Source: an uncultured Chlamydiae bacterium
GTDB taxonomy: Bacteria; Chlamydiota; Chlamydiia; Chlamydiales; SM23-39
DNA length: 64,000 nucleotides
Direction of reading: 5' to 3'
Assembly (NCBI GenBank): GCA_963828125.1
Contig: CAWHDP010000001.1
Location: 128,001 to 192,000 of the forward strand
A program made the translations under genes and the position numbers. A model generated the notes under the pieces. It did not search any database and was not told where the DNA came from. It saw only the letters and a list, made by a program, of their open reading frames with translations. This document shows, one piece after another, positions 1 through 64,000 of this stretch (within the stretch, counting starts at the first letter, position 1; every line of letters starts with the position of its first letter).

Positions 1-2
1 TG

Positions 3-143
3 CTAGGTGGGGCTGGGATCGGTTACGATGGTCTTTCTCGCATTTACTCATCATTAAATTCCTTATGGGCTCTGCATCAAGCTGAATTGATTGCATTGAA
101 AGAATGGGAAAATTCATCCCTAAAACCAGCGATTGCTCAGTAA
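3..143 (+). CDS. 3' end of an ORF entering from the left edge, possibly a transposase
   Basis: Open frame LGGAGIGYDG...LKPAIAQ* ends at TAA 141-143 and is followed directly by ACTTTTCTGGACACAAACC, which resembles an IS terminal repeat. Confidence 0.35.
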   Translation, partial: LGGAGIGYDGLSRIYSSLNSLWALHQAELIALKEWENSSLKPAIAQ

Positions 144-198
144 ACTTTTCTGGACACAAACCTAGATGGCCGCTTTTTTCCTAGGTTTTTTCTGCCTC

Positions 199-600
199 TT
201 ACGTCGAGATCCGCCCAACTGAAGGATGTTTGCTATAAGAACGCTTTCCTTCTGAACAGAGAAGCAGTTCAAAGCCATTCGTTTGGGGATCAAAATAGAG
301 TTCGTTATTTTTGAGGTTTGTCCAGCAGCTGATAGTTCCTTTAGCGGTATTCGTTATCCCTGCTACTTCACCTTCTGGGTCAATTTTAAATAGGGACTTC
401 TTTAAGGAGTTGGTAGTGTTCTGCCAGCCGACATAGGTTAGAATTGTCCCGTCTGGATTGCCGACATAGACATAAGTGCGTTCAAACTTCCCCTCAGCCG
501 TCGTATAGGATTTTCCCTTAGGGTCTTTTTGCATAGAGAGAAAACAGTGCGGATTGAACCTCCATCCGCCAAAACTAGCTGTTTGAATCATCGCCTTCAT
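199..600 (-). pseudogene. Hypothetical protein, probably the 3' remnant of a longer gene fused to the upstream ORF
   Basis: 133-aa ORF whose start overlaps the truncated end of 575..1183; no recognisable motif. Confidence 0.35.
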
Positions 601-1183
601 CTACAACACACGTGTGTTTTTTGCTGCAAGGGGAGCATGTCGTGTCGCCGCACTGAGAACAAATGACGCTCGCTGCTTTTTTGCAAGATTCACAAGAAAG
701 AGCAGGGGGATCATTTTGCATGAGTATCGTTACTTTTTTCTGCTGACAAGCGTTAATTTTTGCCACAACTTGGATTTCTAGGTCTGTGGAGGATCCCATG
801 TCATAAACATATTGGCATGTTGAGCCAGGAGATAAAAGTTGGCCTATTTGATTTTTCATCGATTGGCTGGGGTTTCCAGATTCAGAGTGAGACATATAGC
901 GGCGGCCCCCGATTGTGAATTCACTCAAGTGACCGCAACACTCAAGCCATATGCCTCTTAAAAAGGTATCCAGAAGACCTAAAGAAGCATTTTTTGGAAT
1001 CGTTGCAAAGATCCAATACATGCCAGGCTGTTCAGACCATGAGATTCGGATCAGATATCCTTCTGTCATTGATGGTGGGGGGATGTAAGATTTCAGAGCG
1101 CATGCGAGTAAATGAGCTCCTGCTTGCGCCGCAGCATACATTTTTCCGCACTTGGGGCATTTGCCTTTAGTTTTTATTTTCAT
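575..1183 (-). CDS. pRiA4b ORF-3-like (IS1096 passenger TnpR-like) protein with Zn-ribbon motifs, probably C-terminally truncated
   Basis: Motifs LDTFLRGIWLECCGHLSEF and YVYDMGSST, CxxC pairs at both ends; lacks the NSPRxGxCGY tail I recall for this family. Confidence 0.6.
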   Translation of the reverse strand: MKIKTKGKCPKCGKMYAAAQAGAHLLACALKSYIPPPSMTEGYLIRISWSEQPGMYWIFATIPKNASLGLLDTFLRGIWLECCGHLSEFTIGGRRYMSHSESGNPSQSMKNQIGQLLSPGSTCQYVYDMGSSTDLEIQVVAKINACQQKKVTILMQNDPPALSCESCKKAASVICSQCGDTTCSPCSKKHTCVVDEGDDSNS

Positions 1184-1433
1184 CGACGTTTTCCGTTTCG
1201 ATATATTTTTCTAGATATGACTCAGAGATTTCAATAGAGCTGCCATCGCCAAATTCTATTGTATATAGCCAGTCCCCAATATGAATGTTAAACTCGTTGG
1301 ACAGCTTTTCAGACTTAACCTGTTCCATTCCGCATACCACTGCAATTATTCCTGAAGGATAAGGAGGAGGTGCGTTGTGCTTAATTATTATAAGGTCATT
1401 CCATGTAAATAAATTAGTTTCTCCGCTTGTCAT
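1167..1433 (-). CDS. Small acidic hypothetical protein, candidate orphan immunity protein
   Basis: 88 aa, AT-rich, directly downstream of the Rhs immunity gene; WLYTIEFGDGSSIEI beta-rich motif. Confidence 0.5.
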   Translation of the reverse strand: MTSGETNLFTWNDLIIIKHNAPPPYPSGIIAVVCGMEQVKSEKLSNEFNIHIGDWLYTIEFGDGSSIEISESYLEKYIETENVDENKN

Positions 1434-1467
1434 GCTGGTTTTTATAGATAAATTTTTATTTTATTTC

Positions 1468-1923
1468 TCATTTTTCGAAATTTGGTTCTAGTAACTCCAC
1501 CTCTTTAAACCTTCTTTTAATCCTGTCAATCAAATCTTGATTTTTAGAGAAAACTTGCCAAAATGCACAATCTACTAATTCAATCACTACATCACAAGAT
1601 TGATACATTTCTTGATCCTTATCATAACGATGTAGAAATTCTTGATTTTTACATCCTAAAATAATTGTCTCATATATCTGAAATAACTGATTTCCTATAA
1701 AAAAGACATCGTCCCATTTTAATTTCAATCCTTCTTTAGATTTGTTTATTTTGTTTTTATAGTCGTTGACAGTGTCAGCATTTCCTGGGTTAGGTGTTCC
1801 ATCTAAAAACAAAATACACCAATTTAAATCGTTTCCTTTTTGGATTAATTTTAAAATGTCAGAAATTTTCACGTTTAAGACATTATCTTTGCTGTCTGAT
1901 ATTCGTATTCCATGAGTTTGCAT
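1468..1923 (-). CDS. Cognate immunity protein of Rhs toxin 1 (weak DUF2691-like resemblance)
   Basis: ATG overlaps the Rhs stop (TAATG) with GGAG upstream; 151 aa, AT-rich. Confidence 0.75.
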   Translation of the reverse strand: MQTHGIRISDSKDNVLNVKISDILKLIQKGNDLNWCILFLDGTPNPGNADTVNDYKNKINKSKEGLKLKWDDVFFIGNQLFQIYETIILGCKNQEFLHRYDKDQEMYQSCDVVIELVDCAFWQVFSKNQDLIDRIKRRFKEVELLEPNFEK

Positions 1924-4900
1924 TAATATCTCCATTCTGGAACAGGCTCCGGTTTACCTCTTTGCGGAGTTCCTCCTGTAGGATTTGGCTCTGGTCTATG
2001 TTGATGTGGATTTGGGTGTTTTTTCGGATATCCATGGTCAGTGAAATCAATATCACGAACGGGCTTCCCATCCTTATCAAATTCTCTAGCTTGTGGATAT
2101 TTTCCCTTACTTCCATCTCTAGTTCCTAACTCGGTGTGAGGAGCATCTGTTTCTGGTAATGGAATTCCATTTTCTGTTAAAGGCAAGGGTCTATCTGGTG
2201 CGTATACATCAGTATTTTTCCAAGATATGTTAGGCAATTTAATATCCTGAGCATGATAGGTAGTTGTTGCAAGCCCAAGACCCATCAACGCAGCACCAGT
2301 ACTTGTTGTCACTCCCAGGCCAAGAGTGAATCCACCAACAGTAACCACTTCAAGTGCAAAACCGCCGGCCATGATGGTTCCACCCAAAATGATCTCTCCT
2401 AATCCTAAGAGGTATCCTCCTATGCTTTCACCGTAAGGATCTCGATATAGAAATGGGTTATTGAAAACGTATTGATAGAGGTTTGAATGATCGATAGGCC
2501 CTAGGGGATCAGGAGTAAGCCAACGAGTCAGTTGTGGATCATAGTAACGCTTGCCGAAGTAGATAAGCCCTGTTTTTGCATCGTATCTTTTTCCTGCATA
2601 GGCATAGGGGATTGCATCTGTTAAGCCTAGCCCAAATGCATCGCAAGAGTTCTCCTTAACGATCTTTTTTGTGTTCCAATTAACAAGAGATCGGATTGTT
2701 CCTTGTACATCTTGAATAGGAGCAAAGACGCGGTTTTCAATTTCAATGGCAACGATGTTTTGATGGCCTGGTATTTTGAGCTCTTTTGCTTGGCCCTCTT
2801 CAAAAGATCCAATCTCCTCATCGTCGATATAAAGATAAGAGGTATTGCCTTTCTGCAGTCTTCTTCCAACTGCATCATAAACGAAATTTTCTCCTTCCGC
2901 TGAAATGAGCTGATCGAATGCATCAAAAATGAAGCCGGATTTTATGAGATTTCCATTTTTGTCGTATGGAAGTCCCTGGATTTGTCCTGCCTCGTCAACT
3001 GGTTGAGCTTGTCCATTTTTTTCAATGCAGTTGTAATGTTGATCATAGCATGCTATGAACTTGCCAGTTTCTGAAGTGAGCTGGGAAGCATTATCGTAAG
3101 TATAAGTGACTGCTCCTCTCCTGATAAGGTTACCTGCTTCATCGTAGACAAGTTCCTCTTTAAGGTATGGATTTATTTGGGATGTCCTTCTTACTCCGGT
3201 TTTGTCATAGGCATAGGTGGTGTGAAAGAGTCCTGTTTCTGACAATGGAAGGCCAGCTTCATTGTATCGATCATAGTTGTGTGTATAGAGGATAGATCCA
3301 CTCGGGTGTAGACGGGTAATTGTTTTTAAAAAAGGTCCTTCGTATTCATATTCAATACGGCTGTAATCGGGCAGAGTTCTTTCCAAGGGGCGATTCCAAT
3401 CGTCGTATTTACTTTCAATCCAGAGCCCATTTGAAAATTCTTCTCTTAAAGTATTGCCAAAGGGATCGAGCGTTCTTGAAAAACCACTTCCCTGAATGAG
3501 ACGCCCCAAGCGATCATAGCTGAACTCACGCGAACCTACTTTAGTCAGCTCTCCTTGAAGGTTATATTCATAGGCTAGGACGGTACCATCGGGTTTAATT
3601 TTTGTTTGGAGTTTTCCTCCTGGCGTATAGGTCCAAAAAGTCGTTCGCATCCCTCCGTCGAGCATCGAAGAGCGCAATCCTCCAGGAGTATAAGAAAAGC
3701 TTAAATGACCTTGCCGAATCAGGCGGAGTGCGCAGTCGTATTCGAATTCTTCTGAAACACACCCAGGGATTTCCCTTTTAAGAAGTAGGTCATGCGCGTT
3801 ATACGTTTCAATCGTCTCTATGTTTCTTGGATCTCTTATCGTCTTGACTGAGACTTGATTGCCTTCATCGTAGGTAATGATTGTTTTGGCCCCTTCTTCA
3901 TCCATTGTCTCAATCAAGCGATTATAAGAATCGTAGGAATAAGAAGTGATGCCTGCTCGAGTGACCGTAGCAACGAGGCCGGATGGATCGTAAGTCCAAC
4001 AAGTGACGAGACGCCCCTCGATCGATTTTTCCAGGATCTGCCCGATTTGATTGCGAAGATATGTAGTAGAACGGTCTGTTCGTTCTTCGACTGATAAAAA
4101 ACCGAGGGGATCGTAAGAAAATTTTGTTTTTCGGCCGGCTCTTTCTTCCTCTGTTTTGCGTCCTGCTAAATCGTATCGAATTTTGGTCACGATGCCTTGA
4201 GGATCGATTTCTTCGATTAAATCGTAGGCATCGTAGGAATACGAAGTAGTATAGGAACCTACGGTTTTAGAAAGAGTTCTCCCTAATGCGTCATAGGTAA
4301 AGGTTGTTTTGAGTCCGTCAGGGTCAGCTTGCGAAGCTAAAAGACCATTTTGCGCGTACTCATAAGTTTGTATGCCTCCATCTGGATTGATAACCTCAAC
4401 CGGATTGCCGTAGCTATCCACCTTAGTTCTTGTGGTGGCATCATATATATCGCTACGTTTGATTTCTCTTCCGAAAGAATCATAGGTGACTTTGAGCAAT
4501 GTTGGAGGTGATTCGATTAGGATAGGTTTATGATGGACGGGGTGGTAAGAATAACTTGTTTTTAGCCCAAGATAATCGGTTTTTTCGATTAAATCATCCC
4601 AAGCGTTATAGATAAAACGAGTGACGTGATCGTTCTCTTTGATGGAGCACAGTCTTCCTTTAGCATCGAAGGTGCGGTCTATGGCAAGTGTCCCCGAAAA
4701 AGGAATTTCATGGATACAGCGATTTCGATGGTCGTATTGGTAAGTGGCTGTGTGACCTAAGGGATTAGTTTCTTCGAGAAGATTTCCCTTTGAATCGTAC
4801 GTCCTTTCTAATATGTAAGTCAAATTCCCATCTGATCCAAAATGCTCTTCTTCGGAAATATTTCCATATTCATCGTAAATAAAATTGGTTTTATGAATAA

Positions 4901-6476
4901 GCGCCCCGTTCCAGTCGCGCTCTTCTTTCCATTGGATACGATGTAGATTAGGTCCTTGGGTGTTCAGAATGTAGTGAGTGCGAGTTCTTCCCTCTTCCGC
5001 CTCTTCGATTAAGTTATTTGCTTCATCATAAAAGTAAGAAGTTTTACGAATAGGCTTTCCCCATTCTAGGGTCGTTTTGGAGGTGGGAAGGCGTGTATTT
5101 TGTAAGTATGTATATTCAGTCCCGAGTCCATCATCTCTTTCTTCTCGAATGAGCCGGCCCCTCGTAGTGAAGGTTCGCTTAATGCAAAAAGTACCAAAAT
5201 CTCCTTCGGTTTTCTCGAGAACGGGATTCCCTTCAGGATCGCATTCATAGTTGTAGGCAATGAGGAGATTGCCGGCTCCATCTCGGGTTTCAATGCGCTG
5301 GATGTGTTGCTTGGAGTTGTAAGTGAAGGTCTTTTGATTAATGAGGGTGCCACCCAACCAATTTTCAAGAGCGGAAAGGAGGAGATTTTGATTGAAGCGG
5401 TAAATAGTAGAGGCACCGTTTCCGTATTCTGCTTTCGTCCAGCCATCTTTTTGCCCTGCAATCGGAGGATCGTAGGAAAAAAGAGTAGACCCAGATGGGG
5501 TATTTAGACGCTGCGTGCGAGCAACTGTTCCTTTATTCTTGAAATATTCAAAGGACACAGGATAGTTTTTTGCATCATAATATGAGAGCAGGCTCCTCTC
5601 GTTATATTCAACCCTGTTGGAATAAATTGGATTAGATGCCGTTGTGAGAACTGATGTCCTATAAGAAAAGCTTTCTTTCGATTTTCCTCTCTTTACCTTG
5701 CCTTTAACTTCAAATACGTCATAGTTGAACCTTGATTCTCTTCCGTCAGACCCAACGTATGCGTTTTCTCCAATTTTTTTTATCGAGGCATAAGTATATT
5801 TGCCGGATTTATCTGTAGATGTGATTCTAGATAGCCCTTGGGTGTCATATTCGTAAGCGATGCGCTTTCCATTGGGAAGAAGTTCAGCTTCTAGTCGATA
5901 TAGTGCAGAGGATTGTTTTCGATAGACGCGCTCTGTTCCGTCCGGCCAAATAATGCGCGTTGCATCTGAATCTATCGAAAATTCAATATTACGAAGATCT
6001 GCTGTACTATCCGGTTTTCCCTGTCTTAAATTGCTGAAACCGTAGGCGTTCGTTTTTAGAATTCCCTTATTGCCGCGAATTTCGAATTCCAGGACAAAAC
6101 CGCTGGGATCACGCACCTGAAAATAAGAAGAATGAAAATTAAATCCAGCCCAAAGATGGGGTAATATTGCCCACCGCCTGCTTTCTTGAGACGCCAAACT
6201 TTTCCCTAAGAGCAAACGATCGAAATCATCTTTGTCTTCATATCGACCGAGAATTTGAGGAGGCACATAGGTTCTTTTTAATGCGAGATCTTGTGCAGCC
6301 TTAATATGCAGGTCTGTTTCATGAAGGGAGACTTGTCCAGACAAAGGGGAAATATAGCCATCGATCAGAAGATTTGTACTTAAAGAGGCAATTTCATCGG
6401 GAGTTGAAGGCCCTACATTTTCGAAAGGAGCAGCGATCAGTCGGGAAGTGAAGATAAAACATAGTAACCATCGCAT
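1923..6476 (-). CDS. Rhs/YD-repeat polymorphic toxin 1 with N-terminal Sec-like signal peptide and C-terminal Ntox24-like toxin
   Basis: Start MRWLLCFIFTSRLIA with GGGGA SD; DUF6531-like ISPLSGQVSLHETDL; many YD repeats; core RYYDPQLTRWLTPDPLG...NNPFLYRDPYG; Gly-rich hydrophobic linker; tip DFTDHG..HPNPHQH. Confidence 0.92.
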   Translation of the reverse strand: MRWLLCFIFTSRLIAAPFENVGPSTPDEIASLSTNLLIDGYISPLSGQVSLHETDLHIKAAQDLALKRTYVPPQILGRYEDKDDFDRLLLGKSLASQESRRWAILPHLWAGFNFHSSYFQVRDPSGFVLEFEIRGNKGILKTNAYGFSNLRQGKPDSTADLRNIEFSIDSDATRIIWPDGTERVYRKQSSALYRLEAELLPNGKRIAYEYDTQGLSRITSTDKSGKYTYASIKKIGENAYVGSDGRESRFNYDVFEVKGKVKRGKSKESFSYRTSVLTTASNPIYSNRVEYNERSLLSYYDAKNYPVSFEYFKNKGTVARTQRLNTPSGSTLFSYDPPIAGQKDGWTKAEYGNGASTIYRFNQNLLLSALENWLGGTLINQKTFTYNSKQHIQRIETRDGAGNLLIAYNYECDPEGNPVLEKTEGDFGTFCIKRTFTTRGRLIREERDDGLGTEYTYLQNTRLPTSKTTLEWGKPIRKTSYFYDEANNLIEEAEEGRTRTHYILNTQGPNLHRIQWKEERDWNGALIHKTNFIYDEYGNISEEEHFGSDGNLTYILERTYDSKGNLLEETNPLGHTATYQYDHRNRCIHEIPFSGTLAIDRTFDAKGRLCSIKENDHVTRFIYNAWDDLIEKTDYLGLKTSYSYHPVHHKPILIESPPTLLKVTYDSFGREIKRSDIYDATTRTKVDSYGNPVEVINPDGGIQTYEYAQNGLLASQADPDGLKTTFTYDALGRTLSKTVGSYTTSYSYDAYDLIEEIDPQGIVTKIRYDLAGRKTEEERAGRKTKFSYDPLGFLSVEERTDRSTTYLRNQIGQILEKSIEGRLVTCWTYDPSGLVATVTRAGITSYSYDSYNRLIETMDEEGAKTIITYDEGNQVSVKTIRDPRNIETIETYNAHDLLLKREIPGCVSEEFEYDCALRLIRQGHLSFSYTPGGLRSSMLDGGMRTTFWTYTPGGKLQTKIKPDGTVLAYEYNLQGELTKVGSREFSYDRLGRLIQGSGFSRTLDPFGNTLREEFSNGLWIESKYDDWNRPLERTLPDYSRIEYEYEGPFLKTITRLHPSGSILYTHNYDRYNEAGLPLSETGLFHTTYAYDKTGVRRTSQINPYLKEELVYDEAGNLIRRGAVTYTYDNASQLTSETGKFIACYDQHYNCIEKNGQAQPVDEAGQIQGLPYDKNGNLIKSGFIFDAFDQLISAEGENFVYDAVGRRLQKGNTSYLYIDDEEIGSFEEGQAKELKIPGHQNIVAIEIENRVFAPIQDVQGTIRSLVNWNTKKIVKENSCDAFGLGLTDAIPYAYAGKRYDAKTGLIYFGKRYYDPQLTRWLTPDPLGPIDHSNLYQYVFNNPFLYRDPYGESIGGYLLGLGEIILGGTIMAGGFALEVVTVGGFTLGLGVTTSTGAALMGLGLATTTYHAQDIKLPNISWKNTDVYAPDRPLPLTENGIPLPETDAPHTELGTRDGSKGKYPQAREFDKDGKPVRDIDFTDHGYPKKHPNPHQHRPEPNPTGGTPQRGKPEPVPEWRY

Positions 6477-6532
6477 AAAAGTCCCCAATGTTGACGCTTG
6501 GCCCATACGAAACCCATGACTTAAGAGAAAAG

Positions 6533-6561
6533 ATTGTAACGAGAAAGGCGATTTCAATCTA
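6533..6561 (-). promoter_or_regulatory. Putative sigma70-type promoter of Rhs 1 (TAGATT-17-TACAAT)
   Basis: Lies in a block conserved upstream of both Rhs copies; copy 2 reads TAGATT-17-TATAAT. Confidence 0.5.
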
Positions 6562-6775
6562 TTGCGAATAAAGGTCTTTTGTTGCTTTGCGCGGTTCGAG
6601 CGCTGTGACTGAATCTAGAAACATCTAATTTCGATGTTTTTATAGGCGCTCTCTTTGTGTCTTGGTGCTCTCTGATGATTCACGGAAATTTTCGCCACAC
6701 TGTTGCGACTTTTGAACTGTTTGTAGATTTCGAATGGATCAAGTTATTCTAAGTCTTTAAAAATAAGATATATAA

Positions 6776-8049
6776 CTCGACTTTGCAACTTTTAGCTGCC
6801 TAACTCAAGCGGCTTGAAGCACCCGCTTCACTATGTCATCCGCCCAGTTCCACATTTCGGGCGTAATATTTTCTACGGAAGAGGTGAATTTGCCCTTCCT
6901 GGAAATTAAATTATCCCTCCATATCACCATGCGCACAGCTCTTAGCATGTCGGAAAACGTGGCTTGCTCTTTCTGGTGCCAAGCAGTGGATTCCACTTTG
7001 AGCAAACCCACCTGTTTCAGCCGATTAGCCATCATACAGACACAACTATATAATCCCATCAGTATAGGAGTCGATCGGGCGATTGCTCGATCTGACCATT
7101 GCCGTTGAGTCTCCACCCCGAGATGCTCTCGACTTTCTTCGAACGTGACCTCAAGACTCCAACGATCTACGAATAGTTCGACCATACGTTCAACAGTCAT
7201 GAGCGGATCTGTGCTCATAAGAGGTAAAGGATCCAATTTCCCCGTAGGATCTACCACTAAAGCCCATCGAATAGGTATAGGCGTCGCTCCATCTGCTCCC
7301 CACATGCATGTATCGGAAATTACACGCGCTATTCTTTTTTCTCCGCCGTACCCAACGACCTCTATTTCTTTCCATGGCAACCCCTCCAGAGACAGCATCT
7401 GTTTGAAATTTTTCAACCGGACGCCCTTTTTCGCAATACGCCCTCTTCGGCCAGGCTGTTTCTCGGCGGGGAAATCAAACAAGGCTGCATTCATCTTCAG
7501 GCGGGACACAAGAGCCACTCCAAAAGAAATGCAGTCTAAAGCCAATTGCCCTGCCGCATATCCCCCATCTCCAACGAGGATTAAAGGCCAAGTTTTCCCC
7601 ACCCACCGACGCACTTGCAAAATCATCTGACTTGTCCATCTCCAGGGGAAGTTTATCGGAGACGAAAACGAGCAACAGCTGAAACAGAATCTTTGCCGCC
7701 TTCAGAGAGGACCATTCAGCCCGATTTAAGAGGTGATGGTACTTGGAACATCCCGGTTCATACTCGAGTCCCATTGCACGCAACGCAGAGCAAATGGTTC
7801 TTTTACCCGTACATAAGAGCGTACCGAGCAAGAGGGTTAGGGCTTTTTTCCAGGAGGGTTTAGAAAAAAGTACCGAGAAAGGGAGTAGAACCGATAAAAT
7901 GTTGTGTGATAGAGAGTCCATTGGCATAGCCTTTTGTCTTTGAACAACAAAGATTATGAACGATGGGGGACTCTCTATCAATTTTTATTTTTGCAATCTC
8001 ATGGCTGACGAGCGTCAGCGAGGAAGTCATGAAATTGTACAAAGTCGAG
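6776..8049 (-). mobile_element. IS701-family element with an internally deleted, frameshifted transposase
   Basis: Terminal IR CTCGACTTTG (6776) / CAAAGTCGAG (8040-8049); N-terminal LLLGTLLCTGKRT..KYHHLLNRAEWS joined out of frame near 7640 to VGDGGY...RWSLEVTFEESREHLGVETQRQWS. Confidence 0.85.
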
Positions 8050-8050
8050 A

Positions 8051-8920
8051 TACTATGATTCTAGAAGCGGTCAATTCTTAAGCCAAGATCCGGTGTCTTA
8101 CCCGATGTGCCTAGATCTATATGCTTACGCTAATGGGGATCCAGTTAATTACTTTGATCCAGATGGTCGATTTGCGTCTTATGCTTATCAAGTGACAAAA
8201 CCTACAGTTATTGCAGGGCTAGATCATCTTACTGGTTACAGCCAAACTGTTAGGGCTGGCAATTGGCTTTCTGCTTATTGTTATGATCACAATCTTACCC
8301 ATTCAGAGTCTTTTCAAGTTGGCTCATTTAATTTGCCAAACAGCGCTATCGGCTTTATCAATGGCATTGCCAATACTAAAGAAGAGTCTATGGCAAAAGC
8401 ACGATACCTAAGTGGGTATGCAGGAGGGGCGACAGTTTATGGGGTATACAATGCATCAAACAGCGTCATTGGAGATTTAATTGATTCTGGACTAGGGCGT
8501 ATTGGAATTATGACCCCTCCAACTCAGAAAATAAAAGATCGATGGCATGATTTTTTTGCAATAAGTGGACCTGAAGCAAAATTTTTTCAGCACTGCCATA
8601 GTCATGGAGCTACTCATGTCAAAAATGCACTCTTAACTTCTCCAAAGGAAGTTCGACAACGCATTATTGTTTTAGCGATTGCTCCTGCGGAGATTGTATC
8701 TAAGACGCTATGTTATGAATCTTATAACTACATGAGTAGGCGTGATTTTGTCACCCACTTTGATATTATTGGAAAGATGAGGCACAGAGATGAGTTAATC
8801 ATATTAGAACCCCACCCAGATGCCAATTTTTTTGATCATGATTTCTTAAGTCCCACTTTTGCAGAGTCAATCAAGCGTCATACTAAAGAATATATAAAAA
8901 AATATGGAGGAATGCAATGA
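8051..8920 (+). pseudogene. Orphan Rhs C-terminal module with alpha/beta-hydrolase (lipase-like, DUF687-like) toxin tip, 5'-truncated by IS701
   Basis: Frame begins YYDSRSGQFLSQDPVSYP...NGDPVNYFDPDGR (Rhs core end) at the IS edge; tip has FINGIAN, HCHSHGA nucleophile elbow, RDFV and DHDF. Confidence 0.8.
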
Positions 8921-9576
8921 AGCGTTTTTTAAATTTTTCACTGGTATTATTTATGTTTGTTTCTGTCTTCGGTTGCACTTATTTTAGAGATCAAATGCCA
9001 GATTATGAAAAAATTGCAGATAAAATCACAAATAGAACCGCTGAGAAGCTTAAAGAAGAAAAAAAACTCACCTTAATAGGCATTGGCGGAAGAATGATGG
9101 ATGATATACAGATGATGGCCATGAGTTTCAATTATTATCAGGAAGTCAATTTAGAGCAGGCAAGAGAATTGCTAATTTATGTCATTAATGAATATCTTTC
9201 TGATATCAACAATAACCAAGATGTTAGACCTTATCTTCATGAATATCCATTTACTTCCAAAAATGTAGAAATAAGAATATTTATTTATGGCCCAGATAGG
9301 AGAACACTTCATCCGGACAAGATCGGTTACATTTCATCTATTGATGGTGTTTTGGAATATTACACTGGTGCAGATGATGATCATCCCATATGTAGAGAAA
9401 CATACACTGAGGCTTTAAGCGAGATAGCTTTCAGTCAAGGATTAGAGACTGGTGTCAGAAAGACAAACGAAGAAGTAGTAGTTGCGAAGGCTGTCGCAAA
9501 AGATGGAGCTAAAGGTGAGAGTCAGCTTGTAGTACAGGCATATAAGCTTGTGAAAGCCCATGCTGCCAGATGGTAG
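8917..9576 (+). CDS. Lipoprotein, putative immunity protein of the hydrolase toxin; C-terminus replaced by RT-derived sequence
   Basis: ATGA overlap with the toxin stop; signal peptide with lipobox VFG-C; paralog at 14992. Confidence 0.75.
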   Translation: MKRFLNFSLVLFMFVSVFGCTYFRDQMPDYEKIADKITNRTAEKLKEEKKLTLIGIGGRMMDDIQMMAMSFNYYQEVNLEQARELLIYVINEYLSDINNNQDVRPYLHEYPFTSKNVEIRIFIYGPDRRTLHPDKIGYISSIDGVLEYYTGADDDHPICRETYTEALSEIAFSQGLETGVRKTNEEVVVAKAVAKDGAKGESQLVVQAYKLVKAHAARW

Positions 9577-9802
9577 CTTAAAGCAACGAGACCGAGGCAC
9601 TCCGCAAGGAGGAGTTATTAGTCCAGTTTTAAGCAATCTATTCATGCACTATGCATTTGATGCTTGGATGAAGAGGATGTACCCGGGAAGACCCTGGTGT
9701 CGCTATGCAGACGATGGACTCATTCACCTCAAAACAGAGCAAGAAGCACAAGAGATGCTTCTCGCACTCAAGAAACGTTTTGAAGAATGTGGATTAGAGC
9801 TG
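9523..9802 (+). pseudogene. Group II intron reverse transcriptase remnant
   Basis: N-terminal QLVVQAYKLVKA joined to RGTPQGGVISPVLSNLFMHYAFD...WCRYADDG...ECGLEL; most of the RT and maturase are missing. Confidence 0.85.
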
Positions 9803-9833
9803 AGGTGGTCGATGAGGAGGCCTTTATTCGCAA

Positions 9834-9862
9834 TAGATTGAAATCGCCGTTCTCGTTATAAT
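9834..9862 (+). promoter_or_regulatory. Putative sigma70-type promoter of Rhs 2 (TAGATT-17-TATAAT)
   Basis: Perfect -10 box, 17-bp spacer, conserved with the Rhs 1 upstream region. Confidence 0.55.
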
Positions 9863-9918
9863 TTTTTCTCTGTGTCAACCGGACTTCGTAAGGCCAAGTG
9901 TCAACAGTAGGGAATGTT

Positions 9919-12900
9919 ATGCGATGGTTACTGTGTTTGATCTTCACTTCCCGATTGATCGCTGCTCCTTTCGAAAACCTAGGGCCTTCAACTCCCGATG
10001 AAATTGCCTCTTTAAGTACAAATCTTCTGATCGACGGCTATATTTCCCCTTTGTCTGGACAAGTCTCCCTTCATGCAACAGATCTGCATATTAAGGCAGC
10101 ACAAGACCTCGCACTCAAAAGAACATATGTGCCGCCTCAAATTCTTGGTCGCTATGAAGACAAAGATGATTTTGATCGTTTGCTCTTAGGGAAAAGTCTG
10201 GCATCTCAAGAAAGCAGGCGGTGGGCAATATTACCTCATCTTTGGGCTGGATTTAATTTGCATTCTCCCTATTTTCAGGTGCGTGATCCCAGCGGTTTTG
10301 TACTTGAATTCGAAATTCGTGGGGCTAAGGGAGTTTTAAAAACCAGTGCCTATGGCTTGAGCAATTTAAGACAGGGAAAACCGGATAGCACAGCAGATCT
10401 TCGCAATATTGAATTTTCGATAGATCCAGATGCAGCCCACATTATTTGGCCAGACGGAACAGAGCGCATCTATCGAAAACAATCCGCTGCACTATATCGC
10501 CTAGAAGCTGAACTTCTTCCGAATGGAAAGCGCATCGCTTACGAATATGACACCCAAGGGCTATCTAGAATCGCATCTACAGATAGATCCGGCAAATATA
10601 CTTATGCCTCGATTAAAAAAATTGGAGAAAACGCATACGTTGGGTCTGATGGCAGAGAAGCAAGGTTCAACTATGACGTATTTGAAGTTAAAGGCAAGAT
10701 AAAGAAAGGAAAATCGAAAGAAAGCTTTTCTTATAGGACATCCGTTCTCACAACAGCATCTAATCCAATTTATTCCAACAGGGTTCAATACAACGAGAGG
10801 AGCTTACTCTCATATTATGACGCAAAAGACTATCCATTATGGTTCGAATATTTCAGACATAAAGGAACAGTTGCTCGCACCCAGCGTCTAAATACCCCAT
10901 CCGGGTCTACTTTTTTTCCTACGATCCTCCGATTGCAGGAAAAAAAAGTGGCTGGACAAAAGCAGAATACGGAAACGGTGCATCTACTATATACCGCTTC
11001 AATCAAAATCTCCTCCTTTCCGCTCTTGAAAATTGGTTGGGTGGCACTCTCATTAATCAAAAAACCTTCACTTACAACCCCAAGCAACACATCCAGCGCA
11101 TTGAAATCCGAGATGGAGCCGGCAATCTCCTCATTGCCTACAACTATGAATGCGACATGCAAGGCAATCCCATTCTCGAGCAAGCCGAAGGGGATTTTGG
11201 CACTTTTTGTATTAAACGAACCTTTACTACAAAAGGCCGGCTCATTCGAGAAGAAAGAGATGATGGACTCGGGACTGAATACACATACTTAGAAAATACA
11301 CGCCTCCCTACCTCCAAAACAACCCTAGAATGGGGAAAGCCTATTCGTAAAACTTCTTACTTTTATGATGAAGCAAATAACTTAATCGAAGAGGCGGAAG
11401 AGGGAAGAACTCGTATTAGGTATATTCTTAATACCCAAGACCCCAATCTACATCGAGTCCAGTGGAAAGCAGAGAGCGACTGGAATGGGGTGCTCATTCA
11501 TAAGACGCATTTTATTTACGACGAATATGGGAACTGTATTGTTGATCCAGATGGAGGCATCGAGACCTATGAGTACGCGCCAAATGGCCTTTTAGCTTCG
11601 CAAACTGACCCTGACGGCCTCAAAACAGCTTTTACCTATGACGCTTTAGGGAGAACTCTTTCCAAAACAGTAGGTTTCTATACCACTTTTTATTCTTACG
11701 ATGCCTACCATTTGATCGAAGAGATCGATCCTCAAAGCCTCACTACTACATTCAAATACGATTTAGCAGGACGCAAAACAGAAGAAGAAAAAGCTGGTCG
11801 AAAAACAAAATTTTCTTACGATCCACTCGGCTTTTTAGCAGCTATTGAAAGAGGACATCGCCGGACTACATATCTTCGCAATCAAATCGGGCAGATCCTG
11901 GAAAAATCGATCGACGAGCATCTATTAACTCGTTGGACTTACGACTCGGCAGGCCTCGTCGCAACAGTCCTGCAAGCAGGAATCTTTTCATATTTCTACG
12001 ATCCTTATGATCGTCTTATCGAAACAATCGATGAGGAGGGCGGCAAAACAACCATCAGCTACGGAGAGGGTGAGCAAATCCTAGTCAAGACGATGCGAAA
12101 TCCAAGAAATGTAGAAACAATCGAAACTTATAATGCGCATGACCTGCTCCTTAAAAGGGAAATTCCTGGCTGTGTATTAGAAGAATTCGAATACGATCGC
12201 GCCCTTCGACTGATGAGACAAGGACCATTAAGCTTTTCTTATACTCCTGGAGGATTGCGCGCTTCCATGACGGAAGGAGAAATTCGAACGACTTTTTGGA
12301 TCTACACCCCCAGTGGAAAACTCCAAACAAAAATAAAACCCGACGGTACTGTCATCGCCTATGAATATAATCTTCAAGGAGAACTGACTAAAGTGGGTTC
12401 CCGCGAGTTTCGGTATGATCCAAATGGTCGGCTCATTCAAGGAAGCGGATTTTTTAGAACGCTCGATCCCTTTGGCAATATTTCAAGAGAAGAATTTTCA
12501 ACTGGTCTTTGGATTGAAAGCAAATATGACGACTCGAATCGCCCCACAGAAAGAACGCTGCCCGATTACAGCCGTATTGACTATGAATATGAAGGACCTT
12601 TTTTAAAAACAGTCACCCGTCTACACTCGAATGGGTCTGTCCTCTATACACACAACTATGATCGATACAATGAAGTTGGACTCATATTATCAGAAACAGG
12701 CCTCTTCCAAACCACCTATGCCTATGATAAAACCGGAGTAAGAAGGACATCCCAAATAAATCCATACCTTAAAGAGGCGCTTGTCTACGATGAAGCGGGT
12801 AACCTTATCAGGAGAGGAGCAGTCACTTATACTTACGATAATGCTTCCCAGCTCACCTCAGAAACTGGCAAGTTCACAGCATGCTACGATCAACATTACA

Positions 12901-14015
12901 ACTGCATTGAAAAAAATGGACAAGCTCAACCAGTTGACGCAGCAGGACAAATCCAGGGACTTCCATACGACAAAAAAGGAAATCTCATAAAACCCGGCTT
13001 CATTTTTGATGCTTTCGATCAGCTCATTTCAGCTGAAGAAGATTTCATTTATGATGCAGTTGGAAGAAGACTACAGAAAGGGAATACCTCTTATCTTTAT
13101 ATCGACGATGAGGAGATTGGATCTTTTGAATCAGGGAAGGCAAAAGAACTCAAAATACTCGGGCATCAAAATATTGTTGCCATTGAAATTGAAAATAGCA
13201 CCTTTGCTCCCGTTCAAGATGTACAAGGAACAATCCGATCCCTCATTGATTGGAAAACAAAAAAGCTCGTCAAAGAGAATTTTTGCGATGCATTTGGATT
13301 CGGGTTAACAGATGCAATCCCCTACGCCTATGCAGGCAAAAGATATGATGCAAAAACAGGTCTTATCTACTTCGGTAAGCGCTATTATAATCCAGAGCTG
13401 AATCGTTGGCTTACTCCTGATCCTTTGGGGCCCATCGATCATTCAAACCTCTATCAATACGTTTTCAATAACCCATTTCTATATCGAGATCCATACGGCG
13501 AAAGTATAGGTGGATATCTTCTAGGGTTAGGAGAGATCATTTTGGGTGGAACTATCATGGCCGGCGGTTTTGCACTTGAAGTGGTTACTGTTGGTGGGTT
13601 CACACTCGGCTTAGGGGTGACAACGGGAACTGGAGCATTATTGATGGGACATGGGCTTTCTATGACTACGTATCATACTCAGGATCTTAAGGCTCCCACG
13701 ATTTCTTGGAAAAATACTGATGTATACGCACCAGATAGACCTCTTCCTCTAACTCCAGCAGGAGTTCCAATCTCGGATACGGATGCGCCCCATACTCAAC
13801 TTGGGACAAAAGATAGTAAAAGAAGACCCGGTGAAAAATATCCTCAAGCTAGAGAGTTTGATAGCAACGGAAAACCGGTCAAAACTATCGATTTTACGGA
13901 TCATGGGGAACCCCCTATTCATCAAAATCCTCATGAGCATCCTTGCAAACCTAACCCAACAGGAGGAACTCCTAAAAGAGGAGATCCGCAACCGCTAGAA
14001 AATTGGAAATATTAA
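9919..14015 (+). pseudogene. Rhs polymorphic toxin 2 (paralog of Rhs 1), with a frameshift at T7 10911-10917 and an in-frame deletion of about 154 codons
   Basis: Collinear with Rhs 1 across ORFs 9898..11292 and 11037..14015; same signal peptide, core and DFTDHG..HQNPHEH tip. Confidence 0.9.
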
Positions 14016-14491
14016 TGTTTAATCCAAAATATCGAATTTTGATTACAAGCAAATGCTTTCCTGAAGATGGAGTTATAGGCTTAGGTACCCAATTGATTTC
14101 GATTCTTGACTTTGTTAAAAATTATATACCTCCGCATATATGGTATGCAGCTGATGTTGAAGTAGTTGGAATAAATGCTGAGAAACAGAACTTTAGCAAT
14201 ATACAAATAGCTCCAATAGGGACTGATGTTCAATTTATTGAGTACTGCTCTGGAATCGAACAATTCATCTGGGGAGTGTTCTTATGTATTGATAAAAAGT
14301 ATTCATCTCAAAATGTTATAGGTGTCGAATTGGAAACAGAAGACAAACCATTTCGCTCAATAGATTCTGATGGAATTTTAATAGAAATCAGAGCATTCGA
14401 TACCACTTACTTCGGAATATACGCCGAAGATCTTGAATTGATTACAAAAATAGCAAAACAATACAGGATTGCCATCGAACAAATTAAATAG
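14015..14491 (+). CDS. Cognate immunity protein of Rhs toxin 2
   Basis: TAATG stop/start overlap with Rhs 2; 158 aa, acidic, AT-rich. Confidence 0.75.
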
Positions 14492-14550
14492 GGATTTTCC
14501 CGACTCCTACCGATCCCCCCTGCTACAAGCAGGAAAAAATAGAGGTTCAT

Positions 14551-14757
14551 ATGACACACAAAAGATTGCAAAATAAAATAGCTCTTATAACTGGAGGCTC
14601 TCGAGGAATAGGCGCAGCCATTGCCAAGCGTTTTGCTAAGGAAGGATGTCATGTAGCTATTAGCTATGCAGAGTCCAAAGAAAAAGCCCTTCTTTTATTG
14701 AAAGCACTCGAAAAAGAGGGAGTCAAAACTCTAGCTGTACAAGCGGATCAGGCAAAC
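14551..14757 (+). pseudogene. Short-chain dehydrogenase/reductase, N-terminal fragment
   Basis: [24 protein letters not shown]ossmann motif; cut after QADQAN. Confidence 0.85.
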
Positions 14758-14758
14758 T

Positions 14759-15016
14759 CCTGCCGTGATTGTTCCTCAAAAATTATGTTTTCGATCTTAT
14801 AACTATATAAGTAAGAGGGATTTTGTCACTCATCTGGATGTCTTAGGCAAGCTAAGATATGGCAATGAGTTAAAAGTCTTAGAACCTCATCCTCAAGCCA
14901 GTTTTTGGGATCATGAAGTTTTGAGTCCTACTTTTAAAGATGTATTAAAGGATCATATTTCTGATTATATTAAAAATTATGGAGGTATCAAATGGAGTTT
15001 TTTTGTGATTTTTTAA
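14759..15016 (+). pseudogene. C-terminal fragment of a second alpha/beta-hydrolase toxin tip
   Basis: [33 protein letters not shown] aligns by eye with the end of 8051..8920. Confidence 0.8.
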
Positions 15017-15594
15017 AAATTCTGCGTGTCTGTGTTTTTGTTTTTTGTTGTACATCTTGTAGTTCTTCAGCAGATTATGAAAAAATAGCTAATAAAATTA
15101 CGGAAAAAACTGCAAAAAAATTGAAAGAGCAAAAGAATCTATGTCTTGTAGGAACGGGCGGGCAAATGATGCATGACATACAGATGATGGCAATGAGTTT
15201 TTATTATTATCAAGAAGTTGATCTCCAAGCAGCTCGCAAACTTATTGTATCCGCACTTGAGGAATATTTAGTAGAGATTAATAATAGCCAAGAAATAAAG
15301 CCTTATCTTCATCAGAATCTTTTTACTGCTAAAAATATTGAAATAAGAATTTGGGTTTATAATCCGGATAGATCTGAACTTCCTTTGGACAAAATATATT
15401 ACATTTCCTCTCTCAATGGTGAGGTTAGCTATTACATTCGTGCAAAGGATCGCCAAGCAATTCATGAAGAAAGTTATGAGGAAGCATTAACAGAAGCTAC
15501 GGACAATCAAAATGTTGCAAGGCAAATTAATCCAATAATAGGCGGAAATTTTCAGCAGGAGAATGTCTTCAGAGAAGCAATAGCAAAAGATTGA
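14992..15594 (+). CDS. Putative lipoprotein immunity protein, paralog of 8917..9576; stop codon supplied by an IS3 end
   Basis: Shared DYEKIA.KIT..TA.KLKE.K.L.L.G.GG.MM.DIQMMAMSF.YYQEV motif; Cys-containing signal region. Confidence 0.75.
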   Translation: MEFFCDFLKILRVCVFVFCCTSCSSSADYEKIANKITEKTAKKLKEQKNLCLVGTGGQMMHDIQMMAMSFYYYQEVDLQAARKLIVSALEEYLVEINNSQEIKPYLHQNLFTAKNIEIRIWVYNPDRSELPLDKIYYISSLNGEVSYYIRAKDRQAIHEESYEEALTEATDNQNVARQINPIIGGNFQQENVFREAIAKD

Positions 15595-16020
15595 GGTGGA
15601 CCCAATCGACCGGACAACTTTTTAGGCAAAACTAGTTTGCTTCTACTGTTTCGTTTTCCTTCCCGAAGGAGGAACAACGGCTGCTGTCGGTTTGGCAGCC
15701 TACCAAAACTACGAATTAATTCACAACTGTTTTTTCAGTACACACTCCTTTGCTCTTTGTTCAGAACTACACATGCCTTCAGATCCGAAGGCAGAAAGGA
15801 GCACGGGGGAACCCCCCGTGCGCGCGCGACCCTGCCTTCATTTTCCATAATGCACCTCGTGAGGTGTTTTGTAGCCGAGCGCTTGGTGCGGCCTTTTGGT
15901 GTTGTAGTATTGACAATAGCTGGCAAGGCCGACCCTTGCTTCGGGCATGCTTTGATAGTCTTGCAAATACACGTTTTCATACTTCACCGATCTCCATAGC
16001 CGTTCCACGAACACGTTGTC
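15592..16020 (-). mobile_element. IS3-family right-end remnant including the OrfB C-terminus (15838..16020)
   Basis: Minus strand translates DNVFVERLWRSVKYENVYL..YNTKRPHQALGYKTP* (not in the ORF track); terminal TGAGGTGGACCCAATCGACCGGACAAC at 15592. Confidence 0.85.
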
Positions 16021-16390
16021 CTGACTTCGACGGTTTTTTTTATTCCCGTCCTTAAAACATAAGCACTTAAGTTTTTTCGTTACACTACATTTTCTGCTTC
16101 AATGTGTATCGGCTAGGGCCTTCAGGATTCTGAACATCCATTGCCCTATAAATCATCCTCGCCTCCTTTCCGATTCTTGATGGCACTTTATAAAAATGTC
16201 CCGTTGTTTTGTCTTCCAAGATGCTCGGTTCGATTTCTGCGAGAGAGTTCCTTATTTTTTCGATGCTGATCGATTCGTCAAAAATATTGATTTTCTGCTG
16301 TGCATATCTCGTAATTGCAAAAGCAAGGTAGCAGATTAAAATGTGAGCCTTGATACGATCAGGGGTGAAATGATACATCGGCTTGGCTAT
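16020..16390 (-). mobile_element. IS1634-family right-end remnant inserted into the IS3 copy
   Basis: KPMYHFTPDRIKAHILICYLA transposase C-terminus; end ...GAAGTCAGG abuts the IS3 integrase sequence. Confidence 0.75.
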
Positions 16391-16408
16391 TTCTATCTCC
16401 ATGGATAG

Positions 16409-17036
16409 CTAAAGGGCCAGCAACTTCTTTATAATGCGTTCAAAACTCAGCTTCTTTAACTTTCCAGACGGGTCCTGAGCCTCTAGCTTGGACCAATCAG
16501 CAGGAGAAGCTTGATTCACCCAATTAGACAATTGCTTTTGAAATGTCTGCAGCCATTTGGGGTGCTGCTGGGAGAGGAAAGCAAATTCAGCAAGCGCTCG
16601 ATCGGAAAAATCCCCCAACTGCGTGGTTACGTACCAAACCCCATAGAGATCCTTGAGCATCTTTGATGCGCTCTTCCGTCTGGTAAACGTAAGCCCCTTG
16701 TGGAAGATCCATGCTCCAGGTGAGACGACCTTTCCCGCTTCTCCTGAATAGGTTCGGAATTCTATTGTCGTTTGCAGGCTCAGCGTCAAGTAGCTCAAAG
16801 GCTGCTGCTTCATTGAGATATTTGGCGATGTTCTTTTTAGAGATCTCAGGAACCTTTCTGGGAATCAACGAGTCAATATCACGCGTTCCAACAGGGGGAT
16901 TTTCGAGCTTGGGATCGGCGAGGTAAAGCTTGTAAATGAAAAGAGCAAAACCGCCTCCGATAACAACGAACTCTCGCCATGGTCCCAGTGACTTTAAAAA
17001 TTCTGAAATGATTTTGTCTTCTTGAATCTGTTTCAT
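16409..17036 (-). pseudogene. Nucleotidyltransferase-fold toxin (AbiEii / GSU2403-like type IV TA), broken by an internal deletion/frameshift near 16805
   Basis: VVIGGGFA..GTRDID N-terminal motif in one frame; SPGAWIFHKG..KMLKDLY C-terminal motif in another. Confidence 0.75.
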
Positions 17037-17764
17037 TTGTTCTTAAGGCTTTTGTAGATGCGTTTCAGTTCAGGTGCTCGCTGGGCTATAAATTCTGCTT
17101 GTTCTTGTCCTCGCAGGGGAAAATGATAAAGATCTAAAAAGGTAAGGAGGAGGGGGCAAATATCAATTTCTTTGCCGTTCTTCCTATTTTGCTTGAGCAG
17201 CATTTTGTAGTAAGGCTCGATCAACAAAACCTCATACCCTCTTTCTTGTGGATCTAATTGCAGAGCGCTTTCTAATTTCGGTCTAATAGAAGGGTCAAGG
17301 ACATACAATTCTAATCCTTTTAGATTGGTATTCTTAAGCCCAAGCGCTTCGGCTGCTGAATGAAGAGCCAAGATCACGTTTTGTTCGAGCCCAGATTTCT
17401 TTAAAGCCTTGAACCACTCTGACTTTCCAGAAAGAGCGGAAGCGTAGGTTCTGATTTTGCATTTTTTCACGATGCTATAATGCTCTAGCCAGCTTTCTAG
17501 AAGTTCTTTTGGTTTGTTAAAGGAAAACCTCTTGGAGGTTCTGATTCCTTCAACTTGAAGAAGTCCTTTCAGTACCAGAATATTGAAAACACGTTGAACC
17601 AGACCGAGGCTTACCCCTGCTTCTTTAGCAACTTCTCTCAATGAGAAGTTTACTTTGAAAAGCCCTTCTCGAAGCAGCCAATCAAGCACGAGAGAGGACT
17701 TATCTGCATAGACATTCCCTTCTGCTGGATCTTCATTTGAACTTACTAGGAAACGACCTTTCAT
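17033..17764 (-). CDS. AbiEi-like type IV antitoxin / wHTH regulator
   Basis: SLREVAKEAGVSLGLVQRV HTH, KPKELLESW, LTFLDLY..RGQEQAEFI; GGAGG SD; ATGA overlap with the NTase. Confidence 0.8.
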   Translation of the reverse strand: MKGRFLVSSNEDPAEGNVYADKSSLVLDWLLREGLFKVNFSLREVAKEAGVSLGLVQRVFNILVLKGLLQVEGIRTSKRFSFNKPKELLESWLEHYSIVKKCKIRTYASALSGKSEWFKALKKSGLEQNVILALHSAAEALGLKNTNLKGLELYVLDPSIRPKLESALQLDPQERGYEVLLIEPYYKMLLKQNRKNGKEIDICPLLLTFLDLYHFPLRGQEQAEFIAQRAPELKRIYKSLKNK

Positions 17765-17776
17765 TGCGACCTCCTT

Positions 17777-17831
17777 CTGTTCATTATAATACACTGTTCA
17801 ATATATATTGAACAGACATAAATATTGAACA
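17777..17831. promoter_or_regulatory. Palindromic operator upstream of the abiEi-like gene
   Basis: Perfect 22-bp palindrome CTGTTCAATATATATTGAACAG (17794-17815) plus extra TGTTCA/TGAACA half-sites at 17778 and 17826. Confidence 0.75.
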
Positions 17832-18072
17832 AATGGACCCCAAGGAAGAGGTTTCTTAAAAATTCGTTACGAAACTTATTTTTAATGACTTAGAACAATT
17901 TTAACTCGAACTTTCGAAAATTCAGAATCAAATAATAAGGTTCATCCGACAAATGCGTACCTGGATTCGTGTAGGTGATAAAGTCGCAATTTAAAATATT
18001 CAATATCTCGAAACCCATAAGCCTGCCTTTTCATTGTCTTGATTTTGGCAAGTGCTCATAAAATTGAGGTAA

Positions 18073-18549
18073 TCACTCCAGAAATGGGACTCGGTTACCA
18101 ATCTGCATATGGACCCTTTTGCCGCAATGTTCACAAGGAAGTGACACACCATAAGTACACCTATTGCATTTGTCACAATGCCACTCTCTCCAATCTCTAC
18201 ATGTTTTGCAAATCTCACAATGCCAACTACAATTGTCTGCAGCTACATCGTTCCAGCAAAAAGAAAACCAATAAGTTTCTTGGCATTTAGAACAGTCATA
18301 TTCTCCCAGCAAGGATTTCAAGGGAATGCTTTCGCATTCACACGGCAGTAGTATTTCTTTGGATAATTCTTTATCTTTAAGGTCTTTGACGATACGAATA
18401 TTTTGTATAGCACACAATGCCAGATGTTCCGTGTCTTGTCCATTCAGAGGGTTATGGCAATTAACACAACGACATTTCTCAGTACATCCTTGACCGTTTT
18501 TTAGACAATCGCATCGATATGTGGAACAACTTGTTTTACATTTACACAT
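18073..18549 (-). CDS. Cysteine-rich passenger protein with N-terminal tesmin/TSO1-like CXC domain
   Basis: 24 Cys in 158 aa; CxCx3Cx4CxCx6Cx3CxCx2CxN followed by two HCxxCxxC units. Confidence 0.75.
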
Positions 18550-18639
18550 TTTCTAATTCGCTTCTGAAAGCTTGCTAAAACTGGATTATTCTAGCCCAGG
18601 AGGCAAGCATCTTGCAATGTGATTTCTCCTGGCAGCGAA

Positions 18640-20496
18640 TTACCCAACGAGAGGCAAACAATGTTCTACAGCTTCATTTGAGTTTCGTGCGGGTGGGTCT
18701 GCAGCAGCCGCTAGCGCTCGGTCAAAAATCACGGTTGCTAAACGAGGAATCGCATATTTCCCACGTACTCTGTCCTGTAAAAAGGACAAAAAATTGATCT
18801 CGAGTTTTCGGCATGTCTGTTTTAGACTTAAAAAGGTGTCTCTAACTTTCTGCCCCATTTCACTACGAGTTCCCCCAGAAATTTTCAGCTTTATTTTTGC
18901 CGCACGGGCACATGTTTCCGAACTGTTATTATGCAAAGGCGTCTCCGGCCTCCGCAGAACCATAAGTAGTTCTTGCTTTTTGTCACGAGTTTTCTCCAGT
19001 TGGTGATTCAAGGTAGGACTGGACGTTTTCTGCTGAAAAATGGCATCAAATTTTTTGCTTATGCTCTCTGCAACTTCTTGAGAGGGTGATTCTTTATAGG
19101 TTTTAAGGTCTTGATAGATATCCCATATTTGCTCTCTGACTTGTTCCAATTCAGATCGAGACTTGTCAGTTGTCATGAGGAGCTTTCTATAGTGCCTATC
19201 TTCATGAATCCAGCATAGCGAATGTTGAAATACATAAAACTGCCCTGCATCATCACTATGCACACCCAGTTCGCGTGAGATTCCATTTTGTATCACAGAT
19301 GCATACAAAGCTGCTTCTGTGAGAAAACGAACTTCTGATTCCTTCGTAACATTACGTTCCCTTAAAAATTGCTCCCATTCTGCGAGTGTTGCAAATTTGC
19401 TATTTAAGGACAGAGAGACATAGCCAGGCAGATACTCAGCAACGTTCACATGTGACAGATATTCCAGGGTATCTTGATTGATCACATATTCTTCTTTTCC
19501 ATTTTGAAGCAATTGGAGAAAATTTTTCCGGCTCTTACTTTCTGTCGTTGTAAAAATACTGAACCAACGATTCCCTATGACCGTTGTGTACTGATTTTGC
19601 CCATTATGCCGACCGCCTGTATCGTCCACTTGCACCTGGTTTTCTACACTTGTGGCAGCAAGCATTAGCTCTGCAGCTTCTTCAATGAAAGGGTTCTTGT
19701 TCTCAATTAAAATATTGTTCAGTTGGCCTGCGGAAATCAAAATACCGATAGCGCGTAGCTGGTCTAATAGAAGATGCTCTGTAACACGGCAAGCATGGTA
19801 TTGGTGAAGGATGTAAGTCACCAATTCTGGGCCATAGTGCCCATGGATATCTTTAGGGAGTTGCCCTGTTACGTAAGTGCCATCAGGTAGTTCCCATCGA
19901 GCCAATTTGTATTGGATATTGTGTGGTTTAAGGAGGATGTCTTGCACTGTATAATGGCAATAACCTTTGAATTTAGCGCCATCCGGAATATTTTCAGGCT
20001 GAATTTCCAATTTGGTGTGGATTTCTAGTACTGTTTTTTTCTTTTTACGTTTCTTGCCTCTTGGTTGCCCAGGTTTTCCAATTCTCCTAATATTTTTGAT
20101 CATCAGTCTAGCTAATCGAGAAAGTTCAACTGTTCGTTCTTGCAACAAAGGTGAAGTGATTATGAAAAAATCGCGAGACGACAATGAAACATCAAAACTC
20201 GTTGTGAATTGCGCGGGTGAAATGAACAAAACGCGCATCTCGTGGACATCGATGAGGCTAATTCGTTTATATAGATCGGGCTTGTTCTTTTTCCCTTCCA
20301 GGTTATTGGGGGGAATGTCCGGTTTTGGCTTCTGTCCTTTGAGGCGAGCAATTTCATCTTTGAGTTGCTGGATCAGTTCTTTTTGTGCAGCCAAGGCATT
20401 GGTCATTGTATCAATTTGTTGACGGAGTTGGAAGTTTTCGTTAGAAAGCTGATCGATAAGAGAAGAGGAAATTTGAACTTTTGAGGAATCTTGCAT
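18640..20496 (-). CDS. IS66-like DDE transposase
   Basis: N-terminal coiled coil, VQVDDTG, HSDDAGQF, LCWIHEDR, PLHNNSSE, KISGGTRS. Confidence 0.9.
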   Translation of the reverse strand: MQDSSKVQISSSLIDQLSNENFQLRQQIDTMTNALAAQKELIQQLKDEIARLKGQKPKPDIPPNNLEGKKNKPDLYKRISLIDVHEMRVLFISPAQFTTSFDVSLSSRDFFIITSPLLQERTVELSRLARLMIKNIRRIGKPGQPRGKKRKKKKTVLEIHTKLEIQPENIPDGAKFKGYCHYTVQDILLKPHNIQYKLARWELPDGTYVTGQLPKDIHGHYGPELVTYILHQYHACRVTEHLLLDQLRAIGILISAGQLNNILIENKNPFIEEAAELMLAATSVENQVQVDDTGGRHNGQNQYTTVIGNRWFSIFTTTESKSRKNFLQLLQNGKEEYVINQDTLEYLSHVNVAEYLPGYVSLSLNSKFATLAEWEQFLRERNVTKESEVRFLTEAALYASVIQNGISRELGVHSDDAGQFYVFQHSLCWIHEDRHYRKLLMTTDKSRSELEQVREQIWDIYQDLKTYKESPSQEVAESISKKFDAIFQQKTSSPTLNHQLEKTRDKKQELLMVLRRPETPLHNNSSETCARAAKIKLKISGGTRSEMGQKVRDTFLSLKQTCRKLEINFLSFLQDRVRGKYAIPRLATVIFDRALAAAADPPARNSNEAVEHCLPLVG

Positions 20497-22063
20497 TTGT
20501 GCATGCCTTGTATGGCTGGATACAATAGCAAATGTTTAGAAAACAATCACCTAAATTTTTTATTCAACGAACACAGATTAGACGGTGAAAAACAGTGCCC
20601 ATGAAATCGAGGTAATCGGGGCCCCGCTTCGGGGTGATTACCTCAGTTTTATGAGCAGTTGCTGATTTTGTTGTTTATGCCTTCTGCTGCGGCGTTCGAG
20701 ATTCGATGTTTGAAATAGTTCAATAACCCCGTCTTGTATTGGTGTAATGTTTTGACCACTCGTCTTAGCGGTTTGAGCCCTGTTGCCAAAGCATCGACTC
20801 CCCATCTGACGAGAAAATGTTCCGCCTCCTCTACAGAGTCTTTCTCCCAGAAAAGTTGGAATTGCTCCTTCAGGGAATGTGCCAAAAACAAGGGTTCATT
20901 TACAGCCAATAAGGCGCCCAATCGTGTTTGGTTTTCTAGATCCAAGTTGTCATAATTCGTTAGGAATAAAAACCGACTGCCCTTCAGTACTTTTGCATCG
21001 GCCCCACTCAAGTTTTGCTGTTGATCTTTGCGCACCTCGTCCAGGGCTTTATTCAATAAAGCCGTCACATGAAAATGATCAAATACCACATCTACGTTCG
21101 GCAAAAACTCTTGTGCTGCTGGGTAGTACGATTTGCTCATGTCCATAGCGATTGCTTTTAACTTTGGTGCGTGCTTTGCCAGTTTCTTGAAAAAGGGAGC
21201 TACCGCCTCTATAGTTCTACCCTCTACAGCGTGAATAATTCTCCCCGACCGTAGATCTGTGAAAACGGTCATGTATTCATGCCCTTTCCGTATGCTGAAT
21301 TCATCGACGGTAATGTATTCCAAATCTTCTAGAGGAATTGTTTTATAGAGAGCAGTCAATTTCTCTTTGTGGATCCTCTTCACGACATTCCAGCTAATTT
21401 TTAGAAATCGAGAGACATCCAAGAGAGTGCTAAAATGCAAAAGATCCAGCACGTGTGCTATCATGGAGCGCACCATTCGGAATTTGCCTTTCATAAAAGG
21501 CAATCGAGGCCACCATTTATGGCCACATTGAGGACAGGCTACTCGATGTAGCAGCACGTTTAGAAAACAGGGCTTGCCGCCAAACGGCACCATTTTAAAC
21601 TGCCGCTTTTTTTGTCCCTTGAAGATTGTGCGCGTACAGCCACATTTGCATTGAGATGGATCGACCATTATAGCGTGGATCGTAATCGCCCCCGCTTCAA
21701 ATTTGGTAGATTGGTATTGAACTCCGCTGATTCCGTATGCATGATACAAGAGAGAAGTAGACATAGAAGAAGCCTCCCGTGAGGGTGTTTGTTCAAGCTC
21801 CTTTTATATGTCTGCTTCTTTTGTTTCTACCCGCCAGTCAAGACCTTCTAGAAATCACAACGCGCTGAATAATCAATACTTATAAAAATCTAAGGACTTA
21901 ATGCCTTTCCCCTCTACAGGTACTCATTTGTCGGATGAACCAATAATAATTTGAAAAAGCAAATTGTGGGTTAAAAAAAGTATCCTTGAGAATTCCAATA
22001 CACCCAATCGTTCAAAGCTTGTTTGGTTGTATCAACAACGTTCAAGCCTTTAAGCTGCTTTAG

Positions 22064-22600
22064 GGATTGTCTGAAGATAACTCGTACACTTTCATAGGAA
22101 ATTTTTCAAATTTCCATAGATAAAAATATATATTGATGATACTCTTCCTGTCCTCAGAGCAGGGATCGTGGTTTCCAAGAACATCATCCGAACAAAATAT
22201 CTTCGAGTCAATCACTCATTGAACGAAAAAAGCCGTCGCTTATGGTGTGCCGCTGAAGCGTTAGCGCTTGGAAAGGGCGGAGTAACATTAGTGCATGCCG
22301 CTACTAAAGTTAGTCGTTCGACAATCTATTTGGGGATCAAAGATATCCAACAAAAACGGCGTCGCAAAAAATCCAAGGGCCGTATTCGTAAAAAAGATGA
22401 TGGAGCAAAACCTATTTCGAGCAAAATGCCTGGGATATTATCGGTACTGGAAACATTGGTTGAGGCTTCTACCAAAGGAGATCCCGAGGTTTCCTTGCGG
22501 TGGACCAGTAAGAGTTTACGCAAACTATCCGCAGAGCTCAAAAATCGGGGATACGAAGTAGGTCGCTCTACCGTAGGCAATTTATTAGAAGAGGCCGGAT
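22064..22600 (+). mobile_element. ISAzo13-family left end with truncated transposase (22168..about 22600)
   Basis: LNEKSRRLWCAAEA..G.GG, TKGDPEVSLRWTSKSLRKL; cut at LLEEAG by the IS21-like end. Confidence 0.85.
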
Positions 22601-22800
22601 GGTCAAGCGACACCAGAAAGTGACCCACCGGCGACATTGAAAAGTGACCCACCCCCCTATTTGAAGTGAGAGTAAGCATGGAACCCAATAAAATCTCTGC
22701 TGTTGTAACAGGAGACAGTAAAGAGAGAATGGAACCACCTAATAGTGTAGAAAAAATTTTATATTTGTCATCAGAAAGGTGGGGTAAAAGACGGATTGTG
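22600..22800 (+). mobile_element. IS21-family left-end remnant with the start of istA
   Basis: 24-bp-period repeats GCGACA...AAAGTGACCCACC (22607, 22631); ORF start ..KILYLSSERWGKRRI. Confidence 0.7.
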
Positions 22801-23245
22801 CGGTGGCGGGGCCTGCCTGTGGGTGGAGCGAGCGTTTTTTTAACTCTGCCACTTCCTCCGTTCTTGTTTCCAGCTGCGCCTTCAGTTTAGCGATCTCGGC
22901 ATCCTTCTGATTCAGTTCATAACGCAGCGTTTTTATAGATGATTAAAATAATTTTTTTTTAACTAATCTGACCTTCCATTATTTGCTGTGTGCGAAAAAT
23001 TCATAAATTTCTATGCGCCAATCGAATAGAAAGAAAATAATTCAGTTCAGAGTAAAGGTATTTATGTTTTTTGATTAAAATTCAGCTTCAGTTTATGCTC
23101 TTATAAAGCTTAACTAAAAAATGAAGTTTTAGTGAACTCATAAAATTTAGTTTTAATGTGAAATTATTCTTGCTTGCAATTGATTTTTTTAATTTAATAA
23201 TAGCAGAGCTTGCGATATTTATCCAAAAAACACGGGATTTCTTAT

Positions 23246-24898
23246 ATGATTTTTATCGGCAAAAAACACAAATTTGGACTGTTCCAATTTCGCGATGTTG
23301 TTCTAGAAAAAAGAACAACAGTTAAGATCTGTCCAGATGTCTCGGATGTCCTTCAAAAAACTAGGGATTTCATCGATTATCTCCTAGAAAACAATATTGA
23401 AGTATATGGGATTACGACAGGTTTAGCTGATCTCAGAACCCAAAAGATCAATGCCACTGAAGCTGCCCAATTCTCCTGTAATTTGATCGAGAGCCATGAT
23501 GCAGGAATAGGTATCCCGATTCCTCAAGACATTACTCTGGGAGCAATGGTCGCCAGAGCCTCTTCCTTAGCAAAAGGTTTTTCTGGATTTCAGTTAAACA
23601 GCCTCGAAACTCTAGTGCAAATGATAAACAACAGAATTATTCCTCAAATTCCCAAAACGGGCTCTTTAGGAGCAAGCGGGGATCTTGCTTTTCTAGCCCG
23701 CATGGCAAGAGCGATGAGGGGGGATGATGTACCTGTTTGGTATAACAATAAAACGATCAGTGCTCGAAAGGCCCTGGAACTTGCCAAAATTCAACCGTTT
23801 GAACCCTTAGCCAAAGAAGGACTCGCTGTCACTAACGGGACTTCCTTTATTATTTCCATGCTAGCCACCGCCTATCTACAAGAATTAAATGAACTTGAAA
23901 ATATCCTCGCACTGCAGGGACTCTTTTTAAATGCCATCGGGTCTACTACTGCCGCATTCAATCAGAGCATACATCAGATTCGCGATCATGCAGGACAAAC
24001 GCTTATTGCTAAGATCCTAGCTAGGCATTTTGAATTTTCAATTTTTTCCGATTCTTCTAGAATACAAGATGACTATTGTATTCGCTGCATTCCCCAGATA
24101 TTCGGGCCCAAAATAGAAATTATTCTTGAACAGCATAAAAAAATCGATATCGAGCTTGATGCAGTTACTGATAACCCTCTTTTCTTTAAAGGTGACGAAA
24201 TCTCCACTGACGTTGATGCGAGTAGGATCTGGTCTGTTAATAATGAGTTTTGGACGGTTCTGTCTGGTGGAAATTTTCATGGTGAATGTTTAACGACTAT
24301 TGCAGACACGATGTGTGCATCCAATGTAAAAATCGCTTACACCCTTGAAAGACAAATAGCGTATATGCTCAACCCCAATCGAAATAGGAACCAACTTCCT
24401 ATTCATCTCATTACGGATACTTCCTGTTTGGGGCTTCTATCTGGATACATGATTACTCAATACACAGCCAATGCTCTTGTGCAGAGAATCGCGCAGCTTG
24501 GAACGCCGACCTCAATTTTTAATATTACAAGCGGGAATGAAACGGAGGATATCGTTAGCTATGGCTCTACAGCAGCAGAAAGACTTCTGGAACAATTGCA
24601 ATACCTTCGAGAGTTGAATGCTATCTACCTGACTGTAGCCACCCAGGCATATGCTATAACTCGAGCGGCACACATATCTGCAGGAAAAGCCGTATCTCAT
24701 AAATTATTAGCTGAGCAAATATTTAAAAAAATTCAGGACGTTACTGAAGAAGAATATCCGACTTCCAAAGAAGAAAATTTCGACAGACGTTACAGCCAAG
24801 CATTTAAAGTTCTTGACTCAGGTGTTTTGAGATTGATTATGGGAAATCCTCTTTATGCTAAAATCCGGAGCGAGGAAGGCTCTTTCTCTCCAAAATAG
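23246..24898 (+). CDS. hutH: MIO-dependent aromatic amino acid ammonia-lyase, closest to histidine ammonia-lyase but divergent
   Basis: GSLGASGDLA (MIO), VYGITTG, NLIESH (HAL-type SH), KEGLAVTNGT, DYCIRCIPQ, GGNFHG, EDIVS. Confidence 0.8.
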   Translation: MIFIGKKHKFGLFQFRDVVLEKRTTVKICPDVSDVLQKTRDFIDYLLENNIEVYGITTGLADLRTQKINATEAAQFSCNLIESHDAGIGIPIPQDITLGAMVARASSLAKGFSGFQLNSLETLVQMINNRIIPQIPKTGSLGASGDLAFLARMARAMRGDDVPVWYNNKTISARKALELAKIQPFEPLAKEGLAVTNGTSFIISMLATAYLQELNELENILALQGLFLNAIGSTTAAFNQSIHQIRDHAGQTLIAKILARHFEFSIFSDSSRIQDDYCIRCIPQIFGPKIEIILEQHKKIDIELDAVTDNPLFFKGDEISTDVDASRIWSVNNEFWTVLSGGNFHGECLTTIADTMCASNVKIAYTLERQIAYMLNPNRNRNQLPIHLITDTSCLGLLSGYMITQYTANALVQRIAQLGTPTSIFNITSGNETEDIVSYGSTAAERLLEQLQYLRELNAIYLTVATQAYAITRAAHISAGKAVSHKLLAEQIFKKIQDVTEEEYPTSKEENFDRRYSQAFKVLDSGVLRLIMGNPLYAKIRSEEGSFSPK

Positions 24899-24907
24899 GT
24901 CCACAGC

Positions 24908-26176
24908 CTATTCTTCGGTCGTTATGTGTCTATGATTTTGAATCATTAGATAGGATCCGAGTGATATAAAGGAGCAAATCAACAAGATCCAAAAATATGA
25001 CGTTTGGCTTTCGGTAACATGCAGCAAATAAAGAGCAGTCGCGGGAGTCAATCCTTCAAGGCTATCAGCAATGTTAAATGTCAGACCTATGCCGCTAAAG
25101 CGCAGTGGCGTTGGAAATAAATCAGTTAATATGAATGGTAAAATCGCATAAAGACAAGAAAACGAGATCGCAAGAAATACGCAAATTGCCAATGAAATTA
25201 CATAGTCCAGTCTGAAGAAATGAAGAGAAATCATCAATACAATGATCAATGAAGTGCAATTAATTAGGATTTTTTTATAATCATATTTGTCAGCAAGTTT
25301 CCCAAAAAATGGGAGTGGGATGGTTATTAAGACAAGGACGATAATTAGAATCACTAAATTCATTGAATAACTTGTCCCCAGTAAGTTCCCGAGATAGATG
25401 GGGAAAAAATAGGCGAGCGCACCAAAAGAAACGCTTGGGATAGCGGAATAACATATTCCTTTTACAATTTTCCATTTGTATGTCAAAAGCACATTAGATA
25501 TAGGAGAATTAACAATTTTATGTGTTTTTTCCAAATGCGCCCAGACTGGCGTTTCTTTCAGCGTATGCCGCAAATAAAATCCATAAAATCCGATGAGGGA
25601 TCCGAGGAGAAATGATAGTCTCCAACCCCACGTAAACAGATCCTCTGCGGAAAAGAATTTTTCAAAAACCAAGCATTCCACCATGGCAAGCATAATCCCC
25701 ATCTGATTCCCCATAAAACCCCAGCTTGTCAGATATTTTCTATTAGACGCATGTGCACTTTCATAGAGATAGCAAAATGATCCTGGCAGTTCTCCACCAG
25801 CCGGAAAAGACTGTAGAAGCCGATTAATACAGAGCAAAATCGGTGCAAATATTCCAACAGATGAATAGCTTGGCAAAAAACCTATCAACATTGTAGGAAT
25901 GGTCATAGTAAGAATAGACCATATAAGAGCTTTTCTCCTTCCAATCTTATCTCCTAAACGCCCAAAAAAAATCCCGCCCAATGGGCGTATCAAATATCCA
26001 AGGCCAAGAAAAAGGAAGACATTCAGCAGATTTGTTGCTGGAGAATCGTTATCAAAAAATATTTTTGAAATTGTGGGAGCCCAGTAAGCATATAGGGAAA
26101 GTTCATACCACTCCAAAGTGGTTCCTATATTCACGGCAAAAAGTATGGATTTTTGGTGCCGTTTTGAGTAACTCAA
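24908..26176 (-). CDS. MFS transporter, MHS (ProP-like) family
   Basis: GTTLEWYE, RPLGGIFFGRLGDKIGRR, RLLQSFPAGGE, WGWRLSFLLG. Confidence 0.92.
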   Translation of the reverse strand: MSYSKRHQKSILFAVNIGTTLEWYELSLYAYWAPTISKIFFDNDSPATNLLNVFLFLGLGYLIRPLGGIFFGRLGDKIGRRKALIWSILTMTIPTMLIGFLPSYSSVGIFAPILLCINRLLQSFPAGGELPGSFCYLYESAHASNRKYLTSWGFMGNQMGIMLAMVECLVFEKFFSAEDLFTWGWRLSFLLGSLIGFYGFYLRHTLKETPVWAHLEKTHKIVNSPISNVLLTYKWKIVKGICYSAIPSVSFGALAYFFPIYLGNLLGTSYSMNLVILIIVLVLITIPLPFFGKLADKYDYKKILINCTSLIIVLMISLHFFRLDYVISLAICVFLAISFSCLYAILPFILTDLFPTPLRFSGIGLTFNIADSLEGLTPATALYLLHVTESQTSYFWILLICSFISLGSYLMIQNHRHITTEE

Positions 26177-26202
26177 TGCATGCTTCCCATTTTTAAAGCC
26201 AT

Positions 26203-26436
26203 CTATTCCTTGATTTCTGTTTTTTTATTTAACAGCCAAAAACATAAAAAGAAAAAAAATATTGAAAAATAACTAAGAGGCGGGACTTTATCGCTATATC
26301 GAGGGATTCTAATCAAAAACGGAATCAAGAAAAAAACGATAGAAGCGATAGATGACAATATGGCTAGGGGCCAAAACAACTTATTATTCAGAATGATCAG
26401 CTGCCATAGATGTTGATTTCTTCTTTTTTTTACCAC
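26203..26436 (-). CDS. Small two-TM membrane protein
   Basis: GTG start after GGAGG; two hydrophobic segments. Confidence 0.5.
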   Translation of the reverse strand: MVKKRRNQHLWQLIILNNKLFWPLAILSSIASIVFFLIPFLIRIPRYSDKVPPLSYFSIFFFFLCFWLLNKKTEIKE

Positions 26437-26549
26437 GAAGGTGCCTCCAAATTGGATAGAGACTAGACCTTTTTTTGTATATCTTAGGGATTTTCTAGTC
26501 CAGGTAATTCTGTGAAGGCTGTGAGATATCTAGACTTGGTGAGTGAATA

Positions 26550-27395
26550 TTATTGGGCAGTAGCTTTAGAAGCTACGATGACTAATTCGTCCATACGATA
26601 ATGAACCGTTCCATTCGGGCTACAAGGAGTGATTGCTACATAAGCTTCAACTACGTCGTGGACATACTCCTTTCTTTGATCTTCTGCAATAGTCCCGAAA
26701 GGGATCCAGCCCATTAAAGAATTTGCAAAAATTTCTTTGTTAACATAATCTAAAGAGGCATCTATTAGTTGTAAATTTTCTGGAATCAACATTGAAGTTT
26801 CAATTAAGCTCGCCCATTCGGCAAAAGTATAAAATGAAAAAACACTCTTTGTATTCCCAAAGTAGGAACGCCAACGCTCTCTTTTTGCAACCTCATCGAT
26901 AATCTGATGGAGTGGGTGTCTGACTTGAATGGGGGCAACCAAGATCAAAACTTGTCCCCCTGGTAGGAGGGCCTTATAGATTTGCTCGAGAGCGATATTA
27001 ATTTCAGCAACCCAATGTAAGCTATTAAAGGCCATAATACGATCAAACTGGTTTTCAAAGGGGAGGTATGCGGCATCGCCGTGAATAAAAGATAAATTTG
27101 GCATTAGGTTAGCTTGAGCTGCTTCAAGCATAGAAGGGGAAGGATCTAACCCCAGAACCTTGCCATACGGAACACGGCTGGCTAAATATTTAGTAAACCG
27201 CCCATCCCCGCAGCCAATGTCTAGTACTTTTGCATTTATAGGGATTTGAGTGAAACTCGAAGCAACAGAGGCTACCTGAAATTGCCATTCAGAATTATTG
27301 GTGTAATAGTTTCCGTTCCAACAGGAACTGGCAACATACTTTCCTGCGGATAATAAATCAGGCATCTTTCTCTTCATATAACCATTTATATCCAA
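26550..27395 (-). CDS. Class I SAM-dependent methyltransferase (trans-aconitate methyltransferase-like); start uncertain
   Basis: VLDIGCGDG, VLGLDPSPSML, FDRIMAFNSLHWV, LLPGG. Confidence 0.9.
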   Translation of the reverse strand: MDINGYMKRKMPDLLSAGKYVASSCWNGNYYTNNSEWQFQVASVASSFTQIPINAKVLDIGCGDGRFTKYLASRVPYGKVLGLDPSPSMLEAAQANLMPNLSFIHGDAAYLPFENQFDRIMAFNSLHWVAEINIALEQIYKALLPGGQVLILVAPIQVRHPLHQIIDEVAKRERWRSYFGNTKSVFSFYTFAEWASLIETSMLIPENLQLIDASLDYVNKEIFANSLMGWIPFGTIAEDQRKEYVHDVVEAYVAITPCSPNGTVHYRMDELVIVASKATAQ

Positions 27396-27561
27396 TAAAT
27401 TGTGCCTTATTTTAAACTATCTTCATTTTTATATCAAGCTGTATAAATTTTTTTTATTGAATTGGATGAAAGGCTTGCTGGGCTTCTGCCTTCGGCGATT
27501 CGATACCGTCAGTGACCTCTAAGAACCCTCTGCAGAGAAGAATGGCGCAATAGCTAGAGCG

Positions 27562-27589
27562 AATTTACACAAAATTATGGACTTGACTC
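27562..27589 (+). mobile_element. Probable IS256-family terminal repeat remnant
   Basis: AATTTACACAAAATTATGGACTTGACTC resembles IS256-type ends; no transposase adjacent. Confidence 0.45.
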
Positions 27590-27591
27590 GG

Positions 27592-28503
27592 CTAATTTTG
27601 AGATTGCGGTACGTAGCTTTCTTGAGCAATCACATGCTCTATCAGCAGAGACTGGTCGTCATTATCTATCCTGCAAGCTTGCCGCGCAGCATTGTATGTG
27701 GCTTCTTTATACCCCTTATGATTAGTGGTTAACGCAATAATTTCTTGTCTGCGTGGATTGTATGATAGTATCTTTTCAAGAGCGGTTTTTTCTATGCTAA
27801 ACGCTTTGCGAAGAGATATAGCTTGATGTGCAGATATCCTTGAGATGATTTGGCCTTCAAAAAAATATATTTCTGGATGTAAATTCCCCCTATATATTCG
27901 TGGAGTTTTTAAAATTTTCTCCCAAATGCAATCTTCTAATATCCAATTGGAATCAATAACCAGTTTTGAAACGATGGGAATCGTTTTATATTCTGTAATT
28001 ATGCTTTTATATTTTGCGAAAATATTAGCTAGACCTTTCACTTTTTCTGCGTCAATTTTTACATCGTTAGGCACCATTTTGCCCAGCCTGTCTCTTCCCC
28101 ATCGATTGTGCAGGGCCATGGCTAAATAATAACGAAAGGAACAGTCTTGGAAATTATATGTGTGCGGAAAAAGGGTCTGGATCTCCTGCGCCATCTGCGT
28201 TTTGAAATTGTCTAAAAGTCGTTCCGCGGCTCCTTCAACGTTATTTTTCGCTAATAATCGTAAGCCCTCAACGTCGGATGGATGATTTGCGCTGATGTAT
28301 TGATTCAGCGTTCCTAAAGCATCCAATTTTTCGACATGTCTGATGGACCAATAAATCATTCCAATAACCCCTACCAGAACAAAGGACAGCATCACGCTAA
28401 GCGCTTTCGTCCAAAGGGACACACTGAGTTGTTCGACCTTGTTGATCAGTTCATGAGTGCGGGAAATGTTATAATTCTGATTCAATATCGGGTTAATTGC
28501 CAT
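27592..28503 (-). CDS. Hypothetical protein with one N-proximal hydrophobic segment; possible secreted effector
   Basis: 303-aa ORF, polar N-terminus, hydrophobic stretch at about aa 27-53. Confidence 0.6.
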   Translation of the reverse strand: MAINPILNQNYNISRTHELINKVEQLSVSLWTKALSVMLSFVLVGVIGMIYWSIRHVEKLDALGTLNQYISANHPSDVEGLRLLAKNNVEGAAERLLDNFKTQMAQEIQTLFPHTYNFQDCSFRYYLAMALHNRWGRDRLGKMVPNDVKIDAEKVKGLANIFAKYKSIITEYKTIPIVSKLVIDSNWILEDCIWEKILKTPRIYRGNLHPEIYFFEGQIISRISAHQAISLRKAFSIEKTALEKILSYNPRRQEIIALTTNHKGYKEATYNAARQACRIDNDDQSLLIEHVIAQESYVPQSQN

Positions 28504-28605
28504 GATATAGTGTTTATTTTACTATACTGATTGTTAAAAAGCTATTGTAAAATAATTTATTTGTATCGATGAATATAGAGATAGAAGGAGTTGTAGCTAT
28601 ACTGA

Positions 28606-29595
28606 TTAACTGAACCCTTTTTCAATCTTCCAACATCTGTGAATTTTGGGATCGAGAAAGTCGATCGGCAGCGTCTTTTTTGATATCTCGACGCAAGATG
28701 GAAAGAGGCGGTCGTTGAAGAGAAATTTGCGGGAATTTGTGCTGAAAAAAAGGATCCCTTTGGGGTTGAGGAGGGTCATCGCTTTCGAAAGAAGGTCGGG
28801 ATAATCGATTTGGATGTCGAACATCTGATCCATTTTTTTCGAACGGGAAATCGTCGGCGGGTCGATTACGATCACGTCGTATTTTTCTCCCTCTTCATCG
28901 AGAAATTTGAGGCAGTCGGCCCGGATGATCGGATGATTTTTGAGAGAAAGCGCATTGATCAGGAAATTTTCCCGCCCCCAATCGGTATAGGTGTTCGACA
29001 TGTCAACGCTTTTCGTGTAGAGCGCGCCTTGAAGCGCCGCATGCACGCTGAAAGAACATGTATAGGCAAACAAATTTAAGACCTTTTTCCCTTTCGCATG
29101 CGACGCGACGAGCTGCCGTGTCTCTCTATGGTCGAGAAAAAGTCCCGTATCTAAATAATCGGTCAGATTGATGAGAAATTGGACTCCATATTCCAAAACA
29201 GGGAAAAATTCTTTCGATTCTCCTGCTTTCTCATATTGCTGATCTTTCCTTCTCTTCACCCGGCTGCGCCAATAAATGTCCTCTTCGCGCGCGTCAAAGA
29301 GCTTGCTCAGCGCCTCGCCCGTCTCGTTCACTAGCGCTTCAGGAGGCTCAGGATCTTCCCGATTGGGTGAAAAATATTGCAGACAGTACCTGCCTGCGTA
29401 AAAATCGATCGCAAGCGGATAGTGGTGGATCGCCCGATCGTAAATCCGAAAGCAGTTTGTTCGTGTCCTCTTAGCCCACTTGCGCACATGGCGGTAGGTC
29501 TTCCGGATGCAGTTGACAAATGGCGATCTCTTGTCTTCGCCGTCTCCGATTGAAGGGAGAATGATCTCCTCTAATGCTGCCAAGAACCTTCCCAT
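28606..29595 (-). CDS. RlmK/RlmI-like rRNA methyltransferase
   Basis: FRIYDR, DYLDTGLFLDHR, VLNLFAYTCSFS, IDPPT, FSTNSRKF. Confidence 0.88.
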   Translation of the reverse strand: MGRFLAALEEIILPSIGDGEDKRSPFVNCIRKTYRHVRKWAKRTRTNCFRIYDRAIHHYPLAIDFYAGRYCLQYFSPNREDPEPPEALVNETGEALSKLFDAREEDIYWRSRVKRRKDQQYEKAGESKEFFPVLEYGVQFLINLTDYLDTGLFLDHRETRQLVASHAKGKKVLNLFAYTCSFSVHAALQGALYTKSVDMSNTYTDWGRENFLINALSLKNHPIIRADCLKFLDEEGEKYDVIVIDPPTISRSKKMDQMFDIQIDYPDLLSKAMTLLNPKGILFFSTNSRKFLFNDRLFPSCVEISKKTLPIDFLDPKIHRCWKIEKGFS

Positions 29596-29634
29596 CGCTT
29601 CATACAGGGTTGAGCCGCCAGATTCATCAAATCC

Positions 29635-30105
29635 TTACGGCTCCTCGCTGCGGGAATAAATCTCGCCGGACTCGAAAAAAAAAGCAATTTCTTTCCGCGC
29701 ATTCTCTAAAGAGTCGGATCCGTGTACCGCATTGCGCTGCACGTCGGTCCCAAAGTCGGCCCGGATGGTTCCAGGCTCGGCTTTAGCAGGATCGGTAGCT
29801 CCCATGACTCTCCGATTGCGGGCCACCGCATCGTCCCCCTCTAGCACCTGTACGAGAATCGGTCCTGATGTCATAAACTGAACTAAATCATTGTAAAACG
29901 GGCGATCCTTGTGGACGGCGTAAAACTCTCGAGCCTCCTCAGGGGTGAGCTGAACCATTTTGGCCGCCACAACATGCAGTTCAGAGGATTCAAGATAGGC
30001 GTCGATCTCCCCTAGCTGATCTTTCTCGACTGCATCGGGCTTGATGATCGAGAGCGTCTGCTCAGCAAAGAGCGACGCTGCCGCAAAACAGAGGAGCTTA
30101 AACAT
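29635..30105 (-). CDS. ndk: Nucleoside diphosphate kinase paralog with signal peptide
   Basis: [14 protein letters not shown] + [12 protein letters not shown]...RNAVHGSDS. Confidence 0.9.
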
Positions 30106-30108
30106 GTC

Positions 30109-30555
30109 CTACGACCTCGCAAAAATTTCGCTCGGCTTAAAGAAAAATGCAATCTCTGCTTTCGCATTCGCTAGACTGTCCGATCCGTGCACCGCATTCC
30201 GCTCGATCGACGTCGCAAAGTCGGCGCGGATCGTCCCAGGCGCGGCTTTGGCTGGATCGGTCGCCCCCATAATTTGACGATTCCGGGCTACCGCGTTCTC
30301 CCCTTCAAGAACCATCACAAGGACGGGTCCTGACGTCATAAATTCAACCAGCTCCTGAAAAAAAGGGCGGTCTTTATGCACGGCATAGAATGATTTCGCT
30401 TGCTCGACCGATAAGTGAAGCATCTTCGCTGCTGTCACATTCAGCCCTTCTCGCTCAAAATATTCAATAATATTTCCAATCATGTTCTGCCCAACGGCAT
30501 CAGGCTTAATGATCGATAATGTCTGTTCTAAAGTTTGTGTGGTAGTTTGGGCCAT
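30109..30555 (-). CDS. ndk: Nucleoside diphosphate kinase
   Basis: [33 protein letters not shown]. Confidence 0.95.
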
Positions 30556-30674
30556 TACATTCTCCATAGGGTATTTTGTAGTGACATTGTAAACCAAGGG
30601 GGTAATAAATCTCACGAAGTTCTGTTGAAAAATGGCGAAAAATTTTAAAATCACCAGTTTCCAGGGGGGAAAAG

Positions 30675-31727
30675 ATGGCTTATGGCGACTATCCTGATCT
30701 GACCGGAGTAAAAAAAATTCTTGTCGTTAAACTCAGACAGTTGGGGGACGTCCTTCTGACAGGGGCGGTTTTTAAGGCTCTAAAGGGGCGCTTGCCTGAG
30801 GCGAGAATCGATGCGTATGTCTATACAGAGGCGTTCCCAATGCTGGAGGGGCATCCCGGGGTCGATGGATTGGTGGGCTATGGCCGAGGCTGGAAAAAGC
30901 TGGGGCTTCTGGGTCGGCTAAAAAAAGAGGGGGAGCTTTGGCTCGCGATCCGGAGGGCTGGCTACGATATGGTACTCAATCTGACTGAAGGGGATAGGGG
31001 AGCTCTCGCAGCTCGAGTCTCGGGGGCGAGGATCAGGGTCGGGTTCGAGCCCAAGGGGAGGTGGCAAAAGGGAATTTATACCCACGTTGTCAAGCATTGC
31101 CCAGGCCTCCGGCATACGGTCGAGAGAAATTTAGACGCTCTGCGGCGGATCGGAATCTTTCCTGCCATCGAAGAGAGGGAATTGTTCTTAGGAGTGCCTG
31201 AGGAGGCGAGGAGAAGGGTCGGGGAGCTGGTTGCCGGGCCTTTCGTGATGATCCACCCAACTTCCAGGTGGCGCTTTAAATGCTGGCCGGCGGATCGGAT
31301 GAGAAGATTGGCGGAAGAGTTGCTCCGGCGGGGAAAAAAGATCGTTTTTACGTCGGGGCCTGATGAGGTGGAACGGGCTATGGTCGAGGAAATTGCGACG
31401 GGATTGAATGTGGTGAATTTGAGCGGAAAGCTCTCGCTAAAGGAGCTCGCCGCCCTGATCGAGAAGAGCGAGCTCTTGGTGTGTGTGGATAGCGTTCCGT
31501 TTCATATGGCCAGTGCGTTGAAAAAACCGGTCGTCGCTCTCTTTGGGCCTACGTCGGACGTCACTTGGGGGCCGTGGCGCAATCCTAAGGCAAGAATCGT
31601 CGCACAAGCCTTCAGCTGTAGGCCTTGTTATCAGGATGGCTGCGGGGGGAGCAAAAGGAGCGATTGCCTGGCGACGCTGCCGGTCGGGAGGGTTCTAGAG
31701 GCGATTGATAGTTTGTTGGTTTTTTAA
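30675..31727 (+). CDS. Glycosyltransferase family 9 (LPS heptosyltransferase III-like)
   Basis: [42 protein letters not shown]. Confidence 0.88.
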
Positions 31728-31815
31728 GTTTTTAATCCTAAAACACTTATGTTTTATTGTGTTTAATTATATTTAATATTTGTTATAATCAAATGTATTA
31801 AAAAATTTGGTGTTT

Positions 31816-32619
31816 ATGAATGAAGTGTCAAGGCAAAATCAAAGCCAGTCAATTCCAAAAGCGATTTCTGATGGAACCGATAGATATTATAATATAGCTT
31901 TTGTCGATCATGAGAAATATTTTAAATGGCAGTACCCGGAAACAATTACCTTCCCGTGGGCCAAAGAAGGGGGGATTTTTTGGCCTTCACACGACTCGCT
32001 CCACCAAGATCAGATTGCGGAAGGGACTCGGATCACCACTTTCACGGGCCGAACAGTGACAGGCTGCAATGTTTCGGGTTCGCCAGAAATGTTTAGGATC
32101 TTTTTTTATGCCAAAAAAGTTCTAGGACGAGTGAAGATATGCTTAGAAAACTATTTAAGTCAAGGTATGGAGTTCAATTCGCTAGAGCAGCTCATTCAAC
32201 AGCATCATATAGTGTTCGAACGAACTGAAACAATGAGACGTCAGATAGCAAAGATCGCCGATATTCATAAAATAGCTGAAATCGTGAAAAAAAACGGAGT
32301 GGGTGCGGGTCCGCATATAACCAAATTAGCGGCGGCTACACTCTCTCAGGTTTGTCCCGGTTTAAGGATACAAATTGTGTCGATGAAACCTGGAGATCAT
32401 GCACTTCTCATCCTCGGTCAGGGAAAAAACAGAGTGCTATTTGATCCTTTTGCACAACTCATCGCGCGATTTCCTTCTGTTCTATACGATTACCATGGAC
32501 TCGTGATGTATAAATTGCAGGTACACAAAAAAAATAAAACTTCGGAATGGATTCTTCATGTTCCTAAGGTAGAAAAAATGAACGAAGACCAGTGTCTTGA
32601 GGTTACGCACTCTCTATAG
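31816..32619 (+). CDS. Hypothetical AT-richer protein, possibly a transglutaminase-like pseudoenzyme effector
   Basis: GVGAGPH...GDHALLILG...LFDPF; TGTTATAAT upstream. Confidence 0.55.
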   Translation: MNEVSRQNQSQSIPKAISDGTDRYYNIAFVDHEKYFKWQYPETITFPWAKEGGIFWPSHDSLHQDQIAEGTRITTFTGRTVTGCNVSGSPEMFRIFFYAKKVLGRVKICLENYLSQGMEFNSLEQLIQQHHIVFERTETMRRQIAKIADIHKIAEIVKKNGVGAGPHITKLAAATLSQVCPGLRIQIVSMKPGDHALLILGQGKNRVLFDPFAQLIARFPSVLYDYHGLVMYKLQVHKKNKTSEWILHVPKVEKMNEDQCLEVTHSL

Positions 32620-32622
32620 CTC

Positions 32623-33339
32623 TCATAATCGAAAGTCGTGGCCGAGATAGGTTCTGCGGGCCTCTGGGTCATTGACGAGGGCTTCTGTGGGCCCCGATAG
32701 AAGTACTTTCCCTTCTTGAATCAGATACGATCTGCAGGCAATTGAGAAGATCTCGCGGGCATTGTGGTCGGTGATGAGGACGCTGATCCCTTTTTGCTGT
32801 AAAATGCGGATGAGGTGTTTGAGATCCGTAACGGCGAGGGGGTCGATGTTCGCGAAAGGTTCGTCGAGGAGAAGGAGCGAGGGGCGGGTCACGAGGGCGC
32901 GGGTGATTTCGAGGCGTCGCCGCTCGCCGCCAGAGAGGCTCGAGGCCATTTTTTTGCGGAGATGTTGAAGGTGGAGTTCGCCCAGGAGAAGGTCGAGCCG
33001 CTCGTGCCGGTTCGGAATGGGGAGCGTCTCTAAGATGCAGAGGATGTTATCTTCGACAGTGAGTGAGCGGAAAATCGATGGCTCTTGGGCAAGATAGCCA
33101 AAGCCAAGCTGGGCTCTTTTGTGGACGGGAAGAGAGGTGATGTTTTGCCCTTTAAAATAGACTTCCCCTTCGTCGGGCTGAATGAGTCCGATGGTCATGT
33201 AAAAAGCGGTGGTTTTTCCGGCGCCGTTCGGCCCGAGGAGCCCGACGACTTCCCCTTGCTGAACGTTGAATGAAAGGCCGTTTACGACGGCTTTCCCATT
33301 GTAGCGCTTCACGAGGCTCTTCACTTCCAATAGGTTCAT
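32623..33339 (-). CDS. lptB: LPS export ABC transporter ATP-binding protein
   Basis: GLLGPNGAGKTT, GYLAQEPSIF, LSGGERRRLEI, LITDHN. Confidence 0.95.
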   Translation of the reverse strand: MNLLEVKSLVKRYNGKAVVNGLSFNVQQGEVVGLLGPNGAGKTTAFYMTIGLIQPDEGEVYFKGQNITSLPVHKRAQLGFGYLAQEPSIFRSLTVEDNILCILETLPIPNRHERLDLLLGELHLQHLRKKMASSLSGGERRRLEITRALVTRPSLLLLDEPFANIDPLAVTDLKHLIRILQQKGISVLITDHNAREIFSIACRSYLIQEGKVLLSGPTEALVNDPEARRTYLGHDFRL

Positions 33340-34253
33340 AAATACCGCTTAAAAAATGTGTCGATGACGTCCTGCTCGTCTAAATCAAAGGCGAAATGGA
33401 CGTTGCCGAGCCCTTCGACGGATTGATCTTGGCGAATGAGGATTTCGGCGGCGCTGAGGGAGAGGCCTTCTTGCCAAAAGAGAACTCTCTTCTCAGAGGT
33501 GAAGCGGAGAGTTTGGTCTTTGGGATCGTAGATGAGGGCGTCGGCGAGGGCATAGCTCTCTTTATTTTGAATCGAAGAGGAGAGGAGGCGGACTTCTCCT
33601 TTGAGTGTGATGAGGGTCGGTTCGAGCTCATTGAGTGTGACGACGCCTAGATCCGCGAGGAGAGTGAGTTTTCCTGGCTGCTCAATGCGCACTGTGTCCA
33701 AAAGATGGAGCGTCTCTCCTTTTTTGTCCCAAATCAACTGGGCGGCGGAAAAATGGAGGGGGCCGGAGGCCAATTGCCCTCTCGGATTTTCATAGGTGAC
33801 GATCTGTTTCGCTAAATCGAGCTGAATCTGGGTTCCGTCGATCTGATTGCCTCCTTGAACGAGATGACAATTGTCTCGAGCCGTGAATTGGTGTGTGGGA
33901 TAGGTGTAGATCCCTTCGCCTGCTGTGAGGATACAATCATTTTCTATGTGGCATTCGATGTTTGTCAGCTTTTCAATAGCCTCAATCTTCTCTTTTTTTT
34001 GCGATAGGATCAGCTCTGAGTCTTGGCTCTGTATTTGGAAGTGGCGGGTTTCGTTTTCCGTCCAAATGTCTTTCTGCACATTCTGGCGGCTCTGGCGGGC
34101 CGGCTTCTCTTCCAGCGCGCGGCGGGTCCTCAGGTCGAGGCTCTCTTGCACAAGCCGGTCGTAGATCTCCTGGTCGCCAGGTTCAAGCCGGATGTGAAAC
34201 CAGTAAACGCCAAAGAGGAGAAGCGCAGTTAGCGCGATACAACGGAGAAACAT
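33336..34253 (-). CDS. LptC/LptA-like beta-jellyroll LPS export protein
   Basis: N-terminal TM, beta-rich, lies between kdsA and lptB. Confidence 0.6.
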   Translation of the reverse strand: MFLRCIALTALLLFGVYWFHIRLEPGDQEIYDRLVQESLDLRTRRALEEKPARQSRQNVQKDIWTENETRHFQIQSQDSELILSQKKEKIEAIEKLTNIECHIENDCILTAGEGIYTYPTHQFTARDNCHLVQGGNQIDGTQIQLDLAKQIVTYENPRGQLASGPLHFSAAQLIWDKKGETLHLLDTVRIEQPGKLTLLADLGVVTLNELEPTLITLKGEVRLLSSSIQNKESYALADALIYDPKDQTLRFTSEKRVLFWQEGLSLSAAEILIRQDQSVEGLGNVHFAFDLDEQDVIDTFFKRYL

Positions 34254-35065
34254 TGGACCGCCTCATACAGCCTTTCGACTTGGGAAAGGAGGGTTTTTAG
34301 AGCCTCGTAGGGCATCACTGTGCTTGCGTCAGATTTGGCAAGGGCTGGATTCGGGTGGGCTTCAATAAAAAGGGCGTTGGCTCCAACGGCAATAGCGGCT
34401 TTAGCCAGTGTGGGAATAAACTCGCGCTGCCCTCCCGTGGCGTGGCCGAGGCCTCCGGGAAGCTGGTTCGAGTGCGTCGCGTCAAAACAGACCGGGTAAC
34501 CGAAAGATTGCATGACCGGAATGGCCCGCATGTCGCTCACGAGGTTGTTGTAACCAAAAGAGGTGCCCCGGTCTGTGAGGATGATTCTCTCTTGTCCTGA
34601 GGCTACCAGTTTCTCAACCACGTTCGACATGTCCCACGGCGAGACAAATTGCCCTTTTTTCACGTTGACGGCGGCGGGGGCCTTCCCTGCGGCGATGATG
34701 AGATCCGTTTGCCGGCAGAGAAAGGCGGGGATCTGAATCACGTCTACGATAGATCCGGCCAGGGCCGCCTCTTCAGGGCTATGGATATCTGTCAAAACGG
34801 GAAGATCCCATTCCCGCTGCACTTTGGCAAGAATTTCAAGCCCTTTGTCTACCCCAGGGCCGCGAAAAGAGTGGATCGAGGTCCGATTCGCCTTGTCATA
34901 GGAGGCTTTAAAAATAAATTGAAAGGGAAAGCGACTGAAAATCTCTTTGAGATCTTCGGCAGAGCGGAGGGTGAATTCTTCGCTCTCAATCACGCAGGGG
35001 CCGCAAATGACTGTCAGTGGACGCCTCTCGCCGACGACCAAATTCTTAATCCGCACTTCTTTCAT
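34229..35065 (-). CDS. kdsA: KDO 8-phosphate synthase
   Basis: GPCVIES, KASYDKANRTS, QIPAFLCRQT, FDATHS. Confidence 0.97.
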   Translation of the reverse strand: MKEVRIKNLVVGERRPLTVICGPCVIESEEFTLRSAEDLKEIFSRFPFQFIFKASYDKANRTSIHSFRGPGVDKGLEILAKVQREWDLPVLTDIHSPEEAALAGSIVDVIQIPAFLCRQTDLIIAAGKAPAAVNVKKGQFVSPWDMSNVVEKLVASGQERIILTDRGTSFGYNNLVSDMRAIPVMQSFGYPVCFDATHSNQLPGGLGHATGGQREFIPTLAKAAIAVGANALFIEAHPNPALAKSDASTVMPYEALKTLLSQVERLYEAVQCFSVVSR

Positions 35066-35083
35066 ACAGAGGGATCATAGCCG

Positions 35084-36526
35084 CTAGAGGTCATCATTTC
35101 CATAAAAATCGGTCAGATCCCTATTCCATTTCTGGAGCGAGGGGTAGTCGAAAAGAAATCCGTGTCCTGCTTCGTAATATTTCAGCTCGATGTTTTTCCG
35201 ATAGGAATCCGGAAGATCGAGATGCTCAAAACAAAATTCAGTGGCGGCAAAGGGGGTTCTGCAATCGTAATAGCCCGATCCAACAAAGACCTTCATGAGG
35301 GGATTGAGGACGAGGGTTCTCCGGAGCCTTTGGAGTAAATTCGGCTCTCCGTAAGAATCGTACGTTCCCGCATTCCACGAAGAGAAAGCATCATAGGAAA
35401 AGCCTTGATACTTTCTGAAGGGTAAAAAAGTGTCGAGTTCGCTCTGCAAATAGTGCTGAAGGGCGGGGACAACGCCCGCAGAATCGAGATAACTCGGATC
35501 GTGCGCATGATCGGGGTCGATGGTGCAGATATCGCCTATATACCTGCTGTCGAGTCCGCCTAGGGCTTTCCGTTCAGGTCCAAAAAATTCGGCGGTGTAA
35601 ATCGCTTCGTTGATCCGGCAATTATAGCGCTTGAGTGTGTCTACGGGGAGGCCGATGAGTTCGGCGAGAGTCTTTTCGAGGGCGGCTTTCTCGACATAGC
35701 TCAGGCGGGAGGGTTGGAGCATATAGGGGGCAAATTGCTCATAGGTAAACTTCCTTGCATAATCGACGACCTCTTGGAGCGATTTTTCGGGCCAGAGCCT
35801 CCCATGATACCAGGCGGTTGCGGCAAAGGTGGGGATTAAAAGCCAGTCGGGGAGCGCTTTATCCCGCTGGGACCAGAGGGTCGATTGTTCAAAAGCGCAG
35901 CCGTCGAGAATGATCCCTTTGACGTGGATCCCATATTGGAGCAAATTTAGGGCCAGTCCGCAGCAGCGGAGCGTCCCATAGCTTCCGCCAGCGAGGTAAA
36001 TGGGGGAATTCCAACGCTGGCCGATGTCTATGTAGGTATGGACGAATTCCCCAAGGCTCTGAATATCCCCCTCAACGCTGAAAAAATCATCGGTATCGAC
36101 CTCCTCCATCGCTCGACTAAATCCGCAATCGACCGGATCGACGTAGACGAGGTCGGTCAACCCGAGGAGCGTTTGAGGATTGTCGATGATTTTGTAGGGG
36201 GGGATCGGCGTCCGCCCTTCGTCTGCGGTGAGGAGTCGCCGCGGGCCGAAAGCGAGGATCGATTCGACGGTTCCCGCCCCTCCAGGGCCTCCAGGGAAGA
36301 CAAATGTGATCGGCCGGTGCGCTGCGTCGTTTTTGACGTAGGCAACAAAAAAAAGTTCGGCTTCTGTATGGCCGTCCCGAAAAATCGGACACATCCCGGT
36401 GATCGCGGTGTAGGAGAGGGGGCCGTTTTCTAATTCCAATACGTGATTCGTGATGTTGAGATCATATGACTCCTCCTCCTCGGCGTAAAGGAAGGGGACG
36501 AAAAGCAGGAAGAGCAGATAGCGCAT
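35084..36526 (-). CDS. Serine carboxypeptidase (S10) with signal peptide
   Basis: GGPGGA, AGGSYGTLR, GYYDCRTPF, YEAGH. Confidence 0.9.
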   Translation of the reverse strand: MRYLLFLLFVPFLYAEEEESYDLNITNHVLELENGPLSYTAITGMCPIFRDGHTEAELFFVAYVKNDAAHRPITFVFPGGPGGAGTVESILAFGPRRLLTADEGRTPIPPYKIIDNPQTLLGLTDLVYVDPVDCGFSRAMEEVDTDDFFSVEGDIQSLGEFVHTYIDIGQRWNSPIYLAGGSYGTLRCCGLALNLLQYGIHVKGIILDGCAFEQSTLWSQRDKALPDWLLIPTFAATAWYHGRLWPEKSLQEVVDYARKFTYEQFAPYMLQPSRLSYVEKAALEKTLAELIGLPVDTLKRYNCRINEAIYTAEFFGPERKALGGLDSRYIGDICTIDPDHAHDPSYLDSAGVVPALQHYLQSELDTFLPFRKYQGFSYDAFSSWNAGTYDSYGEPNLLQRLRRTLVLNPLMKVFVGSGYYDCRTPFAATEFCFEHLDLPDSYRKNIELKYYEAGHGFLFDYPSLQKWNRDLTDFYGNDDL

Positions 36527-36584
36527 AGAGCCTCGTTAAAAAGAAATAGGCTACCTCGACTTCCCTCAAAAAGGCAAGGAATTC

Positions 36585-36613
36585 TTGCCAAATACGCTAT
36601 GAAAAGATAGAAT
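36585..36613 (+). promoter_or_regulatory. sigma70-type promoter of tRNA-Arg
   Basis: TTGCCA-17-TAGAAT. Confidence 0.65.
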
Positions 36614-36626
36614 GGACGGATATTTT

Positions 36627-36699
36627 GGATTGATAGCTCAGTGGATAGAGCACCCGCCTTCTAAGCGGGCGGTCGCAGGTTCGAGTCCTGCTCAATCCG
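36627..36699 (+). tRNA. tRNA-Arg(UCU)
   Basis: Cloverleaf; anticodon arm CCCGC-CTTCTAA-GCGGG; GTTCGAG T-loop. Confidence 0.95.
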
Positions 36700-36720
36700 T
36701 CCATTTAACTGAAATGATGT

Positions 36721-39192
36721 ATGAAAAATTTGCTCGGCGATCATCAGATGACCATTCAACTCTTCGATGGGTTAGATGGGATCGTTAAACACTTGAAAGG
36801 GGTGAGAGAGCCTGTCGGCCGGAAAAGGAGCGATCTGGTCAATCGGACCCTCTTGGCATTGATCGAAAAGGGATCGGAGCCTTGTTTTTTGCTCCCCGCT
36901 GTTTTGCAGTTCATCGAGCGGGTCGATGAAGCGGGGATTCTGCAGCATTACACCTTCACTAGTTTTGAGATCTGGCTGAATCAGTACTCCGGATTGAGTT
37001 TCGAGGAGAATTATGCCGTTCGAGCGAAGATCGCGGGTAAAAGGGTGGAGCGGAGCGATTACCAGGCCCTGTTTCCCATTGGGATGGGAAAGGTTTATGA
37101 GGGGACCCACTTTGTCACGGCCCACAAGTCGCCCGATCTCGATACGACGATCGCCTCCTTCTGGGGCTGGCTCGATGCGTTCGCCGCGCGGGTGAGCCAT
37201 GGGATCCACGTCTGGAATTTGCCAGATGGGCCCCCCCCTTCGCAAATTGAGATCGATTGGATTTTTCGCGATCTCTTTGGCGCGGCGGTCTTTACCCATC
37301 TCCCCAAGACGAGGACCCTCCTCAATTTGACCGGCAACGACTTGATGAGTCAACAGGGGATGCAGATAAAAACCTTGCAGGACTCTATTGGGGAGATCGA
37401 TCACGGACAGAGCGTAGATGCGGTTCTTGTCGTCGATGAAAACGGTTTTTTCCTCGGCGATTGGCGTTTCACCGATGTCGAAGGGGTTCGGCAGGTGATC
37501 ATTTCTCTCAGCAGCTGTCTCCGTTGGTTTGAAAATAGCCTCCATCTTCAGCTGATTTCTGTCTTCGCTAATGAAAAGATCGATGTAACCGATATTCAGA
37601 ACGCTCTCCAGCGCCTTCTCACGCTAAAATTAGAAGATGCGGAGCCGACGCTCGAATTTTCGCCCAAACAAAAAGGGCATGTCGATCTGTTTATGAAGCA
37701 GGTGCTTGAGATGAAAAAAGGGCTCGGCTCTGACTTCGAGGAATTTGCGACTGTTTTGAGCGCGCTCGGAGAGATCCCTTTCGGCGGCGTCGACGGGTTG
37801 ATCGCTAGAATGAAACAAGCTGAGTTGTTCGACGCCCGCGGCCATCTGATCGATATGCGCCCTCGCATTTTTGCGTTCCTCGAGGGGGCGATCCAGTCTC
37901 TGCATCAAGGGATCGTCAAAATCAGAGCCCGATTGGAGAGGCTCGATATCGCCCTCAAAACAAAATATCAGGTGTTCGGCAAGCATTTAAACGCCGTCAC
38001 GAATCGATCTGACGTCGAAGAAATTAAAAATAAAATGGGTTCATATTCTTACTTGACGGTTGTTTATCCAGATGGGGACAAACTGTATCCAGTTGGCGTC
38101 ATTCACGCCTCTGAGCTCAGGCGGGCGACTTTGGGAACAGTCTCGCTCAGAGATTTCTGCAATCGGGACGAGATGGGAATCCCCCCCTATTTAGATGTGA
38201 TCAGCGTCATTGACCACCACAAATCGGCCCTCAATACGTTTGCTCCGCCAGTGGCGATCCTCTCCGACGTCCAGTCGAGCAATACGCTCGTCGCTCAAAA
38301 GGCGTTCGAAATCAACGACGGGGGGCGCAGAAAGCCCTCGTTCATTCACAAAGAACGGGAATTCATCGAGTATCTCCATTTCCTATATGGGATCATCGAC
38401 GATACCGACCTGTTGAGCAAAGCCAGCGCAATGGATGTGCAGTGCGTCGCGGCCCTTTTAAACCGGATGAAAACCCTGGCGGCAGGCAAAAAAAGCGTTG
38501 TAGTCTCCCTTGACGACTTGCCGCGCGATCGGAATTTTCCCCAAAAAGGGGCTGAGCGGATTTTGCAGAACGAAGAGATGTATTCTCTTTATCGGAAAGT
38601 CTATCAGTATCGGGAAAAAGAGGTGGAAAAAAATATCCGCCTGTGCGCCAAAGGAGAGCCTTCCAATTTTTTCGCCGACACAAAAGAGCAAAACGGCTGC
38701 TGCCGTGTTGGACAAACTAAGCTGTTTGCTTCGAATATCGGCCAGTTTGAAGAGCATGCCGGAAACATCCGGCGGGTTTGGCTCGATCGGGCTTTGAAAA
38801 CAGCGCAAGAAAAGCCGGAGATCGATTTACATATCCATATGGTTAGCACCATTGTGAATGCGGAGGAGGTCTATAAAGGGACTGTGGGCAAGTATAGCCA
38901 CTCCGATGAACTTTGGCTTTGGATCCCCAATCAGGAAATCGCCGTCGAACACCTGAAACGTTTTTTGAATGCATTCCAATCTTCGCCCGGATTGAAAAAT
39001 AATCCGCTCCGAGTCGAGTTGACCGGCCCCAACGCCGATGAATTCGCTCTGATCTTTAAAGAGAGTTTCTTGGAGGTCCCTCAGAAAAAATTGAAGCAGA
39101 ATCTTCCCCTGGCCGTCTTAAAATACAGGGCGGGCTCGCTCAATTCTAGAAAAGCAATGGTGAGCCCTTTTCTCCCCCGAAGAGAAGTATAG
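36721..39192 (+). CDS. DHH-family protein (family II pyrophosphatase/exopolyphosphatase-like) with a large insertion
   Basis: TAHKSPDLDT, VIDHH, SSNTLV, GIIDDT motifs. Confidence 0.7.
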   Translation: MKNLLGDHQMTIQLFDGLDGIVKHLKGVREPVGRKRSDLVNRTLLALIEKGSEPCFLLPAVLQFIERVDEAGILQHYTFTSFEIWLNQYSGLSFEENYAVRAKIAGKRVERSDYQALFPIGMGKVYEGTHFVTAHKSPDLDTTIASFWGWLDAFAARVSHGIHVWNLPDGPPPSQIEIDWIFRDLFGAAVFTHLPKTRTLLNLTGNDLMSQQGMQIKTLQDSIGEIDHGQSVDAVLVVDENGFFLGDWRFTDVEGVRQVIISLSSCLRWFENSLHLQLISVFANEKIDVTDIQNALQRLLTLKLEDAEPTLEFSPKQKGHVDLFMKQVLEMKKGLGSDFEEFATVLSALGEIPFGGVDGLIARMKQAELFDARGHLIDMRPRIFAFLEGAIQSLHQGIVKIRARLERLDIALKTKYQVFGKHLNAVTNRSDVEEIKNKMGSYSYLTVVYPDGDKLYPVGVIHASELRRATLGTVSLRDFCNRDEMGIPPYLDVISVIDHHKSALNTFAPPVAILSDVQSSNTLVAQKAFEINDGGRRKPSFIHKEREFIEYLHFLYGIIDDTDLLSKASAMDVQCVAALLNRMKTLAAGKKSVVVSLDDLPRDRNFPQKGAERILQNEEMYSLYRKVYQYREKEVEKNIRLCAKGEPSNFFADTKEQNGCCRVGQTKLFASNIGQFEEHAGNIRRVWLDRALKTAQEKPEIDLHIHMVSTIVNAEEVYKGTVGKYSHSDELWLWIPNQEIAVEHLKRFLNAFQSSPGLKNNPLRVELTGPNADEFALIFKESFLEVPQKKLKQNLPLAVLKYRAGSLNSRKAMVSPFLPRREV

Positions 39193-39194
39193 GA

Positions 39195-39437
39195 TCACTC
39201 CTTTTCGTCTTCGATGATTTCGAGATTGACGCGGAGGCCGTTGCGGCTCGCGACTGACATCAAAAGAGTCCGGATCGCATTGATGGTTTTCCCTTTTTTG
39301 CCGATGATTTTGCCAATATCTGATTTTTCGACGCCGAGTTCGATGATGAGCGTATGGGTGCCGCCCACTTCATTAATGCGGACTTGGTCTGGGTGATCGA
39401 CGAGATTCTTAACGATGTATTCAACAAATTCTTTCAT
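39195..39437 (-). CDS. khpA: KH-domain RNA-binding protein
   Basis: MKEFVEYIVKNLVD, DIGKIIGKKGKTINAIR. Confidence 0.92.
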   Translation of the reverse strand: MKEFVEYIVKNLVDHPDQVRINEVGGTHTLIIELGVEKSDIGKIIGKKGKTINAIRTLLMSVASRNGLRVNLEIIEDEKE

Positions 39438-39519
39438 AGGATGCGTGCCTCTTTCTTTCGATAGGGGGAGTTCGAATTTCAAGAAAATTATATCCTTTAA
39501 GAAGATATTTTGCAATATG

Positions 39520-40463
39520 TTAAATCAAAACGGGTGCGCAGAGGGAAGGGCCGCACAGTTTTTGCAGCCAGACTTTCATGTCTATGGGGATAGGGGCGAT
39601 GAGCTGGATCGGGGCCCCTGTAATGGGATGATCAAAGGAGAGGCGGTAGGCATGGAGCAGGATCCTCTCCGTTGAGGCTCCCTTGCCATACAGAGGGTCG
39701 TTGATTACAGGAGAACCAATATGTTTCAGATGAACCCTAATTTGGTGGGTACGGCCCGTGCGCGGCTTGGCGACCACAAGGCTTGCCTTGTCGTTGAAAG
39801 CGGCTACCTGGATTTCGGTGATCGCCTCCCTGCCGTCAGGAAGGGCGGCCATCTCTTTTCGATGGACTGGGTGGCGGCCGATGGGAGCCTGGATGACCGT
39901 ATTGGCGGGGCGTCCATGGCAAATAGCGAGATATGTTTTCTCCATTTTTCGGCTCGAAAAGAGCTCGATCAGCCTCCGATGGGCTTCGCGGGTTTTGGCT
40001 GCGAGAAGAACCCCTGTGGTGTCTTTATCGAGCCGATGGACGATGCCCGGGCGGAGAGGGTCGTCTCCGGGAGGGAGATCTTGGCAGTGAGCCATGAGCG
40101 CGTTCACAAAGGTGCCCGACCAATGGCCTGGAGCCGGATGGACGACCATGCCTGCTGGTTTATTGACGGCGAGAATATGGGGGTCTTCATAGAGAATTTC
40201 TAAAGGGATAGCCTCAGGGGTCAGCAGCGCCTCGGGCGTTGCTTGAAAACAGATCTCGATCTCATCCCCCTCTTCGGGGATGACCCTTTTTTGATCGGCT
40301 CGCCGTTGAGCAAAACGCAACCGATCTCTAACAAATGTTGGAAATAGGTCCTTGAATAAGAGGGGAAACGGGCTGCTAACAGCTTATCGATCCGTTCCCC
40401 CTCCTCATCTGCGGAGATGAAAAGAAATTCGCACTCTTCTGGGTTTGAAATAGGCAGATCCAT
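39520..40463 (-). CDS. rluD: RluA/RluD pseudouridine synthase; apparent frameshift in A6 at 40287-40292, probably a sequencing error
   Basis: S4 domain ERIDKLLA..SRT in 40221..40463; NKPAG, HRLDKDTTG, TGRTHQIRVH in 39520..40320. Confidence 0.9.
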
Positions 40464-40502
40464 AAAAACCGGCCTTATAGTATCTCACCTGAGGTTTTGG
40501 CC

Positions 40503-40655
40503 TCAAGAGGTTTGCTGAGTGGATGTGTCATTTGGGTCGACGTCGGGGTTCCCCGCGTTCCCAACAGCTTGATTGAGCTGGGCCAGTAATTGTTGTTCTT
40601 GAGAATAAAAGTCCCAAGCTGCACTACTGGTCGCTTTATTGCTAGATATTTCCAT
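40503..40655 (-). CDS. 50-aa small protein missing from the ORF track
   Basis: MEISSNKATSSAAWDFYSQEQQLLAQLNQAVG...; AGGGG SD; perfect promoter upstream. Confidence 0.6.
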   Translation of the reverse strand: MEISSNKATSSAAWDFYSQEQQLLAQLNQAVGNAGNPDVDPNDTSTQQTS

Positions 40656-40679
40656 AATCCCCTTAAGTTATACTCTTTA

Positions 40680-40708
40680 ATTATACCATAAAAAAAATCT
40701 CTTGTCAA
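40680..40708 (-). promoter_or_regulatory. Consensus sigma70 promoter
   Basis: TTGACA-17-TATAAT on the minus strand. Confidence 0.85.
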
Positions 40709-40726
40709 ACTATCCTAAGTGATTGA

Positions 40727-41002
40727 TTATGAATCGCCATCGTCTTCTCCGGCCCCTCTTTTCCAGTCTTTTTTCATTTTCTCGGTCATTTTTTGGAATG
40801 TTTTGCTGATGTAGCCGTTCAAATTATTCAGGAAGATATTCATCAGCTTAGTCCAGTCCTTGGCTGTGAAATCCATCCCTAAGAAATGGTGGCCCTCCTT
40901 AAACTCGAAACTTCCTGTATTTTTTGGGGGAGCCGATCCTGGCTGTTGCACGCCTTTTGGACTATTGCCTGAAGGGGGGACCGGATCTGAGTTGTTTACC
41001 AT
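40727..41002 (-). CDS. Small hypothetical protein, possible type III secretion substrate
   Basis: GAGG SD; Pro/Ser-rich disordered N-terminus and helical C-terminus. Confidence 0.65.
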   Translation of the reverse strand: MVNNSDPVPPSGNSPKGVQQPGSAPPKNTGSFEFKEGHHFLGMDFTAKDWTKLMNIFLNNLNGYISKTFQKMTEKMKKDWKRGAGEDDGDS

Positions 41003-41033
41003 AATGCACCTCGCGTTTTATTTTATAGGATGA

Positions 41034-41429
41034 ATGGATTATTCAATAGCCCGTAAACTTGCACTCCGTCTTCTTTCGATGAGGAATTACCACACGGCTA
41101 TGTTACAGCGCAAACTGGAAAGAAAAGGGTGTTCGAAAGAGATATGCGAACGGGTGATAGAAGATTGTAAGAGGATCGGGCTGTTCAACGATGAGGATGC
41201 TATTTTACGCGAACTCAGACGAGGATATGGCCCTCGCGCCATCGAATGTAAACTCCATTTAAGCAGGGAAGAGGTGCGGAGGGCGATCACCCGCGATATG
41301 CAGCGGCAGCGGATTGCAGAATGGAGAGCGCAATCGGCCTCGCGCGAAAAAGCGATCCGTGCATTGCAACGGCGCGGCTTCGATCTCGATCTTGTGATTG
41401 AAATTTTCTCTTTGTCGGAGATAGAGTAA
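41034..41429 (+). CDS. recX: RecX-like regulator
   Basis: ALRLLSMR..LQRKL, GYGPRAI, ALQRRGF. Confidence 0.8.
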   Translation: MDYSIARKLALRLLSMRNYHTAMLQRKLERKGCSKEICERVIEDCKRIGLFNDEDAILRELRRGYGPRAIECKLHLSREEVRRAITRDMQRQRIAEWRAQSASREKAIRALQRRGFDLDLVIEIFSLSEIE

Positions 41430-41433
41430 TGAA

Positions 41434-42420
41434 ATGCTATCTATTGGAATTTTGGGGATCAATTACAAGACTGCGGACTTAACTCTCCGCGAGGCGATTG
41501 CCCGCGGCGCGCTTACTTTAAGCGGTGAGAAGGCCCTTTTTTTCCCCCATCCAACCGTTCTTCTCTCCACTTGCAATCGGACAGAGATTTATTTCAGCGC
41601 TGACGATTTGGCTGTAGCTCATAGCCATCTTCTCGCCCATTTGCGCTCCCATATCGAAAGCCCCTTCGAGCATCGGCTCTACTCCTATTTTGGGGTGGAG
41701 TGCTTCGCCCATCTTTGCAGGGTTGCGTCTGGGCTGGACAGTGCGATTTTAGCCGAGACTGAGATCCAAAGACAGGTAAAAGTGGCCTACGCGAGCGCCC
41801 GCCATTTGCCCTCCTCCCTCCATTTTGTCTTTCAAAAAGCGCTCAAAATTAGCAAAGAGCTCAGAAATCAATTGAATGTTCAAAGGGGGGCGCCGACTCT
41901 CTATGGAACCCTCTGGCGGCTAGCCAAGTGGCGGAGCGCAAAAATTCTTTTAGTCGGCTATTCAGAGATCAATCGGGGCCTGATCTCTTTTCTACAGCAC
42001 AAAAGGGTCGAAGGGATTGTGCTGTGTACACGGAATCCGTCTCAATTGCAGTTGAAAGGGATTGAAATCGTTGGGAGAGAGATACTTGCCCGCTGGCCAG
42101 ATTACGACGTTATTGTTTGCGCAAGCCAGGCTGAAGATTACTTAATCCGCGGTCAAGGCAGAGAAACGGTCATTTTCGATTTGAGCGTGCCGAGAAATGT
42201 CGATCCTGCGGTGGGCGCTTTGGTCTACAATATTGAACAGGTGCATAGACTCACCGAACAAAAAGGGTCTGCAGAGATCCTCGAATTATCCGAAGGCTAT
42301 ATTTGGGAAAGCGTCCACCAACAATCTCGCATTTATCAATCTAAAACTCAGCGTGGCCTGGAAAGCGGGGAAAGGGGATCACATCCCGAATATTTTCCAT
42401 GCCGGTCACAAATAATATGA
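41434..42420 (+). CDS. hemA: Glutamyl-tRNA reductase
   Basis: [43 protein letters not shown]. Confidence 0.92.
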
Positions 42421-43699
42421 GTCTCTCCAAGCCCAATCCAAAGCCGGCATGAGGCACTGAACCATACTCGCGCAATTCTAAATACCACCAATAATCCTCC
42501 CGCTTTAACCCAAATTCATCGAGTTTCTTCTCCAGTCGATCCAACCTCTCTTCGCGCTGCGATCCGCCGATGATTTCGCCGATTTTCGGGACGAGGACGT
42601 CCATGGCGGCGACAGTCTTCCCATCGTGGTTGGCGCGCATGTAGAATGCTTTAATGCTGGCTGGGTAATCGGTGAGGATGACCGGTTTTTTGCAGTATTC
42701 TTCGGCAAGATACCTCTCGTGCTCCGATTGAAGGTCGGTGCCCCAATCGACGGGGAACTCAAATTGCTTGGGCGCTTTTTTAAGGATCTCGATCGCTTGA
42801 GTGTAGGGGATGTGGGCAAAAGGGGAGCTTACGACATGCTGAAGCCTGGCGAGGAGGCCGTTTTCAATGAATTTATCGAAAAATTCGAGGTCTTCTTTAC
42901 AGTGTTCTAGGACGTAATGGATACAGAATTTTAAGTACGATTCGGCGCATTCCATGTTGGTTTTGAGATCGGCAAAGGCCATCTCCGGCTCGATCATCCA
43001 AAATTCGGCGAGGTGGCGGGATGTGTGGGAATTCTCGGCGCGGAAAGTGGGGCCGAATGTATAGATATCGGAAAGGGCGCAGGCGAGGATTTCCCCTTCG
43101 AGCTGTCCTGAAACGGTGAGATAGGTCGATTTGCCAAAAAAATCTTTGGCCGGATCGGATTTTTCAAGGGTCGTGACGCGGAACATCTCGCCCCCTCCTT
43201 CACAGTCAGATCCGGTGATAATCGGCGTTTGGACGTACAAAAATCCCCGCTGATGAAAAAAAAGGTGAGTGGCGAAGGAAAGTGCGCTTCGGATCCGGAG
43301 GACGGCTCCTTGTGTATTGGTACGGGGGCGGAGGTGGGCAATGGTGCGGAGATATTCGAAGCTGTGCCGTTTTTTCTGGAGGGGATATTTCATCGGATCG
43401 CAGGCGCCAATGACGCGGATTTCGGCGGCTCTGAGCTCCACGGCTTGATTCTTGCCGGGACTTTCAACCAGCTCCCCAGAAGCAATGATTGAAGCGCCTG
43501 TGGCGAGGAGTTTGATCGCCTCTTCGTAGCCGGGAATAGTGGCGTCGGCAATCACTTGGAGATTGCCGAGAGTCGATCCGTCATTCACTTCGATAAAGGC
43601 GAACGATTTTTGGTCTCGGACGGTTCGTACCCACCCATGCACGATGGCAGAGGTGTTCGGTTGACTCTTCAAAATCTCTTTAATTTTTTTCTTCAGCAT
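42341..43699 (-). CDS. asnS: Asparagine--tRNA ligase
   Basis: [43 protein letters not shown]. Confidence 0.97.
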
Positions 43700-44528
43700 A
43701 ATTCCGTAGGGTGGCGATTTCATTTTTCCAGCTCGGAGGGCCGCTCGGGGTCTCCAAGTATTTAGGGACGTCGATGTTTTGCATGACAAAGCGGAAAGAC
43801 TCCAGCCCGATTTTCCCCTGCCCGATATCGGCGTGCCGATCGACGCGCGAGCCAAAATCTTTAGCGGAATCGTTTAAGTGCATGGCGCTTAAGTACTTAA
43901 GCCCAATCCGGTCGTCAAACTCTTTGAGGGTCTTTTTCCATCCGTCCGGAGTCCGTATGTCGTAGCCGGCAACGAAAATATGACAGGTGTCGATGCAGAC
44001 GCCGATCGGGATTTTCCCACTCACTCTGGCGATGATGGCGCCGATCTGCTCAAAGCGGTGGCCGACGCTAGTCCCTTGACCTGCCGTGGTTTCCAAAACA
44101 ATTTTTGTTTCCCCTTGTCCGATCAGCTCTTCCATCTCGAATAGACTCTCTACAATCGTGTCGATGCACTGTTCCGGCGTGCCGGTAGTAGCGGAGCCGG
44201 GATGAAAATTCAAATAGGGGATCTGGAGGAGGTGACACCGTTCGAGTTCGCTTCGAAAGGCTTTGCGGCTTTTGATGAGCATTTCCAAATCGGGGGAGCC
44301 TAAATTGATCAGATAACTGTCATGGCTCATCACATCGGTGATCCCTGTTTCGGCAAGCGCTTTTTCCCACAGAGCCACCTCTTCCGAGAGGATCTGACGA
44401 CCGTTCCACTGTTTCTGATTGCTGGTAAACAGTTGAATGGCCGTTGCGCCGATCTCTCTCCCTTCATAGAGAGCATTTGAAACACCTCCAGCAGCAGAGG
44501 TGTGGGCTCCGAGCAAAATTTTCTTCAC
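43680..44528 (-). CDS. nfo: Endonuclease IV
   Basis: [36 protein letters not shown]. Confidence 0.96.
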
Positions 44529-44541
44529 TGTATTCTTTGAT

Positions 44542-46008
44542 CTACAATTTGCCTGTGTGGGTTAAACGGATCTTACTGTGCTTGATGCTGTATGTGAAGT
44601 AAATCGCGAATCCGATCACTAACCACAGGATCATCTGCAGCCAGGTGACGGCAGGGAGGCAGAGCATTTGTCCAAAGCAGGAGAGGATGCCAAGGAGAGG
44701 CACCCAAGGGACGAACGGCACTTTAAAGGGTCTTTTAAATTCAGGGTGAGTATGCCGCAGGATCCAAACGCCAAGGCAGACGATCGCAAAAATGAAGAGG
44801 GTCATCATTGAGACGAGCTGGCCCAGGATTTCGACGGGAAAAATGCCGGCGAGGACGAGGGTCGCAAAGGCCGCGATGAGGCAAGAGGCGACGGGGGTCC
44901 GGGATTTTGAGTGGACTTTGGAAAAAATTTGGGGGAGAAGCCCGTCTTTGCCGATAGCGAGAAAGATGCGGGACTGGCCCAAAAGTTGGACGAGGATCAC
45001 CGATGCAAGGCCGGCAAGGATCGCTATTTTGACAATGGAGGCGACCCAGAAAAAAGAGGAGCCCATGGCGTCGAGGGCTACTGCGATCGGATCGGAGACG
45101 TTGAGAAGGGTATAACTCACGATTCCGGTTAGGGTCGCTGCTACGATGATGTAGGCGACTGTGCAAATGATGAGCGATCCGAGTATGCCTCGCGGGAGAT
45201 CTTTCTGGGGATTTTTTGCGTCTTGGGCCAGAGTCGATACGGTATCGAAGCCTATGTAGGCAAAGAAGACGAGACCTGCGGCTCTGACGATTCCTGACCA
45301 GCCAAAATCGCCGAAATGACCTGTGTTCTCGGGGATGAACGGGAACCAGTTCTCGGGCTGAATGTGGGGAATGCCAAGAATCAAAAAGAGGACGACGGTG
45401 CACAATTTGATGACGACCATAATGCTGTTGAAATGGGCGGCGGCTTTGATCCCAATCGAAATCATAATTCCGATAAAGAGAACCAAAAGCATCGCGGGGA
45501 GATCAAACAGAGAGCCGGTCGAGGACCAACCGTGGCCTATTTCATAGGCGAAGGGAGCCGACCCAATCCAATCGGGGACAAAAAGACCCCAATCTTTGAG
45601 AAAGCTCTTGAAGTATCCAGACCAACCGGCTGCGACAGTCGACGCCGAAAGGATATATTGCCCCGTAACCGCCCAGCCGATGATCCAAGCTGGCAGCTCT
45701 CCCATCGCGATGTAGGCGTAAGAGTAGGAGCCCCCCGCAATTGGGATCAGAGAGGAGAGCTCTGCATAGCAAAGACCGGCAAAGACGCAAATCACGGACG
45801 CTAGCACAAAGGAGAGGACGATGGCGGGGCCTGCGTATTCGGCAGAGGCTTTACCTGTGATCACGAAGATCCCTGCGCCGATGATGGCGCCGATCCCGAT
45901 CACGATGAGCTGAAACCAGCCCAAATGTCTTTTTAATCCTTGATGCTCTTCTTCGAGCTCTACAAAATTTGCCTTGAGCGGCTTGCGGAGAAATAATTTC
46001 TTAATCAT
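44542..46008 (-). CDS. APC-family amino acid permease
   Basis: GAIIGAGIF, CYAEL, FFAYIGFD, multiple TMs. Confidence 0.93.
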   Translation of the reverse strand: MIKKLFLRKPLKANFVELEEEHQGLKRHLGWFQLIVIGIGAIIGAGIFVITGKASAEYAGPAIVLSFVLASVICVFAGLCYAELSSLIPIAGGSYSYAYIAMGELPAWIIGWAVTGQYILSASTVAAGWSGYFKSFLKDWGLFVPDWIGSAPFAYEIGHGWSSTGSLFDLPAMLLVLFIGIMISIGIKAAAHFNSIMVVIKLCTVVLFLILGIPHIQPENWFPFIPENTGHFGDFGWSGIVRAAGLVFFAYIGFDTVSTLAQDAKNPQKDLPRGILGSLIICTVAYIIVAATLTGIVSYTLLNVSDPIAVALDAMGSSFFWVASIVKIAILAGLASVILVQLLGQSRIFLAIGKDGLLPQIFSKVHSKSRTPVASCLIAAFATLVLAGIFPVEILGQLVSMMTLFIFAIVCLGVWILRHTHPEFKRPFKVPFVPWVPLLGILSCFGQMLCLPAVTWLQMILWLVIGFAIYFTYSIKHSKIRLTHTGKL

Positions 46009-46061
46009 AAACCCACGGAACCCTTTTCACAGAAAATATGTCCATATAAGTAAATCCATTC

Positions 46062-46682
46062 CTACGAAGTATGAGAGATAAACTCGCACACTAGGGGGAT
46101 GTTGATTGGTATGGGGAGGGAGATTTGGTCGAGTTGCGGAGAACTCAACAATCTGCCTGAAAATTTATCCCCTTCAAGGATGAGGTACTCGGGTACATCC
46201 CTGCCAATGTTCTCTTGTGCAGCCAAGATCGGCTTCATTTGACGCGAAGCGGGGCGGATCGAGACGACCATTCCTGGCCTTACGAGGAATGAGCGGCGAT
46301 CCACTTTTTTCCCATCGACCTGAATATGGCCGTGAGAGACGAGCTGTTGGGCGCCGAAGATCGATGAGGAGAAGCGGAGGCGATAGACGACGTTGTCTAA
46401 GCGGCACTCGAGCTGCTCGATGAATAAGGTCGCAGTATGCCCTTTGCGCTCCAAAGCTTTTTTGTAGGCGTTGACGAGCTGCTTTTGGCTGATCATGCCG
46501 TAGACGGCCTTCAGCTTTTGACGCTCTTCGAGTTGGAGCCCAAAGTCCGATTTTTTCTTCCGCTTCGCGCCATGCATCCCGGGAGGATGCTGTTTGTGAA
46601 GCATTGGATTGCGGGCTTTGCCAAAGATATTGGCGGCAAATTTACGGGCGATGCGGTTTTTAGGTCCTCTATAACGAGCCAT
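46062..46682 (-). CDS. rpsD: 30S ribosomal protein S4
   Basis: MARYRGPK, LECRLDNVVYR, QLVSHGH. Confidence 0.97.
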   Translation of the reverse strand: MARYRGPKNRIARKFAANIFGKARNPMLHKQHPPGMHGAKRKKKSDFGLQLEERQKLKAVYGMISQKQLVNAYKKALERKGHTATLFIEQLECRLDNVVYRLRFSSSIFGAQQLVSHGHIQVDGKKVDRRSFLVRPGMVVSIRPASRQMKPILAAQENIGRDVPEYLILEGDKFSGRLLSSPQLDQISLPIPINIPLVCEFISHTS

Positions 46683-46783
46683 TAGGTTCTCCGAAAAGTA
46701 TTCGATTTAAAGCATGAGAGTGTAACCGAGGGGGAAATTTTTGGCAAATTCAATTGCCAAAATTTTGTCGGATGAGCTAAATT

Positions 46784-47749
46784 GTGAGCCTTATGGAATA
46801 TAAAGTTTTAGCTTACTACAGGATTGGATCCTTGGATGACCCCCAGGCGGAGGTGGCTCGTCATAAGGAATTTTTGAGTCGACTTGATTTCAAGTGCCGG
46901 ATTTATATTTCCGAACAGGGGATCAACGGCCAAGCGAGCGGACGGGCTGATCATGCTGATGAGTATATGGCTTGGATGCGCTCCGATGAGCGGTTTAAAG
47001 AAATGCCTTTTAAGGTACACAGGGCCGAGGAGCATGTTTTTCCTAAAATGACGGTGAAGTATCGGAAGCAATTGGTCGCGCTCGATTGCGAGGTCGATTT
47101 TTCGCTTGCGGGCGAACATATTTCTCCTGAGGAGTGGAAAAAAAGGATGGCGGAGAGGGACAAAGATACGTTGATTCTCGATGTAAGAAATGACTACGAA
47201 TGGAAGATCGGTAGATTTGAAGGGTCTGAGCTTCCTCCCTTGGAGACGTTCCGCGAATTTCCCGCTTATGCAAAAAAATTGAAGGAGGAGCGGGATCCCA
47301 AGACGACCTCCGTCATGATGTATTGTACGGGGGGCATTCGGTGCGAATTTTTTTCGGCTCTGATGAAGAAGGAGGGGTTTGAAAAGGTGGTTCAGCTCGA
47401 TGGGGGCGTGATTCATTACGGTTTGAAAGAGGGGAGCGATCACTGGGAGGGGAAGCTTTTTGTCTTCGACGACCGGCTGGCTGTGCCGATGGGAGAGAAA
47501 GTGGGGCCGATCAGCGATTGCGTCCACTGCGGAAAGCCGAATGACGTCTACTATAATTGTGCTAATATGGATTGCAATGAACTGTTTTTATGCTGCCCTG
47601 ATTGTCTGAAGATGCACCAAGGGTGTTGCTCGTCCGATTGCAGTCAGCAGGAGAGAATTCGTCCCTATCAAGAGAGCGCGAGGCCGTTTAGAAAGTGGGG
47701 CTATGAAGAGAAATTAGCTTGGAAAAATGGATCTCCATTACACAATTGA
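46784..47749 (+). CDS. trhO: Rhodanese-domain tRNA uridine(34) hydroxylase (YceA/UPF0176)
   Basis: RIYISEQGIN, DVRNDYE, MYCTGGIRCE, GKLFVFDDR. Confidence 0.92.
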   Translation: MSLMEYKVLAYYRIGSLDDPQAEVARHKEFLSRLDFKCRIYISEQGINGQASGRADHADEYMAWMRSDERFKEMPFKVHRAEEHVFPKMTVKYRKQLVALDCEVDFSLAGEHISPEEWKKRMAERDKDTLILDVRNDYEWKIGRFEGSELPPLETFREFPAYAKKLKEERDPKTTSVMMYCTGGIRCEFFSALMKKEGFEKVVQLDGGVIHYGLKEGSDHWEGKLFVFDDRLAVPMGEKVGPISDCVHCGKPNDVYYNCANMDCNELFLCCPDCLKMHQGCCSSDCSQQERIRPYQESARPFRKWGYEEKLAWKNGSPLHN

Positions 47750-49778
47750 GAGGAAGGGGAATTCTCTCCTCGTCCGGATAAAGGAGCAGGGGAGCTCAAG
47801 GCGTCTTTACCTCGACACCCTAAAAGCTGCCGCAAGAGAGCGGGATCGCGAGGCGCTTTCTCTGCTCATTAAAATTCATCTACAGACTACTCGTCATTCG
47901 GATACTTTGACTTTTGATCGGATCGAGGTGCCTCCGCACCATGTGGCCGAAGCGCTCCGCTTGATGCGGGCTACTGGAAGGATGTTCGGCGAAAAGCTGG
48001 CTCCTGAGGAAAAACCGCTCGCCGTGCTGCCCCGCTTGGTATTAAGGGACAAAAATGGTTGTTTTGCCGATCTTTGGATGCATTATGGAATCGGCGTACT
48101 CGAATTTCACGATTTTGCTCCGACCATTCAGGGGCGAGTGCGGCTGAAGAAGGAAGAGGCGCAATGGGAAAAAGATCTCCTTGAGTCGGGCTATACGAAA
48201 AAAATCGTCGGCGATTCTCAGTATTACTGTCCCAAGGAGCGGGTGAGGGAGTCCCTCTCCCTTCTGTTGGACGTGGGGTGGGAAATTTTAGGGCCTGAGG
48301 GGCAAGCGATTCAGAAAGGGATCGATGTGCGGGAAGAAAAGGGGCGCATTGCCATTCGCGGGGCGATCCGAGGTCTGATCGATAGCAAGCTGCAGATGGA
48401 GGGGGTTTGGGAAGGGGAGACGCTCTACTTAAAAAGAGGTCAGATGGGGGCCGCTTTGACGCTTTTGGGCGATCCCGCAGTTTGTTGGGAGGAGTCGCTT
48501 CGCCGTTTGGTTGAGGGGCTCAAACAGAGTCCGTTTTTGCAAACGGCTCCCCCCGCTCCGTCGTTTCGGGGGGAGCTCCTCCCCTATCAGCAAAAGGGGG
48601 TCGACTGGCTCCAGTTTCTTTATGATTGGGGCTTCTCTGGTCTCTTGGCCGATGAAATGGGGCTTGGCAAAACGGTCCAGGTTCTGGCATTTCTTTCCCG
48701 TCTCGGGACAAAATTGCCGGTGTTAATCGTCGCGCCGACCACGCTCCTCTTTAATTGGCGGGCTGAAATCGATCGGTTCCTCCCAGGTCAGGATCACTTC
48801 GTCTTGATTTCGTATACAGCGCTGAGGCTGAATGAGTCGCTCTATGCGAAGAGCGAATTCGGGGCGATTATCCTCGATGAATCGAACGCGATTAAAACGG
48901 CCGCAACCCAAACAGCGAGAGCGGCTTTTCAACTCAGAGGCCGTTTTAAAGTTTGTTTAAGCGGCACACCTATGGAAAACAGGCCTGATGAGCTGTGGTC
49001 CCAATTCCATTTTTTGATGCCAGGCTTGATAGAGAGGGGGATCGAAACATTGAAAAGCCAAGTCCGTCCGTTCATTTTGCGGAGGAGAAAAGAAGACGTG
49101 CAACTCGATCTGCCGGAAAAAATTGAGCAGATCACTTGGATCGACATGGAAGAAGAGCAACGGGAGCTCTATGAGTCGTATCGGAGAGGGATTCGAACCG
49201 ACGGGGCGAGCCAAATGGAAATTTTAGAGGCGATTTTACGGCTTCGGCAAATCAGCTGCGATCCTCGCCTTGTGGGGAGCGAAATCGTTGGAGCTAAGAC
49301 GCAGCGAGTTGTGGCAGATATTCGGGAGGCGCTTGAAGAGAAGAGGAAAATCCTTGTCTATAGCCAATTTACGTCGATGCTCCAACTGATTCAATGCGAG
49401 TTTCCTGAAGCGCTCTATCTCGATGGATCGGTCAGCAGCTCCAAACGGGGCGAATTAGTGCGGTTGTTTCAAGAAGATCCAGCGCAACGTCTTTTCCTAT
49501 TGAGTCTCAAGGCGGGAGGCGTTGGGCTAAACTTGACGGCGGCCGACTATGTACTCATGATCGACCCCTGGTGGAATGAGGCGGTTGAGCGGCAAGCGAT
49601 CGATCGGGCCCATCGGATCGGTCAAAAGAGAACCGTGATGGCTAAACGGTACTTAAGCCTTCATACGGTCGAGGAGAAGATGCTGCAGCTCAAGGACAGA
49701 AAACAGCAGGCAGCCGATCAACTCCTCGATTTTGAAGGGGGGGTCAGTCAGGAAGATCTATTCGCCCTACTGAGTTGA
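47727..49778 (+). CDS. SNF2-family helicase
   Basis: LADEMGLGKT, ILDES, SGTPMEN, LSLKAGGVGLNL, DRAHRIGQ. Confidence 0.93.
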   Translation: MDLHYTIERKGNSLLVRIKEQGSSRRLYLDTLKAAARERDREALSLLIKIHLQTTRHSDTLTFDRIEVPPHHVAEALRLMRATGRMFGEKLAPEEKPLAVLPRLVLRDKNGCFADLWMHYGIGVLEFHDFAPTIQGRVRLKKEEAQWEKDLLESGYTKKIVGDSQYYCPKERVRESLSLLLDVGWEILGPEGQAIQKGIDVREEKGRIAIRGAIRGLIDSKLQMEGVWEGETLYLKRGQMGAALTLLGDPAVCWEESLRRLVEGLKQSPFLQTAPPAPSFRGELLPYQQKGVDWLQFLYDWGFSGLLADEMGLGKTVQVLAFLSRLGTKLPVLIVAPTTLLFNWRAEIDRFLPGQDHFVLISYTALRLNESLYAKSEFGAIILDESNAIKTAATQTARAAFQLRGRFKVCLSGTPMENRPDELWSQFHFLMPGLIERGIETLKSQVRPFILRRRKEDVQLDLPEKIEQITWIDMEEEQRELYESYRRGIRTDGASQMEILEAILRLRQISCDPRLVGSEIVGAKTQRVVADIREALEEKRKILVYSQFTSMLQLIQCEFPEALYLDGSVSSSKRGELVRLFQEDPAQRLFLLSLKAGGVGLNLTAADYVLMIDPWWNEAVERQAIDRAHRIGQKRTVMAKRYLSLHTVEEKMLQLKDRKQQAADQLLDFEGGVSQEDLFALLS

Positions 49779-49976
49779 GTCCCAGTCCTTTTCAGTCTTT
49801 ACCTTTTTTTTGAGATCTGTTTCCAGCATCTCTAAAGCTGCGGCCTTTAAGGTTTTTAGTCCTTCGGCAAAGCCGAGAGCCCGCGCTAAGTGTTCCAGGT
49901 AATGCAGTTCAGCGGCCAGTTGGTCGTTCATAGATTCCAATTTCGCGATTTTTTTTAGGAAGTCTTTGTTTTTCAT
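49767..49976 (-). CDS. Small helical hypothetical protein
   Basis: MKNKDFLKKIAKLESMNDQL..LGFAEGL; GGAG SD. Confidence 0.65.
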   Translation of the reverse strand: MKNKDFLKKIAKLESMNDQLAAELHYLEHLARALGFAEGLKTLKAAALEMLETDLKKKVKTEKDWDSTQ

Positions 49977-50116
49977 ACTCCACCCTCTCTTTCGTATGAA
50001 AGATAGATGCAAAACCCGTGCCACCGATTTCGGTGGGCCCTCTTTGCGTAAAAAAGTCTTGATCCAAAATGGGGGAGCTGACAAGGTTGAGGTGTTCTTA
50101 ACCCAGGGGTTTACCA

Positions 50117-50344
50117 ATGCAAAAAAAGTTGATTGTTATCACATGTTTAAGTCTGCTCGCCTGTTCTTGCGCTCAGCACCAGATGGATACGAAAAAAATG
50201 GATCAAAACGATCAAGATCAGTCGAAACCGATGCAGCCAGAGAAAACAACATCAGAGAGCTGCTGTGGAGCCGCAAAAGCAACTGCGCCGCAGAGCCAGA
50301 CTGCAGCGACTCCCGAAGTCAAAGTGGACAAAGCTTCACAGTAA
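50117..50344 (+). CDS. Small lipoprotein
   Basis: Signal peptide with lipobox-like LLACSC; low-complexity tail with CC. Confidence 0.65.
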   Translation: MQKKLIVITCLSLLACSCAQHQMDTKKMDQNDQDQSKPMQPEKTTSESCCGAAKATAPQSQTAATPEVKVDKASQ

Positions 50345-50350
50345 AAATAC

Positions 50351-50372
50351 AAGGCAGGCTCTGCCTGCCTTT
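50351..50372. terminator. Bidirectional intrinsic terminator
   Basis: AAGGCAGG-ctctg-CCTGCCTT hairpin between convergent genes. Confidence 0.7.
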
Positions 50373-51356
50373 CTATCGTAATTTCTGTTCGTGGAATTCG
50401 GAGAGAATTTCATCCCGCTCCTCTAGGACTTTAAACCGCTCCGCATTCACCGATTGTCCTTTAAAAAACCACTCTGTATCGGAGGATTCTTCAGTATAGA
50501 TTTTGCTGGCGCCATGTTTTTTATCATTGCGCCATTGGATTTCAGCGGTGAGATTGCCCAGATCATCATAGTGGCGTTCGACTCCGTGCTTCTCTCCGTA
50601 GATGTAGGGGATGACAGCTATTTTAGAACCGTTGCGATAGACAGTTTTCAATCCGTCGAGGACGCCCTGGTTCCAGTTGAGTTCCATCAGAAGACGTCCG
50701 GACGCTGTATACTTTGTCTGAGGGCCGTGCAGCAGATCGTTTTCGTAGTGCGAGACGGTATGAATCTCTCCATTCGGATGGTAGGTGGTGCGGGCTGCCA
50801 TGATCCCATTTTCAATCGCATCGCGAGAGATGAGAAGGCCGTTCCGATCTCGCTTGACCCGCTCGCCCATCCCTGCTACGACGCTTGCCTCTAATTCGTG
50901 CTCAGGGGTGAAGTATTTGGCCTCAACGAGAATGGCGCCGTCATACTCTTCGATGCTCAAAGGAACCCCTTTGCTGTCCCACAAAGTGGCGGCCCTTCTG
51001 TTGTCGAATTCATAGAGCTCTTCGCGAATCGGCATGCCAGCTGCATCGTTCCATTGTTCTTTGAGAAGCGTTCCCTGATCATAGACGAGCGCTCTCTCCA
51101 CAATCAAACTATGAGGGAATGTGTAAGAGGTAAGTCCGTGAAGCTGCCCATTTTCGTATGAACGGGTCACCTTGACTCCGTTTTTCAGCATGGAGACCAC
51201 CTGGCCGTCGCTGGCCCGCTCCTCCCACTCCTTCGCAGAGGTTTCGAAACCGTATTTGTGGACGAACGTTTGCGAGACCACTTGGTCGACAGAGTTGCTT
51301 GTTTGACAGGACGTGAACAGGACACATCCAGATAAAAATAAAGGAATGCGCTTCAT
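50373..51356 (-). CDS. MORN-variant repeat (YwqK-like) lipoprotein
   Basis: Lipobox FTS-C; repeated YENGQLHG / YENDLLHG / WNQGVLDG units. Confidence 0.85.
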   Translation of the reverse strand: MKRIPLFLSGCVLFTSCQTSNSVDQVVSQTFVHKYGFETSAKEWEERASDGQVVSMLKNGVKVTRSYENGQLHGLTSYTFPHSLIVERALVYDQGTLLKEQWNDAAGMPIREELYEFDNRRAATLWDSKGVPLSIEEYDGAILVEAKYFTPEHELEASVVAGMGERVKRDRNGLLISRDAIENGIMAARTTYHPNGEIHTVSHYENDLLHGPQTKYTASGRLLMELNWNQGVLDGLKTVYRNGSKIAVIPYIYGEKHGVERHYDDLGNLTAEIQWRNDKKHGASKIYTEESSDTEWFFKGQSVNAERFKVLEERDEILSEFHEQKLR

Positions 51357-51396
51357 AAAGAACCTCGCTATACGGAAGATGCTATACTGGGGCTGT

Positions 51397-53373
51397 TCAT
51401 TTTGCAAGGAGTTTTACAACTCCGCTGGTGATTTTTGCATGCTCGCTCTCCACCTCTTCAAACGAGACGGTCTTGCATTTGTCCCGATAAATAAAGCGGA
51501 AGGTCGCATTTTTTTCTTTTGCGTCATCCGGCAAATAGAGATCGATCAAATCGACCCGCTCTAAAAGGGGTGTATTGAATGAGTAGATGGCCTGAAACAC
51601 CCGGTCGATCGGGATCTGGAGTTCGAGCGGCACTGTCCAATCGCGCTCGGATGAGGGAAATTGAGAGAGCGGGGCGATTTTGAGGTGGTGTTTTTTCATT
51701 TTCAGCAGATGGAGAAGATGGAGTTCGGCGTATAAGACCCGCTCCTCAATCCCGAATTTTTCGAGGAGCGAGGGGTGCACTTCGCCGAGCGAGCCCACGA
51801 CCCAATCGCCCATATGGATATCGGCTTGCCGCCCCGGGTGGAATGCGATATGCTCGGAGGGGTGATAGGCGGCTGTCAGAAGATTTTCGATGATCCCTTT
51901 TAAATCGAAATAGTCGATATCTTCCGCCTTGTGACTCCAGTGGGGAAGGGTCCGTTTCCCAGTCAGCAAAATGGCAGCCATCGGAATTTCAACGGCTCTC
52001 CCCTCCTGAAGGAAGTGGATTCGGCCCATCTCAAATGCGGAGATATTGTGGTTTTTTTGATCGATATTTCGTTTGGCCGATTGCAAAAGACCCGGCAGAA
52101 GCGAGGTGCGTAAAATGGAATATTCTTCAGACTTGGAATAGCCCGCCTTCAGAAAACCCATCGCTTCGGGAGTGATGCTCCGGCTGATATCGGCTAATTT
52201 TGGACTCATCAGATCGCATGATATAAACTCAACCAGACCCAGCCCCGCTAAACGGCGCCGCATCTCATTTTCAAAGAGAAAAACGGGGTCGCTCGGAATC
52301 AGCGAAGTAGAGCAGTAAGGGACCGATTTTTCGATGTTGTTGTAGCCGTAGATTCTCGCCACCTCTTCGACCAGATCGATCTCCTCCGAGAGGTCGGTCC
52401 GATAGAGGGGGATTTCAGCCCTCCCATTTCCCGCTTTAAATCCGAGCCGGACAAAAATTTCCTCTATTTCCGTCTCGGAGAGTTTGGTTCCAAGGATCTG
52501 GTTGATCCGAGCGGCTCTATAGCGGATCTCTTTCGGCAAAAGGGGGCCTTTTTTCGAATCAGCCACCCCCAATATTTTGCCGCCGATCATCTCAGCCGCA
52601 GCAAAAAACGCCTCTTCGAGACCTACAGGGTCAACCCCTTTCTCAAAGCGTAGGGAACTCTCTGTCCGTACACCGATTTTTTTCGACGCGGCTCGAATGG
52701 AGATCGGATCAAAACAAGCCGCTTCAAGGAGTATGCGGGTCGTCTTTTCCGAGACGGCGCTATTCTCCCCGCCCATAATGCCGGCAATGGCTACCGGTTT
52801 TTCTCCGTCGGAAATCAGTAAAGTCCCTGCGGGAATCTCCCTCTCTATCCCATCCAAACCTACGAATGCGAGCGGCCCTTTTGCAGAGCTGACCTCGATC
52901 CGATCCCCCGCCAGAAGATCGGAGTCGAACACATGGAGCGGCTGGCCCCACTTTAGCATGATGTAATTGGCTGCATCGACCGCGTTATTGACCGATTTTT
53001 GCCCGCACAACTCCAACTGTTGTTTCAGCCAAAGCGGCGACGGGCCTACTTCGACCCCTTCGATCAGGCAGCCCATGTAGCGGGGACAAAGAGAATCGTC
53101 TTGTATGACCACCTTTTTTTTAAGCGTCCCAAACGCTCTACGGACTGCCGGTTTTTGCAGAGGAATTTGGAGCGCTGCTGAGAGCTCCCTCGCTATTCCA
53201 AGCGCACTCATGCAGTGGCCGAGATTGGGAGTGAGCGAGAACTCTAGGACGGGATCGTCTCCCTCCTCGATGAGGTCCAATTCGACACCGAGAAGGGTGA
53301 GGGTTTCGCCGATCTGGATCGGCGTCAACGCAAGTTGAATGAAAGACTGGATCAACGATAGGGTCAATTTCAT
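51397..53373 (-). CDS. pheT: Phenylalanine--tRNA ligase beta subunit, short form
   Basis: LTPNLGHCMSALGIARE, GQPLHVFD, RFEKGVD, DLVEEVARIYGY, FHPGR. Confidence 0.95.
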   Translation of the reverse strand: MKLTLSLIQSFIQLALTPIQIGETLTLLGVELDLIEEGDDPVLEFSLTPNLGHCMSALGIARELSAALQIPLQKPAVRRAFGTLKKKVVIQDDSLCPRYMGCLIEGVEVGPSPLWLKQQLELCGQKSVNNAVDAANYIMLKWGQPLHVFDSDLLAGDRIEVSSAKGPLAFVGLDGIEREIPAGTLLISDGEKPVAIAGIMGGENSAVSEKTTRILLEAACFDPISIRAASKKIGVRTESSLRFEKGVDPVGLEEAFFAAAEMIGGKILGVADSKKGPLLPKEIRYRAARINQILGTKLSETEIEEIFVRLGFKAGNGRAEIPLYRTDLSEEIDLVEEVARIYGYNNIEKSVPYCSTSLIPSDPVFLFENEMRRRLAGLGLVEFISCDLMSPKLADISRSITPEAMGFLKAGYSKSEEYSILRTSLLPGLLQSAKRNIDQKNHNISAFEMGRIHFLQEGRAVEIPMAAILLTGKRTLPHWSHKAEDIDYFDLKGIIENLLTAAYHPSEHIAFHPGRQADIHMGDWVVGSLGEVHPSLLEKFGIEERVLYAELHLLHLLKMKKHHLKIAPLSQFPSSERDWTVPLELQIPIDRVFQAIYSFNTPLLERVDLIDLYLPDDAKEKNATFRFIYRDKCKTVSFEEVESEHAKITSGVVKLLAK

Positions 53374-53426
53374 AGACGCCCATTTTACCCTTTTCAAATT
53401 TTGTCGGAAAGAGTATTTTTTGAGTC

Positions 53427-54572
53427 ATGATCACAAACAAATTTAAATTCCTCACTTTGGCCCTCATTTTTAGCGGGACGATCAACATCGGCCTCATCGC
53501 CGCTTTTGCCTATTTTCGCTATCAGGAGACCTCGATTCCCGTTGCCCGGGCTGGCCACAAAGAGGCGCTCGCGACCAACAGCCAGATTTTTGCCTCCATG
53601 TCGCGGCTCACCTTCCGCGAACTCGTCAGCTATCTCACTAACCGAGATCTTGTCGAAGAGGGGTATATGAAACGGGATCTTGCGATCGCCGCCCTCGTCG
53701 CTTATCACCATTTTAACCTCGAAAAAGCTCTATCGGCCCCTCCCGCTCAAGTGAGGACGATTGTCTTGAACAGCGGTCAAACCATCGATGTTTTCCCAGG
53801 ACTGACTGAGGAGCAAGTGGAGGCGGTCATCCGCTTTGCCTACCAAGAGAAGTGGCCCCTCACTGCCAAAGGACTCTTTGCCCTGCTCCAGAGCGGGCAA
53901 TCTGTTCGCGATGAAAGTTTGGAACACGCCTTTCTCCTCACTTCCGAATTCTACGCGCTCCAACTTCTGTTTCAGAAAACCGGCGCTCCCGAAGAGCCCC
54001 AAATTCTTCTCAACCTAGCGCTCGACGGGAGCTGGGATCTGCTGGAAAAATTAGCCCGCGAGCAATCACAATGTCTCGATTTCTCGGCGGAAAAGCGGAG
54101 AGCCCTCCTCCTCAGCTATCTCACTCTCCATTCTCCGACTGCGGCCCAGCTCCTTCTCCGGACCGACTTCGCCTTCGCCCATAAACGGCTCGAGGATAAA
54201 ACGGTTCTCGAACTTCTCGCCCTTTTGGGCAAGCAGACCGAAGAGGGGACGAAATTTTGCATTGAACTTCTCCGCTCGCCCCGCAGCGACGCCATTTGGC
54301 AAGCGGCTGCCATGACCCTCTACGCCTACGCCGGGGAGCTCCCCGCCGCCCCCATCGATCCGAAAGCGGTTCTCGCCCGTTTTTCTTCCAACGAAGCGCC
54401 TCCCCAACCAGCCCCAGCTACCGCCCCCTCCTCCCGCTTCCACGTGGTGAAAGAAGGGGAGAGTCTGTGGAAGATCTCGCGGCAATACAAGGTCAAAGTG
54501 GACGAGATTGTCAAATTGAACGGGTTGGAGAAAGATTCTTTGTTTCCAGGCATGACTTTGAAACTTCCTTAA
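53427..54572 (+). CDS. Membrane-anchored LysM-domain protein
   Basis: N-terminal TM; C-terminal HVVKEGESLWKISRQY..NGL..LFPGMTLKLP. Confidence 0.9.
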   Translation: MITNKFKFLTLALIFSGTINIGLIAAFAYFRYQETSIPVARAGHKEALATNSQIFASMSRLTFRELVSYLTNRDLVEEGYMKRDLAIAALVAYHHFNLEKALSAPPAQVRTIVLNSGQTIDVFPGLTEEQVEAVIRFAYQEKWPLTAKGLFALLQSGQSVRDESLEHAFLLTSEFYALQLLFQKTGAPEEPQILLNLALDGSWDLLEKLAREQSQCLDFSAEKRRALLLSYLTLHSPTAAQLLLRTDFAFAHKRLEDKTVLELLALLGKQTEEGTKFCIELLRSPRSDAIWQAAAMTLYAYAGELPAAPIDPKAVLARFSSNEAPPQPAPATAPSSRFHVVKEGESLWKISRQYKVKVDEIVKLNGLEKDSLFPGMTLKLP

Positions 54573-54588
54573 ATGGCCAATGTTCAGC

Positions 54589-54798
54589 TTAAGGAACCGG
54601 ATCTGAACCGCCGCGATGAAGCGGATGGCATCGGCAGAGCCGCCTAAAGAGGAGCCAGCTTCCTCGCATCGCCCCGTGTTTCCGGATCGCCTCAACCCCA
54701 TATTCGGAACAGGTGGGGAAGAAACGGCAACAGTGGCCGACAAAGGGGCTGAGCGCCGCTTGGTAGAGATGAATAAAAAAAATCACAACTGTTTTCAC
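54589..54798 (-). CDS. yidD: Membrane protein insertion efficiency factor
   Basis: CRFFPTCSEY, RRLCRCHP, GSDPVP. Confidence 0.93.
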   Translation of the reverse strand: MKTVVIFFIHLYQAALSPFVGHCCRFFPTCSEYGVEAIRKHGAMRGSWLLFRRLCRCHPLHRGGSDPVP

Positions 54799-54809
54799 GA
54801 GACCAGCAT

Positions 54810-56369
54810 ATGAAATTTGAAGAATTCCTCAAAGAGTTTGTCCCTCAGGCCGCCCGGAAATCCAAGCAATTAAATCAAGCTTACTGGATTTTGGAGACCA
54901 CCGGCTCCTCCGACGCCGCCGATTTAAAAGGAGAGCTCGATATCGAGTTCCGCCTCCTTTTCAACAGCCCAGAAATCTACAAAAAACTGCTTGCCTGGGA
55001 TCGGGAACCACACGATCCGATCGCCAAAAGAGAGCTCAACGTCTTGATTCGCGCCTTTAAACAGAATCAGATCCCCAAAAATCTCCTCGAAGAGATCGCT
55101 CAAAGAGAGGCCCTGCTCGCCCAGAGTTATGCCAATTTTCGCCCAGAACTCGACGGCAAACAGCTCTCCGAAAACGATATTTGGGAATGGATGAAAAAAG
55201 AAAACAACCCAGTGAAACGGAAAAAAATCTGGGAGGCGTCAAAGCAGATCGGTCCTCTGCTTGCCCCCCAAATCCTCGCCCTTGTCCGATTGCGCAACCA
55301 ATCTGCGCAAGTTCTCGGCTATTCCGACTATTTTCAAATGCAGCTCGATTTGCAAGAAGTTGAGCCCAAGTGGCTCTTGAAGACGCTCGAAGATCTCTCT
55401 CTTCAGTCGGAGAGAGCCTATTCAGAGGTTCTTGCCGAGATTAAGAGGCTGCAAGCGGAACGGTTTGGTACGAAGGAGCTGGGTCCTTGGGCCTGGAGCG
55501 ATCCATTTTGCCAAGAAGATCCTCTCGATTCCGAAGAACTCGATCAACTCACCGACGGCGTCGATATCGCTCAAACAAGCGCCCAGTTTTACCGAGAAAT
55601 GGGGATCGATGTGGAGCCGATCCTCTCCCGGAGCGACATGTATGAACGGCCCGGCAAAAACCAACACGCCTTTTGCATCAATCTCGACCGGGAAGGGGAC
55701 GTTCGAACCCTCAACAATGTCAAGCCCTCGATCAAATGGCTCGACACCGTCCTTCATGAACTCGGCCATGGCATTTATGAACTCGGCTTCGATCAAAAAC
55801 TCCCCTGGCTCCTCCGGGAACCGCCCCACATGATCACAACCGAAGCGATGGCCCTCATCGCCGGCAGACAAGCCCACCGCTCCGAGGCCTTGGCCCGCCT
55901 CGTCGGGCCGCAAAAAGAATCTCTCCGGAAAAAAGCCGAGAAGAGCCTCCGCCGCTGCCAGCTCATCTTCAGCCGCTGGGTCCTCGTGATGAGCGCCTTT
56001 GAAAGCGAGCTTTACCGCGATCCCGATCAAAATTTAAACCGCCTCTGGTGGCAGACCATAGAAAAATATCAAAAAATCGCTCCCCCCACAAACCGCGACG
56101 CCCAACCGGACTGGGCCTGCAAGTACCACATCGGCCTCGCTCCCGTCTATTACTTCAGCTACCTTCTCGGGGAGATGTTTGCCTCGGCCATCCAAGAGAC
56201 GCTTGTCCATGAGACCGGCAGCCCCAACCTCTCCAACCTCAAGGCTGGCCAGCTCCTCAATAAAAAACTCTTTGGACCTGGTAACCGGATGCCCTGGAAC
56301 GAACTCGTCGAACACGTCACCGGCGCCCCCCTTTCTCCCAATGCCTGGGTGAAAGAATTTGCAACATAA
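54810..56369 (+). CDS. M2/M3-family zinc metallopeptidase (start may be ATG 54830)
   Basis: RPGKNQHAFC, LHELGH, TEAMA, HIGLAPVYY. Confidence 0.9.
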   Translation: MKFEEFLKEFVPQAARKSKQLNQAYWILETTGSSDAADLKGELDIEFRLLFNSPEIYKKLLAWDREPHDPIAKRELNVLIRAFKQNQIPKNLLEEIAQREALLAQSYANFRPELDGKQLSENDIWEWMKKENNPVKRKKIWEASKQIGPLLAPQILALVRLRNQSAQVLGYSDYFQMQLDLQEVEPKWLLKTLEDLSLQSERAYSEVLAEIKRLQAERFGTKELGPWAWSDPFCQEDPLDSEELDQLTDGVDIAQTSAQFYREMGIDVEPILSRSDMYERPGKNQHAFCINLDREGDVRTLNNVKPSIKWLDTVLHELGHGIYELGFDQKLPWLLREPPHMITTEAMALIAGRQAHRSEALARLVGPQKESLRKKAEKSLRRCQLIFSRWVLVMSAFESELYRDPDQNLNRLWWQTIEKYQKIAPPTNRDAQPDWACKYHIGLAPVYYFSYLLGEMFASAIQETLVHETGSPNLSNLKAGQLLNKKLFGPGNRMPWNELVEHVTGAPLSPNAWVKEFAT

Positions 56370-56403
56370 TCGCCCAATCAGATACACTTCCCCTTCATCC
56401 TTT

Positions 56404-56487
56404 GCGAAAGTGGCGAAATTGGCAGACGCACTACCTTGAGGTGGTAGCGGGAGCAATCTCATGGGGGTTCGAGTCCCCCCTTTCGCA
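56404..56487 (+). tRNA. tRNA-Leu(GAG)
   Basis: CTACC-TTGAGGT-GGTAG anticodon arm; long variable arm. Confidence 0.95.
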
Positions 56488-56519
56488 TCTCACACACACA
56501 AAATATCTTCCACGTTTTT

Positions 56520-56592
56520 GCACCGATAGCTCAATGGATAGAGCACTTGGCTTCGGACCAAGGGGTTAGGGGTTCGAGTCCCTTTCGGTGCG
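56520..56592 (+). tRNA. tRNA-Arg(UCG)
   Basis: CTTGG-CTTCGGA-CCAAG anticodon arm. Confidence 0.93.
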
Positions 56593-56945
56593 ACTTTTCT
56601 CGCGTCTGTGTGAGAAATGCGGGTTAGACTCTCGAGCATTCAGAAACTTAAGAAATGACGCTCGATTTATTTTTTTTGCAATTTTCATAGGGGAAAATCA
56701 CCTCCGATTTTTAAAAAAGTTGCACGAAATCTTCACTTTCAGGTATGTTCTACCTTGTTCTTTTTCACTAAAGGCGAAGAAGAAAGAGAGTAGCAAGACT
56801 ACTTAAGATTGTATCTGGAGCGGAAGACCTCAGCGTGCTGGGGGAACCGATAAAGATATTTTGACAGCAGAAGAAGAGAAGAGTGTTTTGAAAAAGAACA
56901 AGCTTGTGTAAGGTCAACTGACCTTACTCGTCAAAAGTAATTAAT

Positions 56946-58495
<1,550 letters not shown>

Positions 58496-58592
58496 TAAAG
58501 AGAAATGGGAACTCACTTCGGTGATCCCATAGGTTGAAAGCTTGTTCCGATCTCCACTCTTCTCTTTTTCTGCTGTCAAAGACTTGTCCGGC

Positions 58593-58665
58593 GGGGACTT
58601 AGCTCAGTTGGTAGAGCATCTGATTTGCATTCAGAGGGTCAGGAGTTCGAATCTCCTAGTCTCCA
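58593..58665 (+). tRNA. tRNA-Ala(UGC)
   Basis: TCTGA-TTTGCAT-TCAGA anticodon arm; in the 16S-23S spacer. Confidence 0.95.
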
Positions 58666-58670
58666 TAAAT

Positions 58671-58744
58671 GCGGTTGTAGCTCAGTTGGTTAGAGCGCGA
58701 CACTGATAATGTCGAGGTCCCAAGTTCAAGTCTTGGTAACCGCA
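58671..58744 (+). tRNA. tRNA-Ile(GAU)
   Basis: CGACA-CTGATAA-TGTCG anticodon arm; in the 16S-23S spacer. Confidence 0.95.
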
Positions 58745-58888
58745 TACAATTTTTAGATAGTCGCGTCTTGAGCGCGGCGAGTTATTTTGAAAGTTTGAAT
58801 TACAGGCATTAACACGATAACTATAATTTTATAGATCATTTTTTTTATTAATTTGAGTCGGCGCTTGAAGAAGGCAACAAAAATACGT

Positions 58889-61830
<2,942 letters not shown>

Positions 61831-61904
61831 CATTTTTTTCGAGTCTTTTTCAAGAGCCGATTCAAGAGAATAAGAAGAGTAAATGCCTGTAATTCAAAAT
61901 TTTT

Positions 61905-62018
61905 TCTGGTGGCCATAGAGAGGGGGAAATACCTGATCCCATCCCGAACTCAGAAGTCAAGACCCTCGTCGCCGATGGTACTAGTCTCAAGAGACTGGGA
62001 GAGTAGGTAGCTGCCAGA
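61905..62018 (+). rRNA. rrf: 5S rRNA
   Basis: CCCATCCCGAACTCAGAAGTCAA, GCCGATGGTAC, GGGAGAGTAGG. Confidence 0.97.
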
Positions 62019-62027
62019 TTTTCATCC

Positions 62028-62063
62028 AGCCCTGATTAAAGCAATTTAATCAGGGCTTTTTTT
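62028..62063 (+). terminator. Intrinsic terminator of the rRNA operon
   Basis: AGCCCTGATTAAA-gcaa-TTTAATCAGGGCT plus T run. Confidence 0.9.
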
Positions 62064-62089
62064 TGGTCATTCAACATTGACAACTCACT

Positions 62090-63972
62090 CTATTTTCTCA
62101 GCAATCGGAGGCTATTCAAGCCGACGAGGACGGTTCCCCCTTCGTGGAGGAGGACGGCCATCCAGAGGGGGACGAGGCCGAGGAGGGCGGGGATAGTGGC
62201 GAGGAAGATGACGCTGAGGGCGAGGGTGAGGTTTTGTTTGACAATACGCAAGGTCTGTTTTGATTTTTTGAAGAGCCAGCTCAAAAGGTGGAGATCGTCA
62301 TTCAATAAGACCACATCTGAAGCGTCGACGGCGGTTGCGCTACCGATCCGTCCCATCGAAATGCCGACGGTGGCGCGGGCGAGAGCTGGTGCGTCGTTCA
62401 TCCCATCGCCCACCATCGCAAGTCCCCCATTGGCAGAAAGTTCGGCGACTTTATCGAGCTTGTCTTCGGGTCGTAAATGGGCGTAGATTTCAGAAATGCC
62501 CAGCATCCCTGCTACATATTTCGCATTTCTTATATGATCTCCAGTCAACATCACAACCCGCAACGGCAGGCTGCGGATCAAGCGGGGGATTTCGGTGCGG
62601 ACTTGATCTGTAAACTGGAATAAATAGGTTTTTCCCGGAACAACAAAGCGGCGAGCACCCCCTCCTTAGCAGTTTCGACTCCGATGAATTCAGGACGTCC
62701 GATGGCCACCCGTTCGCCATCCACAGTCCCTTCCACTCCAAATCCAGGGATTGATTTAAAGTCAGCAATATCAGCCGGCAGGATCTTTCTTTGTTGAGCG
62801 AGTTTACAGATCGCGGCGGCGATGGGGTGGACGAGCTGTCTTTCGAGGCCGTAAGCTGCGGCGAGGGCCTCATCTGGGCAACCGACGGAAGTGCATTCGA
62901 GATCACCCGTGGTGAGGGTCCCTGTTTTGTCAAAGGCGATGATCGAGCAGCTAGCCAAGGCGTCAAGGGTGATTCCCCCCTTGAGGAGAATCCCCCTGCG
63001 GGCCGACGCGCTAATAGCGCTAAGATAGGCGGTCGGGGTTGCGATAATCAGGGCGCAAGGGGAGGCGGCGATGAGAAAAGCGAGGGCTCGGTAGATCGAT
63101 CCTTCGTGGCCGAGGAACGAGATCTGAGGGAAGAAGAGGGGGAGGGCAGCCGCAAAAAAGAACGTGAGGAGGATAATCGCTGTGGCGTAGTATTGGCCAA
63201 AACGGTCGAGCCACCGTTGGAGGCGGGGTTTGGCGTCTTGAGCTTGCGTGATGAGTTGAATGATCCGAGCGAGAGTCGAATCGGAGCTGGTTCGGTGCAC
63301 TTCGATGACGAGGGCAGCCTCGAGGTTGCGGGCGCCGGCGGGGACGAGATCTCCAGCCGTTTTCGAGACGGGAAGGCTCTCGCCAGTGAGGTGGACAAGG
63401 TTGACGGAAGAGATCCCATCGACTACTTTGCCGTCGAGAGGGACGATCTCTCCGTGTTTGACAAGGACTTTTTCTCCCACTTGGATTTCGCGAACCGATT
63501 TTTCATATTCTATCCCATCAGGAGCGATCATATGGGCGAATTTTGGGGCAATGTGATTGAGATTGTGGAGGGCGCTGCGGGCTTTATTCGAGACGGTCTC
63601 TTCCATACTATGAGAAAATTCAAAGAGGACGAGAAGGAGAGCCCCCTCCAATCCGCTATCGATAGCGACGGCGAGGAAGGCGGCGAGAGTCATGAGGACA
63701 TCGATGTTGATTTCTAGATTTTTTAGATCGGTGAGCGAAGCGATGAGGGCGGGAACGCCGGAGAGGAAGTAGACGAGGCAGAGGCAAAGAGCGGAGAGGG
63801 GCGGGTTGATGAACGAGAAGAGGAAGGCGAGGGCGAGGAGGCCAGCCGCGCTGCTGGCGCTTTTGAGCGAGAGATTTTCCCCCCATTTACGGGAAGAGGG
63901 GGTGAGAAAAGGGCTGATACTCTCTTCTTGCCCGGAAGAAAAAAATTCATCGAAAAGATAGGGCGTTTTCAT
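62090..63972 (-). CDS. Heavy-metal P1B-type ATPase (ZntA/CadA-like); apparent frameshift in A5 at about 62629-62633
   Basis: LTGES, SPCAL, DKTGTLT, HP, MLTGD, MVGDGMNDAPAL, HEGGT; adding one A restores the frame. Confidence 0.92.
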
Positions 63973-64000
63973 AGGAGCAATTGGGAGAGGAAATAGGCAG

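Follow-up and report, generated by a model that had tools for sequence, protein, structure and literature searches.

A putative polymorphic Rhs toxin-immunity locus in a chlamydial genome in which no type VI secretion genes were found

WapA of Bacillus and Streptococcus is a Sec-exported YD-shell toxin with a downstream immunity gene, and in the Tle/Tli pairs, which are delivered via type VI secretion (T6SS), an alpha/beta hydrolase with a Ser-Asp-His triad is followed directly by a lipoprotein gene, often in tandem copies. Signal-peptide ('T2SS/Sec-dependent') RHS toxins were described across bacteria by Zhang et al. (2012; PMC3482391), who also listed Ntox24 for chlamydiae and noted an immunity gene next to a URI toxin of Simkania. 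The same study called such systems rare in endosymbionts, with hardly any immunity proteins in Waddlia, and took the toxins of Waddlia and other intracellular bacteria to be mostly aimed at the host. For the bacterial teneurin-like proteins (PMC13018210), obvious delivery machinery is not known. A preliminary description of the locus analysed here had implied that a Sec-dependent, T6SS-independent Rhs arsenal is new; the toxin class has been known since 2012 (PMC3482391), but our searches found no earlier account of its phylum-wide scale, of the hydrolase-lipoprotein pair reported below, or of the hydrolase's homology to DUF687, which does not appear in the main text of PMC3482391.

The locus occupies 1167-15594 of the window, the whole 64,000-nucleotide stretch of chlamydial DNA that was analysed. 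On the minus strand, RhsA1 (1923..6476) has an open reading frame from the ATG at 6476 to 1923, giving 1517 aa from MRWLLC; the ORF listed for it begins upstream, at a TTG at 6557. The protein combines a short putative signal peptide, a DUF6531-like plug, a YD shell, an autocleavage motif, a hydrophobic segment and an Ntox24-like tip. Among the Pfam models named in the preliminary description, RHS_repeat was matched strongly (PF05593, E 3e-47), but DUF6531 weakly, and Ntox24 (PF15529) at 17.1 bits (E 0.007), below the Pfam cut-off of 24. The other parts reported there are all present: the DPxG...DPxG aspartyl autoprotease motif lies at 2430..2510 and is accompanied by a match to the TIGR03696 Rhs-associated core, the Gly-rich hydrophobic segment lies at 2214..2429, between cleavage site and tip, and the 96-aa tip, with conserved His residues, lies at 1923..2213 (all minus strand). 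Comparison of loci revealed that the hydrophobic segment is exchanged independently of the tip; it is a candidate membrane-entry module.

The tip is a predicted RNase, and for Ntox24 itself this activity is a prediction only in PMC3482391. Four of six relatives of the RhsA1 tip match Ntox24 (best E 3e-6), and Y39, H60, H66, H70 and H72 are invariant in six of six, set beside the published residues by residue type only. Among the Atlas neighbours of the tip, 12-22% of members carry Ntox24, a weak association, and a search of PDB sequences with the tip profile gave nothing up to E 10. The putative Sec signal peptide (6432..6476, minus strand) is 15 aa long, ends in L-I-A and has Arg2 and Ala15 invariant across the 7-8 aligned relatives. 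It passes an n-h-c heuristic of our own, a method other than SignalP that was run with two controls: 54 of 69 full-length homologues pass, whereas 121 of 1033 do among the genome's long ORFs and two of 1144 among internal Met starts.

Of the two long signal-peptide Rhs genes originally described, RhsA1 stands, with an open frame and a pass by the heuristic, whereas RhsA2 is split and incomplete. This paralogue of RhsA1 (9919..14015, plus strand), which carries a second Ntox24-like tip, is not a single ORF in the window; a 1-bp shift near 10910-10912 breaks its frame, and its shell is ~460 nt (~154 aa) shorter than that of RhsA1. Short-read contigs of runs X1 and X2, which come from one study and of which X1 may be the source sample, carry one more base at the shift site and cross the shell deletion without a gap; therefore, the frameshift probably arose in assembly, whereas the deletion is probably real. 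In run X3 a different letter is added, one position further along, and run X4 has no added base.

The reported lack of PAAR and VgrG domains was upheld by Pfam scans of RhsA1 and the other Rhs proteins scanned, and searches of the genome (95% complete) found no VgrG, TssC, PAAR, Hcp or EagR, with search controls matched in E. coli. In a Chlamydiota survey that left one genome (G045) unscored, Rhs cores were present in 237 of 300 genomes and TssC in 10 of 300, with TssC in none of the 46 genomes of the organism's own family. Together with the signal-peptide heuristic, these absences support the earlier proposal of Sec export without a T6SS. The genome does contain the T2SS genes GspD, GspE and GspF, which had been missed, as well as T3SS (secretin) genes and three TpsB genes, all of the latter away from Rhs loci. 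The Rhs loci of this genome have no visible T2SS, TpsB or other transporter gene next to them, a point against the proposed export, and no dedicated transporter adjoins the Rhs genes among the neighbours listed for this genome and 11 related loci. Neither the TPS domain and FHA repeats of CdiA/TpsA two-partner systems nor, in a comparison with Tc toxins, an SpvB match was found in the Rhs proteins scanned.

We propose that the Rhs proteins would cross the inner membrane by Sec, using the signal peptide called by the heuristic, and fold in the periplasm into a YD shell, and the C-terminus would be self-cleaved at DPxG, as the conserved motif suggests. With no outer-membrane route encoded beside the Rhs genes, exit through the chlamydial T2SS into the inclusion lumen appears the most likely option, at a chance that we place slightly under even; vesicles, lysis or an orphan TpsB could serve instead. 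According to PMC6717882, CPAF of C. trachomatis takes the Sec and T2SS route into the inclusion lumen.

Where at least four immunity genes had been reported, the pairing with toxins is supported, but we count five probable immunity genes, one of them an orphan. Behind RhsA1 is its probable immunity gene (1468..1923, minus strand; GC 0.29), whose ATG overlaps the RhsA1 stop codon and which encodes a soluble DUF2691-like protein (E 0.0018, below the cut-off); the family also follows the same tip in loci L039 and L065. The probable RhsA2 immunity gene (14015..14491, plus strand) represents a second, distant DUF2691-like subfamily, members of which likewise follow RhsA2's tip subtype in L033, L038 and L045. 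BLASTP detected no significant similarity between these two partners, and their families give a weak profile match (probability 52%, E 1.4e-4, 32 columns). Across 28 loci, 34 of 46 same-tip pairs share a downstream family (shuffle mean 4.5; 34 was reached by 0 of 20,000 shuffles), a test that overstates significance because the genomes compared are related; the remaining 12 pairs are the two DUF2691-like subfamilies. Downstream families thus track tip type, in agreement with the toxin-immunity pairing first described. Elsewhere in the genome, a barnase tip (PF00545, E 9e-12) is followed by barstar (PF01337, E 2e-17). Imm53 (E 6e-36) stands behind another tip, and NCBIfam has a name for none of the tips or partners.

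The orphan gene (1167..1433, minus strand) encodes 88 aa and has homologues directly behind one tip type in L034, L054 and L056, and tblastn found no match to that cognate tip in this genome. Arrays of orphan immunity genes occur in L031, L032, L038, L041, L113 and L114, and mixed orphan arrays were also observed. The tips that orphan immunity genes match are found in other chlamydiae. The A3 profile test is circular for 14 of its 15 matches. Toxin-less immunity genes of this kind would be useless for self-protection, which argues against the unlikely alternative that these are host-directed effectors, RNases and lipases acting on the eukaryotic host or vacuole, with downstream genes that protect the producer during export only. 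Tip-specific partners and tip swapping, seen as near-identical shells with differing tips in the genome and among 77 homologues, also suit a bacterial arms race better. What speaks for host targets is that the organism looks intracellular from its gene content (four full-length TLC nucleotide transporters, a T3SS secretin), that Sec/T2SS substrates of C. trachomatis have also been observed in the host cytosol (PMC6717882), that Zhang et al. (PMC3482391) prefer such targets for Waddlia, and that the hydrolase domain described below recurs in predicted Inc proteins. On balance, the genes probably form a polymorphic toxin-immunity system whose export does without a T6SS and which is aimed at other diderm bacteria. 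Other chlamydiae sharing the host cell are the likely target; the kin competition suggested earlier would fit the match between orphan immunity genes and tips found in other chlamydiae.

Two more orphan tips had been noted in the locus, and both exist, but they belong to a different, hydrolase-tipped Rhs and not to the RhsA1/A2 family; the genome has an Rhs of this type at another place, 2,818 aa long and 94% identical. The first is an orphan Rhs 3' end (8093..8920, plus strand) with the last DPxG and a complete DUF687-like alpha/beta-hydrolase tip with a Ser-Asp-His triad (PF05095, E 1e-9, 37.7 bits versus a cut-off of 25, profile positions 37-179). Its upstream part has been cut away by an insertion sequence (IS) with a DDE transposase (6773..8052, minus strand; Pfam DDE matches), similarity to the full-length hydrolase-tipped Rhs beginning at 8048, at the IS end; a 99.9% copy of the IS lies at G000:C2:614339-615618 in the same genome. 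The second is a remnant of the last ~80 codons (14765..15016, plus strand), fused behind a short-chain dehydrogenase fragment (14551-14802). Modelled with an alignment, the hydrolase tip reached pLDDT 88.8 (32 from a single sequence) and resembled a cutinase/thioesterase fold (Z 13.7, rmsd 3.5, 165 aligned), and across hydrolase tips the triad is retained (Ser 143/143, Asp 142/143, His 141/143). Sequence and model suggest a second, lipase-like tip class.

Sharing an ATGA overlap with the first tip gene, 8917..9576 (plus strand) encodes a lipoprotein partner with a lipobox-like FGC, probably a periplasmic immunity protein, and a second member of the family, 50% identical to it, follows the remnant (14992..15594, plus strand). 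The tail of 8917..9576 beyond ~9511 may reflect an assembly error, X1 and X2 having one base fewer at 9511. No Tle/Tli model in Pfam or NCBIfam matched the tip or the lipoprotein at cut-off. Complex prediction for tip and lipoprotein scored 0.90 versus 0.01 for the best control, on a score whose mark 116 of 157 solved complexes attain, as do two of 215 mismatched pairs; contact agreement between runs was at least 64% and partner pLDDT at least 89. The predicted interface involves tip residues 118-122, 136-147 and 188-199 and leaves out triad residues 103, 151 and 182, so binding need not mean inhibition.

Hydrolase tips occur in 242 of 300 Chlamydiota genomes and the lipoprotein in 222 of 300. 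Such spread of the tip is unusually conserved for a polymorphic warhead and counts against a weapon reading. Along with an interface that avoids the catalytic residues, these counts would suit a conserved module for remodelling the envelope or inclusion lipids, with the lipoprotein as anchor or activator and only the nuclease-tipped genes as weapons. Against this reading, which we hold to be rather improbable, copy number varies from 0 to 12 across genomes, orphan tip-lipoprotein cassettes and diverging tandem arrays occur (four to five lipoproteins behind one hydrolase tip), and more than one type of Rhs shell bears the tip behind its cleavage motif.

For the toxin-immunity system that we prefer, the two tip classes differ. 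Of the nuclease-type carriers that could be parsed, 136 of 142 (75/79 and 61/63) have the hydrophobic segment, versus 0 of 84 hydrolase carriers, and nuclease-type tips have soluble partners while hydrolase tips have the lipoprotein. In nuclease-type proteins (Ntox24-like, barnase), the segment would presumably cross the target inner membrane; the lipase-like DUF687 tip would act from the periplasm, because it comes without the segment and with a lipoprotein partner. Both warhead designs would fit a diderm bacterial target. Domain-profile scans recognised no receptor-binding domain in the A-type Rhs proteins, which counts against the proposed target entry.

The locus is a low-GC island (0.41 versus 0.51) rich in IS copies and gene fragments, among them a reverse-transcriptase (group II intron-like) fragment (9560..9841, plus strand; RVT_1, E 2e-16), and recombination in such islands probably shuffles tips, entry segments and partners. 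The same setting, the split or truncated state of several Rhs genes here and in relatives, and the occurrence of Ntox24 in type II toxin-antitoxin systems would also suit cassettes that are largely selfish or decaying, with addiction maintaining the toxin-antidote pairs, IS spreading them, and shells that are freed only by lysis or never reach a target. We hold this to be improbable; against it, most families of the phylum have intact genes for 1,500-2,800 aa in which signal peptides, cleavage motifs and catalytic triads are kept.

DUF687 also defines predicted Inc proteins of Chlamydia (CT326, CPn0066, CPn0069, CPn0381 and CPn0882; PMC3048545; PMC11878206). By sequence, found in both search directions, the Rhs hydrolase tip is homologous to these inactive proteins, with which it shares the alpha/beta-hydrolase domain. 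The Inc proteins are stand-alone membrane proteins of 560-670 aa with degenerate catalytic residues and neither shell nor lipoprotein, whereas the Rhs tips keep the triad and end at the domain, without a C-terminal transmembrane bundle. Descent of DUF687 from within the Rhs tips is unsupported by the tree, and a single clade of Rhs tips stands unrejected in an AU test on 39 rows with long branches (p 0.56); the f20 proteins group together in trees (support 100/96; 96).

Fights among conspecifics have been thought rare in obligate intracellular bacteria, and here, in a phylum nearly without T6SS, environmental chlamydiae as a rule carry toxin-immunity pairs and arrays of orphan immunity genes. 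We tentatively picture, as a doubtful whole, phylum-wide warfare in shared host cells by T2SS-released Rhs shells with cytoplasmic and periplasmic warheads and without an injection machine or obvious receptor-binding domain, the lineage to pathogenic Chlamydia having lost shell and lipoprotein and kept the lipase as inactive DUF687 inclusion-membrane proteins. The genes are candidates for a role in superinfection exclusion and in the way chlamydial symbionts protect amoebae, as a Neochlamydia symbiont does against Legionella (PMC11323580). They also offer many new families of toxins and immunity proteins, an example for asking how folded Rhs shells exit and enter cells when there is no needle, and a possible source of an uncharacterised Chlamydia Inc protein family.

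Among known systems, the T6SS effectors RhsA/Tre23, Tse5 and RhsP have a YD shell and the core motif in common with these proteins, with PDB matches as good as E 5e-34, whereas the present proteins come without a PAAR/VgrG domain, EagR or T6SS and have a signal peptide and a hydrophobic segment behind the cleavage site. The hydrolase tips share the enzyme-lipoprotein layout of Tle/Tli, placed inside an Rhs shell instead of relying on T6SS delivery. Bacterial teneurin-like proteins (PMC13018210) are likewise YD-shell toxins that leave by Sec and have immunity genes downstream; in the Rhs proteins studied here we recognised neither a teneurin superfold nor an anchor of the wall-binding, S-layer or lipoprotein kind, and unlike the hosts of WapA and the teneurin-like proteins, the present organism is a diderm intracellular bacterium. 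The Sec-dependent RHS toxins of Zhang et al. (PMC3482391) share with this locus a signal peptide, RHS repeats and a variable tip with an immunity gene beside it, as well as orphan cassettes and polyimmunity loci. For Ntox24 that study lists Imm50/Imm53 as partners, whereas the Ntox24-like tips here have other partners, which counts against our reading, and in contrast to the rarity reported there, such systems are present in most environmental chlamydiae.

Both signal-peptide Rhs genes of the window, RhsA1 and RhsA2, lie in an island (positions 1-29000, GC 41% versus 51% beyond) that carries numerous copies of ISL3, IS66 and other DDE elements. RhsA1 runs from an ATG at 6476 to 1923 and encodes 1517 aa with RHS repeats, a TIGR03696 core and the DPxG...DPxG motif; its homologues start with the same MRWLL. 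Its C-terminal 168 aa consist of a hydrophobic segment rich in Gly and a His-rich tip of 96 aa (the putative toxin domain); this tip has a sub-threshold match to Ntox24, one of the Pfam families for which the preliminary description proposed a scan. RhsA2 (9919-14015) is 91% and 84% identical to RhsA1 in two blocks, with a shell about 460 nt shorter and a reading frame split by a 1-bp shift. Because contigs from two short-read runs (X1 and X2) add one base where the frame shifts and run across the deletion, RhsA2 is probably an open but shortened gene; the extra base is not seen in another run (X4), and X1 is possibly the source sample itself. Each of the two genes overlaps a small low-GC DUF2691-like gene, these partners being only distantly related to one another. 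Two remnants of a second Rhs type, each followed by a lipoprotein gene, share a hydrolase tip: an orphan 3' end (8093-8920), which breaks off where an IS ends and shares 94% identity with the tip of a signal-peptide Rhs protein of 2,818 aa encoded on contig 2, and a short stretch at 14765-15016. An 88-aa gene at 1167-1433 is a putative orphan immunity gene, since its homologues at three loci (L034, L054 and L056) directly follow a different tip, for which no match was found in the source genome. A pRiA4b ORF-3-like gene (575-1183) may travel with this immunity cassette, as it also lies behind the homologue at L054. The island further holds an IS66-like element (18048-20662; at least seven near-identical copies) enclosing a Cys-rich ORF of 158 aa that weakly matches tesmin/TSO1 CXC, and a gene for an AbiEi-type antitoxin with a split, probably AbiEii-type partner behind it (16409-17794); two nucleoside diphosphate kinase genes stand in tandem at 29635-30654.

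The Rhs core query had 14 matches in the source genome (G000; 2.37 Mb, two contigs, with the window at C1:128001-192000), and a same-strand gene follows all 20 listed toxin-like genes and tips at -55 to +3 nt, barnase with barstar being one such pair. Tip-partner pairing was assessed with six G000 pairs and a further 30 taken from loci that fit the motif pattern, of which eight were dropped (four duplicates and four broken or short tips) and 28 clustered. The same downstream family was found in 34 of 46 same-tip pairs (shuffle mean 4.5, maximum 20; 0/20,000 reached 34), and the remaining 12 are cross pairs of two DUF2691-like subfamilies, which sit behind two subtypes of Ntox24-like tip. The type of hydrophobic segment did not track tip type (12 versus 9.3; 3,733/20,000 shuffles), which argues for modular recombination of shell, segment and tip. 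Orphan partner arrays occur in relatives (L031, L032, L038 and L041) and include partners of tips present in G000. Among other Rhs genes, a 2,820-aa type (L017:3087-11543), present four times in the genome, separates its signal peptide from DUF6531 by about 1,200 residues of unassigned helical sequence that may serve in receptor binding or as a stalk; in an Rhs-like protein (L026:1926-6533) the DPxG motif lies at residue ~480, and the 1,050 aa behind it include a second YD repeat set; and in two short genes (L023:1055-3133 and L024:2355-3803; 480-560 aa) almost nothing separates a signal-like N-terminus from the core, one of the two having a barnase tip and barstar.

Models for VgrG, TssC, PAAR, Hcp and EagR, all positive in E. 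coli controls, found no match in G000 (95% complete), in agreement with the T6SS independence proposed in the preliminary description. The T2SS components GspD, GspE and GspF were found, clustered at 1.563-1.568 Mb of contig 2 (C2), and the genome also has a secretin that we take to be T3SS-type. None of three TpsB genes adjoins an Rhs gene; one lies beside a 9,950-aa TpsA-like protein (G000:C2:1149430-1180967), and the other two have no obvious large partner. G000 also encodes four full-length TLC nucleotide transporters, and the read sets that match it best come from soil metagenomes of a single study.

Across the same 300 scored Chlamydiota genomes, which are samples of related genomes in which a miss means 'not found' and not 'absent', the Rhs core was found in 237, the hydrolase tip in 242, the lipoprotein in 222, Pfam DUF687 in 58 and TssC in 10. 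The T6SS-like loci with TssC (L073-L077 in G128, G141, G075, G296 and G105, plus five more genomes) are unexpected in chlamydiae; at L076 a TssB-like gene precedes TssC and two more T6SS-like genes. The signal peptide was borne out by a heuristic that passed 54/69 A-type (full-length RhsA1/RhsA2 homologues), 50/65 hydrolase-tipped and 22/35 Ntox24-like full-length proteins, compared with 121/1033 long G000 ORFs and 2/1144 internal Met starts; many failures have mis-called starts or lack a basic residue alone. The Rhs relatives that carry a name come from Chlamydiae MAGs, Rhabdochlamydia and Criblamydia, apart from a few whose label is Verrucomicrobia or just bacterium, and among the best 120 Ntox24-like homologues listed (546 weaker matches lie beyond), eight of the nine named are chlamydial and one is labelled Verrucomicrobia.

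Two putative warhead designs can be distinguished. A 19-residue hydrophobic stretch stands behind the cleavage site in 75/79 Ntox24-like carriers (of 103) and 61/63 A-type proteins (of 77), and in 0/84 hydrolase carriers (of 173; in those outside the 84 no motif was parsed or the C-terminus was out of range). Of 17 hydrolase tips, 15 have a member of the lipoprotein family behind them by a profile that is circular for 14, and 12 of these members show a lipobox pattern; the 28 partners of non-hydrolase tips include no member of this family. Five genomes (G162, G172, G118, G138 and G095) are independent cases in which the lipoprotein match starts within ~85 nt of the tip end, and tandem lipoproteins stand behind one tip in G230 (five) and G023 (four). 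The modelled hydrolase tip (pLDDT 88.8) has a predicted alpha/beta hydrolase fold that aligns with cutinase (Z 13.7, rmsd 3.5, 165 aligned), with thioesterase and carboxylesterase tied, and its triad is conserved in homologues (Ser 143/143, Asp 142/143, His 141/143). It is predicted to bind the lipoprotein: the complex scored 0.90 versus 0.01 for the best control, by a measure whose mark is attained by 116/157 solved complexes and 2/215 mismatched pairs, with at least 64% contact agreement between runs, partner pLDDT of at least 89 and an interface that excludes the triad. Membrane-crossing tips with soluble antidotes, together with a non-crossing lipase and a periplasmic antidote, would point to a diderm bacterium as the target. 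Stand-alone 485-aa hydrolase-domain proteins, without shell or signal peptide, also occur (L027:1565-3022 and L028:1368-2825), each with a gene for a small membrane protein behind it.

Homology of the Rhs hydrolase tips to the DUF687 proteins of one genome family (f20; 1.0-1.3 Mb, full-length DUF687), which we take to be Chlamydiaceae, is firm from sequence comparison, because a tip-only profile picks up the f20 proteins (E to 3e-15), and because of the Pfam matches and the copies in G187, which belongs to a different genus of f20. The f20 matches are mostly stand-alone frames of 560-670 aa with degenerate catalytic residues, and those outside f20 are confined to the first ~210 profile positions and often lie within 1,650-1,900-aa frames. 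In G187 a stand-alone copy, degenerate and with membrane segments, adjoins a secretin gene; the genome also has two tip halves on two putatively joined contig ends, one in a 1,645-aa frame and the other before a lipoprotein-family gene. In f20, Rhs core and lipoprotein were each found in 1/29 genomes, and in 0/24 of the main genus. A sister relation of Rhs tips and DUF687 was not rejected (AU test, p 0.56), the degenerate G187 copy does not group with other f20 copies, and the direction of descent is not firm. Published work also states the catalytic degeneracy (PMC11878206) and treats DUF687 proteins such as CT326 as predicted Inc proteins (PMC3048545).

Signal peptide (by heuristic), shell, cleavage motif, modular tips, and tip-specific and orphan partners can all be read from these genes, and T6SS markers were not found. 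With such parts, the Rhs protein would be exported by Sec, its C-terminus would be released by autocleavage, and the tip would be toxic and neutralised by its partner; no binding domain was recognised in the shell, which would have to reach the target periplasm. Passage through the outer membrane may use the T2SS, by analogy with CPAF (PMC6717882), and the targets may be chlamydiae.

Our search of the open literature, mostly at the level of listed hits, showed no paper dealing with the phylum-wide system, with the lipoprotein family or with the link to DUF687. The signal-peptide RHS toxin class was defined by Zhang et al. 2012 (PMC3482391), who list chlamydiae for Ntox24 and other tips and call immunity-linked endosymbiont toxins relatively rare, with an example from Simkania; the supplement of that paper may list chlamydial cases. 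Heinz-type outer-membrane predictions (PMC2811131) include a chlamydial Rhs cluster, and teneurin-like proteins (PMC13018210) are comparable in that they carry a Sec signal and no delivery machinery is obvious for them. The Rhs locus reported in the preliminary description, with its putative toxin and immunity genes, is real, with a richer set-up than first described, and the system is a variant of an already known class.

Follow-up and report, generated by a model that had tools for sequence, protein, structure and literature searches.

A mobile IS66-type element of an uncultured chlamydia carries a gene of a conserved prokaryotic CXC family

The window, a 64,000-nt stretch of the genome of an uncultured Chlamydiae bacterium, contains an insertion sequence (IS) with a small cysteine-rich gene inside its ends, and this raises the question of what protein the element carries and whether that protein serves the element, the cell or a eukaryotic host. 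The element is 2,615 bp long (18048..20662) and belongs to IS66 (ISBst12-type) with one transposase gene, and we regard the anatomy collected in Table 1 as almost certain. Its imperfect terminal inverted repeats (TIRs; 18048-18099 and 20611-20662) are 52 nt long, 79% complementary and both start with GCAA, and TGATTTTG stands at both flanks, in agreement with the bounded element with an 8-bp target-site duplication (TSD) that an earlier note had described. That note had also reported one transposase and no helper ORFs, and indeed the 158-aa passenger is the sole other long ORF beside the 618-aa transposase, the remaining ORFs being short and in alternative frames. The transposase matches Pfam DDE_Tnp_IS66 (PF03050) at E 1.5e-12 (48 bits, cut-off 23.1) and NCBIfam NF033517 (IS66) at 104, below the cut-off of 180, and has an N-terminal insert of about 50 aa compared with most relatives. 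Transposase and passenger are 90 bp apart, and the weak candidate promoter falls within this gap.

Table 1. Features of the element and its insertion site (positions of the window)
Feature	Position	Strand	Basis or remark
Target-site duplication, left copy, 8 bp	18040..18047	+	TGATTTTG; direct repeat at both flanks
Terminal inverted repeat, passenger end	18048..18099	.	Covers passenger stop and last codons
Passenger gene, 158 aa	18073..18549	-	CXC (residues 2-33), helical linker, Zn ribbon, CCHC fingers, tail
CXC coding stretch, Cys2-Asn33	18451..18546	-	Pfam TCR profile and LIN54 superposition
Candidate sigma70-like promoter, weak	18588..18617	-	Sequence scan: 7 sites vs 5.6 expected
IS66-type (TnpC-like) transposase, 618 aa	18640..20496	-	Pfam DDE_Tnp_IS66; intact in 8/8 copies
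Terminal inverted repeat, transposase end	20594..20662	.	Includes second internal IR copy, giving a hairpin
Target-site duplication, right copy, 8 bp	20663..20670	+
ISL3 transposase gene, split near 3' end by the element	20663..21764	-	Last codons resume left of 18040

Like ISDge4 of the IS66/ISBst12 group, as presented in PMC12898284, the element has a single IS66-type transposase as its only transposition ORF and an 8-bp duplication, and the start of its TIR (GCAACTGCTCATAA) is near-identical to that of ISDge4 (GTAACTGCTCAGCA); imperfect TIRs like GTAACTGCTCA, by which the group is recognized, are present. Unlike the ISBst12 group, it has the passenger after the transposase, GCAA ends and the transposase insert. 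The passenger stop lies inside the inverted repeat (IR), as had been noted, and this is true of the window copy; because close relatives end at residue 143 or slightly later, we consider the extension a read-through tail of this copy and not a family trait, and the tail beyond the folded part has pLDDT <50 in the predicted model.

Eight full copies of the element, with 99.88-100% identity, were found when copies in the genome were counted as had been suggested, and 5/8 have a perfect 8-bp TSD, different each time. All lie in low-GC stretches (flank GC 0.40-0.45, genome median 0.50). The window copy sits inside an ISL3 element for which 7 empty sites exist at other places of the genome, and the empty-site joint 18039->20663 was found in runs X6 and X11. 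On the basis of the 8 sites and the empty sites, all of them read from sequence, the element is a mobile transporter IS that appears recently active, and the mobile cassette proposed earlier is borne out. The transposase-end repeat (20594..20662) is also the source of a 72-bp MITE-like element, which is likewise flanked by an 8-bp TSD.

A transporter IS is one whose passenger lies within the IRs and is not needed for transposition. Related elements from this phylum share these ends and contain the transposase alone (1.70-1.98 kb), and those at L090, L093, L095 and L114 show perfect TSDs without a passenger; the window element, with its passenger inside the IRs, accords with this definition. 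When homologues of the passenger were searched for the IS66 transposase or its IR, these were found at 0/80 genome and 0/80 metagenome loci, with at least 2 kb of upstream sequence at 59/80 and 26/80 loci, respectively, and a dedicated IS66 helper was rejected on this ground. To the question of whether homologues lie in IS66-like IRs, the answer is thus negative for the 160 distant loci; at L200, of another family, a truncated homologue is followed after about 50 bp by the same IS66 end. Because related elements show TSDs without the passenger, and because the transposase is absent from the distant loci, the passenger is cargo rather than a dedicated helper, and by analogy it would be dispensable for transposition of the window element itself.

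The protein encoded by this cargo contains 24 Cys in 158 aa and the motif CxCx3Cx4CxCx6Cx3CxCx2CxN, as the earlier note had pointed out, together with a first loop one residue shorter than in the second LIN54 CXC. The motif is found in 117/119 aligned sequences, eight motif Cys and N33 being invariant and C28 kept in at least 90% of the 119. The proposed Pfam TCR check gave a match at E 2.9e-4, which at 21.5 bits is just under the 23.5-bit cut-off; TCR is matched by 119/119 family members at E<=0.1 (best 8.9e-6), and Pfam MSL2-CXC by 71/119 at E<=0.1, the window protein not being one of the 71. The best PDB profile match is LIN54 5fd3 (E 2.6e-4), and the predicted CXC model superposes on 5fd3 with an rmsd of 0.8 Å over 33 columns (prob 0.90, E 1.3). 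R12 aligns with MSL2 R543, the DNA-reading minor-groove Arg, and position 12 is Arg in 114/119 and His in 5/119. A true CXC-like domain is therefore supported by profile, structural model and key residue. The label of tesmin-like needs correction: the passenger shares with LIN54/tesmin/TSO1 the nine-Cys CXC with terminal Asn, and it has one CXC instead of two in tandem and Arg instead of Tyr at the reader position, so that the domain, judged by its residues, is MSL2-like. Like the MSL2 CXC, it is single, with nine Cys and Asn, Arg before the fourth Cys and a basic residue after the first Cys; unlike MSL2, it has a three-residue first loop, continues into a helical linker, a Zn ribbon and a CCHC stack, and belongs to a prokaryotic protein without RING.

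In the predicted model, which is confident (pLDDT 90.5), the protein starts straight at the folded CXC (Met1-Cys2), without a leader, and a short helical linker leads to a Zn ribbon and stacked CCHC fingers (residues about 46-142). W109, W120 and Y133 are invariant and Y84, Y93, W94, F97, W99 and W123 near-invariant, as are R-D-W-R-E-W-H and Y-G residues in the C-terminal CCHC stack. A weak match (Foldseek E 0.04) links the C-terminal fingers to the ZCCHC4 CCHC domain, and the stack compares weakly with ZCCHC4/DHHC folds (VIA Z 3.2-3.5, rmsd 5.0-6; 5.0 over 65 residues); the two-stranded stacked Zn fingers and the CxxC...HCxxC spacing are alike, whereas the passenger lacks a methyltransferase or palmitoyltransferase part. 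For residues 40-145, no solved chain was found at Z>=5 and none at E<=0.001 in the fold search. The ZCCHC4 CCHC domain has a part in RNA binding (PMC6834594).

The earlier note had called the CXC eukaryote-type. We found 280 homologues at E<=0.001, and the 80 genome loci comprise 67 bacterial, 12 archaeal and 1 without domain assignment; the closest family is prokaryotic and the label misleads, the sequence homologues being compatible with either direction of transfer. The main host groups are Chloroflexota, Desulfobacterota, methanogenic/ANME archaea, Bacteroidota and Planctomycetota, which are largely free-living. The whole module also closes oomycete, cnidarian and protist proteins, where it is C-terminal and fused to RING or PH-like domains, often with a CaaX tail. 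Above its cut-off, no model of Pfam, NCBIfam, PHROG or PADLOC names the family, and one bacterial member (Desulfonema limicola) has been auto-named 'CRC domain-containing protein'. No relatives were found at E<=0.001 in viral contigs, PLSDB, PHROGs or BFVD, and a viral or plasmid origin was rejected on this ground. Median dN/dS is about 0.09 for ISKra4-borne copies (20/66 pairs unsaturated), and the window gene and L200 differ by dN 0.08 and dS 0.97; the gene is autonomous and, on these values, strongly conserved.

The second vehicle is an unrelated ISKra4-like transposase, which adjoins the homologue at 26/160 loci. Its elements show perfect TSDs in 0/14 cases and a match at 7-8 of 9 bases in 3/14, and no passenger-free ISKra4 relatives were found among 400 genomes. 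IS66-borne and ISKra4-borne genes each form a starred clade in the tree, and their sisterhood is not rejected (p-AU 0.65); two independent captures are not upheld accordingly, and the two vehicles for the same cargo family, as shown at sequence level, stand. The passenger lies within the IRs as in ISKra4 transporter elements with extra ORFs; PMC3942029 reports four ISKra4 elements that contain genes without known function, and the passenger was not found in the parts of its supplements that were searched. Unlike in reported transporter ISs, one cargo family occurs here in integrons as well as in two IS types that are unrelated to each other. At least 4 lineages have homologues in attC-flanked integron cassettes, and at L017, L052 and L188 the attC sites form arrays of 3-5 on the same strand; three crude attC scans gave little or no enrichment (8/152 vs 3/152; 6.6 vs 5.6 per 100 kb), with thresholds set at the control maximum the training lineages alone pass, and no attC remnant is present at the window gene. 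In one Methanosarcinales lineage pglZ of BREX lies directly downstream in 7 loci, with pglX upstream wherever the contig extends that far, and at L074, a single locus, the homologue lies between jetB and jetC of Wadjet. Other defence neighbours are type I, II and III restriction genes, DarTG and Septu. No conserved partner gene was found over 62 lineages, in many of which the gene stands among metabolic genes, and the SEC-C motif was found at 0/160 loci and equally at 0 in controls and genome, which makes this comparison uninformative. Unlinked homologues had been said to imply a one-off capture; they are mostly unlinked, yet the gene recurs in ISKra4, integrons and defence operons, and therefore it is not such a capture.

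A putative role against invading DNA, which was absent from the roles listed in the earlier note, fits these contexts best. The product probably binds nucleic acid, and we tentatively favour, at somewhat less than even chances, a nucleic-acid-binding factor against invading DNA, stand-alone or accessory. It would be cytoplasmic and non-enzymatic and hold about seven Zn ions, namely a Zn3Cys9 cluster in the CXC, as the model superposition suggests, and about four further Cys/His sites. The CXC would grip duplex DNA in the fashion of MSL2, with Arg12 in the minor groove and Lys3 on the major-groove side, the C-terminal stack would take a second ligand, nucleic acid or protein, and the factor would bind or sense foreign nucleic acid, alone or alongside BREX, Wadjet and restriction systems. 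We propose that the gene is retained on mobile vehicles because the cell benefits, not because the transposase requires it. Among integron cassettes without known function, anti-phage activity is frequent (18% of the cassettes tested; bioRxiv 10.1101/2024.07.02.601686). In a paired same-genome test, PADLOC matches (E<=1e-15) occurred at 9/20 homologue loci vs 9/20 control stretches, and the figures became 5/20 vs 1/20 only when, in a post-hoc choice, the count was limited to core genes of RM, BREX, Septu and DarTG. P0001 and P0050, the two members scanned, matched 0 PADLOC 2.0 families at E<=1e-8, and the passenger family shows no evident effector domain, whether catalytic or membrane-bound. 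Against a defence role, BREX is represented by one lineage and Wadjet by one locus, genes outside defence also travel in integron cassettes, and the host is probably intracellular, where phage pressure may be lower.

Other roles must be weighed against this one. A metal or thiol buffer, selected like metallothionein under metal or redox stress, would agree with the 24 Cys, the largely sediment and groundwater hosts and a gene that stands alone and requires no partner. Metallothioneins are Cys-rich chains almost without aromatics and without a regular fold, whereas the passenger has a confidently folded model, kept R12 and conserved Trp, Tyr, Phe, Arg, Asp and Glu that a pure chelator does not need; metal-resistance genes are not recurrent among 139 flanking genes, and we judge this role unlikely. 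Similarly doubtful is a general nucleic-acid-binding regulator at the transcription or RNA level, a drifting accessory gene outside defence: eukaryotic CXC domains read promoters or chromatin, neighbourhoods are variable and often metabolic, and raw defence enrichment is absent, but no regulated neighbour is conserved, and the positions in cassettes and defence operons point to a context-independent phenotype.

The transposition regulator of the earlier note, or more widely a target selector or anti-silencing protein in place of TnpA/TnpB, is disfavoured and, in our judgement, rather improbable. Two IS types that are unrelated to each other do hold the gene between their ends, with possibly sister cargo, it has a DNA-binding signature, and its element reached 8 copies, all at low-GC sites. 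Nevertheless, relatives that have these ends and a single ORF show TSDs in the absence of the passenger, PMC12898284 defines the ISBst12 group as elements with one ORF, and 134/160 homologue loci have neither transposase. Since IS66 and ISKra4 are unrelated in their transposases and in their ends, one protein is unlikely to be a specific helper to both. Least probable by far is a host-directed effector imitating eukaryotic CXC proteins in the nucleus of a protist host, to which a probably environmental chlamydia (on the basis of a match to DUF687, which we take to mark a chlamydial family) and the complete module in eukaryotes would lend themselves. The absent leader, the gene's presence in 0/102 other genomes of the same family and 1/399 others sampled in the phylum, and a gene family mostly in largely free-living groups all speak against it. 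A search for Chlam_OMP6 as host marker gave no match, and controls likewise gave none.

The vehicle is a known IS type, and the novelty lies in the cargo, a conserved prokaryotic CXC family with the DNA-reading residue of MSL2, of which we found no description in the literature. That this family recurs in IS66 and ISKra4 elements, in integron cassettes and in defence operons points to a context-free, selectable phenotype, which can be tested with one small gene, and the passenger may be an unrecognised DNA-binding defence factor. A wider reading, which we hold to be possible and yet doubtful, is that the CXC, ribbon and CCHC stack form a pan-domain Zn module that acts in prokaryotes as a lone anti-phage or anti-plasmid nucleic-acid sensor, carried about by IS66, ISKra4 and integrons and lodged in operons of BREX and Wadjet, and that, kept whole in eukaryotes, it is a candidate for the prokaryotic origin of the CXC domain of chromatin proteins and possibly a shared immune module. 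Protists, oomycetes and corals turn out to have a 150-aa module that lacks annotation, and CXC, a domain of dosage compensation and cell-cycle control, is now tied to bacteria and archaea.

The passenger, a CXC zinc-cluster gene, lies 3' of the transposase gene on the same strand, and the transposase has a Pfam IS66 match over the cut-off. In the genome carrying the element (2.37 Mb, two contigs), eight full copies with 99.88–100% identity were found; five have perfect 8-bp target-site duplications (TSDs), each different, and the other three have none. Three partial ends and a MITE-like element lie elsewhere in this genome. The copy in the window is inserted in an ISL3, and the uninterrupted form of that insertion site is present seven times in the genome and also in two runs from other studies, X6 and X11. 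These results, including the copy number that an earlier note had asked for, uphold its view of a bounded mobile element with an 8-bp TSD, and show that a single-transposase IS captured the passenger and spread it. Three runs from other studies (X6, X8 and X11) contained passenger fragments with 0–7 differences, none of which spanned both passenger and transposase.

Positions of the features discussed (window coordinates unless a locus or genome is named)
Feature	Position	Strand	Remarks
IS66-type element	18048-20662		52-nt imperfect inverted repeats; 8-bp duplication
Passenger gene	18073-18549	minus	158 aa
Transposase gene	18640-20496	minus	618 aa
Transposase insert	20080-20280		about 50 aa, partly hydrophobic; absent in most relatives, aligned at loci L101 and L109
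AbiEi-like antitoxin gene, then nucleotidyltransferase-like gene	16409-17794		second gene apparently interrupted
Low-GC island	1-29000		mostly 0.36-0.45 (about 0.50 beyond); two RHS/YD-repeat genes; IS701, ISL3 and ISAzo13-type transposase pieces; pRiA4 ORF3-like gene; histidine/aromatic ammonia-lyase
72-bp MITE-like element, own genome	G000:C2:1098594-1098665		consists of both ends of this IS; own 8-bp TSD
Truncated homologue in genome G293	L200:1098-1494		cut on 5' side; reverse-transcriptase-like fragment nearby, opposite strand
ISKra4-like transporter	L027:7-2272; L030:4906-7191; related loci		mostly 2.2-2.3 kb; CXC gene 5' of transposase
120-aa gene next to CXC gene	L025:1936-2298		unannotated; no Pfam or NCBIfam match

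A related transposase was found in 23 of the 399 other genomes scored within the phylum, and none of the 28 related-transposase loci from other genomes, some of which stop at contig edges, gave a passenger match. Complete related elements are 1.70–1.98 kb long, with perfect TSDs at L090, L093, L095 and L114, and our element shares the single transposase ORF, a near-identical TIR start and the 8-bp duplication with the ISBst12 group, as described in PMC12898284. On the basis of these passenger-free relatives with TSDs and the ISBst12-defining traits, we regard the passenger as cargo on an ordinary backbone. It was found in none of the 102 other genomes of the host's family; in G293, a genome of another family, a truncated homologue with 80% identity stops some 50 bp away from this same inverted repeat, and the link between passenger and IS66 therefore predates the present genome. 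The sequence cutting this homologue appears to be the start of an IS21-type transposase. The host itself is probably an environmental chlamydia, judging from a DUF687 match and the association of that family with the group.

The passenger has 280 homologues in the search. For gene context we examined the best 80 of 120 confirmed genome loci and the best 80 of 201 metagenome loci, which represent 62 lineages at 80% identity. The earlier note had asked whether homologues lie inside IS66-like inverted repeats, and the IS66 transposase was absent from all 160 loci, both genomic and metagenomic. An ISKra4-like transposase is located directly 3' of the homologue in 26 of them, with both inverted repeats around the pair at 16 loci (2.0–2.5 kb) and the left one alone at three more; no perfect TSD was seen at these elements. 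The ISKra4-borne homologues form one clade, whose sister relation to the IS66-borne clade was not rejected by the tree test. Ends and extra ORFs of ISKra4 elements are documented in PMC3942029, and an ISKra4-like element with a CXC gene was not found in the portion of its supplements searched. The left flank of L031, a 2.6-kb contig of an archaeal bin, is the same as that of bacterial L030; because of possible misbinning, we have left L031 out as evidence of cross-domain transfer.

Several lineages share just a unit of about 530–630 bp amid differing flanks, bounded by attC-like sites; at L017, L052, L128 and L147, the downstream site begins with a sequence exactly complementary to the core of the upstream one. 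A profile trained on nine sites from three lineages detected same-strand arrays (five sites at L052, four at L188, three at L017) and also sites in a lineage kept out of the training (L006, L126, L128); it gave 42 sites in 1.87 Mb, nine of them the training sites, versus 3 in 0.43 Mb of controls. Cruder attC scans were unconvincing, and an integron integrase scored over the cut-off in three of five genomes tested.

Defence genes are also found beside homologues. In one Methanosarcinales lineage, the CXC gene abuts pglZ at seven loci, behind the 120-aa gene and, where the contig reaches far enough, behind pglX too; the 120-aa gene is directly 5' of the CXC gene at 17 loci of this lineage and 3' of it at the deltaproteobacterial locus L010. 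At L074 the CXC gene lies between jetB and jetC, and further loci adjoin restriction, DarTG, Septu and toxin–antitoxin genes. In a paired test, with control stretches of at least 8 kb from 20 of 30 genomes, PADLOC matches occurred at 9 of 20 case versus 9 of 20 control loci, which speaks against a link to defence; a post hoc restriction to core defence systems gave 5 case versus 1 control loci. It also speaks against such a link that many of the homologues' neighbours are metabolic genes. Uncharacterised genes for pRiA4 ORF3, TPR and DUF1186/HEAT recur as neighbours in two lineages each (L010, L019, L041, L042, L062, L064, L144).

The structure model of the passenger, a confident one (pLDDT 90.5), has the CXC at residues 2–33. 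The Pfam TCR search proposed earlier did match, at 21.5 bits and under the 23.5 cut-off, and the best PDB profile match of the CXC is LIN54, on which the model superposes with an rmsd of 0.8 Å (33 columns). R12 is aligned with R543 of MSL2, which is the sole base-reading residue of the MSL2 CXC according to PMC4248295, and Arg is present at this position in 114 of the 119 aligned sequences (the query and 118 of 120 listed homologues). The passenger is like MSL2 in this position and differs from LIN54, whose tandem domains and Tyr (PMC4974476) it lacks; the assignment to CXC in the earlier note holds, and its term "tesmin-like" should be replaced by MSL2-like. Beyond the CXC, the model predicts a short helical segment, then a Zn ribbon and finally a stack of fingers, the last with weak likeness to ZCCHC4/DHHC (Z 3.2–3.5); RNA binding by ZCCHC4 is partly via its CCHC domain (PMC6834594). 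The ligand count suggests about seven Zn per protein, and dN/dS is about 0.09.

A profile search finds longer proteins that cover the passenger module wholly or for the most part, and we picked 22 of the 150 listed matches; five are named (Globisporangium, Thraustotheca, Ancoracysta, Exaiptasia and Porites), and we infer that the remaining ones are eukaryotic. In profile alignment, the Globisporangium protein matches the passenger family over 143 columns with probability 99.3. Fusion partners include RING, TRF2/HOY1 PH-like and HMG domains. In P0186, P0253, P0272, P0181 and P0229 the 150-aa module is complete and sits close to the C-terminus; these proteins also have RING or TRF2/HOY1 PH-like domains and in many cases a CaaX-like tail, and in fungal/rotifer-like forms of 210–230 aa the middle ribbon is replaced. 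CaaX-like C-terminal ends occur in 16 of the 22 picked eukaryotic-type versus 2 of 119 prokaryotic sequences, and the Arg at the R12 position is kept in 17 of the 22. Our tree, which has no root and gives the eukaryote split a support of 72, does not fix the direction of transfer between prokaryotes and eukaryotes. Atlas neighbours of the passenger include a rotifer cluster at 0.90, which serves as a lead only.

No relevant paper on a prokaryotic or mobile CXC was present in the literature searched; ISfinder and the main IS reviews lie outside its coverage, and an earlier listing is possible. Automatic annotation already labels one bacterial homologue a CRC-domain protein. Our verdict is that the vehicle is of known type and that the cargo family is undescribed within the literature searched.

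The passenger would be transcribed from a weak internal promoter, for which the candidate is not above chance, or together with the transposase, and its protein would fold around the aforementioned Zn ions. The CXC would then bind DNA, the near-invariant RDWREWH/YG residues of the C-terminal CCHC stack would bind a second ligand, and the protein would work through binding, not catalysis. Among the roles considered, a metal buffer is unlikely, a general regulator slightly more so, and a factor in transposition, which the earlier note had imagined as a regulator, is less probable again; an effector directed to the host appears very improbable. Because the passenger is partner-free, is under purifying selection and is found on two IS types, in cassettes and in defence operons, it must confer a portable benefit, and we tentatively place protection against invading DNA ahead of all these four as the role that this family may have.
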